Notes under the pieces: generated by a model | The model's input: only the letters and a program-made list of their open reading frames with translations | Told to the model about the DNA's origin: nothing | Database searches by the model: none | Shown: piece after piece, positions 1-64,000 of the stretch | How positions within the stretch are numbered: the first letter of the stretch is position 1 | How the letters are laid out: each line of letters opens with the position of its first letter | Program-made: the position numbers and the translations under genes | Origin: Chloroflexota bacterium | GTDB lineage: Bacteria > Chloroflexota > Limnocylindria > Limnocylindrales > CSP1-4 | Direction of reading: 5' to 3' | Assembly (NCBI GenBank): GCA_040905225.1 | Contig: JBBDRY010000110.1 | Coordinates: 26,395 to 90,394, forward strand | Length of the DNA: 64,000 nucleotides

Positions 1-928
1 GGGGGCCAGCACTTCGCAGCCATTCGTCGTAGGCACGTCCCACTGGTGCCATCGCCTTAACGTGGGGAATGTCAAGTCCCGTCGGAGTTAGGGGGACAGT
101 GCTTCCCACGAGGTTTCGCAGCCGCCCAGCTTCATGTCTCATCAACGGCTGCGATTCGAGCCAGTCGGCAAGATCAAGCTGCCCTGCACGCGCCGCCAAT
201 TCAAGCGTGCACTCGCGAATTTGGTGAACGACCAACATGATTACGTCGGCGAACACCATCATCGGCAGGCTCGCGCCGGAACTGGGAGTGCCCTGAGCAA
301 GATCGGTGCTTTCCCAAGCAGTGAGCGCGTGAAATTGACCTCGAGCGTGAAGCGTGGACGACATCGTGGCGTAGGCCTTTCCTGGATCGCTCAGTATTCG
401 TGGCCGGCGTGGGCCACCGCTCCAGACACGAGTTATGAAGGCTGCGATCGGTTCGCCGTCGCCTCGCTCGATCCCAAAGGTGAAAGCACGGTTGCTGGTC
501 CAGCGTTCAAGTTGGCCACGGAGTAATACGGAGGCCCCGATTGCCTGGCCGACAAGGATTAGCCGGAACGCTGACGCACACGAGTCGGCTCCCCAGCGAA
601 TCTGTGCGGGCCACGTTCCTATGGGAAGAGCGGGAGATGTGACTCGGTCGACCCGCGTCGAATAAGAAAGGCCAAATCGCCTGAGCACGGCATCGATGTG
701 CGGGACCGCACCAAAGCGCGGAACTGTGAAAGCACTGACAAACGGGGCAGCGTCGATTGCGTTTGACCACCTTGCGTTGTGCCGCTTGAACAACTCTGCT
801 GAAACCCGGCCCGGGCCCGCTTCTCTGGCGAGCTCTTCGTAATGAGCTAGATCGCTTGGAACGTCGAGATGGTCATCAGGAGGGTCGACCGTTTCCCCTA
901 GAGGCACTAGATCAACCAGGAAGGTCAA
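1..928 (-). CDS. hypothetical protein, 3'-truncated by the window edge (absent from the ORF track because it has no in-window stop)
   Basis: Manual minus-strand translation is open from a TTG/GTG near 905-928 down to position 1. Composition is balanced (e.g. RVWSGGPRRPRILSDPGKAYATMSSTLHARGQFHALTAWES). The listed + ORFs 134..526 and 435..665 are its Arg-rich antisense. Confidence 0.4.
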   Translation of the reverse strand, partial: MTFLVDLVPLGETVDPPDDHLDVPSDLAHYEELAREAGPGRVSAELFKRHNARWSNAIDAAPFVSAFTVPRFGAVPHIDAVLRRFGLSYSTRVDRVTSPALPIGTWPAQIRWGADSCASAFRLILVGQAIGASVLLRGQLERWTSNRAFTFGIERGDGEPIAAFITRVWSGGPRRPRILSDPGKAYATMSSTLHARGQFHALTAWESTDLAQGTPSSGASLPMMVFADVIMLVVHQIRECTLELAARAGQLDLADWLESQPLMRHEAGRLRNLVGSTVPLTPTGLDIPHVKAMAPVGRAYDEWLRSAGP

Positions 929-1714
929 TCGCTAGGTCACGCAGGATTCGTGCCGCGACAGTCATTCGTGTGTCCCCTAGAAGGTCACCAACTGCTTCAT
1001 ATGCATACGCAACCGAGGGGGCGGTGACCATGCGCAGATGACGTTCTGGCATTGGCGACCCGTTGGGGTCATAGACGGCGTCACCATCGGCCCTATCGAT
1101 CAATGAAGGCTTGAACGATGCTGCGGAGGTGTGAGAGTACGGGCTAAGAAATCGGTAGAGCATGTCATAGGCCTGACGTATGGCCCAGCTGTGCTCCGGA
1201 ATCGCAGTCTCAATTTCCTCGACCATCCGAGCGAGCGTCGGCATCACGCGATCGCCATAGTTTCGACCAGCGGCCATCGCCGCCGTCCTACCTTCGGCGG
1301 CTATTGACTCCTTCTCCTCGAGGACGTGAGTCATGTTCTCGATGCGTAGTCGCTCGTCCAACGGAGCGGGAAGGTGCGCGGCGGTCTGCCGGATCATGCG
1401 AACGTCTTCCTCTTCGGCTTGGCCAAACCAAAGCGGCGCGTTCGTATCGACATCGAGTGCCATCCACTTGATGAGGATTGCCGCCTCAACTACAGCTCTG
1501 GCATGGTGAAGAGCCGTGATCGCTGATGGTCCTGTGAGTGCGTGCAAAACACCGCGGTAGAGCAGGACGATGCGGTCACCCAAGATGCTCCCGAGCAACG
1601 CGTTGGCAGTTTCCGCCTTGAGCGGAGAAGGGATGCGATCTGCCAACCGGAGGAGCCGCTCCTCGATCTCATCCAGGGTTAGTGCGGATGGTTGCTCTGC
1701 GCCAGGCTCTTTCA
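912..1714 (-). CDS. hypothetical protein (~267 aa)
   Basis: The C-terminal 267 aa of ORF 912..2411 (from MKEPGAEQ) are protein-like. The upstream ~230 aa are R/P/G-rich and overlap gene 1814..2869 out of frame. Confidence 0.5.
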
Positions 1715-1813
1715 TTATCGACTTCAGCCATTTTGCAACTATTGAGACGAGTCGCGCGGGTCGACCTATGGAAAACCCACGACTCGGATTCTCACGGTCG
1801 GACAGTTCTCGAG

Positions 1814-2869
1814 CTACATGCCGATCAGTTGGCGGAAGCGGTGTGTGAGTGGCAGTTCGGCGCGGGCATCCAGCGAGGCTTCGGTGGGCTTCCAGTTGGC
1901 AAATTCGGGCGTCAGGTCCTGAGGCGTTCCGCGAGTGTCGGACTCGCAGAGCTTGCGCCACTCGGTGATCGCTATGTCCGGGCGGTAGAGGCGTTCGGGG
2001 GGCGCGTCCATGACGTCGACCATCAGCCGGTCCTCGTCGTTGAACATGCCGTGGAATACCCAGCGCACCCATAGCCGGTAGAACAGCCGAAACCGGATTC
2101 GCCCGATCAAGCCGGCGCGCTTGGAGACCAGCTGCAGGTAGATGTGGTGATCGGGGTCGGTCGGAGCCCACCATTCGTAATGCTGCCAACCGGCCGACGG
2201 ATACGCGACTCGCAGGAAGCACGGCAGACGGATCGAGACTGTCGCCGTCCCGCGACCTTTCGAGCGCCAGAACCGCTTTGGCGGCCATGTCCCCAGGCCC
2301 GGAAACTCGGTGTCGAAGTGGACCTCGTCCGGCACCCGCGTGATCCAGCCCTCGCCGGTCGGCTCCATGTGGTGCCGCGTCCAGGTCGGCATCTGCCGGC
2401 GGAGGGTCCACAGCGAGCGGCGATGGAGGAATTTGGCGTGGCCCTCGTCGATGCCGTTCTCAGCGCCGAAACGCCAGTTGCCGTGACGCTGGGTCAGCCG
2501 CCCAACGACGACGGCGTCGCCAGACAGAAGCTCTGAAGGGATGTCCGACTCGACAGGCGGTGCCTCTCCCTCGCCGACGAAGACCCATACGATCCCGAGC
2601 CGCTCCTCGGCGGGATACTGACGTTCGCCGCCGGTGAGCACCCTGCCACCTTCGCGACGCAGCCAGATGCGCTCTCCAGCGAGCATGACCTTGAGTGGCT
2701 CTCGCGTGCCGACGTGCTTCGACCATGTCGCGGGGTACCAGTAGTTCCTGAAGCCGAGCACGGCCGCCTCGTACCTCGGCCACGTCGCCCAGTCGCGACG
2801 GCCGGTCGAATGAGCGCCGAAGCCCTTGCGGGATTCCGGCTTTAGTCGGGCTGGAGCAGCCGTAGCCAT
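1814..2869 (-). CDS. Rieske-oxygenase alpha-subunit-like protein with a degenerate Rieske domain (no Cys ligands)
   Basis: Motif GNWRFGAENGIDEGHAKFLH resembles the mononuclear-iron site of ring-hydroxylating oxygenases (NWK..EN..D.YH....H). The first 200 aa have a Rieske-like WYP...LAGE..L.R pattern but contain no cysteine. It lies immediately downstream of UbiD copy 1 on the same strand. Confidence 0.45.
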   Translation of the reverse strand: MATAAPARLKPESRKGFGAHSTGRRDWATWPRYEAAVLGFRNYWYPATWSKHVGTREPLKVMLAGERIWLRREGGRVLTGGERQYPAEERLGIVWVFVGEGEAPPVESDIPSELLSGDAVVVGRLTQRHGNWRFGAENGIDEGHAKFLHRRSLWTLRRQMPTWTRHHMEPTGEGWITRVPDEVHFDTEFPGLGTWPPKRFWRSKGRGTATVSIRLPCFLRVAYPSAGWQHYEWWAPTDPDHHIYLQLVSKRAGLIGRIRFRLFYRLWVRWVFHGMFNDEDRLMVDVMDAPPERLYRPDIAITEWRKLCESDTRGTPQDLTPEFANWKPTEASLDARAELPLTHRFRQLIGM

Positions 2870-2878
2870 GCGCGAAGC

Positions 2879-4317
2879 CTAGGCCAGGTCGGCCGCCGTC
2901 ACGCCTGCCGGCAGCGGCTCCAGGACCGATTCCGGCTGCACTCGCGCGACCACATCTGGCGGAACCCGGCACATCGGCGGGAAAGTCTCCGGCGGAGCTG
3001 GCTTGGTCATATCGAAGATCAGCTTGGTCTCCATCGGCCCCTTCTCCTCGCGGTGGTAGCCGTACGTCACCGGATTGAGGTGGCCGCCGAGGAAGTTGGG
3101 CAACATCGTCAGGTCTCGATCGGCCTGGAAACGCGTGGCCATTGCCCAGAGGGTGTCGACCTCGTTGAAGACATCGACGTCGTCGTCGACCACGAAGACA
3201 TGCTTCAAAAGAGGGTCGACCGCCAGCGCTGCGACTGCGGCGATCTTGGGCTCACCCACTACCCGCTTCTTCATCGAGATGTACAGGTGCGAGCGCGACA
3301 TGCCTGAGAGCGGCAGGTTCACGGCCGTGACAGAGGGCATCGCCTCTTTGACCCGGCGATAGATGGAGCCCATGCGTGGCAGCGCGCCGAGGATCGAGTG
3401 CTCGGTGTGGGCATTGAAGACGTCCACGAAGATCGGCTTCGCGCGCATCGTGATCGCGGTGATCTGGATGTACGGCTGCGGCCCGACGCGCGTGTAGTAG
3501 CGCGGGTACTCGCCGAACGGCCCCTCGACCTGTGTCTTCTCGGGATCGGTGTCGATGATCCCCTCGATGATGATCTCGGCCCGCGCCGGCACCTCGAGAT
3601 CGACCGTCTTGGCGCGAACCATCTCGAGCGGTTCGCCCATCAGCCCGCCCGCAACCTCGAGCTCGCCGCCGATCCCCTCGAGCTTCGACACGGCGCCCAT
3701 GAGCACAGCCGGGTGATGGCTGATAACCAGCGCGATCTCCGCTGGCTTCCCGAGCTCGCGCATGCGCCGCAGGATGTAACCGGTGTGGTGGGCAGGGTTG
3801 ACCTGGATGCCGACCTGGCGCCCTGGTATTGGTGGCGGAAGATGCCAGCGTTGACGCGGCCGCTGTCCGGGTCGCGCATGAGCGTCGCGGCTGAGGTTAT
3901 GTAACGCCCCGCGTCGAGCTCGTTGTGGACGAGCATCGGCAGCCGCCCAACGTCGATGTCGTCACCGGTCCAGACGACCTCCTGCACCGGCGCCGCGGAG
4001 GCATCAATAGTGGTAGTCGGGATGCGGTTGCCCTCACGCTTGGCGTACTCGGGGACCATGCCCTTTACATCGGTCCCGATCGAGAGCGCCAGCCGCTCGT
4101 AAGTGGCGTGCAGGTTGAGAAGCAGCGGCATCGGCGAGCCGCCGATGTTCTTGAACAGCACAGCCGGGAAGCCTGGGTAACGCGCCGGGTCGTCCTCGAT
4201 CCGATCGACAATCGCCGTCGCCTCGAACTCCGGATCGACCTGGGAAGAGACGACCTTCAGCTGGTCCGGGTACGTCCGAATCAGGAGGTCGAGATAAGTG
4301 CGCAGATCCTGGGCCAT
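2879..4317 (-). pseudogene. UbiD-family prFMN-dependent decarboxylase, copy 1, split by a 1-nt frameshift (probable assembly error)
   Basis: ORFs 3640..4317 and 2879..3763 align end to end with the intact paralog 28229..29731. The frame is lost at GGCGCC(C)AGG around 3815-3827, a C-homopolymer. Confidence 0.75.
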
Positions 4318-4555
4318 CGCGGCGCGGCGCCTCCGGAGTGACGCTGGATTGACGTCTTGGTACAGGCTATCGACGGGGCTGCTTGTCGCAACGCCGCGTT
4401 GCTATTATCGCGGCCGGACCACGATGCGGGACGGTGGTTCAGATAGCGGAATGATCGACCGCCCCAGCGGCGATCTGAGGAGGGTAGGGAGCGCGTGAGC
4501 ATTCACGTCCTTGGCGTCGCCGCGAGCCCCAGATCCACAGCCACGACTCGCCTCG

Positions 4556-6847
4556 ATGACTGAAAGCCCGGTCAGCCCGCTCGGCCAGCGCCTCCCAATG
4601 GTCGACGCGGTTGCCCGTGTCACGGGTGCGATGGACTACGCGCTCGACATCGAGCTTCCGGGCATGCTCCAAACGCGGATCCTGCGCAGCCCGCACGCCC
4701 ACGCCCGATTGGTCCGCATTGACGCGAGTCGCGCGGCCGCCCTCCGCGGCGTGACGGTCCTGACGCGCGACGACATCCTCGGCCGCGAGGACGTGAACCC
4801 CACTTTCGGCTTGTTCATCCGCGATCAGCCGCCCGTTGCCCTCGACAAGGTCCGCCACGTGGGCGACCCGGTCGCGGCCGTCGCCGCGCCGGACGACGCC
4901 GCGGCAGAGGAGGCGCTCGACCTGATCGAGGTCGAGTACGAGCCCTTGCCGGCGGTCTTCGACGTCGAAGCAGCTCTGGAGCCCGGGGCGCCGATCCTCC
5001 ACGAGGGGCCCCGATCGCTGGCCAGCCGCCGGCCGGACATCCTCGCCCGACAGCCCGGCTTCGAAGGCACGAACGTCATCCACCAGTTCATCCAGCGCAA
5101 GGGTGATGTCGATGCCGGCTTCGCGGGGGCCGACGAGGTGATCGAGCACACCTTCTACAGCCCACCCGTCCAGCACGTGCCGATGGAGCCGCATGTCGTG
5201 GTCGCGCGCTGGAGCGACAACCGCCTGACGCTGTGGGATTCGACCCAGGCGCCTAACTGGGTGCAGATCGAGCTGGCCAACCTGTTCAAGCTGTCGGCGT
5301 CGGACGTGCGCGTGATCGTCGGGACCCTCGGCGGGGGCTACGGCGGCAAGATCGACCCGTCAATCGAACCGATCGCCGCCTGGCTGGCGCGCAAGGCAAG
5401 ACGCCCGGTGCGCCTCGCGTTGAGGCGCGACGAGGAGTTCTACACGCACACCAAGCATGCGGCGCGGGTGCGCATCCGCACCGGGGCGAAGCGCGACGGC
5501 ACCCTCGTCGCCCACCAGGCGACGTGCTGGTACAACGGCGGCGCGTACGCCAAGGAGACGCCCGAGAAGATCACCCGCGGCTATGCATCGATGGGCCCGT
5601 ACCGCGTGCCCAACGTCCACGTCGACTCGTTCGGCGTGTACACGAATATCACGCCTTCCGCGGCCTTCCGCGGCTTCGGCATCCCGCAGGTCTCGTGGGC
5701 GCACGAGTCGCAGATGGACATCCTGGCCGACGCGCTCGGGCTCGATCCGCTCGAGCTTCGGCTGCGCAACGTCCTCAAAGTCGGGGACCAGTTCTCGACG
5801 GGTGAGACGATCACCGAGGACCTGCACTATCGCGAGCTGCTGAAGATTGCGGCGGAGAAGATCGGCTGGTCGGAGGGCGTCGGCCCGTTCCGGGAGGGCT
5901 CGAAGATCCGTGCCCGGGGGATCGCCACGATCATCAAGGGCATGAGCGCGTTCCCGTCGTCGGCGGTCGCCAAGCTCAACACCGACGGGTCGCTCAACGT
6001 GCTCACGGGCAGCGTCGAGATGGGCCAGGGAGCGCTCACGGCGCTGACGCAGATAGCGGCCGACGAGGCGACCCTGCCGATGAGCCGCGTTCGCGTGTCC
6101 ACACCGGATACCGCGGTGACGCCGTGGGATCAGATGTCGGCGGCGTCGCGCACGACGAACAACATGGGCAAGGCCATCCGTGGCGCGGTCGTCGACGTCA
6201 AGAAGCAGCTGCTCGAGATGGCGGCGCAGCGGTTGGAGATCTCAGTCGACGATCTCGATGTCGTAGCCGGAACGGTCCAGCCCAGGGGCTCTCCCGACAA
6301 GGCGCTGCCGTTCGCCGCCCTCCTTGGTCCGGCGCGGGTGGGCAATCTCCTCGGCCGTGGCTCGTACCAGGCCGTATCGCACCTCGACCTGGACGGCCAG
6401 GGGATCGGCTCCCCGCAGTGGCATCCGTGCGTCTGCGCGGCCGAGGTGGAGGTCGACGAGGAGACTGGTCGGACGACGATCCTCAAGATGCACATGGCGG
6501 TCTACGTGGGCAGGATGATCAATCCGCTCCAGTGCGAGCTCCAGGTCGAGGGCGCAGCGACGTTCGGCATCGGCCAGGCGCTGTTCGAGGAGATCCTCTG
6601 GGACGAGAGCGGCAACCTGACCAACCCCAATCTGTCCGACTACATGGTTCCCTCGATGCTCGACCTCCCGGCCGAATTCGGCGAGACGATCCTCGAAACC
6701 GACACGAACGAGGTGCACGGCATCGGCGAGACGGGCCTGCCGGCAGTCATGCCGGCGGTTGGCAACGCCGTCAGTCGGGCGATCGGCAAGCGCATCCCGA
6801 CTCTGCCGCTGACGCCCGAGAAAGTGCTGCGCGCCATATGGAGCTGA
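4556..6847 (+). CDS. xanthine dehydrogenase-family molybdopterin-binding large subunit (CoxL-like hydroxylase, set 1)
   Basis: ~765 aa. N-terminus LPMVDAVARVTG...LRSPHAHARL and active-site loop SAAFRGFGIPQ are XDH-type, not the CODH AYXCSFR motif. First ATG is 4556 (a TTG lies at 4511). Overlaps the next gene by 10 nt. Confidence 0.85.
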   Translation: MTESPVSPLGQRLPMVDAVARVTGAMDYALDIELPGMLQTRILRSPHAHARLVRIDASRAAALRGVTVLTRDDILGREDVNPTFGLFIRDQPPVALDKVRHVGDPVAAVAAPDDAAAEEALDLIEVEYEPLPAVFDVEAALEPGAPILHEGPRSLASRRPDILARQPGFEGTNVIHQFIQRKGDVDAGFAGADEVIEHTFYSPPVQHVPMEPHVVVARWSDNRLTLWDSTQAPNWVQIELANLFKLSASDVRVIVGTLGGGYGGKIDPSIEPIAAWLARKARRPVRLALRRDEEFYTHTKHAARVRIRTGAKRDGTLVAHQATCWYNGGAYAKETPEKITRGYASMGPYRVPNVHVDSFGVYTNITPSAAFRGFGIPQVSWAHESQMDILADALGLDPLELRLRNVLKVGDQFSTGETITEDLHYRELLKIAAEKIGWSEGVGPFREGSKIRARGIATIIKGMSAFPSSAVAKLNTDGSLNVLTGSVEMGQGALTALTQIAADEATLPMSRVRVSTPDTAVTPWDQMSAASRTTNNMGKAIRGAVVDVKKQLLEMAAQRLEISVDDLDVVAGTVQPRGSPDKALPFAALLGPARVGNLLGRGSYQAVSHLDLDGQGIGSPQWHPCVCAAEVEVDEETGRTTILKMHMAVYVGRMINPLQCELQVEGAATFGIGQALFEEILWDESGNLTNPNLSDYMVPSMLDLPAEFGETILETDTNEVHGIGETGLPAVMPAVGNAVSRAIGKRIPTLPLTPEKVLRAIWS

Positions 6848-7317
6848 TCGAGTTCGAGCTCAACGGCCGCCAGGAGGCTGTTGCCGCGCGCCCGGACGAG
6901 CTACTGCTCGACCTGCTGCGGCGGCAGTTCCACCTGTTCAGCGTCCGCGAGGCGTGCGGCATCGGCATCTGTGGCACCTGCACGGTCGTCGTCGATGGAC
7001 GCCAGGCGAGTGCGTGCCTCGTCCTCGCCGGGCAGGCGTCGGGTCGGTCGATCGAGACGGCGGAGGTACTGTCGGAAGACGGCACGCTGCATCCCATCCA
7101 GCAGGCGTTCATCGAGCACAACGCGTTCCAGTGCTCGTACTGCACGCCCGGCTTCCTCCTTGCGACGCGGGAGCTCCTGGCGACGAATCCTTCGCCGAGC
7201 GAGGACGAGATCCGTCAGTTCCTGGCCGGGAATATCTGTCGCTGCGGGAGCTACGTCAAGATCATCGAGGCCGTGGTCGATGCGGCCGGCCGGCTGCGCG
7301 CGCAGCCGCAGCGATGA
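6838..7317 (+). CDS. (2Fe-2S)-binding small subunit of molybdenum hydroxylase (CoxS-like, set 1)
   Basis: CGIGICGTCTV, CSYCTPGF and CRCGSYVKI motifs. The start sits inside the stop region of the large subunit. Confidence 0.85.
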   Translation: MELIEFELNGRQEAVAARPDELLLDLLRRQFHLFSVREACGIGICGTCTVVVDGRQASACLVLAGQASGRSIETAEVLSEDGTLHPIQQAFIEHNAFQCSYCTPGFLLATRELLATNPSPSEDEIRQFLAGNICRCGSYVKIIEAVVDAAGRLRAQPQR

Positions 7318-8150
7318 TGGCAGAGGTCGCCGACCGGACGGCAATCGCGTTCCGCCACCGATCAGCTGGCCGCGGCCGCGCGGTTGTCCTGATCCACGCG
7401 TTCCCGGTCGATGGGCGGCTCTACGACGTGCAGCTTTCCGCTGCCGAAGCCGGACGCCTGGCAGCCCGAGTAATCGCCGTCGATCTGCCCGGGTTCGGGC
7501 AGACACCTCTGCCGGACCCGGCACCGGACGTTCTGACTGTGGAGTTCCTTGCCGAGGCCGTCTGTGGCTGGATCGAGGCGGAGAGACTCGGTCCGGCGAT
7601 CGTGGGTGGCGTCGCCATCGGCGGTTACGTGGCGATCGAGCTGGCGGCTCGCCGGCCCGACCTCGTCGCGGGCCTGGTATTGATCGGTTGCAAGGCGGCG
7701 CCGGACAACCCAACGATGGCGCCGAAGCGCGAAGAGCTCGCCCAACTCGCGCTCGATCGAGGCGCCGCGGCCGTGGCCGATGAGCTCCACGCCCAGCCGC
7801 TCGGTCCGCACGCCGACGGCGCGGTGAAGGCTCGGATGCACGAGATGATCTCGTCGGCGGATCCACGCGCGATCGCGGCGCTGATCCGAGGAATCGCGCG
7901 GCGACCGGATCCAGCGCCGGTGCTGCCCGGGCTGGCCATGCCGTCCCTGGTGATCTGTGGCGAGAGGGACCCGTTCAGCCCGCTCGACGAGGCCAGGCGG
8001 GTCGCTCAGCTGATGCCGAACGCGGACCTTGTCATCATCAAGGGAGCAGGCCACATGGCCCCGCTGGAGGCTCCCATCGCCGTGAGCCGTGCGTTGGCAG
8101 GCTTCCTCGATCGACTGAACCAGAACCAAACACCAGGAGGAGCAACGTGA
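7314..8150 (+). CDS. alpha/beta hydrolase embedded in the Mo-hydroxylase operon
   Basis: 278 aa with HAFP...GFG...GGVAIGGY nucleophile-elbow context. ATGA overlap with coxS-like and GTGA overlap with coxG-like. Confidence 0.7.
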   Translation: MMAEVADRTAIAFRHRSAGRGRAVVLIHAFPVDGRLYDVQLSAAEAGRLAARVIAVDLPGFGQTPLPDPAPDVLTVEFLAEAVCGWIEAERLGPAIVGGVAIGGYVAIELAARRPDLVAGLVLIGCKAAPDNPTMAPKREELAQLALDRGAAAVADELHAQPLGPHADGAVKARMHEMISSADPRAIAALIRGIARRPDPAPVLPGLAMPSLVICGERDPFSPLDEARRVAQLMPNADLVIIKGAGHMAPLEAPIAVSRALAGFLDRLNQNQTPGGAT

Positions 8151-8668
8151 TCATCGACCAGAACGTGACCATCCCCGCACCGCCCGAGAAAGTCTGGGAC
8201 TTCATGATGGACGTGCCTGAGGTGAGCACTTGCGTCCCCGGCGTTGAAGGGTTCGCGCAGGTCTCACCCGACGTCTACAAGGGGATCCTGGGCATCAAGG
8301 TCGGCCCGATCGGTGTCCGGCTCGAGGGGCAGGTCACGTTGGTCGAGCAGGATCGCGACAACTGGCTGGCGCGGATGGATGTCGAAGCGACCGACCGGCG
8401 CATCCGCGGCGCAGTCAACGCCAAGGCGTGGATGAAGTTGACACCGCGGGAGGATGGCCAGACCGACGTCTTCATCCACACGGACGCGTCAATCTTCGGC
8501 AAGCTGGGCCAGTTCGGCCAGGCAGTGCTGCGCAAGAAGGCCGACCAGATGGTCGCCGAGTTCGCCGCGAACATGTCGCGCCGGCTGACCACGCCGCCTG
8601 CCGAAGCGGAAACGTTGGCCGAAGCGCCGGCCGAAACGTCCGCCGAAGCGCCCGCCGGCCAGTCATGA
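8147..8668 (+). CDS. coxG: CoxG-family (SRPBCC) Mo-hydroxylase accessory protein
   Basis: N-terminus MIIDQNVTIPAPPEKVWDFMMDVPEVSTCVPGVE is typical of CoxG. Ala/Glu-rich C-terminal tail. Confidence 0.7.
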   Translation: MIIDQNVTIPAPPEKVWDFMMDVPEVSTCVPGVEGFAQVSPDVYKGILGIKVGPIGVRLEGQVTLVEQDRDNWLARMDVEATDRRIRGAVNAKAWMKLTPREDGQTDVFIHTDASIFGKLGQFGQAVLRKKADQMVAEFAANMSRRLTTPPAEAETLAEAPAETSAEAPAGQS

Positions 8669-8749
8669 CCTTGAGCCTGCCCGAGACAGACTCGCGCGCC
8701 CCATTGGATACCGTTGTACTCAACGGTACCGACTGCTAAATTCGCCCTG

Positions 8750-9646
8750 ATGCCAAGATCGATTGCCTTCCTGCGTCCCGGCTCCATCGAGGAGGCCGTC
8801 GCGATGCTGGACGAGCACGGCGAGGACGCGAAGGTCGTGGCCGGCTCAACGGCACTGACGATCATGCTGCGCGAGCGGCTGATCGACCCCGGGGCGCTGG
8901 TCTGGATCGGCCGGCTCCCCGAGCCCCAACTCTCGAGGATCGAGCACGCGGATGGTGAGCTGCGGATCGGCGCGCTGGTCACGCATCGTGACGTGGAGCG
9001 CGACTCGACGACACGGTCAGTGCTGCCGGTGCTCGCGGAAACCTTCGGCAAGGTCGCCAACGTCCGCGTGCGCAACCAGGCCACGGTCGGCGGAGTTGTT
9101 GCCGAGGCCGACTATGCGTCCGATCCTCCGGCGGTATTTCTGGCCCTTGACGCGGAGGTGGACGTCCGCGGCCCGAACGGGGCGCGCACGGTCGCGATGA
9201 GCGAGTTCACGCTCTCCTTCTACTCGACCGCGTTGGAACCGAATGAGATCGTTACCGCGGTACGCGTGCCGGTGCCCCAGCCCGGCACGCATGCCGTTTA
9301 CCACAAGTTCGTGACCCGCTCGTCGGAGGACCGCCCGTGCATCGGGGTGATCGGGGTCGTCCGGCTCGCAGCTGACGGGCGAACCGCGGAGGACGTGCGT
9401 GTGGCCGTCGGAGCGGCGGCCGAGATCCCTCAGCGGTTCACGGAGCTCGAGCAGGAGCTGGTCGGCAAGGAGCTGGACGACGCGGCGATCCGAGCCATTG
9501 CCGATGGTTATGCCGAGCGGATCGACACTCTCGACGACATGCGCGGATCAGCCTGGTATCGCACACAGATGGTGCGAGTCTGGGTGCGTCGGGCCCTCGA
9601 GGACGCGCGCACCGCGGCGCAGGGCGGAGACGCGCAGGCAGCCTAA
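8750..9646 (+). CDS. FAD-binding medium subunit of molybdenum hydroxylase (CoxM-like); the only one in the window
   Basis: AFLRPGSIEEAVAMLDEHGEDAKVVAGSTAL is the FAD_binding_5 N-terminus. ORF track start 8714 is TTG; first ATG is 8750. Confidence 0.8.
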   Translation: MPRSIAFLRPGSIEEAVAMLDEHGEDAKVVAGSTALTIMLRERLIDPGALVWIGRLPEPQLSRIEHADGELRIGALVTHRDVERDSTTRSVLPVLAETFGKVANVRVRNQATVGGVVAEADYASDPPAVFLALDAEVDVRGPNGARTVAMSEFTLSFYSTALEPNEIVTAVRVPVPQPGTHAVYHKFVTRSSEDRPCIGVIGVVRLAADGRTAEDVRVAVGAAAEIPQRFTELEQELVGKELDDAAIRAIADGYAERIDTLDDMRGSAWYRTQMVRVWVRRALEDARTAAQGGDAQAA

Positions 9647-9696
9647 AGGGTCCGGCTCCGAGCGCTCCCGGGTGGGTGCGCGCCTCGCCGCACTCG

Positions 9697-10017
9697 TCAG
9701 CGAACCGAGTAGTCGGACAGGATCTTCCTTGTCGGCCTGCCCTGAGCGTACTGAGCGGCAAGCTCGCGCACCCCGAGCATCAGCTCGCTGGCGGCATATG
9801 CATCGAGCGCCTCGCGGTCGCGCCAGGTGAGCAGGTAGTAGTGCGTGCCGGTCTCGAAATCGCCGAAGAAGCGGCCTTCGACGAAGCCCGGGAACCCGCC
9901 GATCTGCTCGATCGTGCGTCGCGCGATCGCCCGTGCGTCCTCGGGAGTCAGGTCGGGCGCCTGCCACTCGACGAGAGTCGAGATCGGCCCACCGTTGAGC
10001 TTGGGTGAGTCATCCAT
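9697..10017 (-). CDS. antibiotic-biosynthesis-monooxygenase (ABM/Dabb)-like small protein
   Basis: 106 aa ferredoxin-like ABM-type sequence. Overlaps the stop of the IDI-2 gene, so it is co-transcribed. Confidence 0.5.
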   Translation of the reverse strand: MDDSPKLNGGPISTLVEWQAPDLTPEDARAIARRTIEQIGGFPGFVEGRFFGDFETGTHYYLLTWRDREALDAYAASELMLGVRELAAQYAQGRPTRKILSDYSVR

Positions 10018-11188
10018 TCGCGTCCTCCTCCAGCTGTCTGATCCACTCGCGCGCCTCGCCAGTGACGACCCTGGCAGCGCGCCGCAGTGACGGTACGTCC
10101 CGGGACCCGGTCAGGTACATCGCCGCCACGAGGCCGCTCGCAAAGCGCTCGATCCATTCGTCGACGGCAGCATCGCCCGCCAGCGCGGCCTGGAGAAGCG
10201 GCCGCGCGACACCGACCGCGGTCGCGCCCATGGCAATCGCCTTCGCCGCGTCGAGGCCGGTGCGAACGCCGCCGGTGGCGATAACGGGCAGGCCCGAGCC
10301 ACTCGCGAGCGCAACGCTGACCAGCGTCGGGATCCCCCATGAGGCCAACAGCTCGCCGAGCAGCACTCCCCGGGAGTCGTGGGTCTGACGAGCGCGCGCG
10401 GCCTCGATCGCGGCGAAGCTGGTGCCGCCGCGGCCGCCGACGTCGAGCACCGCTACGCCCGCGCCGCGCAGCCGCACGGCCGTCGTTGCGGACACGCCTG
10501 CGCCAGTCTCTTTGGCGATCACCGGGACTGAAACGCGACCGGCGACCGCCTCGATCGCGGCCAGCCAGCCGCGGGCATCCGGTTGTCCCTCGGGTTGGAC
10601 GAGCTCCTGGACCGCGTTGAGGTGGATGGCCAGGGCATCGGCGCGGATCATCGCGATCAGCGCCTCGATCTCGGCCGGTTCCACCGCCGGTCGGTCTGCC
10701 TGGGGCACGAGCTGGGCGACACCGATGTTCGCGATCAGCAATGCAGTTGGCGCCGCCTCGCGCGCCGCGGCATACGTCCGCGCGAGCGCCGGCTCGATGA
10801 GCGCGGCACGTTGGCTACCGACGCCCATGGCGAGCCCGTGTCGCTCCGCCGCGCGCGCGAGCGTCGTATTGATGGTCTCGCCACCGGCGAATCCGCCGGT
10901 CATCGCGGCGATGACGAGCGGCAGGCGGAGGCGCTTCCCGAGGAGCTCTACCGAGGTATCGATATGCTCGGGTGCGGCCTCCGGCAGTGCCTCGTGCACC
11001 AGTTGGACGTCGTCGAATCCCGCCCGGCCACCACTGGGTAACTCCTCACCGGCGGCAAGTTCGACGTGTTCGCGCTTGCGCCGCTCGATCTGCGTCGTGC
11101 GCGCCTCGCGTTCAGCGTCGCCGGCACGAGGATCGAGCGTCGACGGCCGGTCCTCGGAAGTGGTCACGGCATACAATCGTATCCCCAC
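10010..11188 (-). CDS. fni: type 2 isopentenyl-diphosphate delta-isomerase (FMN-dependent IDI-2)
   Basis: ERRKREHVELA, AAMTGG, AIHLNAVQE, VIAKETGAG and IATGGVRTG align with the B. subtilis Fni pattern. Start uncertain; ~30 aa N-terminal extension in the ORF. Confidence 0.8.
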   Translation of the reverse strand: MGIRLYAVTTSEDRPSTLDPRAGDAEREARTTQIERRKREHVELAAGEELPSGGRAGFDDVQLVHEALPEAAPEHIDTSVELLGKRLRLPLVIAAMTGGFAGGETINTTLARAAERHGLAMGVGSQRAALIEPALARTYAAAREAAPTALLIANIGVAQLVPQADRPAVEPAEIEALIAMIRADALAIHLNAVQELVQPEGQPDARGWLAAIEAVAGRVSVPVIAKETGAGVSATTAVRLRGAGVAVLDVGGRGGTSFAAIEAARARQTHDSRGVLLGELLASWGIPTLVSVALASGSGLPVIATGGVRTGLDAAKAIAMGATAVGVARPLLQAALAGDAAVDEWIERFASGLVAAMYLTGSRDVPSLRRAARVVTGEAREWIRQLEEDANG

Positions 11189-11217
11189 CTACCCCGAGTC
11201 CCCGAGGAGAGTTTCCG

Positions 11218-12222
11218 ATGCCGGAGTTGCCTCGCGTCGCCCTGATCGTCACGGGCGGCACCATCGATTCCGTCGGCGTCGATCGGCTCGATCTGGCGTG
11301 GTACATCGAGGCTGCGAAGCGGCTTCCAGAAGGCGAGCTCCTCGATAGCCTGCCCGAGCTGTCGCGGGTCGCACAGGTCGCCGAGGTCCCCTTCCGGCGG
11401 ATCCCCAGCCAGGCCATAACCTTCCAGGACTGGATTGACCTCGTCCACCGAATCCACGAGACCTTCAGCGCCGACGAGGCGGACGGCATCGTGATCACCC
11501 ACGGGACGAACACCCTCGAGGAAACGGCCTACTTCCTCCACCTGACACTGAAGACCGACCGTCCAGTCGTCATCGTCGGCAGCATGCGACCGTCGTCGGG
11601 GCTGTCCGCCGACGGCTACCTCAACGTCCTGAACGCCGTCCGGGTCGCCGCCGACCCGCAGTCGCGTGGAATGGGCGTGCTGGTCGTGCTCAACGACACG
11701 ATCCACAGCGCGCGCGACGTCACCAAGACTGCGACTTATCGCCTGGAGGCGTTCCAGGGCAGGGACCTCGGCCCGCTGGGCTACTCCGACGCCGACGGCC
11801 GGGTTCTCTACTATCACCGGCCCGTTCGGCCGCACACGACCGCGACCGACTTCGACGTCGACGAGTTGGGCGCGGACATACCCCGTGTCGACCTCGTCGT
11901 CAGCTACGTCGGCGCCGACGGAAGCGCGATCGACGCCGCCGTGGCGGCCGGTGCTCGGGGGATCGTCTCGGCCGGGACGGGCGCGGGTCGGCCGACGCCG
12001 GGCGAGGATGAGGCCCTGGCGAGGGCGCGGGCGCAAGGAGTTGTCATCTGCCAGGGCACGCGAGTCGGCTCGGGTCGCACGGTGCAGAGCCCCAAGGCGC
12101 GCGAGCGCGGAGACATCGGCGCGGACAACCTCGTGCCCTGGAAGGCGCGCATCCTGCTCACCCTGGGTCTCGCGAAGACCTCCGACCCACAGGAGCTCCA
12201 GCGGCTCTTCGACAAGTACTAG
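11218..12222 (+). CDS. L-asparaginase (type II family)
   Basis: LIVTGGTIDS and GIVITHGTNTLEETAYFL match AnsB motifs. RBS-like GGAGAG precedes ATG 11218. Confidence 0.85.
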   Translation: MPELPRVALIVTGGTIDSVGVDRLDLAWYIEAAKRLPEGELLDSLPELSRVAQVAEVPFRRIPSQAITFQDWIDLVHRIHETFSADEADGIVITHGTNTLEETAYFLHLTLKTDRPVVIVGSMRPSSGLSADGYLNVLNAVRVAADPQSRGMGVLVVLNDTIHSARDVTKTATYRLEAFQGRDLGPLGYSDADGRVLYYHRPVRPHTTATDFDVDELGADIPRVDLVVSYVGADGSAIDAAVAAGARGIVSAGTGAGRPTPGEDEALARARAQGVVICQGTRVGSGRTVQSPKARERGDIGADNLVPWKARILLTLGLAKTSDPQELQRLFDKY

Positions 12223-13436
12223 CGGAGAGTCGCGAGAACCTCCAGCTCGGAGTCGCCGCGCGCTTCCTCTTCCAGGGCGAGCAGCTCGGCGCTTACCCAC
12301 ACGGTCCCGTCGAGGATGTGGCGCGCCGTTCGGCCAATGCGAACGCCGTCGATGACCACCTGGCCGTCGGCCTCGTGCGCGGTGACGAGGACGTCCATCG
12401 CGCCGTAGGGGTTGCCGATCCTGATCCGGTCTCGATCACGGCGCTGGGTCGCCGGCCGGGTAACTCGATGCACTAGCGTGCCGTCCGTGGCGGCCGCAGC
12501 GCCGATGCAGATCGCGCCGGTCACCTGGAGGGAGCGGTGGGCGGTCTGCATGCTCATCGATCGGACCAGTAGGTCGACGGCGTCGGCCGGGACTGCGTCG
12601 CCGGTTGTGGCGACGTACTCGGACGGCGGCGCAATCATCGCTACCTTGGGCAGCCCCGGGCTCTTGCTGAGCGCCACGTCGCGGGAGGGGACGATGCCCA
12701 TCCGCTCGGCCGCGATGGCTCGGATCTCCTCCAGCGTGTCGCACAGGCCGACGTTCGCCTCGATCTCGTCGGGCGCCTCGCTGCCCCGCGCGCCAACGTC
12801 CTCGGCAAGCACGAAGACGCATGGATTGCCGGCGTCGACGAGCGAAACGCGGACGGACCGGCCGTCGGCGAGCGTCATCTCTTCGTCGGGGCGACCAGTC
12901 GGCAGCAGCTTGCCGGTGACTGAGCCGGCCGGGTCGGTGAACTCGAGGTCCACTCGCGCACCGGTGCCGGGGACTCCGGGGATCGCGTAGTCGCCGTGGC
13001 GGACGGCGCGCCCGTGACGAACCGGGACGTGCGCGACGATGATCTTGCCGGTGTTCGTGTTGTGGATACGGACGATGGTCTCGCCCTCGACTGCGGGGAC
13101 AAGCCCAGCATCGATCGCGAACGGGCCGACGGCAGACGAAATGTTGCCGCAGTTACCGCCCCAGTCGACCAGCGGCGTCTTGATGTCAACCTGGGCGAAC
13201 GTGTAGTCGATGTCGGCGTCGCCGCGGCTGGGCGGTCCGATGATCGCCGCCTTGCTCGTGTTCGGCGTAGCGCCAGCCAGTCCGTTGATCTGTCGCGCGT
13301 CCGGGCTTCCGAACACGTCCCGCAGGATGGGTTCGATCCTCTCGCGAGCGTGCGGCAGATTCTTGGCGAGAAAGAAGATGCCGCGGCTCGTGCCGCCGCG
13401 CAGGATCGAGATCGGCAGCGGACGGACGTCGCTCAT
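12219..13436 (-). CDS. PrpF/AcnD-accessory-family isomerase (3-methylitaconate isomerase or 4-oxalomesaconate tautomerase-like)
   Basis: ISILRGGTSRGIFF N-terminus and ~405 aa length. Start chosen at MSDVRPL; the ORF track start 13520 adds an Arg-rich extension. Confidence 0.7.
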   Translation of the reverse strand: MSDVRPLPISILRGGTSRGIFFLAKNLPHARERIEPILRDVFGSPDARQINGLAGATPNTSKAAIIGPPSRGDADIDYTFAQVDIKTPLVDWGGNCGNISSAVGPFAIDAGLVPAVEGETIVRIHNTNTGKIIVAHVPVRHGRAVRHGDYAIPGVPGTGARVDLEFTDPAGSVTGKLLPTGRPDEEMTLADGRSVRVSLVDAGNPCVFVLAEDVGARGSEAPDEIEANVGLCDTLEEIRAIAAERMGIVPSRDVALSKSPGLPKVAMIAPPSEYVATTGDAVPADAVDLLVRSMSMQTAHRSLQVTGAICIGAAAATDGTLVHRVTRPATQRRDRDRIRIGNPYGAMDVLVTAHEADGQVVIDGVRIGRTARHILDGTVWVSAELLALEEEARGDSELEVLATLR

Positions 13437-14338
13437 TGGTTCCGATTCTCCACCTTGGCGTAACGCTCCGCCAGCACGCGGTATTCGCCGAGCCCGACGA
13501 GGCGCTGGCGCTCGTCCCACGGAAGCAGGCGATCGGCCAATGAGCCGGACGTGCCGTCGCGGCGCAGCACCGCGAGGCCTTCCTGGACGGCGCGCGCCGC
13601 GAGACGCAGCGCGGTGTTGGCGAACAGGACGATGCGGTAACCCAATGCGCCGAGCTCCGCGGCCGAGAGCTCCGGCGTCCGGCCACCCTCCACCACGTTT
13701 GCGAGCAGTGGCGCGGGGATCTCCGCCGGCAGCCGCTGGAGCACCTCGCGCGATGGCGGCGCCTCGACGAAGACGACGTCAGCGCCCGCCTCCGCGTAAG
13801 CCCGCCCACGCTCGATCGCCTCGTCCACCCCGAGGCTGGCCAGCGCGTCCGTACGGGCGATGACGACGAGATCCTGGTCCCTGCGTGCGTCGAGCACGGC
13901 CGCCAGCTTGCCCAGGAATTCCACAGCCGGGATGACCTCGGTTCCCTCGAAGTGGCCGCAATGCTTGGGGAAGACCTGATCCTCGATCTGCACACCGGCC
14001 ACGCCGGCCCGCTCAAACGCACGCATGGCACGCGCGGCGTTCAGCGCGTTGCCGTATCCGGTATCGAGATCGGCGACCACCGGCACGTCGACGGCGGCAA
14101 CGATGCGCTCGACCTGGGTGAGCATCTCGGTCGCGGTCAGGAGCCCGATGTCGGGCACGCCGAGCTGCGCGTTCGCGATGCCGGCACCCGTGGCATAGAC
14201 CGCCTCGAAGCCGGCCTCGACCACGATTCGCGCGGTCAAAGCGTCGGCGCAGCCGACCAGCAGTAGCGGATCGCCTGGGCCTTCGATGAGTGACCGCAGC
14301 TGCACCGTTGGCGAGTCAGCGCTGGTGGACCCGGACAT
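13433..14338 (-). CDS. isocitrate lyase/PEP mutase-family lyase (methylisocitrate or dimethylmalate lyase, or oxaloacetate decarboxylase-like)
   Basis: KHCGH signature, DTGYGN motif, 301 aa. 4-nt overlap with the PrpF-like gene. Confidence 0.75.
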   Translation of the reverse strand: MSGSTSADSPTVQLRSLIEGPGDPLLLVGCADALTARIVVEAGFEAVYATGAGIANAQLGVPDIGLLTATEMLTQVERIVAAVDVPVVADLDTGYGNALNAARAMRAFERAGVAGVQIEDQVFPKHCGHFEGTEVIPAVEFLGKLAAVLDARRDQDLVVIARTDALASLGVDEAIERGRAYAEAGADVVFVEAPPSREVLQRLPAEIPAPLLANVVEGGRTPELSAAELGALGYRIVLFANTALRLAARAVQEGLAVLRRDGTSGSLADRLLPWDERQRLVGLGEYRVLAERYAKVENRNQ

Positions 14339-14344
14339 AGGTCC

Positions 14345-14941
14345 TCAGCGCTCGAGCAGCCGGCGCGCGAGCTCATCGAAGCGCTCGGCAGGCACGAAGA
14401 CGACCCCGCCGTCGTCGGCGATGACGACGTCGCCCGGGCGGACCTGGACCCCACAGATCGCGACCTGTTCTCCGAACGCGGCCGCCTCCAGCCGCCAGCG
14501 ACCGGTGATCGGCGTCCGTGTGGATGCCCAGCACGGGAAGCCGAGGCGGGCGAGGCCCTCGATGTCACGAACCGCTCCGTCTACAACGGCGCCGACGATC
14601 CCTGCGCGTCGCAGCGCATCGGCGGCCTCGGACCCGAGCACGGACACGTCCGGCCGGGGACTCTGGACGACCATCACGTCACCCGGCCGCGCGACCTCGA
14701 CGAGTCGCTTGTTGCCGAGCCTTCCCTCCGGGTCCTCCCGCCTCAGCGCGCCCGGCTCGCGCCGTTCTGGAAGGTAGCGAACTGTCGTCGCCGGTCCGAT
14801 GAGCCGCGACCCAGCGTCCGTGGGCGCCAGCCGGCTGGCCGGGACGGCGAGTCGGTAGCCCTCGCGCTCGAGCAGATCGCTGAATTCGGCCGAAAGGTCA
14901 GGAACCGTGCGCAGTCTTTCGACGACAGCCTGGTCGAGCAC
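14345..14941 (-). CDS. RraA-family protein (HMG/CHA aldolase-like)
   Basis: 198 aa. GAVVDGAVRDIEGLARLGFPCWA is the RraA/MenG-family core. Confidence 0.7.
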   Translation of the reverse strand: MLDQAVVERLRTVPDLSAEFSDLLEREGYRLAVPASRLAPTDAGSRLIGPATTVRYLPERREPGALRREDPEGRLGNKRLVEVARPGDVMVVQSPRPDVSVLGSEAADALRRAGIVGAVVDGAVRDIEGLARLGFPCWASTRTPITGRWRLEAAAFGEQVAICGVQVRPGDVVIADDGGVVFVPAERFDELARRLLER

Positions 14942-14947
14942 GTCGGT

Positions 14948-15811
14948 CTAGAGGAGCCGCGCGGCCGCGTCGAGCTGGTCGAGCTCGAGCAGCGTCGGGA
15001 AGAGGTACAGGATGTCCAGACCGGCTTCGCGGTACTCTCCGACCTGGTCGCGCAGCGCCGCATCGTCACCGGTGTGGGCCATCTCGAGGAACGGCTTGCG
15101 CAAGGTGCCGTAATAGTGCTTGAGGTTGCTCTCGGCCTGATCCAGCCGGTTGGGATCGTCGGTCGCCGCGAAATAGGCGAGGCCGCCGATCGGGAGATCC
15201 GGGCGGCCGGCCGCGCGGTACGCAGCGCGTATCTCAGGGATCTTCGCGCGCATCGCCGCGACCCCGGCGACGCCGAAGATGTAGCCGTCGCCGAGCGTCA
15301 CGGCGCGCTTCAGCGCGTCCGGCTGGTAGCCGCCGACCCGGATCGGCGGCCGCGGGCGCTGGACGGGCGGTGGTCCGAGGACGCCCGATTCGTCGCCGTG
15401 CTCGATGGAGCGTCGCCATGCCTCGTCGATGCGGCGGAGCTGGCGCTCGAAGCGGCGGCCGCGCCCGGCCATGTCGCTACCGAGGGCGGTGTAGTCCTGC
15501 TCGCGCCCGCCGAGCCCGACACCCAGCTCGAATCGCCCCCCGGAGATGGCATCGATTGCTGCCGACTGCATCGCCACGAGCCCGGCATCCCGCGCAGGCA
15601 GGATCAGGACCGTGGTCACCAGCCGCACGCGGCGGGTGAGGGGAGCCACAGCAGCCAGGGTTATGAGCGGGTCCCAGGTGTCGTGGTCCGGACGGTCGTG
15701 CGCCGAGACCGCCGCGAACCCGGCCTCGTCGGCGCGACGGGCCCACTCGAGGACGAGGGGCGGATCAACGGCAGTGCCGAGGTACCCGGGAAGCCCGATG
15801 CCAAGCTCCAA
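14948..15811 (-). CDS. LLM-class F420-dependent oxidoreductase
   Basis: Luciferase-like monooxygenase fold, 287 aa. First gene of the minus-strand operon LLM, RraA-like, ICL/PEPM, PrpF-like. Confidence 0.6.
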   Translation of the reverse strand: MELGIGLPGYLGTAVDPPLVLEWARRADEAGFAAVSAHDRPDHDTWDPLITLAAVAPLTRRVRLVTTVLILPARDAGLVAMQSAAIDAISGGRFELGVGLGGREQDYTALGSDMAGRGRRFERQLRRIDEAWRRSIEHGDESGVLGPPPVQRPRPPIRVGGYQPDALKRAVTLGDGYIFGVAGVAAMRAKIPEIRAAYRAAGRPDLPIGGLAYFAATDDPNRLDQAESNLKHYYGTLRKPFLEMAHTGDDAALRDQVGEYREAGLDILYLFPTLLELDQLDAAARLL

Positions 15812-15984
15812 AGGCTGTCTCCCTGTGCGACGAAAGGGCCCGGTCGGTGCGCCTCGTTGCGTTATCGTTCTCTACGGCGTACGGCTGTATGCACGGGGCG
15901 CCGAGGGCACGATAGCGGCTGCCACGACGCGCCGCCAGAGCGCTTGCGGACTGACCGGGATGAGCGGTTGGGAGGTACCTTTTC

Positions 15985-16467
15985 GTGACCGAGTCGCTGA
16001 CGTTCCGCGTCAATGGCGCCTCTCGGACGGTCGAGACGGAGCCATGGACTCCCGTGCTCGAGGTTCTTCGCGAGCGTCTCGGCCTGACCGGGACGAAGGA
16101 GGGCTGCGCGGTCGGGGTCTGCGGACTCTGCTCCGTCACCGTCGACGGCGAGCTCCTCTCGGCATGCCTCGTGCCGGTTGCCGCAGTCGCCGGATGCGAC
16201 ATCACCACGGTGGAGGGGCTGGCCGACCAGGAGCGGCTCTCCACGATGCAGGATCAGTTCATCGCGCATGGCGGGTTCCAATGCGGCATCTGCACGCCCG
16301 GTCAGCTCATCGCCGCAACTGCCTTGCTCGACGAGAATCCGCGCCCGAGCGAAGACGACATCCGTGACTGGCTGGGCGGCAACCTGTGTCGCTGCACTGG
16401 CTACCAACAGATCGTGGACTCGGTCAGCGCTGCCGCCGCCTCACGGGCTGGGGACGTCGCGGCATGA
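15985..16467 (+). CDS. (2Fe-2S)-binding small subunit (CoxS-like, set 2)
   Basis: CAVGVCGLCSV, CGICTPGQ and CRCTGY motifs. GTG start. ATGA overlap with the following large subunit. Confidence 0.85.
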   Translation: MTESLTFRVNGASRTVETEPWTPVLEVLRERLGLTGTKEGCAVGVCGLCSVTVDGELLSACLVPVAAVAGCDITTVEGLADQERLSTMQDQFIAHGGFQCGICTPGQLIAATALLDENPRPSEDDIRDWLGGNLCRCTGYQQIVDSVSAAAASRAGDVAA

Positions 16468-18776
16468 GCGACCATCCTGATCATCACGGGCACGACGTGC
16501 CAGCCCGCCCGGCGCCGGCTTCGCTCGCGGGACCCGAACGGCGCCTGGATGGCCGAGCGAAGGTCACCGGAAGCGCGAAGTATGCGGCCGACCGTCACAT
16601 CCCCGGCGAGCTCGTTGCCCGTTTCCTCGCCAGTCCTCTGCCGCACGCTCGCATCGTCGACATCGACGTCACGCGGGCGAGCGCCGTGCGAGGCGTTCTG
16701 GCCGTACTCACCGGCCGTGACATCGGCCCGGTCCGTATGGGCCGCCGCCTGCAGGACTGGCCGGTGCTGGCACTGGATCGAGTCCGTTTCGTCGGCGAAC
16801 ACGTTGTCGCGGTCGCGGCCGAGACGGCCGCGACGGCCGAGGAGGCAGTGGGGTTGATTCGCGTCGACTACGAGGCGCTCGACCCGATCCTCGACGTCGA
16901 GCAGGCGCTGGCGGACGGCGCCCCTGTGCTCCATCCCGAGGCCGCCGGGTACGTCTACCTGGGCGGCACGCGGCCTTCGGTCCCGCACCCGAACGTCCAG
17001 GGGCATCGCCTGGTGACGAAGGGCGAGGGCGACATCGACTCGATCTTCGCCTCGGCCGCGCGGGTGTTCGAGCACACCTTCAACATCCCGCCGCTGCCCG
17101 CCGGATACCTCGAACCGCACGCGACCATCGTCTGGATCGACGAGGACGACCTGATCCACATCGTCACTCCGAACAAGGCTCCGTTCAACCTGCGCGCGCA
17201 GATGAGTCAGGCGCTCGGTATCGCGGCCGATCGCATCGTCGTGGAGGTCCCCTACATCGGCGGCGACTTCGGCGGGAAAGGCCTCACGATCGACGAATAC
17301 GCGTGCGTCTTCCTCGCGCGGCAGACGGGTCGGCCGGTCCGGGCGGTGATGTCGGCCGCGGACGATATGGCCACGATGAACCCGCGCCATTCCGCGACGA
17401 TCGCTCTCCGTACGGCGGTCAATTCCGATGGCCGCTTCGTTGCGCACGACGCGCGGATCCTCCTCGACGGCGGCGCGTACGCGGCAGCGAAGCCCCTTCC
17501 CCATCTCACGCTGGCCGGGGCGATCAACACCCTGCCCGCGTACGCCGTACCAAACGTGCGGATTGAAGTCACCGTCGCGTACACGAACAATCCGCCGGCG
17601 GGCCACGTCCGGTCGCCGGGCGAGGTCCAGGCCCTGTTCGCGGGCGAGTCCCACGTCGACGAGATAGCGCGGGCGCTCGGCCGCGACCCGCTCGAGTTCC
17701 GGTTGCTCAACGCCGTGCGCGAAGGAGACAGCGGGATCGACGGGTCGCGCTTTCGCGAGCCGCGAGCTGTGGAGATCCTGGAGACCATCCGTCGTGAATC
17801 GCGCTGGGACGAGCCACGGCCGCCCGGAGTGGGTCGCGGAGTCGCTCTCGCCGTGCGGCATATCGGCGGCGGTAAGACGGGCCTTCGCGTCCGCTGCTCG
17901 CCCGCCGGACAGATCCGCGTCGTGACCGGCGCGCCGGACCAGGGAGGCGGTGTCGCAACTGTCATCCGGCGCGTCATGGCCGCCTCGCTGGGCATCGACG
18001 AGGCGAGCGTCGAGGTCGTCCATGGCTCGACCGCCGAGGCGCCCTTCGACATGGGTGTCGGCGGTAGCAGGGCGACCCATCTCGCGAGCCGCGCCGCCGA
18101 GCGGGCCGCCCAGCAGCTGATCGAGGCTCTCGAAGAGCGCATCGAGCCGCGCGTGGCACAGCACGTGGATTTCGAATCCGGGACCTTCGTCGGCGAACGC
18201 GGCCGCCGGCTGTCGTTCGGCGAGGCCGCGGCACTCGCGCTTTCCGGGGAGATCGAGCTGACCGCGACATACGAGGCCGCGGTCCACGACGACGATGAGC
18301 CGGGCGACTTCAACTTCTCCGGCTACGGCATCGCCGTGGAGGTCGATCGGGAGACCGGAGTCGTCCGCGTGCGCGACGCGGTGCTGGTGGCCGACGTCGG
18401 GACGGTCATAAACCCAGTCGCACACCGCGGCCAACTGCTCGGCGGGTTCGCGTTCGGGATCGGGGCCGCTCTGACCGAGGAGCTGGTGCGCGCCGATGGT
18501 CAGGTGGTCAGCGCCAACCTCGGAGAGATGAAGCTGCCGACGGCCGAGGACGTGCCGCCGCTGCGCATCGTGGAGATACCCACGGCCGTCGGACCGGGCG
18601 CGTTCGGCGCGAAGATGGCCGGCGAGCTCACTAACACGGCCGTTGCGCCGGCGATCGCCAACGCGGTGCGCGACGCCGTCGGCGTCCGCGTCACGAGCCT
18701 GCCCATCAAACCCGAGACGGTCCTCCGCGGCCTGATCGAGGCGGCGACCGAACGCGAGCGGGTGCCCACGGCTTGA
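16464..18776 (+). CDS. xanthine dehydrogenase-family molybdopterin-binding large subunit (set 2)
   Basis: 770 aa. N-terminus RLDGRAKVTGSAKYAAD...ASPLPHARI. Active-site loop PAGHVRSPGE differs from sets 1 and 3, so the substrate class is probably different. Confidence 0.8.
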   Translation: MSDHPDHHGHDVPARPAPASLAGPERRLDGRAKVTGSAKYAADRHIPGELVARFLASPLPHARIVDIDVTRASAVRGVLAVLTGRDIGPVRMGRRLQDWPVLALDRVRFVGEHVVAVAAETAATAEEAVGLIRVDYEALDPILDVEQALADGAPVLHPEAAGYVYLGGTRPSVPHPNVQGHRLVTKGEGDIDSIFASAARVFEHTFNIPPLPAGYLEPHATIVWIDEDDLIHIVTPNKAPFNLRAQMSQALGIAADRIVVEVPYIGGDFGGKGLTIDEYACVFLARQTGRPVRAVMSAADDMATMNPRHSATIALRTAVNSDGRFVAHDARILLDGGAYAAAKPLPHLTLAGAINTLPAYAVPNVRIEVTVAYTNNPPAGHVRSPGEVQALFAGESHVDEIARALGRDPLEFRLLNAVREGDSGIDGSRFREPRAVEILETIRRESRWDEPRPPGVGRGVALAVRHIGGGKTGLRVRCSPAGQIRVVTGAPDQGGGVATVIRRVMAASLGIDEASVEVVHGSTAEAPFDMGVGGSRATHLASRAAERAAQQLIEALEERIEPRVAQHVDFESGTFVGERGRRLSFGEAAALALSGEIELTATYEAAVHDDDEPGDFNFSGYGIAVEVDRETGVVRVRDAVLVADVGTVINPVAHRGQLLGGFAFGIGAALTEELVRADGQVVSANLGEMKLPTAEDVPPLRIVEIPTAVGPGAFGAKMAGELTNTAVAPAIANAVRDAVGVRVTSLPIKPETVLRGLIEAATERERVPTA

Positions 18777-19975
18777 GTCTTCGGGCAAAAGTCTCGGGCG
18801 CGGGAGCCCGCCGTCTCTCGCTCTACCTGACGACGTTCCTGACGCAGCTGGGCACGGGCGTGGCCATCCCCATCCTGCCCGAGCTCCAGGACCAGTTCGG
18901 CGTTTCCATCGCCGCCGTTTCGCTCGTGACCGCGCTGTGGGGGCTGGCTAGGCTGGCTGTCGACCTGCCACTCGCGGGCTTCACCGCGCGGGTTTCGACC
19001 GGGAAGATGCTCCTCGCCGGCGCCGGGTTGCTGGGCGCAGGCGCGCTGGTGTCCGCTCTCGCATCATCGTTCGAGGTCCTGCTCGTGGGACGGATCGTGA
19101 GCGGAGCCGGGGCCGCCGTGCTGGCCATCACCAACACTCTCGCGCTGCTCGCACTCAGCACCCCGGCCAACAAGGGCCGCGTGCTCGGCATCTACCAGGT
19201 CGCCCTCCAGGGCGGCGCCTCGCTGAGCCCGGTCGTGGCGGGCGTGGCCAGCCTGCTGTTCGGCTGGCGCGCCGCGTTCCTTGTCGCCGGGCTCGGGGCC
19301 CTGGCAGGACTGGCCGTGCTCGCTCTCGCAGGCCCGTCAAGAGAGCGCGATGCCGGGCCGCCGGAGCCGCCCGAAGAGGCGCCGCGCCAGGTTCGCGCCT
19401 CCCCGATCTGGCTGGACGTGCTCCTCGCGAACGTCGCCACGTTCGTGCTCTTCTTCATGACCGGGGGCATCTTTTCGAACGTGATGCCGCTCTTCGGGGA
19501 CCGGCTCGGCCTCGACGCAGCCGGAATCGGGCTCGTGCTCAGCATCGCCACCGGGCTGCGCGTGCTCGTCAGCGTCGTCGGTAGCGTGATCTCGGATCGC
19601 ACCGGCCGCCACCCGGTCGTCCTGGCCGGCTTCGCACTGACCCTTGTGCCGTTGCTGCTCTTCCCGTTCGTGGACAGCGTGGTCGCGTTCGCGGCGCTCG
19701 CGTGGTTGATGTCGATCGGTCGGGTGGGCAACACGATGCCGATCGCAATGCTCAGCGACCGAGTGCCCGAGGAGCATCACGGCCGCTGGATAAGCCGCAA
19801 CCGTTTCATCGCTGACCTGGCGCTGTTCATCGGTCCCGTCGTCCTCGGCGTCGCTGTGGACGAGGCCGGGTTCGGCGCCGCGTTCTACCTCGGCGCGCTG
19901 CTCGTCGTCGGCGTCCTCGTGCTGATGCTTGTCGAGTGGCGAGCGCACCGCCGAGCGGGTCAAGCGCCGGCGTGA
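18773..19975 (+). CDS. MFS transporter
   Basis: 400 aa, 12 predicted TM segments. TTGA-type overlap with the upstream gene. Confidence 0.75.
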   Translation: MSLRAKVSGAGARRLSLYLTTFLTQLGTGVAIPILPELQDQFGVSIAAVSLVTALWGLARLAVDLPLAGFTARVSTGKMLLAGAGLLGAGALVSALASSFEVLLVGRIVSGAGAAVLAITNTLALLALSTPANKGRVLGIYQVALQGGASLSPVVAGVASLLFGWRAAFLVAGLGALAGLAVLALAGPSRERDAGPPEPPEEAPRQVRASPIWLDVLLANVATFVLFFMTGGIFSNVMPLFGDRLGLDAAGIGLVLSIATGLRVLVSVVGSVISDRTGRHPVVLAGFALTLVPLLLFPFVDSVVAFAALAWLMSIGRVGNTMPIAMLSDRVPEEHHGRWISRNRFIADLALFIGPVVLGVAVDEAGFGAAFYLGALLVVGVLVLMLVEWRAHRRAGQAPA

Positions 19976-19976
19976 C

Positions 19977-21725
19977 CTAGCGGTACTCGCAGATCACGTC
20001 CACCAGCGCGGGACGGCCCTCGCGCAGTACGACGTCCGCCGCGCGCTCGACTGCGGCCTCCACCGCCTCGGGATCGACAATGGGTCCCTCCGACCACCAT
20101 CCGAACGCGCGTGCGAGCGCGGCGAAGTCGGGCGCCGGCTGGTCGAGCGCGATGCCCTCGCGGGCGCGCTCGGGCGGTGTCCCGCGCACGTTCGCCATTG
20201 TCAGTTGGTGGTTCCAGTCGTTGTAGTAGGCGCGGTTGTTGAACATCACCACGAGCAGCGGCAGCCGATGGGCGACCGCGGTCCACAGCGCGCCCGGGTG
20301 GTAGAGGAGATCTCCGTCGGGCTGGAGGTCCACCACGAGCCTGCCCGTCCCTCGGTGTGCCAGCGCCACGCCCAGTGAGACGCCGATCTGGGTCGCCGTG
20401 CCCAGGCTGGAGCCGGGGTGCCGGTATGGTCGGTCGAAGTCCCACAACCGGCGCGCCCAGCCGCCGGCATCGCCGGCGGTCAGGACCCAATCGTGGCGGC
20501 GAACGATGCTCCAAACCGCGGCGGCGAGGTGCGCCGTGGCCACCGGCGAGCGGCGGGAAGCCGCCGCCGCCTCGGCCGCCCAGCCCTCGCGTCTCCGGGC
20601 GTGCACATCGGCGATTTCGCGACGTCGCCGTTCTCGTTGCTCGGCGCGCGCCGGCTCCTCGTCCGCAACGGCGGCGCCGACCGCTTCGATGAGCATGGGC
20701 AGACAGACGCTCGTGTCGGCGACGACGCGCACCTGTGCCGGCCGAAGCGCGCCGTGGTCGATGACCCACGACGAGATTCCCATGTCGGCGAAGCCGATCT
20801 CCACGATCTGAGCGCCGTCGCGCAGCCGTGACCGAAGCCCGCGCTCCCCGACAACGTCCGGCGGCTGGTTGAGCGTCCTTCCGACATCCTTGCCGTCGAG
20901 CAGCAGCACGACGTCAGCCTCCTCGACGAGCTTCCCTTGGTCGCCGGTGCCGTTCAACCGGTGATGGCTCGGCATGGACAGCCGCGTGGCCGTGTCGATC
21001 ACGGCTGCCCCGAGCAGCTCGGCCAGGCGGGGGAGCTGCTCAAAGCAGGCCGGGTCGCGTCCGCAGAAGTCGGCCACCACGAGCGGGCGCTCGGCGGCTA
21101 CCAGTGCGTCCACGGCGCGCCTGAGCGCGTCCGGCTCTGGCGCGAGCCGCGAAGGGACGGCGTACAACGCCACATCCATAGGCTTGAAGCCCTGACCCAG
21201 TTCCTGCTCCTGGAGGTCGACGTCGAGCGCCACATAGACGGGTCCGGCGGGCTCGCTGACGGCAATGCGATGGGCGCGGATGAGCGACTCACCGATCGCG
21301 TCGACCGACGCCGGCTGGTCGTCCCACTTGACTAAGTCCCGGATGGCGTTCGCCTGCACGTTCGCCGTGTGGCGCCAGTCGATCTCCGGACGACGGCGCG
21401 CCGCGTCGACGGGCCCAGAGCCACCCAGGGCCAGCACCGGGACCCGATCGGTGCTCGCGTAGAACAGGGCCATGGCACCGTTCAGGAGACCGACCACGTC
21501 GTGCAGCACGACGGCCATCGGCCGGCCGCTCGCCTTGGCGTAGCCGTGCGCGAGCTGGACACAGATGTTTTCGTGGGCGCACAGCAGGTGCTCGGGTGCT
21601 CCCGGCGTGTTGACGAGTGAATCGTGCAGGCCGCGGAAGCTCGCGCCGGGGTTGAACGCGACGTACTCGACGCCTAGCTCCTGGAGCAGTTCGACCACCA
21701 CATCCGACCCGTACCGAAGCCCCAT
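19977..21725 (-). CDS. thiamine pyrophosphate-dependent enzyme (acetolactate synthase or benzoylformate decarboxylase family)
   Basis: TPP motif DGDLLY...NNRAY. Three-domain architecture. Start chosen at MGLRYGS. Confidence 0.75.
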   Translation of the reverse strand: MGLRYGSDVVVELLQELGVEYVAFNPGASFRGLHDSLVNTPGAPEHLLCAHENICVQLAHGYAKASGRPMAVVLHDVVGLLNGAMALFYASTDRVPVLALGGSGPVDAARRRPEIDWRHTANVQANAIRDLVKWDDQPASVDAIGESLIRAHRIAVSEPAGPVYVALDVDLQEQELGQGFKPMDVALYAVPSRLAPEPDALRRAVDALVAAERPLVVADFCGRDPACFEQLPRLAELLGAAVIDTATRLSMPSHHRLNGTGDQGKLVEEADVVLLLDGKDVGRTLNQPPDVVGERGLRSRLRDGAQIVEIGFADMGISSWVIDHGALRPAQVRVVADTSVCLPMLIEAVGAAVADEEPARAEQRERRRREIADVHARRREGWAAEAAAASRRSPVATAHLAAAVWSIVRRHDWVLTAGDAGGWARRLWDFDRPYRHPGSSLGTATQIGVSLGVALAHRGTGRLVVDLQPDGDLLYHPGALWTAVAHRLPLLVVMFNNRAYYNDWNHQLTMANVRGTPPERAREGIALDQPAPDFAALARAFGWWSEGPIVDPEAVEAAVERAADVVLREGRPALVDVICEYR

Positions 21726-21859
21726 TTTGCCCTCGTCACGATTGACCCCGGCCGCCGCGCGACCATAAGATACCGTTGCATACAATTACGCGGTTGACGC
21801 GGCGACCGGCTGCCGGCCGCGCCCGTTGGACCAGTTGACGCCCGGCTGGAGGAGCTCGC

Positions 21860-23356
21860 ATGGTCACCCAGACGCGTCCCGATCTCGCGGACCGGGTGCA
21901 GCCCTGGGCTGACACGCGGGAGTGGCTGGAGCGCGTCGAGGCCCGCGGGGAGCTGCGCGTCGTCCACGGCGTCGACTGGCAGGAGGGGATCGCCCAGGTC
22001 ACCGAGCTGCTCGACCACACCGACGGATCGCCGGCCGTGCTGTTCGACGACGTCCCGGGTTACGCGAGCGGCTACCGCGTGCTCGTCAACGCCAACGGAA
22101 CTCCGACACGGCAGGCAGTGACGCTCAACCTCCCTCCGTCGGCGGGCACGCACGACGGTCTGCGCAACTTCTGGCGCGGCGTCCTGGAGGATCTGCGCCC
22201 CATCCCGCCAGTCGAAGTCGAGACGGGGCCTGTAATGGAGAACATCATCGAGGGCGACGAAATCGACCTCGAGCGCTTCCCCGTTCCGATCTGGCACCCC
22301 AAGGACGGCGGGCGCTACATCGGCACCGCGAGCATGAACATGCTCCCCGATCCCGACTCCGACTGGGTCAACGTGGGCACGTACCGCAACCAGATCTTCA
22401 GCCGTGACACGATGGGCATCTACATCAGCCCCGGCAAGCACGGCAAGCTCATCCGCGAGAAATACTTCGAGCGCGGCCAGCCGTGTCCGGTGGTCGTCGT
22501 GGTCGGCGCTGATCCGCTCCTGTTCATGGCCGCCTGCGCGGAAGGCATCGCCTACGGCCAGAGCGAGCTCGGCTGGGCGGGTGGGGTTCGTGGCCGTCCG
22601 ATCGAGGTGGTGCGCGCGAAGCACACCGGGATCACGTTCCCGGCTAATTCCGAGATCGCGATCGAGGGCTGGATCGACCCGCACGAGCGGCACGCCGAAG
22701 GCCCGTACGGAGAATGGATGGGCTACTACGCGAGCGGCGAAGGGGAGACGCCGGTCATCCGCGTGAAGGCCATCTACCACCGTAATGACCCGATCCTGCT
22801 GGGCTGCCCGCAGGGCAAGCCGCCGCACGAGGACAACCGCTTCCTGGCCTACCTCAAGGCGGGGCTGATCGAGTCGCAGCTCAAGGCCGCCGGTGTCCCC
22901 AAGGTGACCGGCGTCTGGACGCCGCCCGTGGCGGGCAACCGCATGATGGTCGTCGTGGCGATCCAGCAGGCGTACCCGGGCCACGCCACGCAGGCGTTGC
23001 TGGTCGCCTCTCAGACCGGCACGTCGGCGTACGCCGGCCGAATCGCGGTCGTCGTGGACGAGGACATCGACATCTATTCGATGGACGACGTCATGTGGGC
23101 GATCATGACCCGCTGCGATCCGGTAAGAGACGTCCGCATCATCGACCGAGCCTGGAGCGGCCCGCTCGATCCGGCGATCCATCCCGACCACCGCGGCTTC
23201 AACTCGCGCCTTTTGATCGACGCCACGAAGCCGTGGGAGTGGAAGGACCGCTTTGCCGAACCTGTGGTCACGGCAGAGATGGCCGCCGAGCACCGCCGCC
23301 GCTGGGGCTGGATCCTCGATCCCAACGCGACCGATCCGCGCGTGCGGCCCGGCTAA
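21860..23356 (+). CDS. UbiD-family prFMN-dependent decarboxylase, copy 3 (divergent paralog)
   Basis: 498 aa, collinear with the other UbiD copies over its whole length. Immediately followed by cyclic amidohydrolase 23425..24846. Confidence 0.8.
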   Translation: MVTQTRPDLADRVQPWADTREWLERVEARGELRVVHGVDWQEGIAQVTELLDHTDGSPAVLFDDVPGYASGYRVLVNANGTPTRQAVTLNLPPSAGTHDGLRNFWRGVLEDLRPIPPVEVETGPVMENIIEGDEIDLERFPVPIWHPKDGGRYIGTASMNMLPDPDSDWVNVGTYRNQIFSRDTMGIYISPGKHGKLIREKYFERGQPCPVVVVVGADPLLFMAACAEGIAYGQSELGWAGGVRGRPIEVVRAKHTGITFPANSEIAIEGWIDPHERHAEGPYGEWMGYYASGEGETPVIRVKAIYHRNDPILLGCPQGKPPHEDNRFLAYLKAGLIESQLKAAGVPKVTGVWTPPVAGNRMMVVVAIQQAYPGHATQALLVASQTGTSAYAGRIAVVVDEDIDIYSMDDVMWAIMTRCDPVRDVRIIDRAWSGPLDPAIHPDHRGFNSRLLIDATKPWEWKDRFAEPVVTAEMAAEHRRRWGWILDPNATDPRVRPG

Positions 23357-23424
23357 CCCGCACGACGCGGCACCGGCCGCGACATGAAGCTGATGGAACC
23401 AGAACTGAGTCCGAAGGAGGAACC

Positions 23425-24846
23425 GTGTCCGACAAGGTCGATCTGATAGTCAAGAACGGTACCGTTGTCACGAGCGACGCCACCATGCAGGCGGACATCG
23501 CAATCGACGACGGCAAGTTCGTGGCCATCGCCCCGAGCGGCGGGCTGGGCCTCGACGCGGACGAGGTCTACGACGCGGCCGGCCAGCACGTGCTGCCCGG
23601 GGTGATCGACGGACACGTCCACTTCCGCGAGCCGGGCCTCGAGTACAAGGAGGATTGGCGCACGGGCTCGACTGCGGCCGTCTTCGGCGGCGTTACGACC
23701 GTTGTCGAGATGCCCAACACCAAGCCCAAGACTGACACCGTCGAGAACGTGGAGCTGAAGCGCCGCCTCGCCGAGGAGAAGTCCTACGTGGACTTCGGGA
23801 TCATCGGCCTGCTCGTGCAGGACAGCGTTCCGCAGCTCCGGCCGATGGCCGAGGCCGGCGTGGTCGGCTTCAAGTGCTTCCTGGGCGAGACGATCGGCAA
23901 TATCCCGGCGCCCGACGACGGAATGATGCTCGACGGCCTGCGCGAGATCGCCGCAACCGGGCTGCGCATCGGCTTCCACGCCGAGAACAACGAGATCATG
24001 CAGCACCTCATCCGCCAGATGAAGGAGGCGGGCCGCAGTGATCCGCAGGCGCACGTCGACTCGCGACCGGCGCTCGCGGAGGTCGAGTCCATCCAGCGGA
24101 TGGGCCTCTACGCGAAGCACACCGGCACCAAGATCCACATCTTCCACCTCTCGTCGCGCGAGGGGCTCGACATGATCGACGAGTGGCGCGCCAAGGGCGT
24201 CGACATCACCTGCGAGACCGGTGCCCACTACGTCTTCCTGAAGGCCGAGGACATGGACCACCTGGGCGTGCGGCTGCGCATGAACCCGCCGGTCCGCTAC
24301 GGCTCGGAGGGCCACGGCGACTACCTGCTCGAGGGCCTCAAGGACGGCCGCGTCAACGCCATCGCGACCGACCACTCGCCACACACCGCCGAGGAGAAGC
24401 TCACCGACAACATCTGGACGGCCATCAGCGGCTTCCCTGGTGTCGAGACCTCGGTGCGCTTCTTCCTGACCTTCGGCGTCAACGCCGGTCGAATGACGCT
24501 TCAGCAGTTCGTTCGGGCCTCGTCCGAGGGTCCCGCCAAGATGTGGGACATGTACCCGCAGAAGGGCTGCATCGCACTCGGATCGGACGGCGACCTGACC
24601 ATCGTCGACCTGGCACAGGAGGGGGTCATCCACGAGGACGAGCTCCACTCCAAGAACCACGTCACGCCGTTCGACGGCACGGCGACCAAGGGCGCGCCGG
24701 TGGCGACCATCGTGCGCGGCCAGATCATCATGCGCGACGGCCAGCTCGTGGGTTCACCGGCGGGACGAATGGTTCGTCCGAACCTGAGCGGCGAGAATCG
24801 CGGGGCGGGCGTGCGCGAGCTCGTCGGCGCGGGCTCGGCCGGCTGA
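23425..24846 (+). CDS. dihydroorotase-like cyclic amidohydrolase (DHOase/dihydropyrimidinase/allantoinase family), copy 1
   Basis: VIDGHVHFREPGLEYKEDWRTGS...GGVTTVVEMPNTKP is very close to type-I PyrC. GTG start with a GGAGG RBS at ~23413. Confidence 0.8.
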   Translation: MSDKVDLIVKNGTVVTSDATMQADIAIDDGKFVAIAPSGGLGLDADEVYDAAGQHVLPGVIDGHVHFREPGLEYKEDWRTGSTAAVFGGVTTVVEMPNTKPKTDTVENVELKRRLAEEKSYVDFGIIGLLVQDSVPQLRPMAEAGVVGFKCFLGETIGNIPAPDDGMMLDGLREIAATGLRIGFHAENNEIMQHLIRQMKEAGRSDPQAHVDSRPALAEVESIQRMGLYAKHTGTKIHIFHLSSREGLDMIDEWRAKGVDITCETGAHYVFLKAEDMDHLGVRLRMNPPVRYGSEGHGDYLLEGLKDGRVNAIATDHSPHTAEEKLTDNIWTAISGFPGVETSVRFFLTFGVNAGRMTLQQFVRASSEGPAKMWDMYPQKGCIALGSDGDLTIVDLAQEGVIHEDELHSKNHVTPFDGTATKGAPVATIVRGQIIMRDGQLVGSPAGRMVRPNLSGENRGAGVRELVGAGSAG

Positions 24847-24857
24847 CCCGCGCCCGG

Positions 24858-24876
24858 GGCCACGAACCTGGTGGCC
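24858..24876. terminator. GC hairpin after amidohydrolase stop (GGCCAC-N7-GTGGCC)
   Basis: Inverted repeat 12 nt after the stop at 24846. No T-tract, as is usual in high-GC genomes. Confidence 0.25.
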
Positions 24877-24993
24877 TCACGCTCGCGCCAGCGTCACGCA
24901 CCTTGGTTCAGGCCCTGTCGCGGCGCTCCGACCCGCGTAACGTCGGCCAAATAGACATCTGACAGAAAGTTGGACAGTGGTGGGAGGCGCGGC

Positions 24994-25895
24994 TCAGCAG
25001 GCAGCGAAGCGGTTCGGATCACGTTCGCCGCTGGGTGACCACCTGGCGAACGAGTACGACGTCGACGGCGTGGTCCCCACTTCGCGGACCTGTTCGACGA
25101 GCTCCTCGAAGTCTGTCCCGTCGAGCGTAAACAGGAAGTTTCTATTCCCGTACGCACGCCGGATCAGCTCAGGCCCGATGACACGGACCACCTGGCCGAT
25201 CTCGCGGTACACGGTGACCATGTCCTGAGGGGCGTAGTAGACGAACCCGAGGATCGGGGACTGGTTCATTGGGTAGGGACGCTCCCGGTCCTCATAGTCG
25301 AGAAACCAAAGGTGGTCGTGCGCCGGGATCTTGGCGCGTACTTCCTCAAGGTCACTCGGGGCGTGTCCCATTTGGACCTCAACGAACCCAGCCTCGCGCG
25401 AAACCGGCTCGCCCTTGAGTAGCTCGTCGATCGCGACCTTTGCGTACGCCAACGGGCCTCGCGGTGACCCACTCCAGTATTCGCCGACATAGAGATCCGC
25501 GATCGGACCGCGAATCACCAGATCGGCGTCACTGACGAGTTCGGCGATGGAAGACGGAAGCGGATCGATCCCGAACCAGCAATCGCTGATCCAGTTGGCC
25601 CAGAAGCGGTCGGAGGCCGCAAGCCCGGGTTGAAACGACGGCGAGGGCAATGGCGACGCTCCGACCGGCGACGTGGGACGTGCAGTTGTGCGCTCGGTTG
25701 GCGTCGGCGAAGGGATCGCGAAATGAGTCGGCGTCGGAATGCTCGGTGGCTCGACCGATGTGCTGGGTTCCGGCGAAACCTCGATGGCGCGGGCGATAGT
25801 TCCGCCGGAGCGGCAGTTTGGAGCACAGCGGGGCGCGAGCAGCCGATGACCAGCGACACAAGGAGAGCGGTCGCAACGACGCCACGGTCTCGCAC
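24994..25895 (-). pseudogene. putative lipoprotein split by a frameshift (probable assembly error)
   Basis: ORF 25515..25895 begins MRDRGVVATALLVSLVIGC, a lipobox signal. It runs into ORF 24994..25650 in another frame through a Pro/Thr/Ser-rich linker (EVSPEPSTSVEPPSIPTPT). Confidence 0.4.
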
Positions 25896-25927
25896 TGCTT
25901 ACTTCGGCTTGGAGTTAGCGGTGGTAG

Positions 25928-26977
25928 TCAAATCCGCTCGAGCAGGATGTCCAGGCGGCGACGAAGGTTGTGCGCGCTGTTCGTGTCACCCTCTGCCAGC
26001 GCCGTGTACTCCAGATATGACGGATCGGCGTCGCGCGGTGTGGCGAGGGCCGCATGGCGCGCGACCTCGAAACGCGCGAGCGCTTCGCGCAACGCGGTTG
26101 GGGATAGATCGGCGCGTTCGCGTCGAGCACGCTTGATGGCGAGGTAGACGAGCGGCGCGCCCGCTGCGCGTGTCAACAACGGGTCACGGCCCTGGAACGT
26201 GCGCGCCATCAGCGAGAGCGGGACGAGCGCCCATTCCTTGAGTCGTTCGCGATCGTCGTGCCCCAGCGCGCGGTGCTCACGGACGAAGCGGTCCAGCTGA
26301 CCGGCGTGCAGGTCCGGCACGGCATTGCGGTCGTCGCGCTGCGCGCTCTCGAGTACAAGAAACTTCGTCGCCTGGTCGAAATGCTGGTGGCGCTCGTTCC
26401 CGTACGGCAGGCGGTCGGTGAAGAACGGATGGCGCGCCAGTTCGCGCGCGAGCTGGACCACCGAGCCGCCGATCGCGTTGCGCTTCTCGGCCGCGTTGAG
26501 CGGCTCCCCGTTGTTGAGCCGCGAGAAGAGTTCTTCGATGTCGTCTGGCGTGGCGTTCTGGATGAGGACGACGGAGAGGTAGGTGCCGGTCAGGACGCGC
26601 TGCCAGGCCGGATCCAGCTCCGAGAAGCGCTGGCCAGGACCCGGCGGCGCCGCGTCGCGCGCCTCGTCGGGAATATTCGCTTCGATGGTGGTGTAGTCGG
26701 GCGCGAGCGCCAGCTCGTCGCGCATGAAGCGCCAGATCGTGGTCAGCCGCTGCTTGCCGTCGACGATCGCGTAGACGCTGGTCGGGTGGCGGCCGCGCAG
26801 GTCGTGCAGATACATCTTCGGCACGTCATAGCCGTTGAGCAGCGAGTCGATGAAGAGCTGTTGCTGCTCGACAGACCAGACCTGCCCCTCGCGCTGGTAG
26901 GGCGCATTCTCGTCGATCGAGCTGCGCCACGCGAGCGCCTTGCCGACGGTGAAGTCGCGGGCGGCTACGCAGCGCAT
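25928..26977 (-). CDS. DUF262 (ParB/GmrSD N-terminal nuclease-like) domain protein, standalone
   Basis: QREGQVWSVEQQQLFIDSLLNGYDVP and IVDGKQRLTTI are the DUF262 (D)GQQR signature. 349 aa with no recognisable DUF1524/HNH C-terminal domain. Confidence 0.7.
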   Translation of the reverse strand: MRCVAARDFTVGKALAWRSSIDENAPYQREGQVWSVEQQQLFIDSLLNGYDVPKMYLHDLRGRHPTSVYAIVDGKQRLTTIWRFMRDELALAPDYTTIEANIPDEARDAAPPGPGQRFSELDPAWQRVLTGTYLSVVLIQNATPDDIEELFSRLNNGEPLNAAEKRNAIGGSVVQLARELARHPFFTDRLPYGNERHQHFDQATKFLVLESAQRDDRNAVPDLHAGQLDRFVREHRALGHDDRERLKEWALVPLSLMARTFQGRDPLLTRAAGAPLVYLAIKRARRERADLSPTALREALARFEVARHAALATPRDADPSYLEYTALAEGDTNSAHNLRRRLDILLERI

Positions 26978-27019
26978 CGGCGCGCCACAGTTTGGCCGCC
27001 CAGCTGCAGGGCCGTCACG

Positions 27020-28135
27020 TCACGGGCGGGCGATCGCCGTCTCGCGGTGCTCGACTTTCGCGAAGCCCTTCCAGAGCGGCTCGTAGAAGTAGCGTATGCC
27101 GAACTCGATGCGCAGGGTGCGCGTGCGCGAGTCCGACGGGTTGAAGTGCTCGTGGCGCGTCATTTTCGGTGGTACGTGGACGGCGTCGCCGGCCTCCCAG
27201 TCGTAGTGCTCGTAGTCGATCTCCGAGAAGCCGACGCCCTCCAGCACGTAGAGCACGGCCTCCGTGTGGGAGTGGCAATGCGATGAGGTGTGCGGCACCT
27301 CCTCGAAGATGTTGGTCATCGCCACCGACACCGCCTGGAAGCCGTTGCGCTCGTCGGACGGACTCTCCCCGCCGCCCATCAGGATGTAGATCGCACCGTG
27401 GCGGTGTGGGTTTTCGGATGGCTTGTGTTCGCCGCCGCCGTGGCCGCCGTGCCCGCCACCATGGCCGTTCCCGCCGTGCTCATGCCCGTGGCCGTCGCCT
27501 CGCGCTGCCGCCGCGGCCTCGCGCTCTTTGCGCGCCTCCTCGCGTCGCTTCTGCTCGTCCGGCGCATCCTCGAGATGCAGCGCGATGCGTCGACCCTCCG
27601 CGTCGAACTGGCCGTCCTCGGCGGGAAAGGCGGACACTAAGCCCGGCGCATTGGCACCTTTGGGCTCCAGTTGCTCCAGCCTGCCCAGCTTCGCGAACAG
27701 GTCCAGATCCATCGCCGACGCGGTCACGTATTCGACCTCGTCCGAGCCCGTGTTGAAGAGCTGATGCTCGGACGCCCAGGGGACGTGGATGGTCGTCCCG
27801 GGCCGGAACTCGTACCGGCGCCCATCCACGACGATGAAGCCGGTCCCGGCCAGGACGTGGATCGCCTCCTCGCCGTGCCTGTGTCTGCCGCTGTGGTGAT
27901 CAGCTGGGATGCGCACCTTGCACAGGTTCGTGCCCTGGGTCGGAAACCCCGCCTGTGCGCCGATCAGCATGCCGATGGCGTAGTCGTTGACAGTCTCCGT
28001 CCAGGGCATCTCCCGCGCGCGCGCCACGACGGGCGAGCGGTTGACGTCGATCTCGTTGCGCTCGCTCTGCTCGAGCCAGCCGGCATAGAAGTCCGCCGGC
28101 TCGAGGCGCTCGATGGTGCGCCATTTGTCGCTCAT
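27020..28135 (-). CDS. bicupin protein with an internal His/Gly-rich metal-binding insert
   Basis: Two cupin motifs (HRHGEEAIHVLAGTG and HCHSHTEAVLYVLEGVG) separated by GDGHGHEHGGNGHGGGHGGHGGGEHKPSENPHRH. Confidence 0.7.
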   Translation of the reverse strand: MSDKWRTIERLEPADFYAGWLEQSERNEIDVNRSPVVARAREMPWTETVNDYAIGMLIGAQAGFPTQGTNLCKVRIPADHHSGRHRHGEEAIHVLAGTGFIVVDGRRYEFRPGTTIHVPWASEHQLFNTGSDEVEYVTASAMDLDLFAKLGRLEQLEPKGANAPGLVSAFPAEDGQFDAEGRRIALHLEDAPDEQKRREEARKEREAAAAARGDGHGHEHGGNGHGGGHGGHGGGEHKPSENPHRHGAIYILMGGGESPSDERNGFQAVSVAMTNIFEEVPHTSSHCHSHTEAVLYVLEGVGFSEIDYEHYDWEAGDAVHVPPKMTRHEHFNPSDSRTRTLRIEFGIRYFYEPLWKGFAKVEHRETAIARP

Positions 28136-28228
28136 GGGTTCCTCATGCGAGGGCGAGCGAGGGTCGCCGGCGGAGGAGGAAGCCGGCGACCCCTGCCCGC
28201 ATGGGCCGAACGTTCTGTCGGGGGACGA

Positions 28229-29731
28229 TCAGGACTGACTGGAGAACGACGTTCCCGGTTCGAGCGGCTTTACGACGCTCGCCGGATCGACGGTCTCCAC
28301 GATGTCCTTGGGCACCTCGCACTTGGGTGGGAAGGTGGCTGGAGGAGCGGGCTTGGTGCAGTCGAGGATCATCTTCGTCTCCATCGGCCCCTTCTCCTCG
28401 CGGTGGTAGCCGTAGGTGACCGGGTTGAGGTGCCCGCCCAGGAAGTTCGGCATCACGATCAGGTCCCGATCGGCCTGGAAGCGGGTCGTCATCGCCCACA
28501 GCACCTGGTCGTTATCGAAGACGTCGATGTCATCGTCGACGATCCAGATGTGCTTGAGGATGGGGTCGACGGCGAACGCCGCCGATGCCGCGATCTTGGG
28601 CTCCCCGTCGACGCGCTTCTTCATGGCGATGAAGAGCGAGGAGCGGATCCCCATGAGTGGCAGGTTGACGGCCGTTACTGTCGGCATCGATTCGCGGACG
28701 CGCCGGTAGATGGAACCCATCCGCGGCAGGGCGCCAAGAACCAGGTGCTCGTCATGCGCGTTGAAGACGTCGACGTAGATGGGATTGCGCCGCATCGTCA
28801 CGGCCGTGATACGCATCCACGGCATCGGGCCGATCCGCGTGTAGTAGAGCGGGTACTCGCCGAATGGTCCCTCGTTCTGAACCTTCTCCGGGTCGGTGTC
28901 GACGACGCCTTCGATGATGATCTCGGCCCGCGCTGGGACGAACATGTCGACGGTCTTGGCCTTGACGACCTCGAGCGGCTCGTTGAGCAAACCGCCCATC
29001 ACCTCCAGCTCGCCGCCGATGCCGGCCAGCTTGGAGACTGCGCCCATCAACATCGCCGGGTGGTGGCCGATCGCGAGCGCGACCTGGAGCGGCTCCTTTC
29101 GCTCGCGGCGGGCACGGAGGATGTACGAGGTGTGGTGTGCCGGGTTGGACATGAAGCCGATCTGGCGCGGGCCCTGGAGCTGATGGCGGAAGATGCCGGC
29201 GTTTTCCCGGCCGGAGTCGGGATCGACCGTGATGGCGGCCGCCGAGGTGATGTACTTGCCGGAGTCGAACTCCTGGTGGATCAGCAGCGGCAGCTGGGTT
29301 ATGTCGATCTCGTCGCCCGTCTGGACGACTTCATGGACGGGGGCCTCCTCGGAGGTGACCTCCTTCCACGGGAGCGGCGAACCCTCACGCTTGCCGTACT
29401 CCGGGACCATCCCCTTGATGTCCGAGTCGATCGACAGGGCTACCCTCTCGAACGTCCCGTGCAGGTTGAGGATCAGCGGGATCTTCGAGCCCTTGATGTT
29501 GCGGAACAGCACGGCCGGGTAGCCCGGAAAGTTCGCGTCGTTCTTCATCTTGTGGACGATGGCCGCGGCCTCGAATACCGGGTCAACCTCCTCGTCCACG
29601 ACCTTGAGCTGATCGGGATAGGTGCTGACCAGCTGGTCGAGGAAGGTGCGCAGGTCCTTCCCGTGGCTCGCTGGTGTGCCGCTTGCCGGTTGCGCGGCGG
29701 TGGTTTCGCTGGGCGTGAGCGTGGTGGCCAT
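28229..29731 (-). CDS. UbiD-family prFMN-dependent decarboxylase, copy 2 (intact)
   Basis: 501 aa from MATTLTPSE. The 850-aa ORF in the track extends out of frame into the DMT gene. Lies 8 nt downstream of the DMT transporter gene. Confidence 0.85.
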   Translation of the reverse strand: MATTLTPSETTAAQPASGTPASHGKDLRTFLDQLVSTYPDQLKVVDEEVDPVFEAAAIVHKMKNDANFPGYPAVLFRNIKGSKIPLILNLHGTFERVALSIDSDIKGMVPEYGKREGSPLPWKEVTSEEAPVHEVVQTGDEIDITQLPLLIHQEFDSGKYITSAAAITVDPDSGRENAGIFRHQLQGPRQIGFMSNPAHHTSYILRARRERKEPLQVALAIGHHPAMLMGAVSKLAGIGGELEVMGGLLNEPLEVVKAKTVDMFVPARAEIIIEGVVDTDPEKVQNEGPFGEYPLYYTRIGPMPWMRITAVTMRRNPIYVDVFNAHDEHLVLGALPRMGSIYRRVRESMPTVTAVNLPLMGIRSSLFIAMKKRVDGEPKIAASAAFAVDPILKHIWIVDDDIDVFDNDQVLWAMTTRFQADRDLIVMPNFLGGHLNPVTYGYHREEKGPMETKMILDCTKPAPPATFPPKCEVPKDIVETVDPASVVKPLEPGTSFSSQS

Positions 29732-29739
29732 GGAACCTC

Positions 29740-30603
29740 CTACAGGGCAATGACGCCAAGGACAACGAAGGCGACTCCGAGGACGATGCGCCACGTGACC
29801 AGTTCCTGGCCGCGCAGAAGCAGCGCAGTGAAGCCGAGCGTAAAGAGGGGAGCGCTGGATGTCACCGGGTAGATCACGGTGACATCGTTCGCGGACAGCG
29901 CGAGCATGAAGGCGAGGAAGCCGACTGCCTGGAGCGAGCCCGAGACGACAAAGAGCCACAGGGCCGGCGACCGTACGTCGATCGCGCCACGCAGATCCGC
30001 GAGGCGAGTCAGCGCCGTGGCGTAGATGAAGGCGGCGACGGCTCCGATGAGCGCGGCCGTCAGTGGGATGTTCGCGGCGTCCAGGCCAAACTCGAGAAAC
30101 AGCGGCCGGATGCCATAGGAGATCGCCGAGCCGACCGCGGCGAGGACGCCGGCGGCCGCGAGCTGCTTGATGCCCTGGCCCTTTTTCCAGGTCACGAGCG
30201 TGATGCCGACGACGATCCCGGCGATCGCCGCCGCCTGGATCCACGTCACCGTCTCGTTGAGCAGCAGCACCGCCAGAAACGTGGTGATGACGGGTGCCGA
30301 GTTCTTGATCGCGGTGGCCGGCGCGGCACCGAGCTTGTCGATCGCGGTGTACATCCACCGCCGGCCGATCCCACCGCCGAACAGGCCGCCGAGGATGAAG
30401 CCGCCGAGCGCCGGCAACGTCAGTTGGTCGATGTGGAGGCCGCCCCAGAACGGAAGGAGGAGCAGGTAGATGGGGATCGCGACGGCGAGCCCGATGACGA
30501 CGGCCACGTCGGACCGCCCATGACGCGCGAAGGCGAGCTTGAGGGTGACCGGGTTGAGCCCGAAGCAGAGCGCCGACACCAGAGCTAGCTCCTTGCCGCC
30601 CAC
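29740..30603 (-). CDS. DMT/EamA-family transporter
   Basis: 287 aa, ten hydrophobic segments, duplicated EamA architecture. Confidence 0.75.
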   Translation of the reverse strand: MGGKELALVSALCFGLNPVTLKLAFARHGRSDVAVVIGLAVAIPIYLLLLPFWGGLHIDQLTLPALGGFILGGLFGGGIGRRWMYTAIDKLGAAPATAIKNSAPVITTFLAVLLLNETVTWIQAAAIAGIVVGITLVTWKKGQGIKQLAAAGVLAAVGSAISYGIRPLFLEFGLDAANIPLTAALIGAVAAFIYATALTRLADLRGAIDVRSPALWLFVVSGSLQAVGFLAFMLALSANDVTVIYPVTSSAPLFTLGFTALLLRGQELVTWRIVLGVAFVVLGVIAL

Positions 30604-30807
30604 GATGGCACGCGCTCCTCCTACTCTCCTCCGCCCACGTTAGAGGCCGCGATCTCGCACGCCGCGGTCCTCCGGGAAGCGCCGCGTTGCGGCGATAAGC
30701 TGAGCGTCTCAAGCGTCCGAGGCCGCTCGGTCGGCCGTCAGTATGCACTGGTATCCTAATCGGCCCAGGGGTTCCCCGCAACGCCGCTCCCAGGACAGGA
30801 GATCACG

Positions 30808-31047
30808 ATGACCGAGCCCGCGGCCGATCGCTGTACCCAGCTGGCAGCCGAGATCGATGCCCTCCAGACGGAGTTCGAGCAGACCTGGCTACAGATCAGC
30901 GCGGGCGGCGGGGACCCTGCGAAGTACCGCGTCCTGCGCCAGGATCTCCAGGAGAAGCGCATCGCGTTCAATCGCGAATGCGGCACTGGCCTCGTCCAGG
31001 ACTCGACGCTGCCGCGCAGCGTGACCGCGGACTGGCGCGGCGGCTGA
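30808..31047 (+). CDS. small hypothetical protein (79 aa)
   Basis: ATG preceded by AGGAGAT. Helical, Gln/Glu-rich. No recognisable family. Confidence 0.35.
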   Translation: MTEPAADRCTQLAAEIDALQTEFEQTWLQISAGGGDPAKYRVLRQDLQEKRIAFNRECGTGLVQDSTLPRSVTADWRGG

Positions 31048-31082
31048 CCCTGCCGAGCCGACTCGCTGGCTGATCTGTTCGA

Positions 31083-31805
31083 GTGACCTACTGGATCGGC
31101 CGCATCGAGCCCTCGATGTGGTTTGAGGGCGCCTGGTGGCAAGAGATGCTGCCCGCCGATGTCCGCCTGGCCGTCCTCTCGCTCGGAGTGGGCCGCCTCA
31201 CGCCCGAGGAGCTGGAGAGGGCGCACGCTCAGATCCTGGAGAAGGTGGATCTGCTCGAGCGTGAAGGGGTGGACGTCATCAACGTCGGCGGTTCGCCGGT
31301 CGTCACCGCCTACGGCATGGCCGGACATGCGCGCCTGGTCGACGAGATCGCGGCCCGCGTCAGCCGGCCGTTCGTGACAGCGCTCCAGGCCGAGCTCGAG
31401 GGCATCCGCGCAGTCGGGGCGACGCGCGTCGCGATTGCGTCGCCATATCCCGCGGCGCAGACGGAGCGGCGGATCGCCATCCTCGAAGAGGAGGGCTTCC
31501 GGGTCGTCGGCTTCGAGAGCCTGGACATCCTGCGGAACCGCGAGATTGCGATGCTCGATCCGCGCGACGTGATCGATCTGGCCGTGCGAGTGGCCGACGC
31601 GAGCCCCGGCGCGGAGACCGTCTACCTGCCCTGCGGCTCGCTTCCCGTAGTTTCCGTGATCGACGAGATCGAGGCGCGTACCGGGCTGCCCGTGGTCGCC
31701 TGTGCGCAGGCCCAGGTCGCGGCCTGCCTCAAGCGGGTCAGCTATCCGGCACCCATTGATGGGTTCGGCCGTATTTTGAGGGAGATGGCGCCTCTCGCGG
31801 CTTGA
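31083..31805 (+). CDS. Asp/Glu/hydantoin racemase-superfamily protein (maleate isomerase or arylmalonate decarboxylase-like)
   Basis: 240 aa. VINVGGSP, VAIASPYPA and YLPCGSLP blocks are typical of maleate cis-trans isomerases. Confidence 0.65.
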   Translation: MTYWIGRIEPSMWFEGAWWQEMLPADVRLAVLSLGVGRLTPEELERAHAQILEKVDLLEREGVDVINVGGSPVVTAYGMAGHARLVDEIAARVSRPFVTALQAELEGIRAVGATRVAIASPYPAAQTERRIAILEEEGFRVVGFESLDILRNREIAMLDPRDVIDLAVRVADASPGAETVYLPCGSLPVVSVIDEIEARTGLPVVACAQAQVAACLKRVSYPAPIDGFGRILREMAPLAA

Positions 31806-31837
31806 GGGTGGCAGTCTCGACTGCAGCGACGCCCGAG

Positions 31838-31898
31838 GAACGACGCATGTTCTCAGGACATCGATTTAGAGCATGTGCCGCGGGCATTGCGTCGTTCC
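31838..31898. terminator. long imperfect hairpin (AGGAACGACGCATG ... CAT-T-GCGTCGTTCCT) downstream of the racemase-family gene
   Basis: ~14-bp stem read directly, sitting at the edge of the GC drop. Confidence 0.3.
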
Positions 31899-32145
31899 TG
31901 GGGGAACGGACGCTGACAGCGTCATTTCCGTAACCTGACAGAGAAGTGCTTCTGCCCGAGCAGAGCGAGATCGTGGCGCGGAAGAGCAAAGGGGTTCTCG
32001 CGGCAAATTGAGCTTAGAACATTGTGGTCGACGCCCCCATCCGGGCTCGACGGACGAGGAAAGAAACTCTTGACTTCCCGTTAAGTACCTCTAGCTTGAG
32101 TGGACAGAGGAGAGTCACACGCGGTTTAGGGCACTTGGGGCGGCG

Positions 32146-32667
32146 TTGGGACTAATTGCAGGACTGCTGGTGATCGCGCCTGCACCCGTCCTCTCGTGGG
32201 AATGGATTGGTTTCACGTGGGTTGACGAGAGCGACATCAGCACCTACCGATACGGGTGTTGCGATGCGAGCTATGCGGCATGGGGGACCGCGCGAAGCGA
32301 TTGGAATGCTACGAATACGCCAATTAACTTTACCGTGGAACCCAACGTCGGCGAAGAGAACATCAGATTGCGAACCGTCAACAAGAATGATGTGGAATGG
32401 GACGGAATAGCGAGCGTGACCATTGCCGGCGGTGTGATCAACTGGGTGGACGCCCGGTTAAATGAGTTCTATACCGACGGGTATGTGGCTGCGAAACGAT
32501 TGTCGGTCACGAGTCACGAGCTGGGCCACACGCTGGGGCTCGCTCACGAGAACGGCGTCGCCGTCGTCATGAATGGCATCACCTGCGGCTTCAATAGTCG
32601 GTGGTGCACGTTCGGAGTTAGTAAGCCGCAGCAGGACGATATCAATGGAATCAATGCGATCTACTAG
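32146..32667 (+). CDS. secreted zinc metalloprotease (metzincin, snapalysin/M7-like)
   Basis: HELGHTLGLAHE is the HExxHxxGxxH motif. Hydrophobic N-terminus; start ambiguous (TTG). Lies in the low-GC islet. Confidence 0.65.
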   Translation: MGLIAGLLVIAPAPVLSWEWIGFTWVDESDISTYRYGCCDASYAAWGTARSDWNATNTPINFTVEPNVGEENIRLRTVNKNDVEWDGIASVTIAGGVINWVDARLNEFYTDGYVAAKRLSVTSHELGHTLGLAHENGVAVVMNGITCGFNSRWCTFGVSKPQQDDINGINAIY

Positions 32668-32692
32668 GCCGCAACGCGGGAGGTCGTCACGG

Positions 32693-33253
32693 ATGCGTAT
32701 TGCCGTGGCATTCCTGGCCTCCACCGTCGCAGCCGCTTGCGGCACTTCGAACCCGAGCACGAGCGGCGCGGTTCCGCGAGCTGATGATGCGTACGTCAGA
32801 CTTAATGCGAGCTGGGCGTGGGCGTACCGCGACCTCAGTGAGCTTCAGGAACAAGCCGATGTCGTAATCCTCGGCCAAGTGTCGCGAATCGCGTATCAAG
32901 GCGCAGATCCACAGGATGAAGGCGGCGACCTTCCGCTTACTATCTTCGAAGTATCTGTCACAAGAATATTGAAAGGTCTGACCGACAACACGATTCTGGT
33001 CGGCCAGACTGGTGGGCCAGTCGCCGGAAGGATGGCCGAGGTGAACGGTGATCCACTGATGCGGGAAGGGGAGCAATTTGTCATGTACCTACGCCGCATC
33101 ACGTCGGGGCCGTCCAAAGGTCGTTACACCGTCCTGGGAGGACCGCAAGGTCGGCTCGCGGTGGGGCCGGGCGGAACGCTGTCTAAAGTAGGCGACAGTG
33201 CCGTGTCTGTGCCGAAGGGACTGACGCTCGACACGCTAGTCGCCACACCCTGA
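32693..33253 (+). CDS. putative lipoprotein (hypothetical), partner of the metzincin
   Basis: MRIAVAFLASTVAAACGTS signal with a lipobox Cys. 186 aa. Low-GC region. Confidence 0.5.
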   Translation: MRIAVAFLASTVAAACGTSNPSTSGAVPRADDAYVRLNASWAWAYRDLSELQEQADVVILGQVSRIAYQGADPQDEGGDLPLTIFEVSVTRILKGLTDNTILVGQTGGPVAGRMAEVNGDPLMREGEQFVMYLRRITSGPSKGRYTVLGGPQGRLAVGPGGTLSKVGDSAVSVPKGLTLDTLVATP

Positions 33254-33565
33254 ACCTGCAGGGCTGCCCGCACCACGACTACGGCACGCGCGCCTTAGAA
33301 GGTTGAGGGCCCAACGGGCGTAGCAAGGTGCCGCGATGCCCCCGAGCGTCGAAAGTGCACTTTCGAGGAAGTCGGCGGTAAGCGGAGGTTCCTATAGCTG
33401 GGTGCCTCCGCCAAGCGGGGAGCGCCGCTGACTTCTTTATCTTTCGGGTCCAACGGCCCGCCAGCGGACGTCCGGGTGGCGCCGAGATCCCATGACGTGG
33501 ACGCACGTCGGGTCTTTGTGTGCTTCTACCCATCCGCTCGACGCCCCGACGTCCATGAATTTTTC

Positions 33566-34399
33566 TTAGAACGCCCTCGGGAAGACGGCCAGCAGGCCGC
33601 CATCGCAGGGCAGGTCGACGCCCGTAATGAACGACGATTCGGCCGACGCGAGGAAGAGCGCCGCGTTCGCCTGATCGATCGGGCGCCCCCAGCGTCCGAG
33701 CGGGATACCGCGCGGCTCGGAAGCCCGCACCGTGGACGCGAAGTCCTCGTCGGCGACGCCGACCGGCGATCCGGTCTGGGTCGGCGTCAACGTGTTGACT
33801 CGGATGCCGTGCTCGGCCAGCTCCATGGCCGCCGCCCGGGTCAGGTTGTAGACGCCGGCCTTGGCCACTGCGTAGGGGAACTTGCCCCGGATCCCGCGCA
33901 GCCCGCTCGTCGATCCCATGTTTACGATCGACCCGCCGCGGCCCTGCGCGATCATCTGCCGCGCGGCGTGCTTGGAACACAGGAACGTCGCCTTGAGCGT
34001 GACGCCGTGAATCATCTCCCACTGCTCGAGGGTGCAGTCGACGAGTGAGGCGTTGACCGTCGCGGCGACGTTGTTGACCAGCACGTCGAGACCACCGAAC
34101 GCCTCCACCACCGAGGCGACGAGTTGCTCCACGGCCGCCTCGTCTGTCACATCGGCGACGAACGCGGCCGCTTGACCGCCGGCGTTCCCGATCGCTGCGA
34201 CCACGCGCTCGGCCCGCTCCTCGTTCAGCTCCACGACGGCAACCGCGCTGCCCTCCGCCGCAAAGAGCTCGGCCATGGCGCGGCCGATGTTCTGGCCGGC
34301 GCCGGTGATGATCGAGACCTTGCCCGCCAGCCGTCCGCGGCCGATCGCCGTTCCTGGCTCCGCCGTCACATCTTGACGCGTGCGGTCGATGGCATCCAC
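33566..34399 (-). CDS. SDR-family oxidoreductase
   Basis: TGAGQNIGRA (TGxxxGxG) and YAVAKAG (YxxxK). Confidence 0.8.
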   Translation of the reverse strand: MDAIDRTRQDVTAEPGTAIGRGRLAGKVSIITGAGQNIGRAMAELFAAEGSAVAVVELNEERAERVVAAIGNAGGQAAAFVADVTDEAAVEQLVASVVEAFGGLDVLVNNVAATVNASLVDCTLEQWEMIHGVTLKATFLCSKHAARQMIAQGRGGSIVNMGSTSGLRGIRGKFPYAVAKAGVYNLTRAAAMELAEHGIRVNTLTPTQTGSPVGVADEDFASTVRASEPRGIPLGRWGRPIDQANAALFLASAESSFITGVDLPCDGGLLAVFPRAF

Positions 34400-35214
34400 G
34401 AGGTGAGTCGCCGGTCGATGATCTGGACGAGCTTCACCGCGAACATCGCCACGATCACGATCACGAGCAGCACGGCCAGCACGCCGGCAGCGTCGAAGCG
34501 TTTGCCCTGGTTCATGACGACCGCGCCCAGGCCGACCACTGCGATGAACATCTCGCCGTTGATCATGCCCTTGACGGCGCGCCCGGAGCCCAGCCTGAGG
34601 CCGGCCATGATCAGCGGCAGCGCGGCGGGCAGGATGATCCGCCAGAACATCCTGCGGTCATTGGCGCCGAAGCTCCGGCCCATCTCGATCAGCGAGGGCG
34701 GCACCGAGCGGATCGCAGTCTGTGTATTCACGATGATGATGAAGATCGTGTACATGACGACAACCGCGATCGTCGTCTCGCGCGTGTTGGTCGCACCGAA
34801 CGCGGCGAAGAAGATCGGCGCGAACACGAGGGATGGCGCGGTCAGCAGCGAGTACACGTAGACGTCGAGCGCCGAACCGATCTTCGGGTAGGCGCCCATG
34901 AGCGTGCCGATGACGACTCCGCCAATGGCGGAGATCCCGAAGCCGATTGAGAGGTTGATCAGGCTCTGGACGAGGTTGTTCAGGATCACGCCCTTGGCGA
35001 GATCGCCGTTGGGAGCAGTCAGCTCGAAAAGGCGCACGATCACGTCCGAAAGCGGTGGGAAGAACACCACGTCCCAGGCGCGACCCACGACTTCCCAGGC
35101 GATGGCGCCGATGAGCAGCGCCACGAACCCGGAGCCGAGCCCGATCGAGGCTGGCGAGAACCGTCGCTTCTGGGCGACGGCGCGCCGAGCCTGGGTCGCG
35201 GCGGCGGTGCTCAT
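34366..35214 (-). CDS. ABC transporter permease (NitT/TauT family)
   Basis: 282 aa, 6 TM, EAA-like loop. 4-nt overlap with the ATPase gene. Confidence 0.75.
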   Translation of the reverse strand: MSTAAATQARRAVAQKRRFSPASIGLGSGFVALLIGAIAWEVVGRAWDVVFFPPLSDVIVRLFELTAPNGDLAKGVILNNLVQSLINLSIGFGISAIGGVVIGTLMGAYPKIGSALDVYVYSLLTAPSLVFAPIFFAAFGATNTRETTIAVVVMYTIFIIIVNTQTAIRSVPPSLIEMGRSFGANDRRMFWRIILPAALPLIMAGLRLGSGRAVKGMINGEMFIAVVGLGAVVMNQGKRFDAAGVLAVLLVIVIVAMFAVKLVQIIDRRLTSWMPSTARVKM

Positions 35215-36044
35215 GCGGCCCCGGTCGAGGTTGTGGTCGGCGGCGCGTGCTTGCCCTGCGCCTGGTGGCGGCGGGACACCTGCATGTCACGCAGTCTCGA
35301 CCACAGGTGCTGGGTGATCGCCGTGAACTCCGGCGAGCCTTCGACGCTGTCCACGTTCGTCGAGCGCGGGCGCTTGAGCGGCACCTCGACGATCTCCTCG
35401 ATCCGGCCCGGGCGCGCACTCATCAGCACCACTCGGTCGCCGAGCAGCACGGCTTCCTCCATCGAGTGCGTGATGAAGACGACGGTCGTCCGCTCCTTCT
35501 CCCAGATCGCCAGCAGCTCCTCCTGGAGCAGGCGTCGGGTCTGCTCGTCGAGCGCGCCGAACGGCTCATCCATGAGCAGCACCTTGGGCCTTACGGCGAG
35601 GGCGCGGGCGAGACCGACACGCTGCTGCATGCCGCCCGATAGCTCCATCGGGTAGCGCTTTTCGAAGCCCGTGAGGCCGACGATCTCGATCAGCTCGTTC
35701 GCCCGTTCATAACGCTTCTGCCGCGGAACGCGGGCGATCTCCAGCCCGAAGGCGACGTTGTCGAGGACGTTCATCCACGGCAGCAGGGCGAAGCTCTGGA
35801 ACACCATCGCTCGCTCGGGCCCGGGGCCGCGGACGGCTTTGCCCTCGATCGTGATCTCGCCCTCGTCCCAGTGCAGGAGCCCAGCGATCAGACGCAGGAG
35901 CGTGGTCTTGCCGCAGCCCGACGGCCCGAGGATCGTCAGGAATTCGTTGTCGCGGACGCTCAGGTCCACGTCCTTGAGGGCGAGCACCGGCTCGGATTGA
36001 CGCTTGCCGGGGAAGAGCTTGCTGACGCCGACTATCTCGATCAA
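35211..36044 (-). CDS. ABC transporter ATP-binding protein (NitT/TauT family)
   Basis: Walker A GPSGCGKTT, signature LSGGMQQR, Walker B LLMDEP. Confidence 0.85.
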   Translation of the reverse strand: MIEIVGVSKLFPGKRQSEPVLALKDVDLSVRDNEFLTILGPSGCGKTTLLRLIAGLLHWDEGEITIEGKAVRGPGPERAMVFQSFALLPWMNVLDNVAFGLEIARVPRQKRYERANELIEIVGLTGFEKRYPMELSGGMQQRVGLARALAVRPKVLLMDEPFGALDEQTRRLLQEELLAIWEKERTTVVFITHSMEEAVLLGDRVVLMSARPGRIEEIVEVPLKRPRSTNVDSVEGSPEFTAITQHLWSRLRDMQVSRRHQAQGKHAPPTTTSTGAA

Positions 36045-36054
36045 CTGCCCGCTC

Positions 36055-36783
36055 CTAGCCTGCCAGGACCGACTCGTTCGCCCAGGGAGCCACGCGGCGC
36101 TCCACCCATCGGGCCGCCGAGATGAGGATCAGCGACTCGACGACGATCAGGATGACGACGCCGTAGAGCGTCGGCCCGTCGAAGCGGCCGCGGGCATTGA
36201 TGATCAGGTTTCCGATACCGACGGCGAACATCAGCAGCTCGACGATCACCATGCCGGTGATCGCGCGGCCGACGCCCAGGCGGACGCCGGTCATGATCGC
36301 CGGCAATGCGCCCGGGAGAAGGATCTTGCGCCAGATCGTGCGCTCGTTGGCCAGGAAGCTGGTCGACATCTCGATCAAGGACGGATCCACCTGGCGCACT
36401 CCGGCGCGGGCGTTGACGATCAGCATCGGGATCGCGAAGACGATGACGAGGAGCACGCGCGAGGCGAGGGTGAAACCCAAGGCCATCAGGAAGATGGGGA
36501 TGAGCGCCGCCGTCGGCGTGACCAGCATGATGTTGAGATAGGGGTCCATGAACTTCTCCAGCCGCTCGAAGCGCGCCGCCGCGAGGCCCAGGGGAAGACC
36601 GAGGACGACGGACACGGCGAAGCCGACCACCAGCGCCTGGTTGCTGTCGAGGAACGCCTTCCAGACCACCGGTTCGAAGAGCAGCTGCACGGTCCGGACG
36701 ACGGTTTCCGAGAACCCCGGGATGATCAGGCTGCGGGAGGTGGCCCCATACCACTCCCACAGCACGGCGATCACCACGAGCAC
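36055..36783 (-). CDS. ABC transporter permease (NitT/TauT family), second membrane component
   Basis: 242 aa from GTG 36783. The in-frame upstream region carries the G13 run but no start codon. Confidence 0.7.
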   Translation of the reverse strand: MLVVIAVLWEWYGATSRSLIIPGFSETVVRTVQLLFEPVVWKAFLDSNQALVVGFAVSVVLGLPLGLAAARFERLEKFMDPYLNIMLVTPTAALIPIFLMALGFTLASRVLLVIVFAIPMLIVNARAGVRQVDPSLIEMSTSFLANERTIWRKILLPGALPAIMTGVRLGVGRAITGMVIVELLMFAVGIGNLIINARGRFDGPTLYGVVILIVVESLILISAARWVERRVAPWANESVLAG

Positions 36784-36840
36784 GATCAGGCGGTAGGTCC
36801 AGGGCGACTCGGTGATCGCGCTGATCGCGTTGAAGCGGGG

Positions 36841-36869
36841 GCGGGCCTGAGGCCCGCCCCCCCCCCCCC
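36841..36869. repeat. perfect 7-bp hairpin (GCGGGCC-TGA-GGCCCGC) fused to a 13-nt poly-C (poly-G on the mRNA strand)
   Basis: Read directly at 36841-36869, between the SBP stop (36885) and the permease start (36783). Confidence 0.8.
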
Positions 36870-36884
36870 ATGCCTACTCGGCTG

Positions 36885-37997
36885 CTACTGGCGACCGAGC
36901 TCATCGAGGACCGTGTTCAGGAACGACAGGTCAGCCCACTCCTCGAGTGCGAAGACCTTGTCGACCGTACCGGTGCCTTCTGGTCCGAAGAAGTCGGCGG
37001 TGTAGTTGAGTCCTTCCTCGGTGACGCCGCCGTTGACGTCGAACATGCCGAGGTCGACGTACCGCGCCGCGGCCTGGTCGATCGTGTCCGGGTTGATCGC
37101 GTCGGGCACCTGCTCCTCCGCGACCGTCCTCAGGTACGCCGCATCGGCGGAGACCAATCGGAACTGCTGGATGACTGCGCGCACCACGTCGGTGACCGAC
37201 TGCGGATTCAGCGCCGCCCAGTCGCCGTTGACGTAGATGGACGTCGTCTTCAGGTCGGGCAGGTCGGCCGAGAAGCTCGACAGGAGGTGGTAGCGATCGC
37301 CCGCCTCGTTGTCGATCGTGATCGAGTCGCCCAGCTCGAGGGGGCTGGCGTCGATCTGGTCGGCCAGCAGGGCGGCGACGCGGTTCGGCGAGCCCTCGAT
37401 GAAGATCTCCTGTGGCGTCGTGCCCGCGCAGTTGACGTTGATGTAGTTGCGGACCATTGCCGTGCTGACGGCGCCGTCGCTGTGCAGGGCAAGTCGCAGG
37501 CCAGCGAGACCGGCGCACTCCGTGACTTCGGTGGGGGCGTAGAGCGTCCACTCGTTGGCCACGCGGTCGACGACGACCTTGATGTTCGCGCCCTGCTCGA
37601 TCGCCGCGAGCACGGCGTTGTTGGCGCCCGACCCGAAGGCGAACTGGCCCTGCGCCACACCCTCGGCGACGAGCTCTGACTGGGCCAGGATCGGCGTCTT
37701 GATGTCATAGCCGTGGTTGGCGTTGAGGTCGGCGATCGCCGCCAGGAACGGCGCGCTTGACAGGCCGACCGAGGTAAAGCCGATCCAGAAGTCCTTGCTA
37801 TTGGTGATCGCTGGGGGTGCCGGCGTGACAACAGGTGCCGGCGTGACAACAGGTGCCGGCGTGACAACAGGTGCCGGCGTGACGGCCGGTGGGGCCGCGG
37901 TCGGCGCCCGAGTTGGCGCGGCCGCGCTACACGCGGCCAGCAGGAGCGCGCCCACGACCAGCACGGCCGTGGAGCGTCGGACGATCGAAAGTTGCAT
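36885..37997 (-). CDS. ABC transporter substrate-binding lipoprotein (NMT1/THI5-SsuA/TauA-like)
   Basis: MQLSIVRRSTAVLVVGALLLAAC lipobox, then a (TPAPVV)x4 linker. ~370 aa. Confidence 0.75.
   Translation of the reverse strand: MQLSIVRRSTAVLVVGALLLAACSAAAPTRAPTAAPPAVTPAPVVTPAPVVTPAPVVTPAPPAITNSKDFWIGFTSVGLSSAPFLAAIADLNANHGYDIKTPILAQSELVAEGVAQGQFAFGSGANNAVLAAIEQGANIKVVVDRVANEWTLYAPTEVTECAGLAGLRLALHSDGAVSTAMVRNYINVNCAGTTPQEIFIEGSPNRVAALLADQIDASPLELGDSITIDNEAGDRYHLLSSFSADLPDLKTTSIYVNGDWAALNPQSVTDVVRAVIQQFRLVSADAAYLRTVAEEQVPDAINPDTIDQAAARYVDLGMFDVNGGVTEEGLNYTADFFGPEGTGTVDKVFALEEWADLSFLNTVLDELGRQ
37816..37887. repeat. 18-bp tandem repeat x4 (GGTGCCGGCGTGACAACA) encoding the TPAPVV linker of the SBP
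   Basis: Three perfect copies plus one degenerate copy, read directly. Confidence 0.9.
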
Positions 37998-38098
37998 GCC
38001 TATGTCCTCCAGTGGTTCCCGAACGACGTGTTTCGTGTGGCCTTGTCTCAACGAGCTCCTCCTCTAATTTGCCCGATCGCTCTCCTCGTTTTCCGGGT

Positions 38099-38737
38099 TC
38101 ACCCAGCCGGCGGCGCGGGTGCGCCGTCGCCTCTGCTGGTCTCGTTTGAGTCTCCACCGCTTGCGTCGCGCGCGCGGTGACCGCCCCCGTCACTCATCAG
38201 TCGCTGCCTGGCGTCCATGACAGCGTCGAGGATCTTCACGTAGCTCCCGCAGCGGCACAGGTTGCCCCCCAGATATGCGCTCGCCTGATCACGGTCCGCC
38301 TGGGGCTCCTCGTCCAGAAGGGCCTTGGTGGCGACCACGAAACCCGGCGTGCAGTAAGAACACTGGAACCCAGTGTGTTCGACGAATGCGTCCTGGACCG
38401 GGTGGAGCTCGCCGGCCGGGCCAAGCAAACCCTCGACCGTCACGATCTCTCGACCCTCGGCCTGCATTGCGAGCATCAGACAGCCTGACACGATGCGGTC
38501 GTCGACGAGCACCGTGCAGGCGCCACACATCCCGACCCCGCAGCCCTCCCGGATGTCGATCAGGCCGACACGGTTGCGCAGGGCGTCCAGGAGGGTCTCC
38601 TGCGTGCGGACGCGAACCTGATGCTCCATGCCATTTACGCGCAGGACGAGGGTGACCCACTCCGCGTCTGGGTCCGGCGCCTCGGGGAGTGACGGGAAGG
38701 AGGGCGCCGGGGCGCTAAGGAGGTCTTGCTCCATCAC
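38099..38737 (-). CDS. (2Fe-2S)-binding small subunit (CoxS-like, set 3) with N- and C-terminal extensions
   Basis: CGVGMCGACTV, CSYCTPGF and CRCGSYVKI motifs. 212 aa. 4-nt overlap with the large subunit. Confidence 0.8.
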   Translation of the reverse strand: MMEQDLLSAPAPSFPSLPEAPDPDAEWVTLVLRVNGMEHQVRVRTQETLLDALRNRVGLIDIREGCGVGMCGACTVLVDDRIVSGCLMLAMQAEGREIVTVEGLLGPAGELHPVQDAFVEHTGFQCSYCTPGFVVATKALLDEEPQADRDQASAYLGGNLCRCGSYVKILDAVMDARQRLMSDGGGHRARDASGGDSNETSRGDGAPAPPAG

Positions 38738-41118
38738 GCGGCCGCTCCCTCGAGCTCGCGCTCGCCGGAGGCATCCGCGCTGCTCGCAGAGCCGCCCATC
38801 TTGCCGTCGCGCAACTCCTGCAGGCCGCGCAGCACCTTCTCCGGGGTGAGCGGAAGGTCGCGGATGCGCACCCCAGTAGCGCGGTAGACGGCATTGCCAA
38901 TGGCCGGCATGACCGGCGGCAGCGACGTCTCGCCGATACCGTGAATCTCGCGCGCCTCCAGGTGCTCCAACACGTGGATCGAAAGGTCAGCCGGCATGTC
39001 CTCGATGCTCGCGATCATGTAGTCGCCGAGGTTCCCGTTCTGGAGCTGCCCATTGTCGAAGAGCATCTCCTCGTACAGCGCCTGGCCGAGGCCGAACGCA
39101 ACATTGCCCTCCGTCTGGAGCTCCGCCTGCACCGGGTTGATCGTGCGGCCGGAGTACACACCGGCGTGGTAGCGCAGAACTGTGATGTGGCCCGTTTCGA
39201 GGTCCACCTCGACCTCCGCGGCACCGGCCGCCTGATGCCAGTGGACGCTGCCGATTCCCAGGCCTGTCTCCGGGTCCAGGCCGCCCTTCGTCTGGAAAGT
39301 GCCGCTCCCCTGGATGTTGCCGGCACGATCGCGGCGGATCACCTCTCCGTAATCGAGCCCGCGGTCCGGCGCGCCTTTGGGCAGGATCCGCCCATTGGCG
39401 AACTCCAGATCGTCGGGTGCTATCTCGAGCTGCTCGGAGGCCAGCGCGCGCAGCTTCGCCTTGATCTCCTCGATTGCGCCGACGATCGCGCCACCCATCG
39501 CCTGGGTCGAGCGACTGGAGCTCGTCTGCTGGTCATACGGCGTGAAGTCGGTGTCGGGAGAGGAGATCGATATCCGCTCGATGGGTAGCGCCATCGCCTC
39601 GGAGGCCAGAAACGCCATCGCGGTCTGGAGGCCTTGCCCCATCTCGACCGAGCTGGTCAGCACCTGGAGGCTGCCGTCGTCGTTCAGCTTGGCGGCCGCG
39701 GTCGACGTGGACGGCGTGACCGTCCCCTTGATGATGCAGGAGAGGCCCTTGGCCCGCGCCTTGCGGCCGCCATCGAGGAGCGTCCGCCCGCTTTGCCAAT
39801 CGGTGAAGTCCCAGCCGATGCGCCGCGCCGCCTCGTCGAGCAGTTCGTGGAAGTGAGCGTCTTCGATCGGCTCGCCGGTCATCACCGTGTCGCCATCCTT
39901 GAGCAGGTTGATCCGACGAAGCTCGAGCGGGTCCATGGCCAGGCGCTCGGCGATCATGTCCATCTGCGTCTCGTACGCCCAGGCCGCCTGGCTGATGCCG
40001 TAGCCCCGGAACGCCCCGGCCGGCGGGAGGTTGGTGTAGATGGCGTACGAATCGACCCAGACGTTATCGATGGCGTGCGGGCCGCCGGTCCCGTAGCCGC
40101 CGTTCTTGATCAGCCGCGGGCCGATGTCGGCGTACGCCCCGGTGTTGAACCAGCAGGTGCTCTGCCGAGCCAGGATGCGCCCGTTGCCATCAAGACCCGT
40201 CTTCATCCGGATGGACACGCCGTGCTTCGTGACGGTGACGAACTCCTCCTCGCGAGTCAGGTGCAGCCGGACAGGCTTGCCCGTGACTTTTGCGAGGATG
40301 GCCGTGATCGGCTCTATCTTCGGGTAGCACTTGGCCCCGTAACCGCCGCCGAGCGTAAGCACGATGACGCGTACTCGGGAGGCGGGCAGCCCGAACATCT
40401 CCGCCAGTTGCGAGCGGACGATGTACGGGATCTGCGTGCTCGACCAGATCGTCAGCTGGCCGCCGGTGAAAGACGCGACGGCGACGTGCGTCTCGAGCGG
40501 GACGTGCTGGACCGGCGGACTGCTGAACTCGTCCTCGAAGACGTGCGTCGCGCGCGCGAATCCATCCTCCACGTTGCCCTTCCGAAGCCTGAACGAGTTG
40601 CACACGTTCGTGCCGCCCTGCGCGTGGATGATCACGTCGGCGAAGGTCTGTCCGATCCGGGGAGGCCCCTCGTGGAGCAGCGGGGCGCCCGACTCAAGGG
40701 CTTCTCGCGCGTCGAAAACTGCCGGCAGCTCTTCGTACTCGACGTCGATCAGGTCGAGCGCTTCCGCTGCGGTGTCGGCGTCAACTGCGGCCACCGCCGC
40801 GACCGGCTCGCCAACGAAGCGGACCTTGTCGATGGCAAGCGCTGGCTGGTCGCGGAACACCGGGCCGAAGTAGGGGAACACGCCGGCGCGCTCGGCGATC
40901 TCGTCGCCCGTGAGGACGGCGACGACGCCTGGCAGCGTGCGCGCACGGCTTGTGTCGATCCGGCCGATCCTGGCGTGCGCCGCGACGCTTCTGAGCAGCT
41001 TCGCGTGGAGCATCCCCGGAACGGCGACGTCCATCACGTAGGGGACGCGGCCAGTGACCCGCTCTCTTGCGTCGATCATCCCGGGACGGCGCTGGGAGCC
41101 GGCGGAGGAGACGGTCAT
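38734..41118 (-). CDS. xanthine dehydrogenase-family molybdopterin-binding large subunit (set 3)
   Basis: 794 aa from MTVSSAGSQ. The long ORF upstream is out-of-frame overlap. Active-site loop PAGAFRGYGISQ is XDH-type. Confidence 0.8.
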   Translation of the reverse strand: MTVSSAGSQRRPGMIDARERVTGRVPYVMDVAVPGMLHAKLLRSVAAHARIGRIDTSRARTLPGVVAVLTGDEIAERAGVFPYFGPVFRDQPALAIDKVRFVGEPVAAVAAVDADTAAEALDLIDVEYEELPAVFDAREALESGAPLLHEGPPRIGQTFADVIIHAQGGTNVCNSFRLRKGNVEDGFARATHVFEDEFSSPPVQHVPLETHVAVASFTGGQLTIWSSTQIPYIVRSQLAEMFGLPASRVRVIVLTLGGGYGAKCYPKIEPITAILAKVTGKPVRLHLTREEEFVTVTKHGVSIRMKTGLDGNGRILARQSTCWFNTGAYADIGPRLIKNGGYGTGGPHAIDNVWVDSYAIYTNLPPAGAFRGYGISQAAWAYETQMDMIAERLAMDPLELRRINLLKDGDTVMTGEPIEDAHFHELLDEAARRIGWDFTDWQSGRTLLDGGRKARAKGLSCIIKGTVTPSTSTAAAKLNDDGSLQVLTSSVEMGQGLQTAMAFLASEAMALPIERISISSPDTDFTPYDQQTSSSRSTQAMGGAIVGAIEEIKAKLRALASEQLEIAPDDLEFANGRILPKGAPDRGLDYGEVIRRDRAGNIQGSGTFQTKGGLDPETGLGIGSVHWHQAAGAAEVEVDLETGHITVLRYHAGVYSGRTINPVQAELQTEGNVAFGLGQALYEEMLFDNGQLQNGNLGDYMIASIEDMPADLSIHVLEHLEAREIHGIGETSLPPVMPAIGNAVYRATGVRIRDLPLTPEKVLRGLQELRDGKMGGSASSADASGERELEGAAA

Positions 41119-41175
41119 CAGGCTCCGATTCTTCGGGGCAAGCGGGCCGCGCACGGTTCTCGCTGCGACCATCGT

Positions 41176-43359
41176 ATGCCGTGGCATTCTATTGGACGCC
41201 GAGAGCGTGTCAACGCGCGGGCACCTTGTCACCGGCCGCAGCAAAGGGGTCGTATCACGGATTCCAGCGGAGTCCATTACACGATCGGTGTGGACATCGG
41301 CGGCACGTTTACCGACGTCATCGTGCTCGGCACCGATGGCTCGCTCGAAGAGGCGAAAGCCGCCACCACGCCCCACGACCGGGCCATCGGGGTCATCGAC
41401 GCGATCGTCGCCGCTGCCGACGGCATGGGCATGACCGTGGGCTCGCTGCTCGCTCGGTCCGCGTTCGTCAAGCACGGCAGCACGGTTGCGACCAACGCCC
41501 TGATAACGCGTGCCGGAGTGCGCGTCGGCCTCATCACGACCCGCGGCTTCGAGGACACGACGACGATCATGCGCGCGGTCGGTCGTGTAGACGGGCTGCC
41601 GCCGGAGGAGGTGCGCCACGTTGCGGCGGTGACGAAGCCGGAGCCGCTGGTTTCGGCAGACCTTGTCCGCGGCGTGCGCGAGCGGATCGATGCCTATGGC
41701 CGCGTGATCGTCCCGCTCGTCGAGGACGACGTCCGCCACGCGCTTGACGAGCTCGTCGGTGAGCAGCGCGTGGAGGCGATCGCCGTCAGCCTGCTGCACG
41801 CCTGGCGCAACCCCGTCCATGAGCAGCGGATCCGCGAAATCGTCGAGACGCGCTACCCGGACCGCGAGCTTTACGTCGCCTACGGCGCTCAGCTGTCCGG
41901 TGTTGCGGGCGAGTACGCGCGCACGAACACCGCGGTCGCGGATGCCTTCGTTGGTCCCATCGTGCGAACGTACCTGGCCGACCTCGACGGACGATTGCAG
42001 AGCCTCGGTCTCCACGGCCGCCTCCTGATCATGCAGGGCAACGGCGGACTCGCCGCTCGCGCAGGTGCAACCCCAATCTCGACCCTCCAGTCCGGTCCCG
42101 CCGGTGGGATGCTCGCCGCCGCACACATGAGCGCGGCTCTCGGGCACCGGCGCGTGATCACGACCGACATGGGCGGCACCAGCTTCGACGTCGGGATCCT
42201 CGACGAGGGTCGCTGGCGTTACGCTGAGGAGCCTATCTTCGATCGGTTTCGCATTCTCCAGCCAGTCATGGACATCGTCTCGATCGGGGCGGGTGGCGGC
42301 ACGATGGCCCGTGTCGAGCCCGCCACGAAACGGCTGCTGGTGGGTCCCGAGAGCGCCGGTGCCGCTCCTGGCCCGGTCGCCTACGGCGCAGGCGGCGATA
42401 CCCCGACCGTCACCGACGCCGACCTCGTTCTCGGTTACCTCGACCCGGGCTATTTCCTGGGCGGCAGACGCTCGCTGGACGTGGAAGCGGCCCGTGGCGC
42501 GATCGCGGCGTGCATCTCTGAGCCCCTCGGCATGGACGTGGTGGACGCGGCCGCCGGCATCAAGCGGATCATCGACAGCAAGATGTCCGACCTGATCCGC
42601 CGCGAGGTCGTTCGCAGCGGCTACCTGCCGTCCGCGTTCGTGCTGTACGCGTTCGGCGGCGCGGGACCTGTACACGCCTGTGGTTTCGCGGCCGACCTGG
42701 ACGTCGGCGAGATCCACGTCTTCCCGACGTCTGCGGCCTTCTCCGCGTTCGGGATAGCCATGGCCGACCTGATTCGAACGCGGGTCGCGACGCGCGAGTA
42801 CGCGCTCCCCATCGAGGCCGAGTCGATCAACGCCGATCTCGCCGCGCTGGAGCGCGAGCTTGCCGCCGAGCTGCGTGCCGACGGACTTGGCTCGGAGCCG
42901 GTGTTCCGGAGGTCGGTGACGATGCGCTTCCGGCGGCAGACGACGGGCGAGGAGGTCGCGCTGCCCTGGGACCGTCTGACGGACGCGCGACTGGCCGAGC
43001 TGGTCACGCTGTTCGTCCAGCGCTACGAGGAGCTCTATGGCGCCGGTACTGCGTATGTCGACGCCGGCATCGACATCAACGCCATCCGCGTCGACGCCGT
43101 GTCCGAGGTAGCGAAGCCCGAGCTGCGACCCGAGCCACCGGCCGCGGACACCGATGCTTCAGTCGCGCGCAAGGCAATCCGACCGGCGTGGTTCGATGGC
43201 GCCATGGTCGAGACGCCGGTCTTTGAGCACGATCGCCTCCCGGTCGGGTCGCGGCTCAACGGCCCCGCTATCGTGGAGTCGCCCTTCACGACGATCGTCG
43301 TGCCGACCCGATGGGAGGCGGCGGTGGACCCGTATCGCGCGCTGGTTCTGCGCCGATGA
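41176..43359 (+). CDS. hydantoinase/oxoprolinase-family protein A (HyuA-like)
   Basis: YTIGVDIGGTFTDV N-terminal ATPase motif. Start uncertain; the first ATG at 41176 gives a ~35-aa leader. Divergent from the set-3 large subunit. Confidence 0.8.
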   Translation: MPWHSIGRRERVNARAPCHRPQQRGRITDSSGVHYTIGVDIGGTFTDVIVLGTDGSLEEAKAATTPHDRAIGVIDAIVAAADGMGMTVGSLLARSAFVKHGSTVATNALITRAGVRVGLITTRGFEDTTTIMRAVGRVDGLPPEEVRHVAAVTKPEPLVSADLVRGVRERIDAYGRVIVPLVEDDVRHALDELVGEQRVEAIAVSLLHAWRNPVHEQRIREIVETRYPDRELYVAYGAQLSGVAGEYARTNTAVADAFVGPIVRTYLADLDGRLQSLGLHGRLLIMQGNGGLAARAGATPISTLQSGPAGGMLAAAHMSAALGHRRVITTDMGGTSFDVGILDEGRWRYAEEPIFDRFRILQPVMDIVSIGAGGGTMARVEPATKRLLVGPESAGAAPGPVAYGAGGDTPTVTDADLVLGYLDPGYFLGGRRSLDVEAARGAIAACISEPLGMDVVDAAAGIKRIIDSKMSDLIRREVVRSGYLPSAFVLYAFGGAGPVHACGFAADLDVGEIHVFPTSAAFSAFGIAMADLIRTRVATREYALPIEAESINADLAALERELAAELRADGLGSEPVFRRSVTMRFRRQTTGEEVALPWDRLTDARLAELVTLFVQRYEELYGAGTAYVDAGIDINAIRVDAVSEVAKPELRPEPPAADTDASVARKAIRPAWFDGAMVETPVFEHDRLPVGSRLNGPAIVESPFTTIVVPTRWEAAVDPYRALVLRR

Positions 43360-45581
43360 GCGTGCCGGTGGCGCACGAGACGCGCCTGGACCCGGTCGCC
43401 TACGAGGTGTTCGCCCACAGGCTCTGGGCGATCGGGGAGGAGGGCCGCATCGCGCTCCAGCGGGTCACCGCGTCGCCGATCGTCGCCCAGGGCGGCGAAT
43501 GCATGTGCTCCTTCTACGACACGGACGGCAGGATGATCCTCGCCTGCTCGGGCCATCTGCGCTTCGCTTCCGCGACGTCGGACGCGATCAGGCGCGTGAT
43601 CGAGTGGTACCAGGACGACCCCGGGATCTTCGAGGGCGACGAGTTCTTCTTCAACGACCCCTACGTGGCCGGTTCCCACACCTACGACGTCATCCAGATG
43701 GCGCCCGTATTCCACGACGGCCACAGGATCGGCTGGGTCGCGTCGAGCTCCCATACCGCCGACACCGGCGGGGTGCTGCGCGGCCAGGCGACCGAGATCT
43801 ACCACGAGGGGATCCGCATCCTGGGCTTGAAGATCGTCGACCGAGGCATCTTCCGGCAGGACGTTTTCCGCACGATCGTCGAGCAGTGCCGCGACCCGCA
43901 CTATGTTGGCCTCGACCTGAAGTCGCGGACCGCGGCCAACAGCGTCTGCGCGCGCGGGCTGCTCCGCCTGGTCGAGGAGCTTGGTGTCGAGTTTGTCGAC
44001 GCCGCCGGCCGCCGCCTGATTGAAGATTCCGAGCGGCTGGCCCGAGAGAAGCTGCGGCGGATTCCAGACGGGACCTGGCGGTCGCGCATCTACGGCTCGG
44101 CACGCAACGCGGCCACAAATACGGCCGAGCCATACCAGGTCGTCTGCACGGCAACCAAGACGGGCGATCAGCTGGTGCTCGATTTCGACGGCTCGAGCGC
44201 GCAGCTTGGCAACGACCAGAACTCGACTCTGCCGTCGACGACGGCTCACGTCGCGATCGCGCTGACCAATCAGCTGTTCTGGGACGTTCCCTGGAGCGAC
44301 GGCAAGATGGCGCCGGTCGACATCCGCGTCCCGGAGGGCAGCGCCCTCAACTGCCGTTTCCCGGCCGCCTGTGGGCGCTCTCCGCGGATCGGCCAGTACG
44401 TTGTTGAGGCCGTGCGCGAGTGCCTGTCGCGGATGCTCTTCGCGGCCGGGATCGAGGAGGACGTGAACGCGTCGTGGGGGTCGTTCTGGTACCTCGGCGG
44501 GCCGGGTTTCTTCTACGGCGGCCACAACGCCCGGGGCCTGCCAAACCCGCAGGGCCTGTACGACATCCACGGCGGCGGCATGGGCGCAGCCCCGCTGCGC
44601 GACGGCGTCAACACCGGCGGCCAGTCGAACATCCCGTCCGGCGGCATCAGCGACGTCGAGCGGATCGAGCTCCAGTACCCATTCGTCTACTTCACGCGCC
44701 GACACAATCCGGACGGTGGCGGCGCAGGCCGCTGGAACGGCGGCAACGGCAGCGCCCGGCTGCTCATGGTTCACGGGTCGCGCGACCTCTCCGTCGATCA
44801 CGCTCCATACGGCGGCTTGCCGCAGGGCGCCTTCGGGCTCTTTGGCGGCTATCCGGCGGGCACGGGCGGAATGAGGGCGGTGCTCGAGGCGGCCGGTGAT
44901 CTGCCCGAGCGCCTCCAGGCAGGCGGCTATCCGATCGACCCCGATGATGCGCTGGCAGACGGCTGGGCAGAAACGTGGGTGCCGCCCACGGATTCCGGCC
45001 GCATCCGGGTCGCGGAAGGCTGGCTGGTGAGCGACTTCACGCAGGGCGGCGGCGGGTACGGCGATCCGCTCGATCGCGAACCGGTGCGCGTGGCCGACGA
45101 CGTCGCCAGACGCCTGGTGACACACAGAACGGCGGAGCTGCTCCACGGTGTCGTGCTGCGCGACGGCGGCATCGTGGACGACGACGCGACCGAAGCGCGA
45201 AGGCACGCGATCCGCGAGGAACGGCGCAGCGGAACGGCCGCGCGTGCGCTGCCAACCCAGCCAGCCGGGTGGGAGCTCGTGCTCCCGTACCACGCGCTCC
45301 TGGAGCTCGGGCGCAACGACTCTGGGCACTGGATCCGCTGCTCGCGGTGCCACACCGTGCTCTCGCGCGGCGACGAGAACCCAAAGCTTGCCTGCCTGCG
45401 GCGCGACCGCGACCTGAGCGAGCTGAGCGGCCGGGCGCTGCCCGACGGATCTCCACACATCGGCGTCCTGCGCGAGTACGCGTGCCCGGGCTGCGCGACG
45501 CTCGTCCAGGTCGACGTCTTCTGCCCTTCACTCGGCGGCGAGGAGGATCTCTGGGATACGCGCATCGAGATCGCGCCATGA
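43356..45581 (+). CDS. hydantoinase B/oxoprolinase-family protein (HyuB-like) with a C-terminal Cys4 zinc-ribbon extension
   Basis: DPVAYEVF...GGECMCSFYD is the hydantoinase_B core. ATGA overlap with hyuA-like. C-terminus has CSRC...CPGC. Confidence 0.8.
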   Translation: MSVPVAHETRLDPVAYEVFAHRLWAIGEEGRIALQRVTASPIVAQGGECMCSFYDTDGRMILACSGHLRFASATSDAIRRVIEWYQDDPGIFEGDEFFFNDPYVAGSHTYDVIQMAPVFHDGHRIGWVASSSHTADTGGVLRGQATEIYHEGIRILGLKIVDRGIFRQDVFRTIVEQCRDPHYVGLDLKSRTAANSVCARGLLRLVEELGVEFVDAAGRRLIEDSERLAREKLRRIPDGTWRSRIYGSARNAATNTAEPYQVVCTATKTGDQLVLDFDGSSAQLGNDQNSTLPSTTAHVAIALTNQLFWDVPWSDGKMAPVDIRVPEGSALNCRFPAACGRSPRIGQYVVEAVRECLSRMLFAAGIEEDVNASWGSFWYLGGPGFFYGGHNARGLPNPQGLYDIHGGGMGAAPLRDGVNTGGQSNIPSGGISDVERIELQYPFVYFTRRHNPDGGGAGRWNGGNGSARLLMVHGSRDLSVDHAPYGGLPQGAFGLFGGYPAGTGGMRAVLEAAGDLPERLQAGGYPIDPDDALADGWAETWVPPTDSGRIRVAEGWLVSDFTQGGGGYGDPLDREPVRVADDVARRLVTHRTAELLHGVVLRDGGIVDDDATEARRHAIREERRSGTAARALPTQPAGWELVLPYHALLELGRNDSGHWIRCSRCHTVLSRGDENPKLACLRRDRDLSELSGRALPDGSPHIGVLREYACPGCATLVQVDVFCPSLGGEEDLWDTRIEIAP

Positions 45582-46786
45582 CCGGTCCGCTCGTCGGGCT
45601 GAGCGTCGTCGAGGTGGCGAGCTACGTCACCGGTCCCTACGCCTGCGCGCTGCTGGCCGACATGGGCGCACAGGTCGTGAAGGTCGAGCCCATGGAGCAG
45701 GGCGACCCGTTCCGCGGCTGGGGGAAGGGCGGCTACTCGCCGACGTTCCGTTCCGTGAACCGCGGCAAACGCAGCCTCTCTCTTGACCTTCGGAGCGCCG
45801 CGGGGCGGGACATCGTCCTCGAGCTGGCGGCGCGTGCCGATGTCCTCGTCGAGAACCACCGGCCGGGGACCGTTGAGCGGCTCGGCATCGGCTACGAAGA
45901 GGTTCGGAGGCGCAACCCGCGGATCGTCTACTGCTCGATCTCGGGGTTCGGGTCGAGCGGGCCGTACCGGGACCGGCCGGGCTACGACACGGTAGGGCAG
46001 GCGGTCAGCGGCCTCTTGAGCCTCCTGACGGACCTCGACCGGCCGCGGCCGATGGGTATCTCACTCTCCGACCACCTGACCGGGCTGTACGCCTGCTACG
46101 GGATCCTCGCCGCGTTGGTCGGCCGGTCCGTAAATGGCGAGGGACGCCTCGTCGAGACCTCGCTGCTGCAGGCGACCACGGCCTTCCTTGCCGAGAACGC
46201 CGCGCGCTACTTCGCCGAAGGCGACGTGCCCACACGCGAGACCCGTGCCGAGATCGCGCAGGCCTATGCCTTCGTCTGCGGTGACGGGCTTCCATTCGCG
46301 ATCCATCTATCCTCCCCGCCGAAGTTCTGGGAGGGCTTGACCGAGGCGATCGGCCGCCCGGACCTGCGCGACGACGCGCGCTTCGTGGACCGCGCGGCGA
46401 GGGTCCGGCACTACCGCGCGCTCGAGGAGATCCTCGCCCAGGCGTTCGCCACCGCGCCACGCGCGGAGTGGCTCGAGCGGCTCGACCGGCACGATGTCCC
46501 GGCCGGCCCTATCAACCGCCTCGACGAAGTGTTCGTTGATCCCGGCGTGCGCCACCTCGGGCTTACACAGGAGGTGGTCCATCCCACCGCAGGTGCGATG
46601 ACATTGCTCGGAGCAGGGGTCACCGTGGCCGGCCACGACGAGGCCTCGATCGCGCCACCGCCACTGCTTGGGGAGCACACCGACGAGATCCTCGGAGAGA
46701 TTGGAATTGCCGGTGCCGATCTCGAAAGGCTCGCGGCCGAAGGCGTCATCCGTCGTCCGGCCCCGGCCGCCAAGGGCGCGACGTGA
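45578..46786 (+). CDS. family III CoA-transferase (CaiB/BaiF family)
   Basis: LVGLSVVEVASYVTGPYACALLADMGAQVVKVEP N-terminus. 402 aa. ATGA overlap upstream and GTGA overlap downstream. Confidence 0.85.
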   Translation: MTGPLVGLSVVEVASYVTGPYACALLADMGAQVVKVEPMEQGDPFRGWGKGGYSPTFRSVNRGKRSLSLDLRSAAGRDIVLELAARADVLVENHRPGTVERLGIGYEEVRRRNPRIVYCSISGFGSSGPYRDRPGYDTVGQAVSGLLSLLTDLDRPRPMGISLSDHLTGLYACYGILAALVGRSVNGEGRLVETSLLQATTAFLAENAARYFAEGDVPTRETRAEIAQAYAFVCGDGLPFAIHLSSPPKFWEGLTEAIGRPDLRDDARFVDRAARVRHYRALEEILAQAFATAPRAEWLERLDRHDVPAGPINRLDEVFVDPGVRHLGLTQEVVHPTAGAMTLLGAGVTVAGHDEASIAPPPLLGEHTDEILGEIGIAGADLERLAAEGVIRRPAPAAKGAT

Positions 46787-47583
46787 GCGACACCGGCGAG
46801 TCGCGCGACGTGGCCGAGCCTCGCCCGCTGCGCACGCGACTGGGCCACGCGCTTCCCGATCGAGTACTCGTCCGCGGGCACGACCTGACCGCCGACCTCC
46901 TGGGCAACATCACTTACACCGACATGGTCTCCCTCATGCTGCTCGGCCGGCTGCCAACCGAGGCCGAGCGGCGGATGCTCGACGCGCTGCTCGTCGTGCT
47001 GGTCGAGCACGGACTGGTGAAGCCCGTGGTCGCTGCCCGTTTCGTCTACAGCAACGCGCCCGAGTCTCTCCAGGCGGCCGTGGCCGCATCGCTTCTGGGC
47101 GCCGGCAGCAAGCATCTTGGATCGAGCGAGTGGTGCGCTCGGATGCTCCAGGAAGCGATCGGGCGGGAATCGACGGACGAAGAGGTGGCGGCCGCCGGCG
47201 AGCGCGTCGTCGAGGCTTTCCGAGAGCGGCGCGAGCGGATCCCGGGCATCGGCCACCGGACGCACGCCGCAGGCGACCCGCGCGCGGATCGGCTCTTCGA
47301 GATCGCCCGCGAGACTGGAACCTACGGGCCCTACTCGGCGCTGCTCGAAAGGATCGCCGTCGTGGCCGGGGAGCGCGCCGGCCGGGGGCTACCCGTCAAC
47401 GTCACCGGCGCCATCGCCGCCATCGCGTCGGACATGGGCTTCCGCTGGGAGATCACGAGGGCGTTCGCCCTGATCGGCAGGACGCTCGGGGCACTGGCGC
47501 ATATCCAGGAGGAGATGGACGAGCCGATCAGCGACGCGCTGATCGAGCGGATCCGGCGCGATGTCGAGTACGAAACCGACTGA
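46783..47583 (+). CDS. short citrate-synthase-family protein (citryl-CoA lyase-like)
   Basis: GHRTHAAGDPRA matches the GHRVYK..DPR citrate synthase signature. 266 aa, the short form. Confidence 0.65.
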   Translation: MSDTGESRDVAEPRPLRTRLGHALPDRVLVRGHDLTADLLGNITYTDMVSLMLLGRLPTEAERRMLDALLVVLVEHGLVKPVVAARFVYSNAPESLQAAVAASLLGAGSKHLGSSEWCARMLQEAIGRESTDEEVAAAGERVVEAFRERRERIPGIGHRTHAAGDPRADRLFEIARETGTYGPYSALLERIAVVAGERAGRGLPVNVTGAIAAIASDMGFRWEITRAFALIGRTLGALAHIQEEMDEPISDALIERIRRDVEYETD

Positions 47584-48445
47584 GGAGTTCACCCCGGCGG
47601 AGATGCCGACGTCGATCGGGCTTCCCGGCGCGGGCATCAGGATGCACGCCCTCGATTGGGGCCCCGAGACCGCACCGCGCCTGATCCTGCTGCTCCACGG
47701 CGTCGCGGGCAACGCGCACATCTGGGATGCCGTTGCGAAACGGCTCAGCGCGCGACTCGGGGACGCGGCCCGGGTCGTCGCTCTAGACGGCCGCGACGGC
47801 GGGTTGACAGACCATCCCGCCGCGGGCTATTCGCCCACAGACTTCGGCGCCGATCTCCTGGCTGTCCACGATGCCCTCGGCCGGCGCCCCTTGACGCTGG
47901 TGGGGCATTCTCGTGGCGGATGGCTCGCGGCGTGGTTTGCCGAGCGCCACCCGGACCGCATGGGACGGCTTGTGCTGGTCGATCCCGCCCGGCTCCACTT
48001 CGTCTCCGACGAGTTGTCTGACCGCTTCTTCCGCCGCGTCCTCGAAGGACTCGGCCCCTTCCCGTCAGACGACGCGGCCCTGGAATGGGCGCGCGGCGAG
48101 GATCCGGGAGGAGACTGGAACGAGCATCGGCGGCGCGGCTTCCTGGCGAACTTCCGCAAGCTTGACGATGGATCGCTCGTCGGGCACCTGCCGGCACATG
48201 CCGTGGCACAGCTCAGGCGCGGAGCTGGGGAGGATCCTGTAGGGCCGTTCCTCGACCGTGTCCGTTGCCCGACGCTGCTCATGGTCGGGACGCGCCAGCA
48301 GCCGGACCGCATCGAGGACAAGCTGGCCTACGCCGACGGCATCCGCGACTGCCAGGTCATGAGACTCCCGGCGAGCCACTTCATTCACACCGACCTCCCC
48401 GACGAGACGGCCGAGGCAATCGCAGCCATCCTCGCCGGCAGCTGA
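47561..48445 (+). CDS. alpha/beta hydrolase
   Basis: LLHGVAGNAHIW and GHSRGG nucleophile elbow. 294 aa. Confidence 0.75.
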   Translation: MSSTKPTEEFTPAEMPTSIGLPGAGIRMHALDWGPETAPRLILLLHGVAGNAHIWDAVAKRLSARLGDAARVVALDGRDGGLTDHPAAGYSPTDFGADLLAVHDALGRRPLTLVGHSRGGWLAAWFAERHPDRMGRLVLVDPARLHFVSDELSDRFFRRVLEGLGPFPSDDAALEWARGEDPGGDWNEHRRRGFLANFRKLDDGSLVGHLPAHAVAQLRRGAGEDPVGPFLDRVRCPTLLMVGTRQQPDRIEDKLAYADGIRDCQVMRLPASHFIHTDLPDETAEAIAAILAGS

Positions 48446-48485
48446 CGGTGCACTCGTAGAGGCCTGACTCCGGGCGGCCCGCTCG

Positions 48486-50351
48486 CTACGTACGCAGCGA
48501 ACCGAGCCCGCCCACTCGTCGTAGGAGGATCGCCAGCGTAAGCGTGATGCAGATCATGAAGACGCCCACGACGGCGGTCTCGTCGGTGTCGGCCTTGTCC
48601 CACAGGTTCCAGACGAGGGTCGACAGAACGACGCTCTTGGGCGAGTAGAGCATGAGGGCGAGCGTCAGGTTCTTGATCGAGAGCAGGAACACGAGCAGGG
48701 CGCCGTTCAGGAACGCAGGCAGGACGAGCGGGAGGACCACGCGTCGCATCGTGTGACCCCAGCCGGCGCCGCTGGTGGCGGCCGCCTCCTCGAGATGGCC
48801 GTGGATCTGCGCGATCCCGCCGGTCATCAGACGCGTCGCGATGCTGACGTACTGCGTCGTGAGGGCGATGACGATGATCCAGATCGTGCCGTAGATGGGC
48901 AGCGGCAGCAGCAGGTAGAGCAGCAGGACCGAGAGCCCGATGATCACGCCCGGCATCGCGTGCGGGGTGAAGGCGAGCACGTCGAGCAGAAATCGCAGCC
49001 GGCTCTTGCCGCGGACGAGGATCCAGCCGATGAGCAGTCCCAGGGTCATGCTGGCGAGCCCAGTGGCGATGCCGAGCAGGAGGGTATTGCCGATCGCGTT
49101 GCGGAACGCCGAGCTGCGCAGGACCGCCCCGTACGCGTCGAGCGAGGCCCGCCCGATCGATTCGGCGCTCGGCACGGCGTAGAAGCTCTGCAGGCTGGTC
49201 CAGAGCAACGTCAACGTGGGCAGCACAAAGATGAAGACGATGAACGTCGCCACGAGAGCCACGGCGGCAGGCTTCCAGCGCCCGAGTCGCACGCGCCGTG
49301 TCCGGAAGCTGTGGCCTGAGACGGTCGCGTACCGGCTGGAGCGGGCGATCACCCGGTTGTAGAGGAGCAGCGGCCCAATCGCGATCGCCAGCAGGAACAC
49401 GCTGTACGCGGAGGCGAGCCCGTAGTCGGGCAGACCCGCGGCCGGGTTCGCCTCGATGAAGATGCGCGTAGACAGGACGGTGATGTTGCCGCGCAGCCCG
49501 ATCACGAGCGGGATGTCGAAGGACTCGACGACCGAGACGAACTGGTAGACGAGCGCGCTCAGGAGCGCCGGCAGCAGCAGCGGAAGCACGATGCGCCGGG
49601 CCACGACCGGCGGCGATGCGCCCGAGGTCGCGGCCGCGTCCTCCAGGCTGGCGTCCATGGCGCGGAACGCGGCGACGACCAGGAGGAACGTGATCGGCAC
49701 GAGGGCGAGCCCCTGGACGAAGATCATTCCCGGGATCGTGTACACGTTGATCGGCCCGGGGCCGGCGAGCCCGAAGAGGCCGCGCAGCCCGATGTTGAGC
49801 ATGCCGTTTGTCGGGTTGAGCAGCAGCGCCCAGGCGATCGCGGCGATGACGTTGGGCATCCCGATGGCGGCCACGATCAGCACGAAGACGACGTTGCGGA
49901 AGGGCAGGTCCGTCCGCTCGATCAGCCACGCCAGCGCGATCGCGAGCGCGAAGCTGACGGCCAGGGAGCCGCCCGCGAACACGAGTGTCGCCACGAGTAC
50001 GCGGTAGGTCTGCGAGTTGAGGAAGACGTCGACGTAGTTCTGGAACGTCCACGGCACGCCGCCCTCGAACGGGAGGGCGTTGTGGGTCTCCTTGAAGCTC
50101 GCCACGAGCAGCATGACAAGCGGGCCGCCCACGAGATAAAGCAGCGTCGCCACAGCGAGCACGACCACGATCGTCCGGCTGTCGAGCCTGCGCCGGGCGA
50201 GGCCGCGCGCTGGCGAGAACCTTTGACGGGCCGGCGGCGGCCCTTCGGTGGCGGTCAGCCGGCGCCGCCGTTCTCGGTGCCGAGCTCCGACATCGCAGTC
50301 GCAGATGTCTCCGCGCGATCCGGACCGAAATCGCGCGGAAAGAGCCGGCAC
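48486..50351 (-). CDS. ABC transporter permease, fused two-domain (Fe3+/polyamine FbpB/PotB-type)
   Basis: ~600 aa with two 6-TM modules. True start probably downstream of 50351, because the ORF overlaps the ATPase gene by ~95 nt. Confidence 0.7.
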   Translation of the reverse strand: MPALSARFRSGSRGDICDCDVGARHRERRRRLTATEGPPPARQRFSPARGLARRRLDSRTIVVVLAVATLLYLVGGPLVMLLVASFKETHNALPFEGGVPWTFQNYVDVFLNSQTYRVLVATLVFAGGSLAVSFALAIALAWLIERTDLPFRNVVFVLIVAAIGMPNVIAAIAWALLLNPTNGMLNIGLRGLFGLAGPGPINVYTIPGMIFVQGLALVPITFLLVVAAFRAMDASLEDAAATSGASPPVVARRIVLPLLLPALLSALVYQFVSVVESFDIPLVIGLRGNITVLSTRIFIEANPAAGLPDYGLASAYSVFLLAIAIGPLLLYNRVIARSSRYATVSGHSFRTRRVRLGRWKPAAVALVATFIVFIFVLPTLTLLWTSLQSFYAVPSAESIGRASLDAYGAVLRSSAFRNAIGNTLLLGIATGLASMTLGLLIGWILVRGKSRLRFLLDVLAFTPHAMPGVIIGLSVLLLYLLLPLPIYGTIWIIVIALTTQYVSIATRLMTGGIAQIHGHLEEAAATSGAGWGHTMRRVVLPLVLPAFLNGALLVFLLSIKNLTLALMLYSPKSVVLSTLVWNLWDKADTDETAVVGVFMICITLTLAILLRRVGGLGSLRT

Positions 50352-51427
50352 GCGTTGGGCGGCAGGACGAGCTGGATGTCCTCACCCTCCTCCATCGGTC
50401 GGCGCGATCCCGAGCGTGCCTGCAGCGTCATGCCGTCGACCTCCACGTGGTAGTCGACGAAGGTGCCCGTGAAGAGCCCGATCTGCACCTTGCCCGCGAT
50501 GACGTTTGGTGCCTCAAGCGCACCATGCGACGACCCCGACCGGCGATGCACCTCGATCTCCTCGGGCCGGACGGCGATCATCACAGCGCGCCCGGGCGCC
50601 CAGTCGTAACTGGTCTCGCAGTCGAGTGTCCCGCAGGGTGTCGAGACGCGGACGGTGCCGTTTTCGCCTGGTCCCTCCACCTCGCCCGGCACAAGGTTGG
50701 TCGAGCCGATGAAGCTGGCCACGAACTCGCTCGCCGGCGAGTGGTAGATGTCGCGCGGCGTGCCCTGCTGAACGATGATGCCGTCCTTCATGACCGCGAC
50801 CTGGTCGGACATCGAGAGCGCCTCGATCTGGTCGTGCGTCACGAAGAGCGTGGTCAGGCCCAACCGGCGCTGGATTAGGGTCAGCTCGCCGCGCATACGT
50901 TCGCGGAGCTTCGCGTCCAGGTTCGAGAGTGGTTCGTCCAGCAGCAGGACCTTCGGCTCGCGCACGATCGCCCGAGCCACCGACAGCCGCTGCTGCTGGC
51001 CGCCCGACAGCTCGGTCGCCATGCGGCGCTCCAGTCCGCTCAGGCCGACGAGCTCGAGCGCCGTCGTCACCTTCTGTCGGACCACCTCGCCGCGCATCCG
51101 GCGACGGCCAACGCGGAGCGGGAAGGCGACGTTCTCGAAGACGTCCATGTGCGGCCACACGGCGTAGCTCTGGAAGACCATGCCCAGGTCGCGTCGGTAG
51201 GTGGGCACGTTGACCCGGTCGGACACGACCACGGTGTCGCCCAGCTCGATGGTGCCCGAGTCGGGCTGCTCCAGCCCTGCGATGCAGCGCAGCGTCGTTG
51301 TTTTGCCGCAGCCGCTCGGGCCGAGAAGCGTGTAGAAGCGGCCTTCGTCGACCGTGAACGAGACACCCGCCACCGCCGGGGCGGCCTGCCCCGGATACGT
51401 CTTGCGGAGCTGGGTGACGCGGATCAT
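50255..51427 (-). CDS. ABC transporter ATP-binding protein (FbpC/PotA-type with C-terminal TOBE domain)
   Basis: GPSGCGKTT, LSGGQQQR and LLLDEP motifs. 390 aa. Confidence 0.85.
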   Translation of the reverse strand: MIRVTQLRKTYPGQAAPAVAGVSFTVDEGRFYTLLGPSGCGKTTTLRCIAGLEQPDSGTIELGDTVVVSDRVNVPTYRRDLGMVFQSYAVWPHMDVFENVAFPLRVGRRRMRGEVVRQKVTTALELVGLSGLERRMATELSGGQQQRLSVARAIVREPKVLLLDEPLSNLDAKLRERMRGELTLIQRRLGLTTLFVTHDQIEALSMSDQVAVMKDGIIVQQGTPRDIYHSPASEFVASFIGSTNLVPGEVEGPGENGTVRVSTPCGTLDCETSYDWAPGRAVMIAVRPEEIEVHRRSGSSHGALEAPNVIAGKVQIGLFTGTFVDYHVEVDGMTLQARSGSRRPMEEGEDIQLVLPPNACRLFPRDFGPDRAETSATAMSELGTENGGAG

Positions 51428-51481
51428 TCAGAAAGAGAAGGGCGCCGGGTTATCGTCCCGGCGCCCGATAGTTCCTGCGCG

Positions 51482-52552
51482 TTACTCCGTCCAGATTGGG
51501 CCGATCAGGTCGCTCATCGCCCCGACTGCGTCGGCCTTTTCGGGCGTGTCGATGGCGAGGACCTCAGCGCCCGCAGGGGCGCTGGAGGGAACCGTCTCGT
51601 TCGACTTGAACTCCGACTCGTCGTGGATCTGCTTGCCGGCAGTCGCGATCCAGCCCACCCAGCATGCCGCGGCGTTGGGATGCGTCGCGTCGTTGAGGAC
51701 GGCGTGGTACGCGTCGAGCGTTGGGATGATGTCCAGGTACTTGATATCGATCGGCGCGTCCTCGGCCTGCTGCTCCAGCGTCTCAGCGGAGCGGCCGCCC
51801 GTGGTGATCGCGTACTCGCCGCTGGCGACCGCGACCATGCCGGCCGTCCCGCCTTCGATGACTATCGGATTGACGGTCGTCTTCAGCCGGTTCACGTAGT
51901 CGAGCGTCGCCTCCTCGCCCCAGCTGAGCGAGAGCTGATCGAACGGGCGGCCGCGCGGGTCGACGATGACCTGGCCGTTCCACTCGGCGTCGATCAGCTC
52001 CTCCCACGTGGAGGGGATCTCGTCGGCGGTGTAGTTGTCGGTGTTATACCCGAGACCACCTGCCACTCGGTAGATGCGGACCATTCCCGAGTTGACGATG
52101 TCGTCGGCGGCACCAAGCGCGGCCCAGTCGATCGTCTGGTTGATCAGGTTCCCCCCGAGCACCGGCTGGAAGACATCGAGCCCGCCGTAGATGAGGTCGG
52201 CCGACACCCGGCCAACGGAGGCCTCGGTCAGGACTCGCTGGGCGCTGTCGTCGGGACGCAGCTGCGTGCTCTCGATCTGGATGTCGGGGTAGGCGGCATT
52301 GAAAGCCGCCATGATCGGCTCGGGGTTCGAGAGGTTGTTCCAGTAGACGAGCGACCCTTCAGCCGAACCGGCCGCGCAAACGGCGGCAAGGTCACCGGCG
52401 ACGACACCTGTGGCGGTACTCGCCTGGGGTGTGGCGGTCGGCGCCGCAGGCGTGGCGGTCGCCGCCGGCGGCAGACTTGCTCCTGTCGTGCCGGTGGGAC
52501 GTGGAGTCGCCACTGGTCCGGCACACGCGGCGGCAATAAGAGATACGACCAC
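51482..52552 (-). CDS. ABC transporter substrate-binding protein (family 1, Fe3+/polyamine type); N-terminus probably mis-framed
   Basis: A strong-RBS ATG at 52584-52586 in another frame encodes MSTLARSLIT. A 1-nt indel at the CGGTGG site would fuse it to VVSLIAAACAG and give a perfect lipoprotein signal. Confidence 0.7.
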   Translation of the reverse strand: MVVSLIAAACAGPVATPRPTGTTGASLPPAATATPAAPTATPQASTATGVVAGDLAAVCAAGSAEGSLVYWNNLSNPEPIMAAFNAAYPDIQIESTQLRPDDSAQRVLTEASVGRVSADLIYGGLDVFQPVLGGNLINQTIDWAALGAADDIVNSGMVRIYRVAGGLGYNTDNYTADEIPSTWEELIDAEWNGQVIVDPRGRPFDQLSLSWGEEATLDYVNRLKTTVNPIVIEGGTAGMVAVASGEYAITTGGRSAETLEQQAEDAPIDIKYLDIIPTLDAYHAVLNDATHPNAAACWVGWIATAGKQIHDESEFKSNETVPSSAPAGAEVLAIDTPEKADAVGAMSDLIGPIWTE

Positions 52553-52652
52553 CGACGGTGATCAGAGAACGAGCAAGGGTGGACATGCGGCCTCCTACAA
52601 CCGGGCTATGTACGCCTCTGCATCTAACGGTATACCGATGGTCAACGGCGGG

Positions 52653-53495
52653 TCAGGCCGCAGCGTCAAGCCATTCCAGAACGATCGACGCCGATTGCTC
52701 GGGCGCCTGCCAGAAATAGCCATGAGCGCAGCCGGCGATGGCGCGGAACGGTGCATTGGGCAGATGCTTCGCGAGGTACTGAGACTGTTCCCAGTGGGAA
52801 CCCGTCCCACCCTGGTGCGTGTCGCGGTCACCAACGAGGACCAGGCACGGATGCGCGATCTCGGAGAGCCGCGCGGTCGTCTCGTGCTGCTGGCGTGCAA
52901 TCACGTGCTTGAAGTAGTCCTCGATGCTGGGACGCGTGTCGAGGTATGCCCGTATCAGCCACTCGACGCGCTTGGGGCTCGCATCCCGGAACTCGGGCGT
53001 GAAGAACGTGGTCGCGATCTGGTGACGGATGTAGCCCTCGAAGCCGTGCTCCGCGATCATCACCGCTGGCTTCAGTGGAATGCCCCGGGTGACTGGTCGC
53101 GACGCGTCGAATTGACCGGGTCCGCTGGCCGCCATGACCGCCCGACGGACCAGTTCCGGACGATCGAGGAGGAGCCACTGGAGGATGCGGCCACCCATCG
53201 AGTGGCCGATTGCGTCGACCGGCCCCAGGCCGAGCTCATCGAGGAGCCGCGCGGCATCTGCCGCGAAGAGGCGCGTGGAGTAGTCACCCGGCATGCCAGC
53301 GGTCGCTCCCGTCCCGCGATGGTCGAACGTTACGACCGTCCGGTGCGGCTCGAGCTGTGCCATGAGCTCCGGGAGGCGCCACGTGTCGCCGGCGTAACCG
53401 GTGCCGGCGATTAGCAGGAGCGGCGGGCCGGTCCCCGTGACACTGTGCGCGACGAGTACCGTCTCGAGCAGCCCTGCATCCCTCAGGCCAGTCAT
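52653..53495 (-). CDS. alpha/beta hydrolase
   Basis: 280 aa from MTGLRDAGL, with a GHSMGG nucleophile elbow. The upstream part of the ORF in the track is Arg/Pro-rich junk. Confidence 0.7.
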   Translation of the reverse strand: MTGLRDAGLLETVLVAHSVTGTGPPLLLIAGTGYAGDTWRLPELMAQLEPHRTVVTFDHRGTGATAGMPGDYSTRLFAADAARLLDELGLGPVDAIGHSMGGRILQWLLLDRPELVRRAVMAASGPGQFDASRPVTRGIPLKPAVMIAEHGFEGYIRHQIATTFFTPEFRDASPKRVEWLIRAYLDTRPSIEDYFKHVIARQQHETTARLSEIAHPCLVLVGDRDTHQGGTGSHWEQSQYLAKHLPNAPFRAIAGCAHGYFWQAPEQSASIVLEWLDAAA

Positions 53496-53535
53496 CGCGT
53501 GCGCGGTCGCCCTCGCCCTGAACGCGTACCGGCCC

Positions 53536-53766
53536 TCACTCGTAAACGGTGAAATTAGCCTCGTACCGGCAACGGCAGCCGGCCGGCCGGGTGCAGTCGG
53601 GGACGGGCACAGATGGGAGCGTGGACGGGGTGTACATCTGGCCGTCGGAGCGGGCGCACGCTTCGCAACGCGTCGAATCTGCGGCGACCACGGCCACACC
53701 ATCGATATCGCCTTCGAGGTACAGGCGCTGGAAGCGCGCGATGAGATCGTCGTGCGGCGCGTTCAC
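53536..53766 (-). CDS. small cysteine-rich protein, paralog 1 (76 aa, unknown family)
   Basis: IDGVAVVAAD...C.AC...C...GCRCRYE..FTVYE. ~55% identical to 61477..61674. Sits between the GntR gene and the hydrolase in one operon. Confidence 0.5.
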   Translation of the reverse strand: MNAPHDDLIARFQRLYLEGDIDGVAVVAADSTRCEACARSDGQMYTPSTLPSVPVPDCTRPAGCRCRYEANFTVYE

Positions 53767-53779
53767 CGATCCCTCGCGC

Positions 53780-54496
53780 TCAGCTGGCCACGGAGAGCTC
53801 GTGCCCGATCGCCTTCCTCACGTGCAGCTGCGTCATGTACTCGGACGCGGCCCGGAGGTGCCGCGTCGACGCGAACTCGGCCGCGTCGGCATCGTGCTCC
53901 TCCAGCGCCCTCAGGATCTGCTCGTGCTCGTCGAAGACCGTGTTCACGCGCGGACTGCTGCTGAATGCCTCGGTGCTGAAGCGGCGCACGAAATCTGAGA
54001 GATCGCGCGCGAGCCGCGACAGCGTCGCGTTGCCGGCGGCGCGGTAGATGACGTCGTGGAAGGCCATGTTGGCATTGACGACGATCTCCGTGCGGCCCGC
54101 ATTCAGCCCCTCGTGCATCGAATCGAGAATGGCTCGCAGGCGCAGGAGCTCCTCGGGCGCGATCCGCTGCGCGGCGAGCCGCGCAGCCAAACCCTCGAGG
54201 ACCTCGCGCACCAGGTAAACATCCTGGATCTCGTGCGGCTCTGGCTCGTGGACGACAAGGCCGCGCACGGGATCTGCGTGGACCAGCTTGTCGGTCATGA
54301 GCCGCTTGAGCGCCTCGCGCACCGGCGTGCGGCTGACTTCGAACTCCGCGGCGAACTGGAGCTCCACCAGCCGCGTGTGGGGCGGAAGCTCCCCCGAGAT
54401 GATCATCTCTTTCATCCGCCGGTACACGCGCTCGCTGCTCGGAAGCCCGTCATCGCGGACCCCTGCAACAGCGCTCCTGGTGCGCGAACGAGCCAC
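53780..54496 (-). CDS. GntR-family (FadR/FCD subfamily) transcriptional regulator
   Basis: wHTH ...YRRMKEMIISGELPPHTRLVELQFAAEFEVSRTPVREALKRL plus an all-helical FCD C-terminal domain. Start is GTG near 54496 or ATG 54415. Confidence 0.75.
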   Translation of the reverse strand: MARSRTRSAVAGVRDDGLPSSERVYRRMKEMIISGELPPHTRLVELQFAAEFEVSRTPVREALKRLMTDKLVHADPVRGLVVHEPEPHEIQDVYLVREVLEGLAARLAAQRIAPEELLRLRAILDSMHEGLNAGRTEIVVNANMAFHDVIYRAAGNATLSRLARDLSDFVRRFSTEAFSSSPRVNTVFDEHEQILRALEEHDADAAEFASTRHLRAASEYMTQLHVRKAIGHELSVAS

Positions 54497-54524
54497 CTGC
54501 TCCGCCTCACCTGCCCTCGATCGG

Positions 54525-54534
54525 TACCGCGGTA
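54525..54534. promoter_or_regulatory. perfect 10-bp palindrome TACCGCGGTA in the GntR/FAD-oxidase divergent intergenic region
   Basis: Read directly. It has the ACC..GGT core seen in GntR-type operators. Overlaps the 8-bp palindrome CGGTACCG. Confidence 0.25.
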
Positions 54535-54604
54535 GGGCACCTGCGGCCGAGTATACGGCAGCATGCCGCGGCCGCAAGAAGCACGGGACCGATAGGCTAC
54601 GGTC

Positions 54605-55708
54605 GTGGAGGTGTGCGTGGTCGGCGCGGGGATCATGGGCGCAGTCACGGCCTACCACCTGTCGCGCCGCGGCGCACGAGTGATGGTGATCGAGGCCACC
54701 ACCCTGGAGCCGCGCGGCGCGAGCGCGGCGACCTTCGGCTGGATCAACGCCAACTCCAAGCAGCCGGAACACTATTTCGAGCTGAACCGCGCGGGCATGG
54801 AGGCGCACGGCGAGCTCCGCGATGCTCTCGGCGGCGGATCGTGGCTGCGCGGCGGTGGGAGCGTGGAGTGGGCCGATCCGGAAGGCGCTGCCGCTCTTCG
54901 CGCTCGCGTTGACGCGCACGCAGCGCGGGGCTACCCGGCGGAGCTGATCGATGCCGCGCGTCTCCGTGAGCTCGAGCCTGAGCTCGAACCCGAACCCTCG
55001 CCGACCGAAGTCGCCTTCTTCCCATCCGAAGGCTCGGTCGACACCGTTCCGCTGATAGGCGTCCTGCTCGCCGCCACGCAGGGCATGGGCGCCGTGATCA
55101 AGCGCGGCGTCCGCGTGACGCATCTCGACGCCGGCAGGGATGGCCGCGCCATCATCGTTCTGGACCCTTCCGAGACGATCAGAGCCGACGTGGTGGTGAA
55201 CTGCGCGGGAGCTGATGCAGGCCCGCTGGCGGTGCAGGGCGGGCTGATGGTGGATACCGGTGGTCCTGTGGGACTTAACGCCGTGACGGTCCCGGTCTCC
55301 GTTTCGCTCGGTCGGGTCGTCCGCGCGCCAGGAGTCCATTTTCGTCCCGAGCGTGGTGGCCGGATCATGATCGCGTCCCCTTCGGCCGACGCGGCGCTCG
55401 CCACAGGTACTGACACGAGCGGGTTGGCCGAGCGCCTGGTCGACGCGGCCGCACGTCATCTTCCCGGCCTCGCCGGTGCGGCCATCGAGGAGGCACGCGT
55501 CGCGCGGCGCGCGATTCCTCCGGATGGGCTACCGATTGCCGGACGCCTGGCGGACGCGCCGTGGCTTTACCACCTCGTGACCCACAGTGGCGTGACCCTC
55601 GCGCCGCTGCTGGGTCGCCTGGCGGCGGAGGAGATCCTCGGCGGCGCAGAGGACGCGCGCCTGGCGCCTTACCGTCCGGATCGATTCACCACTTCGGTAA
55701 GCTCTTGA
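54605..55708 (+). CDS. FAD-dependent oxidoreductase (DAO/glycine oxidase/sarcosine oxidase-beta family)
   Basis: VCVVGAGIMGAVTAYHLSRRGARVMVIE dinucleotide-binding motif. 367 aa. Confidence 0.75.
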   Translation: MEVCVVGAGIMGAVTAYHLSRRGARVMVIEATTLEPRGASAATFGWINANSKQPEHYFELNRAGMEAHGELRDALGGGSWLRGGGSVEWADPEGAAALRARVDAHAARGYPAELIDAARLRELEPELEPEPSPTEVAFFPSEGSVDTVPLIGVLLAATQGMGAVIKRGVRVTHLDAGRDGRAIIVLDPSETIRADVVVNCAGADAGPLAVQGGLMVDTGGPVGLNAVTVPVSVSLGRVVRAPGVHFRPERGGRIMIASPSADAALATGTDTSGLAERLVDAAARHLPGLAGAAIEEARVARRAIPPDGLPIAGRLADAPWLYHLVTHSGVTLAPLLGRLAAEEILGGAEDARLAPYRPDRFTTSVSS

Positions 55709-55789
55709 GATGCGGCTCATCGCCGAGGAGATTGTCTGCGTCCTCGCGGCCCAGGGGCTCGCGCCCAACCGTCCGCTGCGGTTACAAGC

Positions 55790-56468
55790 ATGATCTCTGT
55801 CGACGGACGCGAGGCGCTTCGGGCGCTCGCCAACCGGCCCGCGGTCGTGACGATCGATCTGCATCGCGGACACCTCGATCCCGAGGTCGCGACACTCCCG
55901 ATGCCTGCCGATCGGGCCGCGGCGCTTATGGAGCGGGTCGTCCCGCTGCTGGACCGCTACCGCGCGGCCGGGCTGCCGGTGTTCCACCTCGTGACCTGGT
56001 ATCGGGACCGCTCGGAGATCCTGAGCAACCCCATCTGGCGCTATCGCGCGGAGCGCGCGGCCGGGCTCCGCAAGCGGATCGCAGACCACAACATCGACGG
56101 AATGCCAGGCATCGAGCTGATGCCCGGAATCGCCCGGCCGGGGGACCGGATCCTGACGACGAAGAAGCGCTACGACTGCTTCGTTGGGACCGACCTGGAG
56201 TTTCGTCCTTCGCTCGGGCGACCATGACGCGCTCTTCGTGATGGGCGTTAACACCAATTCGTGTGTCCTTGCGACGTCGACTGCGGCATCGTCGCGGGAC
56301 TTCGCGGTCTTCGTGGTCGACGACGGCTGCGACTCGATGCTCGGCCGTGACCTCCACGAGGCGGCCGAATCGGTGATCAACGGATCGTTCGGATGGATCG
56401 TGACCGGCGAGCAGACGCTCGAGCTGCTCGCCGAACGAGCTGGCGCCGTCGGCGCCGCGGGAGGTTGA
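55790..56468 (+). pseudogene. isochorismatase/cysteine-hydrolase-family amidase with a 1-nt frameshift (probable assembly error)
   Basis: ORFs 55790..56227 and 56184..56468 join as ...KKRYDCFVGTDLEFVLRSGDHDALFVMGVNTNSCV... if one T is removed from the TTT at 56201-56203. Confidence 0.7.
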
Positions 56469-56470
56469 GC

Positions 56471-56680
56471 GTGCCGAGGCTGATCGTCCAGCAGATCGAA
56501 GGCCGAAGCGTCGAGCAGAAGCGCGAGCTCGCGCGGAGGCTGACGGACACCGTCGTCGACATCCTGAACGTAGACCCGGAGACCGTGACGGTGTTCATCG
56601 AGGAAGTCCCACCGGAGAATTTCGCTCGCGGCGGCGTACTCGCGGTGGACCGCCGTGCGGGGGAACGCGCTAGCGAATAG
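56471..56680 (+). CDS. 4-oxalocrotonate tautomerase-family protein
   Basis: MPRLIVQQIEGRSVEQKRELARRLTDTVVDIL has the catalytic Pro1 and aligns closely with 4-OT. 69 aa. Confidence 0.8.
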   Translation: MPRLIVQQIEGRSVEQKRELARRLTDTVVDILNVDPETVTVFIEEVPPENFARGGVLAVDRRAGERASE

Positions 56681-56689
56681 AGTCGGACC

Positions 56690-57808
56690 GTGACCGTCGA
56701 GCTCAACGGGATCCGCCTGCGCAACCGGCTGCTGACCTCGGCCAGCCTGCTCGGCTACGGTGCGGGCAAGGGCCGGCTGATCCTCTACGGGCTGTCGCCG
56801 ATCGCCCAGTGGGTGCCGCTCGAGCGGTTCGGCGCCGTCGTGACGCGGACCATGACCGTCCAGCCCCGCGAAGGCCACTTCACGCTCCGCGAGGACTGGA
56901 AGATCTGGCAGTTCCCCGAGATGCTCGGCATGTATTCGCGCGCTCTGCGCCGCGTAGACGCGGGCTGGTTGAACGCTTTCGGCTGGTCGAACATCGGGAT
57001 CGATCGGTACTTCGAGGAATACGAGCGGAGGACGCGGAAGCAGAACCGCATTCTCTCGCTAGGTGGCTTCTCTGCCGAGGAATTCGGCTCGCTCGTTGAA
57101 ACCGTGAACCAGCGCATGAAGCCGGGCGAGATTGCCGCGGTCGAGTTCAACGTCTCGTGCCACAACGTGAACTTTCCCTTCGAGACGATCCTGGAGGACG
57201 TCCTGGCGACCGCGGTTCCGCTGTCCCGCCACCCGGTCATCCTCAAGCTCTCGCCCGACTACGACTACGTCGAGCACGCCCACATGGCGGCGCGCCACGG
57301 AGTCGCCGCCCTGACCGCCATCAACGCCGTCAAGGCGCTGCGGCTGGATCCCAGGACCGGGGAGCCGCTGCTCAAGAACCGCTACGGCTCGCTGTCCGGC
57401 CGTGCCATCAAGCCGATCGGCCTGCGCATCGTTTCGGAGCTGCGGGAGGCCGGCGTCCGCCTGCCGATCATCGCGTCGGCCGGGATCCGGACGTTCGACG
57501 ACTGCCGCGAGTTCTTTTGGGCAGGTGCAGACGCAGTCTCGCTCGGCTCTGCGGTCTGGCTCAAGCCGATGCCGCTCTACGCGCTTGGCCCGCTCGAGGG
57601 TCTGCGCATCCGCCGGCTGATCGGCAAGGTCGAGCGTTACGACGTGCCCGAGCGCAAGCCTCAGCCGATCGACTTCACCCCGCACCCGCTCGAGGCTGAG
57701 CCGTACGAGGCTGAGCCGTACGACGCCGAGCCGGACGAGGCTGAGCCATACGAGGCCGGCGAGGGCGTGCGCGACGAGGCGGAGCTCGCCGGCACCGGGA
57801 CTCGTTGA
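56690..57808 (+). CDS. dihydroorotate dehydrogenase-family protein (PyrD/PreA-like TIM-barrel flavoenzyme) with an acidic EAEPY-repeat tail
   Basis: EFNVSCHNVNFP (cf. NLSCPN) and IIASAGIRTFDD are DHOD-family blocks. The C-terminus is EAEPYEAEPYDAEPDEAEPYEAGEG. Confidence 0.7.
   Translation: MTVELNGIRLRNRLLTSASLLGYGAGKGRLILYGLSPIAQWVPLERFGAVVTRTMTVQPREGHFTLREDWKIWQFPEMLGMYSRALRRVDAGWLNAFGWSNIGIDRYFEEYERRTRKQNRILSLGGFSAEEFGSLVETVNQRMKPGEIAAVEFNVSCHNVNFPFETILEDVLATAVPLSRHPVILKLSPDYDYVEHAHMAARHGVAALTAINAVKALRLDPRTGEPLLKNRYGSLSGRAIKPIGLRIVSELREAGVRLPIIASAGIRTFDDCREFFWAGADAVSLGSAVWLKPMPLYALGPLEGLRIRRLIGKVERYDVPERKPQPIDFTPHPLEAEPYEAEPYDAEPDEAEPYEAGEGVRDEAELAGTGTR
57682..57756. repeat. 15-bp imperfect tandem repeat x5 (GAGGCTGAGCCGTAC) encoding the EAEPY tail
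   Basis: Read directly. Confidence 0.85.
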
Positions 57809-58422
57809 CCCGAAAGCGACTGTCGGACGCCGGCCCTGGCCGGGAGCCGACCGCTTCGCGCTCAGCAGGGGCCGAAGGCCCGCTGCGGAGGAAGGTCGAC
57901 CGCGACGGCCTCGCTCGTGATCTGGTCGCCGCGGCCGTCCTGCGCGGCACATTCACGCTCCGGTCGGGGCAGACGAGCAGCTACTACATCGACAAGTACC
58001 GACTGACGACCGAGCCTGGGCTGCTCTCGCGCATCACCGATCGACTGGCCGAGATGGTTCCCGAAGGCATCGAGCGTGTCGCGGGCACCGCACTCGGTGC
58101 AGTCCCGCTGGCGACCGCGCTGTCGCTCGCGACCGGCCTGCCATCCGTGTTCGTGCGCGTCGACGCGGCGAAGGACCACGGGACGGGGAAGTCGATCGAG
58201 GGCCGGCTTGACGCAGGCGATCGCGTGGCGCTGGTAGAGGACGTTGTTACCACGGGCGGAGCGAGCCTGACCGCGGTTGAGCTGCTGAACGCGGCAGGTG
58301 CGCAGGTCGTGGCCGTGATCGCCGTGGTCGACCGTGAGGAGGGCGGCCGGGAGCGGTTTGTCGATGCCGGCATCTCGTTCCGCCCGCTTTTCACGGTGAC
58401 GGAGCTCGGAATCGGCGACTGA
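57805..58422 (+). CDS. orotate phosphoribosyltransferase-family protein (PyrE-like)
   Basis: LRGTFTLRSGQTSSYYID and the PRPP loop LVEDVVTTGGAS. TTGA overlap with the DHOD-like gene. Start uncertain. Confidence 0.75.
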   Translation: MTRKRLSDAGPGREPTASRSAGAEGPLRRKVDRDGLARDLVAAAVLRGTFTLRSGQTSSYYIDKYRLTTEPGLLSRITDRLAEMVPEGIERVAGTALGAVPLATALSLATGLPSVFVRVDAAKDHGTGKSIEGRLDAGDRVALVEDVVTTGGASLTAVELLNAAGAQVVAVIAVVDREEGGRERFVDAGISFRPLFTVTELGIGD

Positions 58423-58454
58423 GCTCGCTCTAGGCGCGCAGCAGAGCCCAGGGG

Positions 58455-59411
58455 CTACTGCGCAGACCGAAATAGCCGCGCCACCAGCGCAAAGGTTCCC
58501 GTGGCCAAGGCGATACCGGTGAGGACCAGCGCTGCGCCGGCGAGCTGGAGGGGGGAGAGCGACTCGCCGAGGACCGGTACTGCCAGGATTGCTGCCGTCA
58601 ACGGGTTGAGCATCAGGTAAGCCGAACCCTCCGATGTCGGCAGTCGACGATGGCTCTCGGCCAGCAGGATCGTCGCGATGGCACCCGCAACGATGCCCAA
58701 CCAGAGGACGGCCAGCCATGCGTCGGGCGGCGGCGACGGTCTGACCAGCGGGTCGCCGGCGGCTATCGCGAGCAGGAGGCCGGACACGCCGAGGAGCGCG
58801 AAATTGGTGAACGTGATCTGGGTCGGCCTGATGCCCCACGGCCGCTGCCACCGTCGCGACAGAAGCATGAATAGCGCCGTTCCTACGGCGGTAGCCCCCG
58901 CCACGAGCGCACCCTCGACGCGGATGCCCGCGACATCGAAGCCGGCGATCAGGAGCGTTCCAGTGAAGGCAAGTCCGAGGCCGGCGACCGCGGCGACCCG
59001 TAGCGGCTCGCGCAGGACGAGCGGCGCGGCGGCCGAGGCCAGCACCGGATATGCGCCTGCGATGAAGGCCGTGATCGCCGCACCGGTCAGCATGATCGAG
59101 ACGTTCATCCCGATCCCGAACGCAGCGCCTCCGAGAAGGCCGAGCACTACCAGGCGGACGAGCCAGCCCCGCCTCGACGGCGCCGCTCCGGTCGGCGGCG
59201 TCGATGCCGCGTTGCTCGGGCGTCGCAGCCACAGGATCGCGGGCACGAGCACCACGACGGTCACGAGGGAACGCCACGCCGCGAGGGCGAACGGGGAGAA
59301 GCCGTGCAGCGCGACACCTGTGGCGACCCACGACGTCCCGTAGAGCACCGCGGCTCCTATGGCTGACGCCGGCCCGCCCCATCCGTGGCGGCGCTCGTGG
59401 GCTGCGGTCAC
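58455..59411 (-). CDS. DMT/EamA-family transporter (second copy)
   Basis: 318 aa, ten TM segments, two EamA halves. Confidence 0.7.
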   Translation of the reverse strand: MTAAHERRHGWGGPASAIGAAVLYGTSWVATGVALHGFSPFALAAWRSLVTVVVLVPAILWLRRPSNAASTPPTGAAPSRRGWLVRLVVLGLLGGAAFGIGMNVSIMLTGAAITAFIAGAYPVLASAAAPLVLREPLRVAAVAGLGLAFTGTLLIAGFDVAGIRVEGALVAGATAVGTALFMLLSRRWQRPWGIRPTQITFTNFALLGVSGLLLAIAAGDPLVRPSPPPDAWLAVLWLGIVAGAIATILLAESHRRLPTSEGSAYLMLNPLTAAILAVPVLGESLSPLQLAGAALVLTGIALATGTFALVARLFRSAQ

Positions 59412-59452
59412 GTGCTCACGGTAACTTCTTCACATCCGCCGGGGCGGCTAAT

Positions 59453-59462
59453 CTGCATGCAG
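59453..59462. promoter_or_regulatory. 10-bp palindrome CTGCATGCAG ~90 nt upstream of ubiX
   Basis: Read directly in the 170-bp divergent intergenic region. Confidence 0.15.
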
Positions 59463-59550
59463 TCGCATCCGAGACGTCCCGCCGCGACGGTAGTCTGTTC
59501 CGGGAGGAGAGAGCACCTGTGATCTTTCAGCGGCAGGCAGGGACCGCTCG

Positions 59551-60165
59551 GTGACGGACGGTTCGCCCAGGCGGATCGTGGTCGGGATGTCCGGCTCCAG
59601 CGGCGCGATTTTCGGTATCCGCCTCCTGGAGGTGCTTTCCCGGGTCCCGGAGCTCGAGACCCACCTCGTGATGAGCACCGCGGCCGCACAGACGATCGCC
59701 CTCGAGACCGACTACAAGCCGCGCGACGTCGAGGCGCTGGCGACCAGGAGCTACAAGATCGGCGACATCGCCGCATCGCTGTCGAGCGGCTCGTTCCGGA
59801 CTGATGGCATGATCGTCGTGCCCTGCTCGATGAAGTCCGTAGCGGCCATCGCCTACGGCTACGACGAGAACCTGCTCTCGCGGGCAGCGGACGTGACGCT
59901 CAAGGAGAGGCGCCGGCTGATCGTCTGCCCCAGGGAGACGCCGCTCCACCTGGGCCACCTCCGGGCGCTCACCCAGCTGGCCGAGATCGGCGCGATCGTC
60001 GCGCCGCTGATGCCGGCGTTCTACGGCCGACCAAGCTCGATCGACGATCTCGTGGACCACCAGGTCGGACGCCTGCTCGACCTGATCGGTGTGAACGTCG
60101 AGGGGCTGGCCTTTCGCTGGCAGGGCGCGAAGAGCGCGTCGCCGGAGGCTAAGGCCGATGACTGA
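59551..60165 (+). CDS. ubiX: flavin prenyltransferase UbiX (prFMN synthase)
   Basis: [22 protein letters not shown]...[19 protein letters not shown]...[13 protein letters not shown] aligns across the whole E. coli UbiX length. 204 aa. Confidence 0.9.
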
Positions 60166-61452
60166 CTTCGATCTCGTCGTTCGCAACGGCACCGTCGTCA
60201 CGAGCAACCGGCGACGCGAGGTCGACATCGGTGTGATCGATGGCCGTATCGCATCCATCTCTCGACGCGGCGGACTGAGCGGGACAGGTGACGAGGAGAT
60301 CGACGCGACCGGTCACTATGTCCTTCCCGGCGTCATCGACGGCCACGTCCAGTTCCGCGAGCCGGGCATGGAATACAAGGAAGACTGGATGACCGGCTCC
60401 CGCGCCGCCGTGATGGGCGGCGTCACGACGGTGCTGGACATGCCGAACACCATTCCCCAGACGAGCACGCCCGAGGGCGCGCGGGTGAAGCAGGGGCCGA
60501 GCAGGGCCTGGTCGTCGGCATCAAGGCTTTCCTTGGCATCACCATCGGTGGCATTCCGGCACCGCATGACGGCGCGGTGCTCGACGGCATGCGCGCCATC
60601 CAGAGCGTTGGCCTGCGCCTCGGGTTCCACGCCGAGAACAACGACGTGATGGCGAACGAGATCCGCAAGCTCCAGGAGCAGGGACGCAACGACCCGCTGG
60701 CGCACGTCGAATCGCGGCCCGTGATCGCCGAGGTCGAGTCAATCCAGCGCATGGGCCTTTTCGCCAAGCACACCGGCTGCAGGGTCCACATATTCCATCT
60801 CTCGTCCATGCACGGGCTCGAAATGATCGACGAATGGCGGGACAAGGGCGTCGACTTCACCTGCGAGACGGGCGCCCACTACTGCTTCCTGACGTCCGAC
60901 AACATGAAGGAGCTGGGCCCGATCCTGCGCATGAACCCACCGGTCCGCGAAGCCGGCCACGGCGACGCGCTGGTGGTCGGTCTGGCCGATGGACGGGTCA
61001 CCTCGATCGCTACCGACCACTCCCCGCACACGCGCGAGGAAAAGCTCAATCCCGACATCTGGAAGGCGATCAGCGGGTTTGCCGGCGTCGAGACTTCGGT
61101 GCGCCTGTTCCTGACCTACGGCGTCAACGCGGGCCGCATGACGCTGGAGCAGTTCGTTCGCGCGTCCTCGGAGGGACCCGCCAAGACGTGGTCGATGTGG
61201 CCGCGCAAAGGTGCGTTGGAAATTGGCTCGGACGCAGATTTCACGATCATCGATCTTGAGAAGGAAGGCGTCATCCGCGAGGCCGAGCTGCACGGCAAGA
61301 ACAACATCAACCCGTTCGAGGGCCACGCGACGAAGGGCATGGCAGTGGCCACTGTTGTGCGCGGCAGAGTGCAGATGCGCGACGGCGAGCTCACCGGCGA
61401 ACAGGGTTTGGGCCGGCTGATCTCTCCGCTCGTGCCGGTCGCGGCGGGCTGA
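60158..61452 (+). pseudogene. dihydroorotase-like cyclic amidohydrolase, copy 2, with a 1-nt frameshift in a G-homopolymer (probable assembly error)
   Basis: ORF 60158..~60500 ([23 protein letters not shown]...MPNTIPQT) and ORF 60577..61452 join if GGGG at 60493-60496 is read as GGGGG (…[17 protein letters not shown]…). 8-nt overlap with ubiX. Confidence 0.75.
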
Positions 61453-61476
61453 CCAACGGACGAGCAAATCGATCGT

Positions 61477-61674
61477 TTGCAGACGCTGTTCCTCGACGGC
61501 GTCATAGACGGAGTGGCGCTGGTCGCCGCCGACGCGAACGCATGTTCCGTGTGCGCCGAAGTCACCGACCGGGCGTACCTCCCCACGCAGCTGCCGCGCC
61601 TGCCGATCTATGGCTGCACCTCGGCGCGGGGATGTCGCTGCCGCTATGAGCCGGGCTTCACCGTGGTTGAGTAG
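61477..61674 (+). CDS. small cysteine-rich protein, paralog 2 (65 aa, unknown family)
   Basis: VIDGVALVAADANACSVCAEV...CTSARGCRCRYEPGFTVVE. Lies between the amidohydrolase and the MoxR gene. Confidence 0.5.
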   Translation: MQTLFLDGVIDGVALVAADANACSVCAEVTDRAYLPTQLPRLPIYGCTSARGCRCRYEPGFTVVE

Positions 61675-61683
61675 ATTCGGCTG

Positions 61684-62568
61684 ATGGACAGCATCGACGC
61701 CGTCGAATCGGGCCTGCGCGAGCGTGGCTACGTCGCTGACCGTGCCCTCGCCACCGCAGTCTTCCTCGGGCTGCGCCTCGGCCGTCCGTTGCTGCTGGAG
61801 GGCGAGGCGGGCGTCGGCAAGACAGAGCTCGCCAAGGTCCTCGCTGAGGCGCTCGGCACGCGGCTGATACGGCTCCAGTGCTACGAGGGCCTGGACGTCA
61901 ACAACGCGGTGTACGAATGGAATTATCCGCGCCAGATGCTCGAGATTCGGCTGCTCGAGGCGCGCGGGATGGCCGACCAGGCCGCCAGGCAGATCTTCGG
62001 CCCCGACTTCCTCATCCGGCGGCCGCTTCTCCAGGCGCTGGAGGCGGTCGATGGCAAGCCGCCCGTCCTGCTCATCGACGAGGTCGACAGGGCCGACGAG
62101 CCCTTCGAGGCCTACCTGCTCGAGATCCTGTCCGACTACCAGGTGACGGTGCCCGAGATCGGCACGATCAAGGCCGAAACGCCGCCGCACGTGATCCTCA
62201 CGTCGAACCGGACTCGCGAGGTCCACGACGCGTTGAAGCGCCGCTGCCTGTACCACTGGATCGACTACCCGTCGAGCGAACGAGAAGTCGAGATAGTGCT
62301 GTCGCGCATTCCCGAAGCGCCGCGTGTGCTCGTGGGGCAGGTGGTGGCCTTCGTCCAGGGTCTACGGCAGGGGGACCTCTCGAAGTTGCCCGGCGTGGCG
62401 GAGACGCTCGATTGGGCGGCCGCGCTGATGGCCCTGGGCGCGGGCGAGCTCGACGATCCGGTGGTCGACGCGACCCTGGGCGTGATCCTGAAGTACGAAG
62501 AGGACGTGCACCGCGTCCGCGGAGACGAGGCGGGCCGGCTGGTCGCGGCCGCGCGCGAGGTGGCTTGA
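61684..62568 (+). CDS. MoxR-type AAA+ ATPase (CoxD-like Mo-hydroxylase maturation factor)
   Basis: Walker A GEAGVGKTE, Walker B LLIDEVDRA. 294 aa. Confidence 0.8.
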   Translation: MDSIDAVESGLRERGYVADRALATAVFLGLRLGRPLLLEGEAGVGKTELAKVLAEALGTRLIRLQCYEGLDVNNAVYEWNYPRQMLEIRLLEARGMADQAARQIFGPDFLIRRPLLQALEAVDGKPPVLLIDEVDRADEPFEAYLLEILSDYQVTVPEIGTIKAETPPHVILTSNRTREVHDALKRRCLYHWIDYPSSEREVEIVLSRIPEAPRVLVGQVVAFVQGLRQGDLSKLPGVAETLDWAAALMALGAGELDDPVVDATLGVILKYEEDVHRVRGDEAGRLVAAAREVA

Positions 62569-63842
62569 TCCAGCTCGACCCGGAGCGGCTGCTGGCCGCC
62601 GCGGTCGGGTTCGGACGCGAGCTGCGTGCCGCGGGCGTGGCGGTGGCGATGCCGCAGACGCTCGATTTCGTCCGCGCGCTCGGCGTGATGGACCTCGGTG
62701 AGCGCGCGGACGTGCGTTCAGCGAGCCGGTCGATCCACGTTCGACGCCGCGAGGACGTCGAGGTCCACGACGCGCTGTTCGATTCTTTCTGGTCCGCGCG
62801 TCGGGAATTGATCGTCTCGAAGCCATCGTCGGAGGCGCCCCACCGAGGCGCATCAGGCCAGGGACCGGACGGATCGGTGACGCCTCCACGGAGAGCCCAC
62901 CCAGGTACGGCCCGCGACTCCACATCGGCCGCGCCGGCGTTCGTCGTTTCGCGGCGGAGCTACAGCCGAGAGGAGCTTCTTCGCCAGCGCGACTTCGACC
63001 GAATGACGCCCGACGAGTTACGGGAGGCAGAGCGCCTGTTCGATCGGCTGGCCACGAGCCTTGCAACGCGTCCGGCGCGCCGCTACGAGATACACGCTCA
63101 CGGCACTCGACTCGCGCCGCGTCCGATGCTCCGGCGCAGCGTCGCGACCGGCGGTGAGCTCGTGGACTGGCTCTGGCGCAGACCGCGCGTGGTTCCGCGA
63201 CCGGTGACACTGCTCATCGACGTGAGCGGCTCGATGGAGTCGCACGCCCGCATGATGTTGCGCTTCGCCCATTCGCTGCGGCGCGTGAATCGACGAGCCG
63301 AGGTGTTCGTCTTCGGCACGCGCCTGACCCGCGTCACCCGGGCCTTAGCTGCGCGAAATGCGGACGAGGCGCTCGCGCGCGTTTCGACCGAGGTTGCGGA
63401 CTGGTCGGGCGGCACGCGCATCGGTGACTGCCTGCGCGAATACAACAATCGTTGGGCGCGACGCGTTGGGTCGTCGGACGGCATCGTCGTCGTGATGAGC
63501 GATGGCTGGGACCGCGGCGACCCGGATCTGGTGGGTACGGAAGCGATGCGGCTGCGTCGGAATTGCCGCCGCCTGCTGTGGCTAAACCCGCTCGCCGCCG
63601 CGGCCGGATTCGAGCCACTCGCGGCCGGGATGGCCGCTGCCGCGCGGCACGTAGATCGGCTGTTGCCGGCCGGCTCGCTCGATGACCTCGAGGATCTTGC
63701 TGGGCTACTGACCGCGACTCGCTGGGGCGGTCGCCCGTCGCCGCAGCGGCAAACCTCTCCGGAGTCGACGCCTGCAATCAAGGCTCGGACCGTAGACAGG
63801 GTGGCTGCGGATCGACGACCAGACGCGACGAGCCCACTCTAG
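62565..63842 (+). CDS. VWA-domain protein (CoxE-like)
   Basis: MIDAS motif LLIDVSGSM. TTGA overlap with the MoxR gene. ~425 aa. Confidence 0.7.
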   Translation: MIQLDPERLLAAAVGFGRELRAAGVAVAMPQTLDFVRALGVMDLGERADVRSASRSIHVRRREDVEVHDALFDSFWSARRELIVSKPSSEAPHRGASGQGPDGSVTPPRRAHPGTARDSTSAAPAFVVSRRSYSREELLRQRDFDRMTPDELREAERLFDRLATSLATRPARRYEIHAHGTRLAPRPMLRRSVATGGELVDWLWRRPRVVPRPVTLLIDVSGSMESHARMMLRFAHSLRRVNRRAEVFVFGTRLTRVTRALAARNADEALARVSTEVADWSGGTRIGDCLREYNNRWARRVGSSDGIVVVMSDGWDRGDPDLVGTEAMRLRRNCRRLLWLNPLAAAAGFEPLAAGMAAAARHVDRLLPAGSLDDLEDLAGLLTATRWGGRPSPQRQTSPESTPAIKARTVDRVAADRRPDATSPL

Positions 63843-64000
63843 GTCGTCGCTCGTGACCGTCGCGAGGAGAACACGGCCGTCGACGGCCAGCATCCCCGAG
63901 AGAATCCTGGACGCTCTCGACTGTGGCGGCGCATCGCTCGTCGTCGCCCAGCCGCCGAGTCTAGCTGGCAGGTCGTCGAGAGGAGTCCCCGCTTCCGGTC

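Follow-up and report, generated by a model that had tools for sequence, protein, structure and literature searches.

Does a DNA segment in which genes of the UbiD/UbiX system are immediately followed by genes for dihydroorotase (DHOase)-like amidohydrolases carry a duplicated two-gene module, and if so, in what pathway would the two enzymes cooperate? A preliminary description of the 64,000-nucleotide stretch of soil Chloroflexota DNA analyzed here (hereinafter, the window) had proposed that this pairing occurs twice and that it reflects a functional couple, in which a cyclic-amide carboxylate is decarboxylated and the ring is then hydrolyzed. We compared both arrangements with related loci and find that only one of them is a working pair.

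One working pair and a decaying paralogue

The first arrangement (pair 1) comprises the following features:

21742-21771, + strand: promoter-like site 5' of the UbiD gene, a weak consensus match (TTGACC-18-TAAGAT, 9/12)
21860-23356, + strand: UbiD-family prFMN-dependent decarboxylase ('copy 3'), 498 aa, intact
23425-24846, + strand: DHOase-like cyclic amidohydrolase, copy 1, 473 aa, intact (Pfam Amidohydro_1)

That UbiD copy 3 is followed by a DHOase-like gene is fully borne out: both genes are intact and are separated by 68 nt, and a search of this gap for a terminator-like site revealed none. The amidohydrolase gene starts with GTG at 23425, with an AAGGAGG ribosome-binding site ahead, and its product carries the HVHFREPG motif. 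The UbiD protein contains all three UbiD Pfam domains (UbiD_N, UbiD and UbiD_C), passes the TIGR00148 model (306 bits against a cutoff of 245), and shows only about 34% identity to the two other UbiD genes of the window.

The second arrangement, which had been described as ubiX followed, with an 8-nt overlap, by a paralogous DHOase-like gene, looks different:

59551-60165, + strand: UbiX flavin prenyltransferase, intact (Pfam Flavoprotein; NCBIfam PRK06029, 253 bits against a cutoff of 188)
60158-61452, + strand: apparent pseudogene of a paralogous DHOase-like amidohydrolase, copy 2, with an 82-nt frameshifting deletion and an H-to-Q change

The ubiX gene, the only one in the window, is intact and does share 8 nt (ATGACTGA) with the reading frame that follows, but the gene there is not intact. 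Copy 2 spans 1295 nt, a length indivisible by 3, and is broken into two ORFs, 60158-60649 and 60577-61452, that lie in different frames. Compared with the nearest intact orthologue, to which it is 88% identical at the DNA level, its sole gap is one 82-nt deletion at approximately 60494/60495, which removes about 27 residues just ahead of the carbamyl-lysine strand and throws the remainder out of frame. The intact orthologues are 458-460 aa long and contain HVHFREPG, including the three compared here at the corresponding motif, which in copy 2 reads HVQFREPG (CAG at 60350-60352). The claim that both amidohydrolases retain the HVHFREPG metal site is thus correct for copy 1 but not for copy 2, where the binuclear site is disrupted by the HVQ replacement and by the break of the frame before the Lys strand. 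Judging by these disruptions, copy 2 appears to be a pseudogene that has lost one metal ligand, with the proviso that the 82-nt gap is, possibly, an assembly artefact. A long-read homopolymer error was also considered as the source of the frameshift and is disfavored by the single clean 82-nt gap together with the active-site substitution. The paralogy of the two amidohydrolases, put earlier at about 60% identity, is confirmed at a similar level, namely, 65.9% over 428 aligned residues between copy 1 and the frame-repaired copy 2 (71.6% at the DNA level).

A ubiX gene directly upstream of the amidohydrolase was found at none of the 88 related loci, and the nearest intact orthologues of copy 2 are solitary, with no UbiD, UbiX or molybdenum (Mo) hydroxylase gene close by. 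The adjacency of ubiX and the amidohydrolase is unique to this contig. Neither the repetition of the pairing via ubiX nor the duplication of a working module holds: pair 1 is genuine and is the window's only working pair, the second 'module' being a remnant in decay that consists of a working ubiX and a dead amidohydrolase paralogue. The shared ATGNCTGA overlap is suggestive of an origin of the junction by loss of an intervening block of Mo hydroxylase and UbiD genes, such as is found in the related loci L020 or L006, although it is too short to prove such a loss. The intact ubiX makes UbiX available within the window, and its product is the likely supplier of prFMN for the UbiD enzymes.

Conservation of the pair and its genomic neighborhood

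The database search for a conserved UbiD-DHOase neighborhood, which had been suggested as a check, shows that the pair is kept in relatives. Of 24 loci with an amidohydrolase at least 70% identical to copy 1, 23 have a UbiD gene directly upstream in the same orientation, the median gap being 61 nt within a range of -22 to +129 nt. Starting reciprocally from UbiD proteins with at least 70% identity, we find the amidohydrolase gene directly downstream in 21 of 23 metagenome loci. This adjacency is far above chance, and its conservation in both search directions supports the view of UbiD and the DHOase-like enzyme as a functional couple. Among amidohydrolase homologues with less than 55% identity, which include those from Binatia, Syntrophobacterales, Terriglobia and Verrucomicrobiia, UbiD is encoded within 10 kb in 22 of 41 loci and a Mo hydroxylase is present in 26 of 41, with variable gene order in both cases. 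The close relatives of pair 1 all come from uncultured MAGs, and we found no cultured organism with the pair; in a plasmid search, the best homologues were at most 48% identical (Azospirillum, Skermanella and haloarchaea), all without UbiD. Because the distant cultured homologues of Azospirillum and haloarchaea, as well as the orthologues of copy 2, lack both UbiD and Mo hydroxylase, the amidohydrolase clade is not exclusively bound to the UbiD/Mo-hydroxylase module.

Unsupervised clustering of the neighboring ORFs (trimmed at the 5' end) placed at the top the Mo hydroxylase large subunit (52 loci), UbiD (51), and the FeS (42) and FAD (41) subunits, with a GntR regulator, transporters, asparaginase, isochorismatase and PrpF next in rank. 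The three-subunit molybdenum hydroxylase, absent from the preliminary description, is the most constant partner: its subunits are encoded beside the amidohydrolase in 53 of the 88 loci and come after most relatives of UbiD copy 3. Two complete operons (L020 and L098) encode CoxG, a dihydroorotate-dehydrogenase (DHO_dh)-like protein, UbiX, the FAD, Mo and FeS subunits, UbiD, the amidohydrolase and an ABC transporter. In the window, the corresponding partner genes are:

10972-14941: accessory genes for asparaginase (+), PrpF-family isomerase (-), PEP-mutase/isocitrate-lyase-family lyase (-) and RraA-like protein (-), assigned by Pfam
15985-18776, + strand: xanthine-dehydrogenase-family hydroxylase, small (2Fe-2S) and large (molybdopterin) subunits (Pfam Fer2_2, then Ald_Xan_dh_C, MoCoBD_1 and MoCoBD_2)
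56690-57808, + strand: DHO_dh-like flavoenzyme (Pfam DHO_dh), below all NCBIfam equivalog cutoffs
57805-58422, + strand: PyrE-like (orotate phosphoribosyltransferase-like) protein (TIGR00336, 145 bits against a cutoff of 106.8)

The hydroxylase at 15985-18776 belongs to the cluster of pair 1, and the asparaginase/PrpF/lyase/RraA-like set also flanks the pair in eight related loci. The DHO_dh-like and PyrE-like paralogues beside ubiX likewise had not been mentioned in the preliminary description. The DHO_dh-like protein, a candidate ring C=C reductase, scores 158 bits against a cutoff of 269 and retains the Cys/Asn motif (NVSCHN, compared with NISCPN of Lactococcus lactis PyrDB, 1EP1). Its gene adjoins that of the amidohydrolase in eight loci, L020, L031 and L098 among them, and recurs in relatives together with the PyrE-like gene; since it accompanies only about 10 of the 88 amidohydrolase loci, a ring-reduction step would not be universal. 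When the window and four related loci were scanned with Rfam, no riboswitch emerged that would hint at the ligand.

Identity of the two enzymes

In copy 1, the metal ligands H64, H66, K150, H185, H241 and D316 are invariant or nearly so among 88 homologues, and the binuclear metal site of DHOases (HxH, carbamylated Lys, two His and Asp) is complete. R68 and H320 are present in all 88 homologues and N98 in 87; we take these residues, positioned by alignment, to bind the substrate carboxylate, the role known from DHOase structures. The active-site segment aligns best with the Staphylococcus aureus and human CAD DHOases, with HVH(L/F)REPG and MPNT(R/K)P in common: HVHFREPG, MPNTKP and DHSPH of copy 1 can be compared with HVHLREPG and MPNTRP, as found in 3GRI and human CAD. 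Over the full length, the best PDB match is L-hydantoinase 1GKR, although copy 1 fails the hydantoinase/dihydropyrimidinase model TIGR02033 (320 against 393). In an AlphaFold2 model derived from a 12-sequence alignment, the mean pLDDT is 65 and the values fall under 50 in the active-site segments (60-94 and 316-328), too low for the model to lend structural support. The full retention of the DHO-binding residues also fits plain dihydroorotase activity.

Given that all the DHO-binding and metal residues are conserved, the amidohydrolase could be the organism's own dihydroorotase (PyrC), with the DHO_dh-like and PyrE-like proteins as PyrD and PyrE, and with UbiD next to it by accident. Copy 1 passes a single DHOase model, the subfamily-domain TIGR00857 (pyrC_multi; 337 bits against 279), the PyrE-like protein passes TIGR00336, and one haloarchaeal homologue is encoded near a quinone DHODH. 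However, copy 1 falls below every NCBIfam DHOase equivalog cutoff (PRK09060, 369 against 482; PRK02382, 341 against 452; PRK07575, 308 against 529), and so does the DHO_dh-like protein with respect to its own. We found pyrB, carAB or pyrF neither in the window nor in L031, and the surroundings are catabolic in the window and in relatives; in L031, the DHOase-like/DHO_dh-like/PyrE-like trio sits among genes for a bicupin, an M24 peptidase, an E1 dehydrogenase, a second amidohydrolase and an aldehyde dehydrogenase, which argues against pyrimidine biosynthesis. Furthermore, the amidohydrolase gene is tied to UbiD, Mo hydroxylase, GntR and transporter genes across phyla, and the window harbors two paralogues, one of which has been left to decay. 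We therefore regard a biosynthetic PyrC as quite unlikely. The preliminary description had itself named a canonical PyrC as the outcome that would speak against its proposal; copy 1 is DHOase-like but, from its profile scores and its catabolic surroundings, not canonical PyrC.

An assignment to purine breakdown, with the amidohydrolase acting as an allantoinase downstream of xanthine dehydrogenase, might be prompted by the database label, as copy 1 is identical to a Chloroflexota MAG protein named 'allantoinase AllB' at NCBI, by a score above the cutoff of the allantoinase model TIGR03178 (373 bits against 357.85), and by the adjacent xanthine-dehydrogenase-family enzymes. Yet this pass is marginal, and PRK06189 (388 against 631) and PRK08044 (288 against 688) fail. 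Where the motifs of copy 1 are of the DHOase type, allantoinase 3HM7 has HVHFNEPG and MPLNSNP, with N in place of R and one inserted residue. Moreover, the window yielded no uricase, HIU hydrolase, OHCU decarboxylase or allantoicase, and UbiD would be without a role in purine breakdown. An allantoinase function is thus very unlikely, and the NCBI label is probably wrong; for the many entries of this clade labeled 'allantoinase AllB' or 'dihydroorotase', the physiological role is probably misstated.

For the UbiD protein, the best match among solved structures is 7PDA, the phenazine-1-carboxylate decarboxylase PhdA (362 bits, aligned residues 28-483), and its GGRYIGT and EGPYGEWMGY segments align with the PhdA motifs GGRYIGT and EGPxGEWxGY. 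These positions, with the conserved Arg and Glu, we take to be catalytic. The three-domain architecture, the score and the active-site Arg/Glu motifs are all those expected of the UbiD family, and within it the protein falls, by this alignment, into a PhdA-like branch.

A putative catabolic pathway and its relation to known systems

We consider it probable that the UbiD and DHOase-like genes at 21860-24846 encode co-transcribed steps of a conserved, GntR-regulated pathway for the breakdown of an N-heteroaromatic carboxylic acid, with the second 'module' being a decaying remnant. In this pathway, the three-subunit molybdenum hydroxylase would oxidize a ring carbon beside the nitrogen, yielding a cyclic amide; the prFMN-dependent UbiD, with the cofactor from UbiX (59551-60165), would then strip one ring carboxyl, leaving a ring with a carboxylate positioned as in orotate or dihydroorotate. 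Some relatives probably reduce the ring before hydrolysis, by means of the DHO_dh-like flavoenzyme. The binuclear-metal DHOase-like amidohydrolase would open the ring hydrolytically, after which asparaginase-type and isochorismatase-type amidases might free ammonia, and the PrpF-family, isocitrate-lyase-family and RraA-like enzymes might process the resulting polycarboxylate. The originally proposed sequence, decarboxylation of a cyclic-amide carboxylate and then ring hydrolysis, fits the operon order of Mo hydroxylase, UbiD and amidohydrolase and the retained carboxylate-binding residues. What we observe are the families of the enzymes, their intact catalytic residues, the order of the genes and their conserved association; from there, we infer the nature of the substrate and, from gene order only, the order of the reactions. 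If we had to guess the substrate, we would name a di- or tri-carboxylate of pyridine or pyrimidine, converging on either orotate or a deaza-orotate such as citrazinate.

A bolder version, which we advance only tentatively and with considerable doubt, is that uncultured soil Chloroflexota and several other phyla possess an undescribed oxygen-independent route, in which Mo hydroxylase and prFMN UbiD turn a natural pyridine or pyrimidine polycarboxylate into orotate or deaza-orotate (e.g. citrazinate), to be dismantled by recruited DHODH-like, DHOase-like and OPRT-like paralogues run catabolically. If true, this would be the first role of UbiD in the catabolism of pyridine or pyrimidine carboxylates. 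UbiD enzymes are sought as reversible (de)carboxylation catalysts, and few of their natural substrates are known. In the module, a UbiD branch is joined with molybdenum hydroxylases and a ring hydrolase of the DHOase type, in uncultured bacteria that are abundant in soil. This provides a concrete lead, amenable to testing, to a new pathway of N-heterocyclic acid catabolism and may exemplify the recruitment of pyrimidine-biosynthesis enzymes for degradation. A pathway of this kind for nitrogen-containing aromatic acids is, apparently, undescribed.

A search of the literature on UbiD/prFMN with pyridine carboxylates, orotate or dihydroorotase yielded no description of the module; the closest described logic is that of lumazine/pterin degradation in Cupriavidus sp. 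LA-1, whose cluster I encodes a Mo hydroxylase, a metal amidohydrolase, and UbiD with UbiX (PMC12391406). Both are catabolic clusters for N-heterocycles that combine a Mo hydroxylase of the xanthine oxidoreductase family, an amidohydrolase acting on a ring amide and a UbiX-served UbiD. As a counterpoint to the order proposed above, the amidohydrolase of this characterized analogue acts before UbiD (PMC12391406). By analogy, the amidohydrolase studied here might open one ring of a hydroxylated bicyclic heterocycle to create a carboxylate on the surviving ring, which UbiD would then remove; the lumazine system is the sole characterized one with a Mo dehydrogenase, an amidohydrolase and UbiD/UbiX, and PhdA, the closest relative of our UbiD, acts on a polycyclic N-heteroaromatic acid. 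We deem this order unlikely, given that the operons run hydroxylase, UbiD, amidohydrolase and that the amidohydrolase keeps the residues that in DHOases bind a carboxylate already present on the substrate. The lumazine ring opener, moreover, is an alpha2beta2 isomerase of the Amidohydro_2 type that needs a GTP-binding helper, and neither such a DHLI alpha/beta isomerase nor the helper was recognized among the annotated genes of the window, whereas the ring opener here is of the Amidohydro_1 DHOase/hydantoinase type, with its gene immediately downstream of that of UbiD. By solved-structure match, this UbiD is PhdA-like, and the accessory genes differ in encoding asparaginase, PrpF, the ICL-like lyase and the DHO_dh-like and PyrE-like proteins.

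In two further systems, the reductive urate pathway (PMC12507026) and the cyclic amidohydrolase modules (PMC4016543), the UbiD step is absent. PhdA, the phenazine-1-carboxylic acid decarboxylase of Mycolicibacterium fortuitum (PDB 7PDA; PMC10850782), is the nearest solved relative of the UbiD of pair 1, shares its motifs and acts on an N-heteroaromatic acid. Nevertheless, about half of the residues differ, and phenazine is no obvious substrate for the downstream enzymes of the pathway proposed here. We know of no link of PhdA to a DHOase-like gene or a Mo hydroxylase.

With the dihydroorotases (PyrC/CAD), copy 1 has in common the binuclear-metal ligands, HVHxREPG, MPNTxP, DHxPH and the KxxLxET loop, and some of the loci add a DHO-dehydrogenase-like partner; unlike these dihydroorotases, it scores under the equivalog cutoffs and is encoded outside a pyr operon, amid UbiD, Mo hydroxylase and a GntR regulator. 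In Clostridium oroticum, reductive orotate breakdown is pyrimidine biosynthesis reversed. Carboxamide amidases accompany copy 1, by contrast, and a carbamoylase of the ureidosuccinase type was not recognized.

Nicotinate fermentation in Eubacterium barkeri employs a Mo/Se nicotinate dehydrogenase, 6-hydroxynicotinate reductase, enamidase, the PrpF-family isomerase Mii and the ICL-family lyase Dml. It differs from the pathway proposed here in that there is no UbiD step and that enamidase represents another branch of the amidohydrolases; neither a B12 mutase nor an aconitase-type hydratase, as in E. barkeri, was seen in the window. Otherwise, the two would share much of their logic, namely, hydroxylation beside the nitrogen, reduction of the ring, lactam hydrolysis by a member of the amidohydrolase superfamily, and processing of the resulting acids by enzymes of the PrpF and ICL/PEP-mutase families.

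A UbiD gene and a dihydroorotase-like amidohydrolase gene in a catabolic island

The window (G+C 60-71%, about 55 annotated ORFs) is a dense island of genes for the breakdown of aromatic and N-heterocyclic compounds. UbiD genes number three and ubiX one; the three molybdenum (Mo) hydroxylases belong to the xanthine-dehydrogenase family and are accompanied by accessory genes for CoxG, CoxD and CoxE. Also present are a bicupin, a maleate-isomerase-like gene, alpha/beta hydrolases, ABC, MFS and EamA transporters, and a GntR regulator. The features discussed here are:

2879-4317, minus strand: first UbiD gene, VdcC-like, split into two overlapping ORFs
21860-23356: UbiD gene of the intact pair (UbiD3)
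23425-24846: dihydroorotase (DHOase)-like amidohydrolase, copy 1
24994-25650, minus strand: ORF without a Pfam match, between the amidohydrolase and the bicupin/UbiD2 genes
25928-26977, minus strand: GmrSD_N-like restriction-endonuclease-domain gene, in the same interval
32146-32667: matrixin-like peptidase fragment
38734-42717, minus strand: third Mo hydroxylase large subunit, a 1327-aa ORF
43311-45581, plus strand: Hydantoinase_B/oxoprolinase domain fused to an acetone-carboxylase-gamma-like domain
56690-57808: dihydroorotate-dehydrogenase-like (DHO_dh-like) gene
59551-60165: ubiX
60158-61452: amidohydrolase, copy 2

As the preliminary description had stated, a UbiD gene directly precedes the DHOase-like gene; both are intact and separated by 68 nt, in which no terminator-like site was found. 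The UbiD protein (498 aa) contains all three UbiD Pfam domains, passes an NCBIfam UbiD subfamily model, and keeps GGRYIGT and EGPxGEWxGY; it shares only some 34% identity with the other two, VdcC-like, UbiD proteins of the window, and its best solved relative (7PDA, 362 bits) is PhdA, the M. fortuitum phenazine-1-carboxylate decarboxylase (PMC10850782). The amidohydrolase gene starts with GTG, preceded by AAGGAGG, and encodes a 473-aa Amidohydro_1 protein with HVHFREPG.

The whole-length scores of copy 1 fall between families: it passes the pyrC_multi domain model and, marginally, the TIGR03178 allantoinase model (373 vs a cutoff of 357.85), reaches no equivalog cutoff for DHOase, allantoinase or hydantoinase, and has the L-hydantoinase 1GKR, followed by allantoinases, as best PDB matches. 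In the active-site segment, DHOases are the best match: HVHFREPG...YKE...MPNTKP aligns with HVHLREPG...YKE/HKE...MPNTRP of S. aureus DHOase and human CAD, whereas in the allantoinase 3HM7 the shared Arg is replaced by Asn and one residue is inserted. Across 88 homologues (49-100% identity), there is little or no variation at the six metal ligands, or at R68, N98 and H320, the counterparts of residues that hold the dihydroorotate carboxylate in DHOases. The name "allantoinase AllB" of the identical NCBI protein, from a metagenome-assembled Chloroflexota genome, is probably a misannotation. Likewise named, a 44%-identical homologue from Haloterrigena turkmenica pHTUR04 (locus L090, 9998-12999) retains the motifs of DHOases; about 0.6 kb away, beyond one small ORF, is a gene for a quinone-dependent dihydroorotate dehydrogenase. 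In the wider clade, the AllB label may often mark misannotated DHOase-type enzymes.

Several neighbouring features deserve mention. The minus-strand ORFs at 24994-26977 form an insertion; in two related loci (L009, L026), UbiD2 is much nearer the amidohydrolase. At 32000-34000, G+C falls locally to 0.62 and the ORFs, the peptidase fragment among them, have low GC3; this region may be a foreign acquisition. The first roughly 550 residues of the 38734-42717 ORF are without a Pfam match, perhaps because this high-GC ORF has been over-extended or because an N-terminal fusion has gone unrecognised. No Hydantoinase_A partner of the 43311-45581 fusion was recognised among the scanned ORFs.

Disrupted reading frames

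The preliminary description had regarded ubiX and copy 2 as the second instance of a duplicated two-gene module. The paralogues are indeed related at about the level claimed (65.9% identity with the frame of copy 2 repaired, against some 60%), and ubiX is intact and shares 8 nt with the following frame; the second "module", however, is a relic. Copy 2 (1295 nt) breaks into two ORFs in different frames, the closest intact orthologues being 458-460 aa long; its sole gap relative to the homologous locus L008 (88% DNA identity) is a single 82-nt deletion that removes the strand and helix before the carbamyl-lysine and shifts the frame. Moreover, the PyrC-type metal motif attributed to both copies is lost from this one, the second metal-binding His being substituted (11-residue segment, not shown), whereas orthologues retain HVH. 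Barring misassembly of the contig at this point, these features mark copy 2 as a pseudogene. Nor does the pairing recur: ubiX was found immediately 5' of the amidohydrolase in none of 88 related loci. The closest intact orthologues of copy 2 are solitary and flanked by unrelated genes; in a more distant one (L006), FAD, Mo, FeS, UbiD and amidohydrolase genes are consecutive, with the same 8-nt overlap.

The UbiD gene at 2879-4317 looks like a second inactivated paralogue, because it carries a 4-nt deletion (CCAGG----GCGCC) relative to its 71%-identical paralogue at 28229-29700. At 55529-56680, 5' of the DHO_dh-like gene, ORFs compete on both strands, including three short plus-strand ORFs in three frames; the region has no Pfam match and no homologue among the 88 related loci, and may be a degraded gene. 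In two near-identical metagenome contigs from sister samples (L002:682-1853 and L001:681-1853), the same PrpF gene is intact in one and split in two in the other, so errors of assembly or sequencing probably account for some of the frameshifts in these assemblies, a caveat on the pseudogene calls.

Conservation of the association

The pairing was checked both ways, from the amidohydrolase (88 loci: 80 from one-genome-per-species GTDB contigs and 8 from look-ups) and from UbiD in metagenomes, and the proposed UbiD-DHOase neighbourhood proved to be conserved. Where the amidohydrolase is at least 70% identical, a same-strand UbiD gene immediately precedes it in 23 of 24 loci, with gaps of -22 to +129 nt; where UbiD is at least 70% identical, the amidohydrolase is directly downstream in 21 of 23. 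UbiD adjacency is found in 4 of 11 loci at 60-70% amidohydrolase identity and is gone below 55% (1/38); yet in this group, 22 of 41 loci have UbiD, and 26 of 41 a Mo hydroxylase, no more than 10 kb away, for example, in Binatia, Syntrophobacterales, Terriglobia and Verrucomicrobiia. At 50-63% UbiD identity, the amidohydrolase follows directly in only 1 of 36 metagenome loci, and Mo hydroxylase subunits come next in most.

Unsupervised clustering of all neighbouring ORFs placed the Mo large subunit (52 loci), UbiD (51), FeS (42) and FAD (41) at the top, followed by the GntR regulator, ABC and MFS transporters, asparaginase, CoxG, PrpF, an isochorismatase-family protein and a DHO_dh-like protein; another recurrent sequence looks like an Ntn/C45-type hydrolase. 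Because there are few UbiD genes per genome, we infer that their presence in more than half of the 20-kb amidohydrolase neighbourhoods is far above chance. Across phyla, the three genes for Mo hydroxylase, UbiD and DHOase-like amidohydrolase stay associated even where gene order has changed.

Metagenome contigs such as L133-L156 encode UbiD3 relatives (54-58% identical) with a UbiD2-like gene upstream and two Mo large subunits, FAD and FeS downstream, a broader UbiD and Mo-hydroxylase module that lacks the amidohydrolase. By analogy with phenylphosphate carboxylase, these tandem UbiD paralogues might form a hetero-oligomer.

Beside ubiX, the DHO_dh-like protein scores below all dihydroorotate dehydrogenase cutoffs and keeps the catalytic Cys/Asn motif, and an orotate-phosphoribosyltransferase-like (PyrE-like) protein passes the pyrE domain model. 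The trio of DHOase-like, DHO_dh-like and PyrE-like genes recurs in L014, L019, L020, L023, L024, L031, L032 and L098. In L031 (10001-13037), catabolic genes lie all round it, and no pyrB, carAB or pyrF was found. In the window (56690-58422), L031 and L032, the trio sits in catabolic clusters and is not a pyr operon, which suggests a recruited paralogous set for steps 3 to 5 of pyrimidine biosynthesis.

A putative pathway and known systems

The enzyme families, catalytic residues and operon-like spacing of the intact pair are matters of observation. In the most likely pathway, the hydroxylase would form a lactam adjacent to the ring nitrogen, UbiD would remove one ring carboxylate, and the amidohydrolase would open the ring retaining a carboxylate placed as in (dihydro)orotate, which in some lineages the DHO_dh-like enzyme would probably have reduced beforehand; asparaginase-type and isochorismatase-type amidases would then release ammonia, and PrpF, ICL-family and RraA-like enzymes would handle the tricarboxylate-like product. 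The recognisable accessory amidases are carboxamide-type, and no carbamoylase was recognised among the accessory genes, which weakly favours, speculatively, a one-nitrogen (pyridine) ring, such as citrazinate ("deaza-orotate"), over a true pyrimidine. Alternatively, the amidohydrolase might act before UbiD, which is the sequence of steps in the lumazine pathway.

Our full-text literature search, incomplete in coverage, returned no report of UbiD in pyridine-carboxylate or orotate catabolism, nor of a UbiD and DHOase-like gene pair. Among the systems described in the literature searched, just one, the Cupriavidus lumazine cluster (PMC12391406), brings together a Mo dehydrogenase, an amidohydrolase and UbiD/UbiX. 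Its amidohydrolase is an Amidohydro_2 heterotetrameric isomerase, whereas that of the intact pair belongs to Amidohydro_1, and step order and accessory genes differ as well.

Follow-up and report, generated by a model that had tools for sequence, protein, structure and literature searches.

A HyuA–HyuB operon with a putative fused carboxylase-type gamma domain, a family-III CoA-transferase and a citrate-synthase-fold protein in a Chloroflexota bacterium

Gene content and organization of the locus

The locus was analyzed within a 64,000-nt stretch of DNA (hereafter, the window) from a Chloroflexota bacterium of the CSP1-4 lineage (assembly GCA_040905225.1, contig JBBDRY010000110.1). Read directly from the sequence, positions 41176–47583 hold four genes in one orientation on the plus strand, listed here with their neighbors:

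38099–38737, minus strand: [2Fe-2S] Mo-hydroxylase small subunit (Pfam Fer2, Fer2_2)
38734–41118, minus strand: CoxL/XdhA-type Mo-hydroxylase large subunit (Pfam Ald_Xan_dh_C, MoCoBD_1, MoCoBD_2)
41176–43359, plus strand: HyuA, 727 aa
43356–45581, plus strand: HyuB, 741 aa
45578–46786, plus strand: family-III CoA-transferase, 402 aa
46783–47583, plus strand: citrate-synthase-like (CCL-like) protein, 266 aa
47561–48445, plus strand: alpha/beta-fold hydrolase (Pfam Abhydrolase_1, Abhydrolase_6)

Start and stop codons overlap by 4 nt at all three junctions, between HyuA and HyuB (gcgccgATGAgcg at 43356), between HyuB and the CoA-transferase (gcgccATGAccg at 45578), and between the CoA-transferase and the CCL-like gene (gacGTGAgcg at 46783), as expected from a sequence-only reading of this DNA that had described a coupled four-gene operon. 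The same overlaps were called in four orthologous operons (L081, L082, L085, and L093) and are thus conserved and not accidental. The overlaps are real, but the stoichiometric coupling also claimed had been deduced from them alone, and many operons show overlaps of this kind. In the NCBI annotation, HyuB (P0001, 737 aa) starts four codons downstream, in which case the first overlap would vanish; comparison with the orthologues leads us to favor the overlapping start.

For HyuA, ATG 41176 is the sole canonical in-frame start and gives a 32-aa leader that is missing in the orthologues, which begin 6–12 aa upstream of YTIGVDIGGT. A strong promoter-like site is located on the minus strand inside this leader (41213–41186), and the non-canonical ATC at 41254, with AAAGGGG just upstream, is a possible alternative start. 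The divergent Mo-hydroxylase genes (38099–41118) probably belong to the same regulon as the operon. On the other side, the alpha/beta-hydrolase gene overlaps the CCL-like gene by 23 nt, with an alternative ATG at 47604, and may be a fifth member of the operon; its product shows weak NCBIfam similarity to PcaD-type enol-lactonases, and no orthologue of it was found in the other loci compared. Different alpha/beta-hydrolase genes adjoin the operon in L081 and L085.

The HyuA and HyuB subunits and the fused zinc domain

HyuA matched Hydant_A_N, Hydantoinase_A (full length, E 3e-81), and Hydant_A_C in Pfam, and carries the ATP motifs VDIGGTFTD (D40), TDMGGTS (D331), and AAPGP, together with the interface motif RERIDAYG. 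From these features, and with motif definitions (DxGGTxxD, DxGGT, and GxxPGP) taken from published work (PMC8453981; PMC5214803; PMC5543143), it is assigned as the ATP-binding subunit of HyuA type, which the unified Acx/Apc/Hyd scheme calls alpha. Its top PDB match was the core subunit ApcC of acetophenone carboxylase (5l9w_B, 450 bits), followed by CapA (368 bits), Acx beta (364 bits), and NMHase (328 bits). The following features were located in HyuB:

43356–45275, plus strand: core of HyuB type, called beta in the unified scheme (Pfam Hydantoinase_B, residues 12–571, E 4e-106)
43497–43499, plus strand: predicted metal ligand E48, from alignment to Acx alpha
43677–43679, plus strand: predicted metal ligand H108, from the same alignment
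43686–43688, plus strand: predicted metal ligand D111, from the same alignment
43752–43754, plus strand: predicted metal ligand H133, from the same alignment
45276–45581, plus strand: gamma (zinc-ribbon) domain, residues 641–741 (PF08882 Acetone_carb_G)
45339–45350, plus strand: CSRC of the gamma domain, C662/C665
45483–45494, plus strand: CPGC of the gamma domain, C710/C713

The four predicted ligands are invariant in 46 homologues and line up with Glu89, His150, Asp153, and His175 of Acx alpha (PMC5543143). The first of them lies in ASPIVAQGGE, equivalent to ASPIVEQEGE with Glu89 in Acx alpha, whereas the first ligand is an Asp in Apc, NMHase, and CapB (PMC5543143; PMC8453981), and the metal site is predicted to be of the acetone-carboxylase type. 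Sequence matches of HyuB in the PDB were ApcD (5l9w_A, 5.7e-52), Acx alpha (5.9e-49), NMHase (1.6e-42), and CapB (1.5e-34). Its AF2 model (pLDDT 85.6) retrieved Acx alpha (2e-39), Apc (6e-37), NMHase (4e-32), and CapB (2e-27) with Foldseek, and the structural alignment gave 24–27% identity to Acx alpha and Apc. As judged from the ranking of scores, HyuA and HyuB thus appear nearer to the Acx/Apc carboxylases than to the lactamases.

A helical linker (residues ~572–640) connects the core of HyuB to the gamma domain, in which PF08882 was matched over residues 641–724 with 26.1 bits, above the gathering threshold of 21. A phmmer search of the PDB with the last 133 aa (E ≤ 10) returned 5l9w_C, 5svb_C, and 5m45_C only, with both Cys pairs aligned. 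The AF2 model of the domain (pLDDT >90) matched Acx gamma chains (Foldseek probability 1.0) and 5l9w_C (TM 0.61). All four Cys are invariant in the 46 homologues (57–80% identity), and the published zinc ligands are Cys74/76/124/127 in Acx gamma (PMC5543143) and Cys22/25/75/78 in Apc gamma (PMC5214803). Because of the PF08882 score, the exclusive PDB matches to gamma chains, and the match of the AlphaFold model, we assign the extension, on sequence and model grounds, as the gamma subunit of acetone/acetophenone carboxylases in fused form. According to the literature, this subunit occurs in Acx and Apc and is absent from hydantoinases and lactamases; the acxABC genes have the order alpha-beta-gamma (PMC5214803). 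The Cys4 zinc ribbon noticed on HyuB is conserved and, as described at the time, unusual for hydantoinases, and the comparison of families leads to the carboxylases.

The extension is not rare. It is present in nearly all of hundreds of close homologues, and the fusion was found in hundreds of metagenomic proteins, mostly from Chloroflexota, Actinomycetota, and Binatia, and additionally in a Mycobacterium plasmid and a haloarchaeon. Among cultured organisms, Rhodococcus opacus (pCP105) and Halorientalis marina have a distant HyuB with the C-terminal domain fused; the four Cys are kept in the Halorientalis protein and lost in the Rhodococcus one. It might be argued that a missed stop or a frameshift joined HyuB to a small gene, since gamma is a separate gene 3′ of the HyuB-type gene in canonical acx operons and a tblastn match in Haladaptatus splits over two annotated genes. 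This is refuted: the frame is open without a break from 43356 to 45581, the length of ~740 aa recurs among the ~120 homologues listed from independent assemblies, the linker and the domain are conserved and modelled confidently as a single chain, and the invariance of the Cys4 set in 46 homologues argues against a wrong stop.

With full-length Pfam matches for the paired Hydantoinase_A/B polypeptides, the ATP motifs in HyuA, the four-residue metal site in HyuB, and a small Cys4 gamma present as a fused domain, the proteins were compared with the characterized members of the superfamily. As in AcxABC of Xanthobacter autotrophicus (5svb, 5svc, 5m45), the order is HyuA-type, HyuB-type, and gamma, with a single ATP-binding subunit and a Cys4 zinc domain. 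HyuB and Acx, the top structural match of the HyuB model, share the Glu-His-Asp-His site and the motif ASPIV.Q.GE. However, the gamma domain is fused and lacks some 50 N-terminal residues present in Acx gamma, the core of HyuB is ~630 aa long against 776 aa for Acx alpha (identity ~26–27%), no Acx equivalog was matched, and the partner genes encode a family-III CoA-transferase together with a CCL-like protein, unlike the acetoacetate-handling genes usual for Acx. AcxABC proper was thus rejected.

ApcABCDE of Aromatoleum aromaticum (5l9w) gave the top sequence match for both large subunits, and its small Cys4 subunit has the same CxxC...CPGC spacing as the window gamma domain, with the top TM-score. 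Its carboxylation product is converted to a CoA thioester, as we propose here, although by a ligase and not by a transferase. The window operon differs from Apc by a Glu in place of Asp as first metal ligand and by the lack of a thiolase, of epsilon, and of a second HyuA-type subunit (alpha-prime); tblastn with HyuA found no second copy in the whole 64-kb window. ApcABCDE proper was also rejected, the NCBIfam scores being 463 (ApcC) and 188 (ApcD) against cut-offs of 1500.

The lactamases and hydantoinases (CapAB, 6yra; N-methylhydantoinase, 7hk5/9h03; IaaCE) belong to the same superfamily and have the same two-site architecture, HyuA scoring 503 bits on the CapA model. In the Iaa cluster of the indoleacetate pathway, too, a Hyd-type enzyme is found together with a Mo-hydroxylase and a family-III CoA-transferase. 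These enzymes are without gamma, have Asp as first metal ligand, and are the weakest HyuB matches. As gamma is present, and CapA (503) and CapB (161) scores are below the cut-offs of 1000, 5-oxoprolinase, N-methylhydantoinase, and caprolactamase were rejected. The earlier view that the operon differs from canonical 5-oxoprolinase and hydantoinase operons therefore holds, all NCBIfam equivalog scores being far too low.

The CoA-transferase and the citrate-synthase-fold protein

Two positions are relevant to the activity of the downstream gene products:

46070–46072, plus strand: catalytic Asp D165 of the CoA-transferase (in GISLSDHLTG), in the Asp column of 10uh, 4ed9, 9br7, and 4hl6
47404–47406, plus strand: T208 (ACC) of the CCL-like protein, in the place of the catalytic Asp in the alignment

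The first protein matched CoA_transf_3 over its full length (positions 1–366 of 366, E 8e-113) and is assigned by sequence to family III (CaiB/BaiF/Frc type). Its best PDB matches were formyl-CoA transferase (10uh, 251 bits) and human succinate-hydroxymethylglutarate CoA-transferase (9br7, 237 bits), and its top NCBIfam model was succinate-glutarate CoA-transferase, at 252 bits well under the cut-off of 750. The complete domain and the catalytic Asp (Asp169 in Frc, Asp173 in YfdE) are shared with Frc, YfdE, SUGCT, and SmtAB. The window protein is closest to dicarboxylate- or oxalate-type enzymes of the family but is under every equivalog cut-off.

The CCL-like protein contains the C-terminal domain of Pfam Citrate_synt and belongs to the NCBIfam subfamily NF004868 (292 bits, cut-off 193). 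Its top PDB match is the citryl-CoA lyase of Hydrogenobacter thermophilus (6hxp_A, 1.4e-46), with the same short citrate-synthase fold. The catalytic triad of pig citrate synthase is His274/His320/Asp375. This triad is incomplete in the CCL-like protein: H111 and H158 are present, but the Asp is replaced by T208, NVDGA of 6hxp_A pairing with NVTGA. The His/His/Arg/Arg core that binds the thioester and oxaloacetate in 6hxp and citrate synthase is kept (H111, H158, R167, and R233), the last three corresponding to the keto-acid-binding His320, Arg329, and Arg401 of citrate synthase, whereas HGGA is changed to HLGS. The NVT motif was found in 34/34 orthologues adjoining HyuB-gamma, which makes the name citryl-CoA lyase doubtful and leaves the C–C lyase cleavage proposed earlier unsupported as stated. 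No gene for citryl-CoA synthetase (CcsAB) or an ATP-citrate lyase fusion was detected in the operon or its conserved neighborhood, and the protein always stands beside HyuAB-gamma.

Distribution of the module and its proposed function

In 30 loci, from Chloroflexota, Actinomycetota, and Binatia, a CCL-like gene and HyuB-gamma lie no more than 6 kb apart; HyuA is present in 28 of these loci and a CoA-transferase in 26. CoxL-type genes lie within 10 kb of the module in 6 of the 13 class-A loci, among which L082 and L093 have orthologues of the window CoxL (68–75% identity) at most 6 kb from the operon. A DHO_dh-like orthologue of a window gene (72–78% identical) is found 2–3 kb from HyuB-gamma in L002, L003, L022, and L082, an isochorismatase-like amidase gene lies directly 3′ of the operon in L092, and a CN-hydrolase is present in class-B loci; no Mo-hydroxylase adjoins the module in class-B (Binatia) and class-C loci. 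An enoyl-CoA hydratase gene precedes the module in L085 and is nearby in 12 loci with a CCL-like gene. The window itself contains three CoxL-type, three UbiD-type, and one UbiX gene. With Mo-hydroxylases, UbiD/UbiX, and a dihydroorotate-dehydrogenase-like reductase, the neighborhood in the closest relatives resembles one for the breakdown of N-heteroaromatic or aromatic acids. The module lies within a (hetero)aromatic acid catabolism island of this genome and probably handles a ring-derived carbonyl intermediate. More distantly, paralogues at 55–60% identity form HyuA-HyuBgamma-CoA-transferase-thiolase-DUF35 operons in 16 loci, and the fused HyuB of R. opacus pCP105 and H. marina adjoins SDRs and acyl-CoA ligases.

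We tentatively propose, with a probability of roughly 0.45, that a two-polypeptide Acx-type enzyme carries out an ATP-dependent carboxylation that is followed by CoA transfer and CoA-ester processing. The enzyme would be an acetone-carboxylase-type (alpha-beta-gamma)2 assembly made of two polypeptides, with HyuA as the ATP-binding subunit and HyuB as the metal-site subunit bearing the zinc-binding gamma at its C-terminus. If it works like Acx and Apc, HyuA would phosphorylate an enolisable carbonyl substrate and bicarbonate, and reaction of the activated species at the Glu-His-Asp-His site of HyuB would yield a carboxylated acid, such as a beta-keto acid, the Cys4 domain having a putative structural role. 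The gene pairing suggests that the CoA-transferase would turn this acid into a CoA thioester. This ester, most likely that of a di- or tricarboxylic acid, would be bound and processed by the CCL-like protein. Since the latter keeps the residues polarising oxaloacetate and the thioester but not the enolising Asp, this step is probably not a canonical citryl-CoA cleavage.

The proposal is based on the restriction of gamma to Acx and Apc, on the ranking of carboxylases over lactamases for both large subunits in the PDB (and for HyuB also with Foldseek), on the Glu shared with Acx alpha as first metal ligand, and on the conservation of the module. In addition, the thiolase in the 16 paralogue loci fits the classical beta-keto acid route after carboxylation, and the SDRs and acyl-CoA ligases beside the distant fusions fit a pathway leading from an alcohol through a ketone and a beta-keto acid to a CoA ester. 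However, the characterized gamma-bearing enzymes are of two kinds only, and gamma, which is regarded as structural, need not determine the type of reaction catalyzed. A beta-ketoacyl-CoA normally meets a thiolase and not a citrate-synthase fold, the CCL-like protein lacks the catalytic base, and no ketone-generating step was recognized among the operon's own genes. The class-A neighbors (Mo-hydroxylases, the DHO_dh-like protein, the amidase of L092, and UbiD/UbiX) and the class-B CN-hydrolase are, moreover, the kinds of genes to be expected near an enzyme that opens a lactam or imide ring.

The sequence-only reading had named lactam or hydantoin opening as the first step, beside carboxylation. 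Ring opening is disfavored by the protein evidence but is kept alive by the genomic context, and we consider the opening of a lactam or imide a serious rival, although a less likely one. HyuA/HyuB-gamma would then use ATP to hydrolyze lactams or cyclic imides during the breakdown of N-heteroaromatic acids: the Mo-hydroxylase would produce a pyridone- or oxo-type ring, the dihydroorotate-dehydrogenase-like flavoenzyme would reduce it, HyuAB would open it with ATP, and amidases would free ammonia. The family-III transferase would convert the di- or tricarboxylic acid so formed to a CoA ester, which the CCL-like protein would process. A concrete version would be a citrazinate- or isonicotinate-type route to a citryl-CoA-like ester; a pathway of this type was reportedly described by Kretzer, Frunzke and Andreesen in 1993. 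The CoxL-type genes near the module in 6/13 class-A loci, the DHO_dh-like orthologues, the amidase and CN-hydrolase genes, the CoxL, UbiD, and UbiX genes of the window, and the resemblance of the CoA-transferase to dicarboxylate enzymes such as SUGCT are all in agreement with a hydrolase. There is also a precedent in the indoleacetate cluster, where a Hyd-type gamma-lactamase works with CoA enzymes, including a family-III CoA-transferase, and with a Mo-hydroxylase (PMC5214803). Nevertheless, all characterized lactamases and hydantoinases of the superfamily are without gamma, HyuA, HyuB, and the metal-site motif all resemble the carboxylases more closely, ATP is usually not needed to open cyclic imides and pyridone-derived rings, the class-B and class-C modules have no adjoining Mo-hydroxylase, and the Asp required for true citryl-CoA cleavage is missing.

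An improbable alternative reverses the order of the steps. The CoA-transferase, which resembles succinate-hydroxymethylglutarate CoA-transferase, would activate a citrate-, citramalate-, or hydroxymethylglutarate-type tertiary 3-hydroxy acid, its CoA ester would be split by the CCL-like protein into acetyl-CoA and a ketone or 2-oxo acid, and HyuAB-gamma would finally carboxylate the carbonyl compound, a methyl ketone or pyruvate giving a beta-keto acid or oxaloacetate. The keto-acid-binding H158, R167, and R233 and the enoyl-CoA hydratase genes (in L085 and in 12 loci with a CCL-like gene) are consistent with this order, and the carboxylase-type evidence counts equally for it; yet the Asp for (de)protonating the acetyl-CoA enolate is a Thr in 34/34 orthologues, none of the data fixes the order of the steps, and carboxylation of pyruvate or acetoacetate is without precedent in this enzyme class.

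Finally, an ordinary acetone/acetophenone carboxylase, caprolactamase, N-methylhydantoinase, or 5-oxoprolinase with incidental neighbors is very improbable: the Pfam domains are common to all these enzymes and the alpha, beta, and gamma composition is that of Acx, but the proteins are far under every NCBIfam equivalog cut-off, show 24–27% identity to Acx alpha and Apc, and have a fused gamma and no Apc-like alpha-prime or epsilon, and the CoA-transferase and CCL-like partners are kept in 26–30 loci across phyla and thus are not incidental.

Operon organization and the cysteine-rich extension of HyuB

The sequence-only reading described a tightly coupled four-gene operon with a Cys4 motif on HyuB. 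Direct inspection of the frames and overlaps confirmed and sharpened this description. In a window with a GC content of about 68%, the three operon junctions are ATGA, ATGA, and GTGA, in gene order, and 4-nt overlaps were also found in orthologous operons of other assemblies (loci L081, L082, L085, and L093). A fifth co-oriented gene, encoding an alpha/beta hydrolase, overlaps the last operon gene by 23 nt, and a convergent ABC transporter starts downstream of it. Upstream, two divergent genes encode the CoxL-type large subunit of a Mo-hydroxylase and a [2Fe-2S] subunit. Terminator and promoter scans within the operon remained at chance level, except for a promoter-like site on the minus strand (41213-41186).

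Genes of the operon and the adjoining co-oriented gene (positions in the window).
41176-43359, plus strand: HyuA-type protein, 727 aa, open frame
43356-45581, plus strand: HyuB-type protein, 741 aa, open frame
45578-46786, plus strand: family-III CoA-transferase, 402 aa, open frame
46783-47583, plus strand: short citrate-synthase-like protein, 266 aa, open frame
47561-48445, plus strand: alpha/beta hydrolase

The start of HyuA at 41176 is doubtful, as judged from its leader, but this uncertainty does not affect the main finding. ATG 41176 is the sole canonical in-frame start and places 32 residues ahead of YTIGVDIGGT, versus 6-12 in HyuA orthologues, and the minus-strand promoter-like site, a predicted sigma-70 promoter (TTGACA-16-TAGAAT, 11/12 match), lies inside this extra leader. 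If translation instead began at the in-frame ATC at 41254, which follows AAAGGGG, the N-terminus would resemble those of the orthologues.

The HyuB protein of the window is identical to P0001, a protein from a Chloroflexota MAG. Comparison of its C-terminal extension with the carboxylase families, as suggested by the sequence-only reading, identified the extension as the carboxylase gamma subunit, fused to HyuB. PF08882 (acetone carboxylase gamma subunit) matched residues 641-724 above the Pfam gathering threshold. When the last 133 residues were compared with all PDB sequences (E ≤ 10), only 5l9w_C, the small subunit of acetophenone carboxylase (Apc), and 5svb_C and 5m45_C, the gamma subunits of acetone carboxylase (Acx), were retrieved, and the CSRC and CPGC motifs of HyuB aligned with their zinc-binding cysteine pairs. 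As published, zinc is bound by Cys74/76/124/127 in Acx gamma (PMC5543143) and by Cys22/25/75/78 in Apc gamma (PMC5214803). An AlphaFold2 model of HyuB built on 46 homologues had a mean pLDDT of 85.6 and a pTM of 0.89, with a pLDDT above 90 in the C-terminal domain. Below the large-subunit matches, Foldseek reported only Acx gamma chains (probability 1.0) and 5l9w_C (TM 0.61, rmsd 3.3), followed by noise. Residues C662, C665, C710, and C713 were invariant in the 46 sequences (57-80% identity). As these independent lines of evidence (Pfam, PDB sequences, Foldseek, and cysteine conservation) agree, the extension is real, conserved, and identified. A wrong stop or a frameshift was rejected as its origin, since the frame is open, the length is conserved, and the single-chain model is confident.

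Affiliation and distribution of HyuA and the gamma-fused HyuB

To our knowledge, the characterized ketone carboxylases that depend on ATP but not on biotin are of only two kinds. Against the PDB, HyuA scored best with the acetophenone carboxylase core subunit (450 bits), followed by the caprolactamase subunit CapA (368), Acx beta (364), and N-methylhydantoinase (328). HyuB matched ApcD (5.7e-52), Acx alpha (5.9e-49), N-methylhydantoinase (1.6e-42), and CapB (1.5e-34), and a structural search with HyuB likewise placed carboxylases before lactamases, with Acx alpha on top. Residues E48, H108, D111, and H133 of HyuB, all invariant in the 46 homologues, align with the metal ligands Glu89, His150, Asp153, and His175 of Acx alpha (PMC5543143). 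The first of these ligands is a glutamate in HyuB (ASPIVAQGGE) and in Acx (ASPIVEQEGE), whereas an aspartate aligns at this position in Apc, N-methylhydantoinase, and CapB (PMC8453981). The gamma subunit is known from Acx and Apc but from no hydantoinase, and the gene order is that of acx, alpha-beta-gamma (PMC5214803), except that beta and gamma are fused here.

No operon protein came near an NCBIfam equivalog threshold. Judged by sequence, HyuA and the gamma-fused HyuB (HyuB-gamma) form a separate, previously uncharacterized clade on the carboxylase side of the family. A canonical 5-oxoprolinase, hydantoinase, or caprolactamase was rejected since the equivalog scores are low and gamma is present, and a true acetophenone carboxylase because the alpha-prime and epsilon subunits are absent.

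The gamma fusion is widespread rather than rare. The 120 best homologues listed were all about 725-775 aa long, most of them with PF02538 and PF08882, and when one genome per species was scanned, 285 relatives were returned. The best 80 of these 285 were all from MAGs (Chloroflexota, Actinomycetota, Candidatus Binatia, "Deltaproteobacteria", and SAR202); the organisms concerned (Chloroflexota, Binatia, and relatives of SAR202) are known chiefly through metagenomes. Cultured organisms also carry the fusion on their replicons, in more distant forms (28-31% identity). The cysteines are kept in Mycobacterium branderi (CARC...CPAC) and Halorientalis marina (CRNC...CPEC), whereas the HyuB of Rhodococcus opacus pCP105 (L089, 7902-10211) retains the fused domain but has lost all four, with no CxxC in its final 150 residues; at least one lineage can thus do without the zinc site. 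The HyuA/HyuB pair adjoins SDRs and acyl-CoA ligases in both R. opacus and H. marina.

Several HyuB-gamma paralogues can be found in a single Candidatus Binatia genome, up to four or five copies. Many HyuB-gamma paralogues with 54-61% identity in Binatia loci lack a nearby HyuA (e.g., L010, L012, L014-L020, L023-L025, L039, L044, and L050), and a HyuA-type gene was present within 10 kb in only 9 of the 39 HyuB-gamma loci devoid of the citrate-synthase-like or thiolase gene. It is conceivable that these orphan copies use a HyuA encoded elsewhere in the genome.

The citrate-synthase-fold protein and the CoA-transferase

The nearest solved relative of the short citrate-synthase-like, or citryl-CoA lyase-like (CCL-like), protein is the Hydrogenobacter citryl-CoA lyase (6hxp_A, 1.4e-46). 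Residues H111, H158, R167, and R233 correspond to His274, His320, Arg329, and Arg401 of citrate synthase. The catalytic aspartate of citrate synthase is the residue of the NVD motif (Asp375 in the pig enzyme); its position is occupied by Thr208 in the CCL-like protein and by threonine in 34/34 orthologues located beside HyuB-gamma. This loss makes the annotation as citryl-CoA lyase unsafe, and a true citryl-CoA lyase was rejected. The final step of the sequence-only scheme, a C-C lyase cleavage, should therefore not be taken at face value.

A full-library search revealed great diversity among short citrate-synthase-fold proteins. N-x-D was kept in only about 30 of about 135 alignable representatives among P0241-P0390; NVT, NAT, NAA, NVS, and NGA were common, most proteins having Thr, Ala, Ser, or Gly at the Asp position, and the His274 equivalent was also missing in many. 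The names "citryl-CoA lyase" and "citrate synthase" are probably often wrong for such short proteins, which, mostly lacking the catalytic base, should not be counted as markers of the reverse TCA cycle. The contig carrying P0241, a distant representative, is just 2 kb long.

The CoA-transferase is a full-length family-III enzyme with a conserved active-site aspartate (D165). Among solved structures, it is closest to a formyl-CoA transferase and to the human succinate-hydroxymethylglutarate CoA-transferase, and its top NCBIfam match, succinate-glutarate CoA-transferase, fell far under the cut-off. At most, these similarities suggest a di- or tricarboxylic acid as its substrate.

Conserved neighborhoods and the possible reactions

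As the GC3-based gene caller generated clusters of antisense "shadow" ORFs (c0, part of c2, c5, c8, c22, c26, and c31), these were discarded and neighborhoods were recounted by tblastn with the window proteins against 85 non-redundant loci. A CCL-like gene lay within 6 kb of HyuB-gamma in 30 loci, accompanied by HyuA in 28 and by a family-III CoA-transferase in 26 of them. Class A, the window type (HyuA-HyuBgamma-CoA-transferase-CCL), was represented by 13 loci in Chloroflexota and Actinomycetota; in a Pseudonocardiales MAG, the gene order is permuted. In class B (Binatia), two CoA-transferases lie in tandem on the opposite strand after HyuA-HyuBgamma-CCL, along with UbiD, SDR, enoyl-CoA hydratase, 2-hydroxyacid dehydrogenase, enolase-superfamily, and CN-hydrolase genes. 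In class C (16 loci), thiolase-like and DUF35 proteins replace the CCL-like protein. Two more loci with the four-gene operon (L092 and L093) were encountered starting from the CCL side. CoxL-type genes were present within 10 kb in 6 of the 13 class-A loci, the CoxL of the window itself has orthologues in L082 and L093, and UbiD, UbiX, IclR, luciferase-like monooxygenase, RraA-like, and PEP-mutase/ICL-like genes recurred near class A. In four loci, an orthologue (72-78% identity) of the DHO_dh-like gene of the window lies at a distance of 2-3 kb from HyuB-gamma.

The whole window, with three CoxL-type, three UbiD-type, and one UbiX gene, looks like one island for (hetero)aromatic acid catabolism, to judge by its predicted gene content.

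Other catabolic genes of the window.
1814-2878: ring-hydroxylase-like
2879-4401, minus strand: UbiD-type
4499-6847, plus strand: CoxL-type Mo-hydroxylase large subunit
8675-9646: CoxM
13433-14344: PEP-mutase/ICL-like
14345-14947: RraA-like
14948-15871: luciferase-like monooxygenase
15964-16467: CoxS
16368-18776, plus strand: CoxL-type Mo-hydroxylase large subunit
19977-21785: ThDP enzyme
21839-23356, plus strand: UbiD-type
27020-28228: bicupin
28316-29659, minus strand: UbiD-type
31074-31805: arylmalonate-decarboxylase/maleate-isomerase-like
38099-38737: CoxS/[2Fe-2S] subunit
38734-41118, minus strand: CoxL-type Mo-hydroxylase large subunit
56681-57808: DHO_dh-like
59494-60165: UbiX-like
61675-62568: MoxR/CoxD-like AAA protein

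The sequence-only scheme proposed ATP-dependent opening of a lactam or hydantoin (or carboxylation), then CoA activation and C-C cleavage. It is supported in part: the operon and Cys4 stand, the protein evidence favors carboxylation over ring opening, and the lyase step lacks support in its proposed form. HyuA/HyuB-gamma may be an ATP-dependent carboxylase of the Acx type that would hand its acid product on to CoA, to which we give a probability of about 45%. This reading draws on the presence of a gamma domain, on the way both large subunits rank, on the Glu ligand and its motif shared with Acx, and on gene partners, namely thiolase/DUF35 for 55-60% identical paralogues and SDRs and ligases for the more distant fusions. 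ATP-dependent opening of a lactam or imide instead of carboxylation is a less likely but serious alternative; it would fit the neighborhood of the closest relatives (Mo-hydroxylases, a reductase resembling dihydroorotate dehydrogenase, and amidase-type genes), and the indoleacetate cluster offers a precedent (PMC5214803). One conceivable version of this alternative would be an isonicotinate/citrazinate-type pathway. A reversed order, in which the CoA-transferase and the CCL-like protein act first and the carbonyl product is then carboxylated, is chemically attractive but improbable, the CCL-like protein being devoid of the catalytic base. Ordinary membership of a characterized enzyme type is essentially excluded, and so is an artefact of assembly.

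The module is a widespread, uncharacterized variant of a known enzyme kind with an unusual citrate-synthase-fold partner, and not categorically new. Our literature search found no description of a HyuAB, CoA-transferase, and citrate-synthase-like module, nor any for Binatia/SAR202 or UbiD/Mo contexts. With its covalently fused zinc subunit, this widespread clade would allow the ketone carboxylase class to be studied in a simpler form with two proteins, and the lock to a CoA-transferase and a citrate-synthase-fold protein without the catalytic Asp points to an unassigned catabolic route, making the module worth the attention of enzymologists. More speculatively, and rather unlikely in our estimate, the gamma-fused Acx-type enzyme and the Asp-to-Thr CCL-like protein could form a previously undescribed carbon-carbon route of uncultured Chloroflexota, Actinomycetota, and Binatia. 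The former would carboxylate, or else ATP-activate, a ring-derived carbonyl compound, and the Thr-bearing protein, which invariably accompanies HyuAB-gamma, would carry out a non-canonical step on the CoA ester of the product, such as a base-independent or decarboxylative condensation or cleavage, or a non-thiolytic cleavage of a beta-keto-dicarboxyl-CoA. If true, this would give a new function to the large and unassigned "citryl-CoA lyase-like" family.

Several loci showed further particularities. The UbiD-like gene at 2879-4401 was matched by tblastn in two pieces in different frames (4338-3811 and 3820-2921), as would be expected from a frameshift, a pseudogene, or a misassembly. In the class-B loci L031 (13056-15482) and L035 (13228-15651), on the minus strand, the two family-III CoA-transferases were called as one ORF of about 808 aa, which may represent fused CoA-transferases or a tandem like SmtA/SmtB. 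Finally, one Chloroflexota locus (L086, identical to L087 and L088; 10001-20961) contains two HyuB-gamma paralogues, the first with a CoA-transferase and an M24 peptidase/creatinase-like gene and without an adjacent HyuA, and the second in a HyuA-HyuBgamma-thiolase-DUF35 operon placed under an IclR regulator.

Follow-up and report, generated by a model that had tools for sequence, protein, structure and literature searches.

The Phage_Mu_F domain (MuF; PF04233) is known from Mu gpF/gp30 and from gp7 of Bacillus phage SPP1, and it has a sister domain, Phage_min_cap2 (PF06152). MuF is a portal-associated component of the virion, and its biochemical function is unknown (PMC5576092, PMC5512222). 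It is among the commonest domains of phage head proteins. MuF proteins are about 300 aa or longer, and their genes follow the portal gene in the head-morphogenesis module. The C-terminal ~55 positions of PF04233 and PF06152 match a cysteine-rich module found in the two small proteins described below.

Functional analogies to these proteins are found among small Zn-binding partners of metabolic enzymes, namely VdcD/BsdD of UbiD-type decarboxylases, SoxD of sarcosine oxidase, and the carrier LysW. Both the UbiD-type phenolic acid decarboxylases and heterotetrameric sarcosine oxidase have known subunits of this small, Zn-binding kind. Like these analogues, the two proteins are in the range of 60–80 aa, are cysteine-rich, and are encoded inside a pathway cluster with UbiD/UbiX and a DAO-family oxidase. 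Similarity to VdcD/BsdD, SoxD, or LysW is undetectable by sequence or by profile in Pfam, NCBIfam, and PDB. The cysteine patterns also differ: CxxC...C-x5-C-x-C in the family described here and two CxxC knuckles in the analogues.

The window analyzed here is a stretch of 64,000 nucleotides from a Chloroflexota bacterium. A sequence-only reading of it had pointed to two small ORFs, here called ORF1 and ORF2, and their coordinates agree exactly with the ORF list. It had also placed ORF1 between a GntR gene and an alpha/beta hydrolase gene, and ORF2 between a DHOase-like gene and a CoxD-like MoxR ATPase gene. Domain annotation bears out these flanks, with a GntR/FCD regulator beside ORF1 and with an AAA_5-type MoxR gene and then a VWA_CoxE gene after ORF2. 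The features are as follows.

52653..53495, minus strand: alpha/beta hydrolase, downstream of ORF1 (Pfam Abhydrolase_1/6; same order in locus L005)
53536..53766, minus strand: ORF1, 76-aa acidic cysteine-rich protein, type A (GTG start; ORF list)
53770..53775, minus strand: GAGGGA ribosome-binding site of ORF1, 3 nt before the GTG (read off the sequence)
53780..54496, minus strand: GntR/FCD regulator, directly upstream of ORF1 (Pfam GntR and FCD on the identical contig L009)
54605..60165, no single strand given: cluster core between ORF1 and ORF2, with genes for DAO, isochorismatase (split), tautomerase, DHO_dh-like protein, PRTase, EamA, and UbiX (Pfam on L009)
60158..61452, plus strand: DHOase-like amidohydrolase, upstream of ORF2, split in two frames (60158-60649 and 60577-61452)
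61477..61674, plus strand: ORF2, 65-aa paralogue, type B (TTG start; ORF list)
61684..62568, plus strand: MoxR/CoxD-like AAA+ ATPase (Pfam AAA_5 and AAA)
62571..63842, plus strand: VWA CoxE-like protein, start codon approximate (Pfam VWA_CoxE, E 9e-53)

ORF1 and ORF2 are identical at 34 of 65 positions (52%) in a gap-free BLASTP alignment, with E 3e-24 for the single comparison; the first estimate of about 55% was slightly too high. The five conserved cysteines noticed at first sight, C34, C37, C58, C64, and C66 in ORF1 numbering, are common to both proteins and hold in alignments of 22 and of 93 sequences. Both proteins are acidic. ORF1 contains 11 D/E against 7 R, and ORF2 contains 7 against 5, giving net charges of about -4 and -2. 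The stop codon of the GntR gene and the GTG of ORF1 are separated by 13 nt, within which the GAGGGA site lies, and these two genes on the same strand probably belong to the same operon. ORF2 ends 9 nt before the MoxR-type gene and is identical to the NCBI MAG protein WD830_09635.

Homologues of ORF1 form 37 clusters (75–83 aa, 58–86% identity), and those of ORF2 form 10 clusters (65–94 aa, 66–100% identity). After a further homologue search, the close relatives of the two proteins total about 80, with start, stop, and cysteines conserved. All of them are unnamed or annotated as "hypothetical". The named sources are Chloroflexota or Limnocylindrales MAGs, and nearly all of the relatives belong to Limnocylindria. 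When 22 close homologues are aligned, 20 columns are invariant, including C34, C58, C64, and C66, and C37 is conserved in at least 90% of them. A homologue search with a broad alignment adds more small "hypothetical" proteins, with neither names nor Pfam domains. A 75-aa unannotated gene in L021 and L022 was compared as a possible extra paralogue and is unrelated.

Based on the Nei-Gojobori method, dN/dS is 0.06–0.14 when ORF1 is compared with its L005 and L002 orthologues, and 0.17–0.19 when ORF2 is compared with L001 and L006, with dS saturated (at least 1) in both cases. Locus L034, which is out of register, was left out. In both ORFs GC3 is 0.78–0.85 and GC2 is 0.52–0.55, the coding pattern expected in a GC-rich genome, and the long antisense ORFs across both loci are the usual high-GC artefacts. 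The sequence-only reading had allowed that the two ORFs might not be translated, or that their similarity might be explained by a known domain. Their coding status is supported by dN/dS and GC3; a known domain does explain the similarity in part, as described below. Judged from these comparisons, ORF1 and ORF2 are genuine conserved genes under purifying selection.

The 5' end of ORF2 is peculiar. ORF2 lacks 10–17 N-terminal residues, part of the N-terminal helix, which are found in all nine nearest homologues. It cannot be extended upstream because the amidohydrolase stop (61450-61479 region), 24 nt before the TTG, is in the same frame as ORF2. This 5' end may be remodelled or decaying. L038 was excluded from the comparison of N-termini because both its small ORF and its amidohydrolase gene are frame-shifted, possibly through sequencing errors in the L038 assembly.

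Neither ORF1 nor ORF2 has any match in Pfam, NCBIfam, or PADLOC at E<=10, nor in PHROGs, and profiles of the close subfamily and of 93 sequences find nothing meaningful in PDB. The profile of 22 sequences was searched against 1.84 billion representative proteins, and 379 representative clusters (50% identity) at E<=1e-3 carry a common module of ~55 residues. Its pattern is a hydrophobic strand, D-x2-3-C-x2-C, x4-G-x-x-[YF], x5-P-x-L-P, x3-C-T, and x3-G-C-R-C-x-Y. This corresponds to a beta-strand with Asp at its end, then a CxxC knuckle that runs into a short helix, a loop of the form Y-x-P-x-x-L-P-x-x-P, a Cys, and finally a strand with G-C-R-C. Among 93 diverse copies, C18, P38, C42, and C48 are invariant, and C21, P35, G47, and C50 are conserved in at least 90%.

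The module may stand alone, be repeated in tandem, or form the C-terminal part of a larger protein. A Pfam census covering 113 larger family members finds SAP in 30, GGDEF in 16, SAP_new25 in five, SHOCT in four, Phage_Mu_F in four (best E 3e-5), GAF in three, PAS in two, REC in two, and a protein kinase domain in one; none of these 113 proteins has a DUF model over the module. The SAP and MuF-like proteins (~330 aa), the module-GGDEF-module proteins, the PAS/GAF-module proteins, and the tandem proteins share the five cysteines and the P-x-L-P loop with the window proteins. In these uncurated cellular proteins, the module is C-terminal or repeated within a larger signalling or SAP-containing protein, whereas the window proteins add to the module only one N-terminal helix and are linked to a catabolic cluster. 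The same module is thus seen by itself within a conserved catabolic operon and also in fusions with SAP, GGDEF, PAS/GAF, REC, and kinase domains. With at least 379 clusters at 50% identity undescribed in current domain libraries, it is a clear candidate for a new domain-family definition.

We took the CxxC...CRC pattern to resemble the head-morphogenesis domain of SPP1 gp7 and Mu F, and this resemblance was tested in five ways. Distant members of the family match phrog_595, 115, 2841, 2494, and 3517, always at the same profile region; the labels of these PHROGs are "head maturation protease", "minor head protein", and "head morphogenesis". The best E-values are 4.3e-6 and, across 185 residues, 1.8e-8. 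In a tblastn search of 50,697 phage genomes, the C-terminal part of P0065 matches minor head protein genes of Thermus, Anoxybacillus, and Staphylococcus phages, which lie directly after portal genes and show PF04233 and/or PF06152 over the matched region. PF04233 itself is matched directly by the four larger members counted in the census.

Profile comparison gives the same picture. Against an alignment of 11 MuF sequences from diverse phages (123 columns), the 93-sequence family alignment reaches an hhalign probability of 96.7% with E 3.6e-10 over MuF columns 67–119 of 123, and the close subfamily alone reaches 91.4%. Among sixty column-shuffled controls the highest probability is 5.1% (score 16.7, compared with 50.1 for the family alignment), and a reversed control gives 1.2%. 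The AlphaFold2 model of ORF1, which is only moderately confident (pLDDT 76), predicts a helix at 3–17, a strand at 23–28, a helix at 35–40, and a strand at 66–71. Compared with the viral models of BFVD by Foldseek, almost all of its top 50 matches are "minor capsid protein", "GpF-like", or "head morphogenesis"; the best has E 4.6e-3 and prob 1.00, with TM 0.54–0.58 over 60–73 columns. A Foldseek comparison of the model with PDB gives no meaningful match.

From these comparisons, the module and the C-terminal half of PF04233, the minor head protein domain of phage Mu F and SPP1 gp7, are homologous. MuF and the module have in common a strand, D-x2-3-CxxC, x-l-x-G-x-x-[FY], a Pro loop, CRC, and a final strand. 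The CxxC and CRC of MuF are conserved in the small family, but the His of the MuF motif H-P-x-C-R-C is absent, and in its stead an extra invariant Cys lies within an insertion of 4–5 residues (C-T-x3-G-C-R-C). The N-terminal helical half of MuF, which has a conserved T-E motif, is missing in the window proteins. The complete MuF domain is absent: the alignments span only MuF columns about 59–119 of 123, and the two proteins are 65–76 aa long. In Pfam at E<=10, neither ORF1 nor ORF2 reaches the gathering score of PF04233 (29.6 bits). Stand-alone module proteins as a whole are 65–82 aa, in contrast to the size of MuF proteins given above.

The view of the sequence-only reading that the two proteins belong to no placeable family is correct for curated models, but it does not extend to remote homologues, which are found in the C-terminal half of Phage_Mu_F. 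The small-protein family is absent from Pfam, NCBIfam, PHROGs, and PADLOC, and lies at the periphery of a known superfamily. A search of PDB sequences with the MuF profile found no solved MuF structure. Because no solved structure turned up by sequence and the biochemical function of MuF is unknown, the homology names a fold and transfers no mechanism. What it does show is that cellular proteins contain the cysteine-rich C-terminal half of MuF as a module in its own right.

Homology to a phage domain could also mean that the two ORFs are non-functional relics, either fragments of a MuF gene from a decayed prophage or ORFs that arose by chance at high GC. The disruption of two neighbour genes in this genome (amidohydrolase and isochorismatase) and the N-terminal shortening and TTG start of ORF2 would fit this explanation. 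However, intact ORFs with the same ends occur at about 20 loci in several Limnocylindria species and are under purifying selection. MuF genes belong to phage head-morphogenesis modules, whereas the window genes are in a chromosomal catabolic cluster, and no phage genes are found near the small ORF in the window or in about 20 related loci. Because of this conservation and the purifying selection, relics or chance ORFs are strongly disfavoured, and we consider this explanation scarcely credible.

In Thermus phage Lalka27a (L010 1852-2832), the gene after the family's match, a MuF-type minor head gene, encodes a vWA-domain protein. The parallel to the VWA_CoxE gene two genes downstream of ORF2 is probably a coincidence.

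Five conserved cysteines make metal binding by the small proteins plausible. The explanation that we propose is a stand-alone knuckle resembling the C-terminal half of MuF, stabilized by Zn and acting as a protein-binding accessory or regulatory adaptor of one catabolic pathway; we give this explanation as a whole about an even chance of being right. One structural Zn ion would be held by four of the five cysteines, making the knuckle compact and leaving a flexible tail of fixed length at the C-terminus, with Glu as its last residue. A literature search for a zinc site in MuF found nothing relevant. The sequence-only reading had suggested a zinc-ribbon or rubredoxin-like fold, and no such fold is matched by sequence or fold search among curated families and solved structures.

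Alternatively, the five cysteines might bind Fe or serve as a redox switch. The small protein might bind Fe as in rubredoxin, or Fe-S, or form a Zn-thiolate redox sensor, and might serve the DAO, FMN_dh, and DHO_dh-like flavoenzymes of the cluster as an electron carrier or as a sensor of oxidative stress. The conservation of five Cys would suit such a role, as would the position of type-B genes, which directly adjoin or overlap a DAO or FMN_dh gene in L001, L006-8, L021-23, L026, L028, and L033, and the presence of the module beside GGDEF and after PAS/GAF in signalling proteins. Yet rubredoxin, ferredoxin, and other metal-centre families are unmatched by sequence or fold, in phage head proteins the MuF module shows a CCHC-type pattern, as is typical of structural Zn, and the type-A loci L002-L004 have no DAO or FMN_dh gene nearby. 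A redox role is considered unlikely.

The genomic context was compared among loci gathered by exact-protein look-up and by scanning GTDB with one genome for each species, and the neighbours were annotated by tblastn with reference proteins. The species scan yields 15 loci, of which 13 are labelled Limnocylindria, Limnocylindrales, Chloroflexota, or Chloroflexia; the other two carry other labels and are on short contigs. In every locus (about 20 distinct ones) except that of the distant relative L024, the small gene is inside the same gene set. This set contains a 4-OT tautomerase, a DAO-family flavoprotein, a DHO_dh- or FMN_dh-like flavoprotein, a type-I PRTase, a bicupin, UbiD and/or UbiX, an Amdase/maleate-isomerase-like gene, an alpha/beta hydrolase, an isochorismatase, an amidohydrolase, a Mo-hydroxylase with MoxR/VWA, EamA, an NMT1-type ABC transporter, and a GntR/FCD regulator. 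In the window it lies between about 38.7 kb and the window end (~38700-63842). The stand-alone form of the module in Limnocylindria is thus a constant member of one catabolic cluster, probably for a (hetero)aromatic acid.

The closest solved relative of the cluster UbiD is 6h6v (E 2e-81), annotated as a UbiD-family decarboxylase, which we take to be HmfF. The closest solved homologue of the cluster DAO is 7fgp, a glycine/D-amino-acid oxidase, and the DHO_dh-like protein is closest to PyrD-B. The cluster looks like an uncharacterised pathway for the degradation of heteroaromatic (di)carboxylates. A literature search for a published account of this cluster in Limnocylindria found nothing relevant. 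The small gene flags a conserved accessory component of a heteroaromatic-acid degradation cluster in this abundant uncultured lineage of soil and freshwater.

Gene order is shuffled among the genomes (L001-L009, L021-L039), and no one gene is always beside the small gene. Its same-strand upstream neighbour is a GntR, DAO, FMN_dh, PRTase, cupin, or amidohydrolase gene. Downstream is a GmrSD_N/DUF262, alpha/beta hydrolase, MoxR, or DAO gene, or a convergent tautomerase or cupin gene. Only one pairing is stable, a GntR gene with the small ORF after it, which is seen for the ORF1 type only, in the window and its identical contig L009 and in L002-L005, with gaps of 13–25 nt. Linkage to GntR, which the sequence-only reading had proposed to check in other genomes, is therefore conserved for the ORF1 type and not for type B. 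Type-B copies, ORF2 included, have no regulator beside them; the gene before them is that of a DAO, FMN_dh, PRTase, cupin, or amidohydrolase, and stop and start codons sometimes overlap. Among the loci seen, only this genome has two copies of the small gene per cluster.

A gene for a GmrSD_N (DUF262, ParB-like) protein lies 3–40 nt after the type-B ORF in five distinct loci (seven locus records, with L021 and L022 counted as one locus and L023 and L030 as another). The GmrSD_N domain usually belongs to DNA-modification-dependent restriction systems, and it is an unexpected member of a catabolic cluster. The genes are as follows.

L001, 8253-9335: GmrSD_N gene
L021, 9248-10336: GmrSD_N gene
L022, 2197-3285: GmrSD_N gene
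L023/L030: GmrSD_N gene
L026, 10242-11345: GmrSD_N gene
L028, 6310-7380: GmrSD_N gene

The shuffled neighbourhood bears on the possibility that the small protein is a subunit or a maturation factor of one enzyme. It might be a VdcD/BsdD-like subunit of UbiD, a SoxD-like subunit of DAO, or a helper of MoxR/VWA in maturing the Mo-hydroxylase. Most loci contain UbiD or UbiX, the Mo-hydroxylase, and DAO, and ORF2 precedes the MoxR-VWA pair by 9 nt in the window, with the same order in L038. The neighbour is not fixed, however. The small gene adjoins DAO in about 6 of ~20 loci, and, unlike the genes of VdcD/BsdD, it is adjacent to UbiD in none of the loci examined. A MoxR gene directly after it is seen only in the window and L038 among about 20 distinct loci; in L005, L006, and L033 the MoxR-VWA pair is present apart from the small ORF, and in most loci neither gene is adjacent. 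The profiles of the family match no PDB chain, though entries of UbiD-family phenolic acid decarboxylases (7ae4) are present there, and the small-subunit family models of Pfam and NCBIfam are unmatched. A role as such a subunit or factor is improbable. With the link to coxD/coxE so poorly conserved, the possibility raised in the sequence-only reading of a Mo-cofactor handling protein is unsupported.

The adaptor explanation, to which we return here, draws on other evidence. The signalling and SAP fusions and the conserved, probable co-transcription with GntR/FCD point to a protein-binding accessory or regulatory adaptor, and the acidic charge argues against DNA binding. The small proteins are probably neither enzymes nor DNA binders. 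They would bind other proteins as accessory or regulatory adaptors of the pathway, and the ORF1 type would be co-transcribed with the GntR/FCD repressor and would probably modulate it. Based on gene order and domain fusions, a role as regulator or regulatory partner is our best guess. This is tempered by the type-B contexts and by the overlaps of stop and start codons, which fit a role as an enzyme subunit equally well.

The C-terminal tail is of nearly constant form. Exactly 10 residues follow the CRC in 83 of 111 small members; 78 of these 83 end in Glu, and 70 end in T-V-Y-E. The tail corresponds to 53536-53568 in ORF1 and to 61642-61674 in ORF2. A second stand-alone subfamily ends 11 residues after the CRC, in [IV]-[YFG]-P.

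Such a tail might recall LysW. It can be speculated that the small protein is a new carrier or adaptor of the pathway, built on a MuF-derived fold, with a C-terminal-Glu tail that is docked or covalently loaded by successive enzymes in the manner of LysW. We regard this as very unlikely. If the carrier or adaptor reading were true, it would reveal the role of the conserved C-terminal half of MuF in phage heads. A carrier that is LysW-like in the strict sense, an acidic Zn-knuckle that shuttles an intermediate covalently on its C-terminal Glu or docks via that residue, seems more doubtful still. The window-family proteins are, like LysW, acidic with a C-terminal Glu, which ends the 10-residue tail in the 78 members counted above, and the association is with the whole cluster and not with one gene. 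Unlike the case of LysW, the cluster has no ATP-grasp ligase, and an ATP-grasp/RimK-type ligase is seen in none of the loci inspected. Similarity in Pfam and NCBIfam is nil, LysW-type models included if present, and the module is internal in many multidomain proteins.

With 65–80 residues, the stand-alone protein is a tractable handle for testing the metal binding, structure, and partners of the module, and the function of MuF. The surprise in these observations is moderate, not high, and a new mechanism is not demonstrated.

Several neighbouring genes in the window show irregularities. Contig L009 comes from a Logan assembly that was produced independently, and over 10,453 nt it matches the window with 100% identity. 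The window amidohydrolase seems ~30 residues short compared with its homologue in L038, and the break is identical in L009. Unless the two assemblies share inherited read errors, this gene is probably a pseudogene. The isochorismatase-family gene is split into 55790-56227 and 56184-56468 on the plus strand, overlapping ORFs of 145 and 94 aa, and this is also identical in L009. The C-terminus of the DHO_dh-like protein (~57690-57790, plus strand) contains an acidic imperfect repeat of AEPYE/AEPYD/AEPDE (..LEAEPYEAEPYDAEPDEAEPYEAGEG..).
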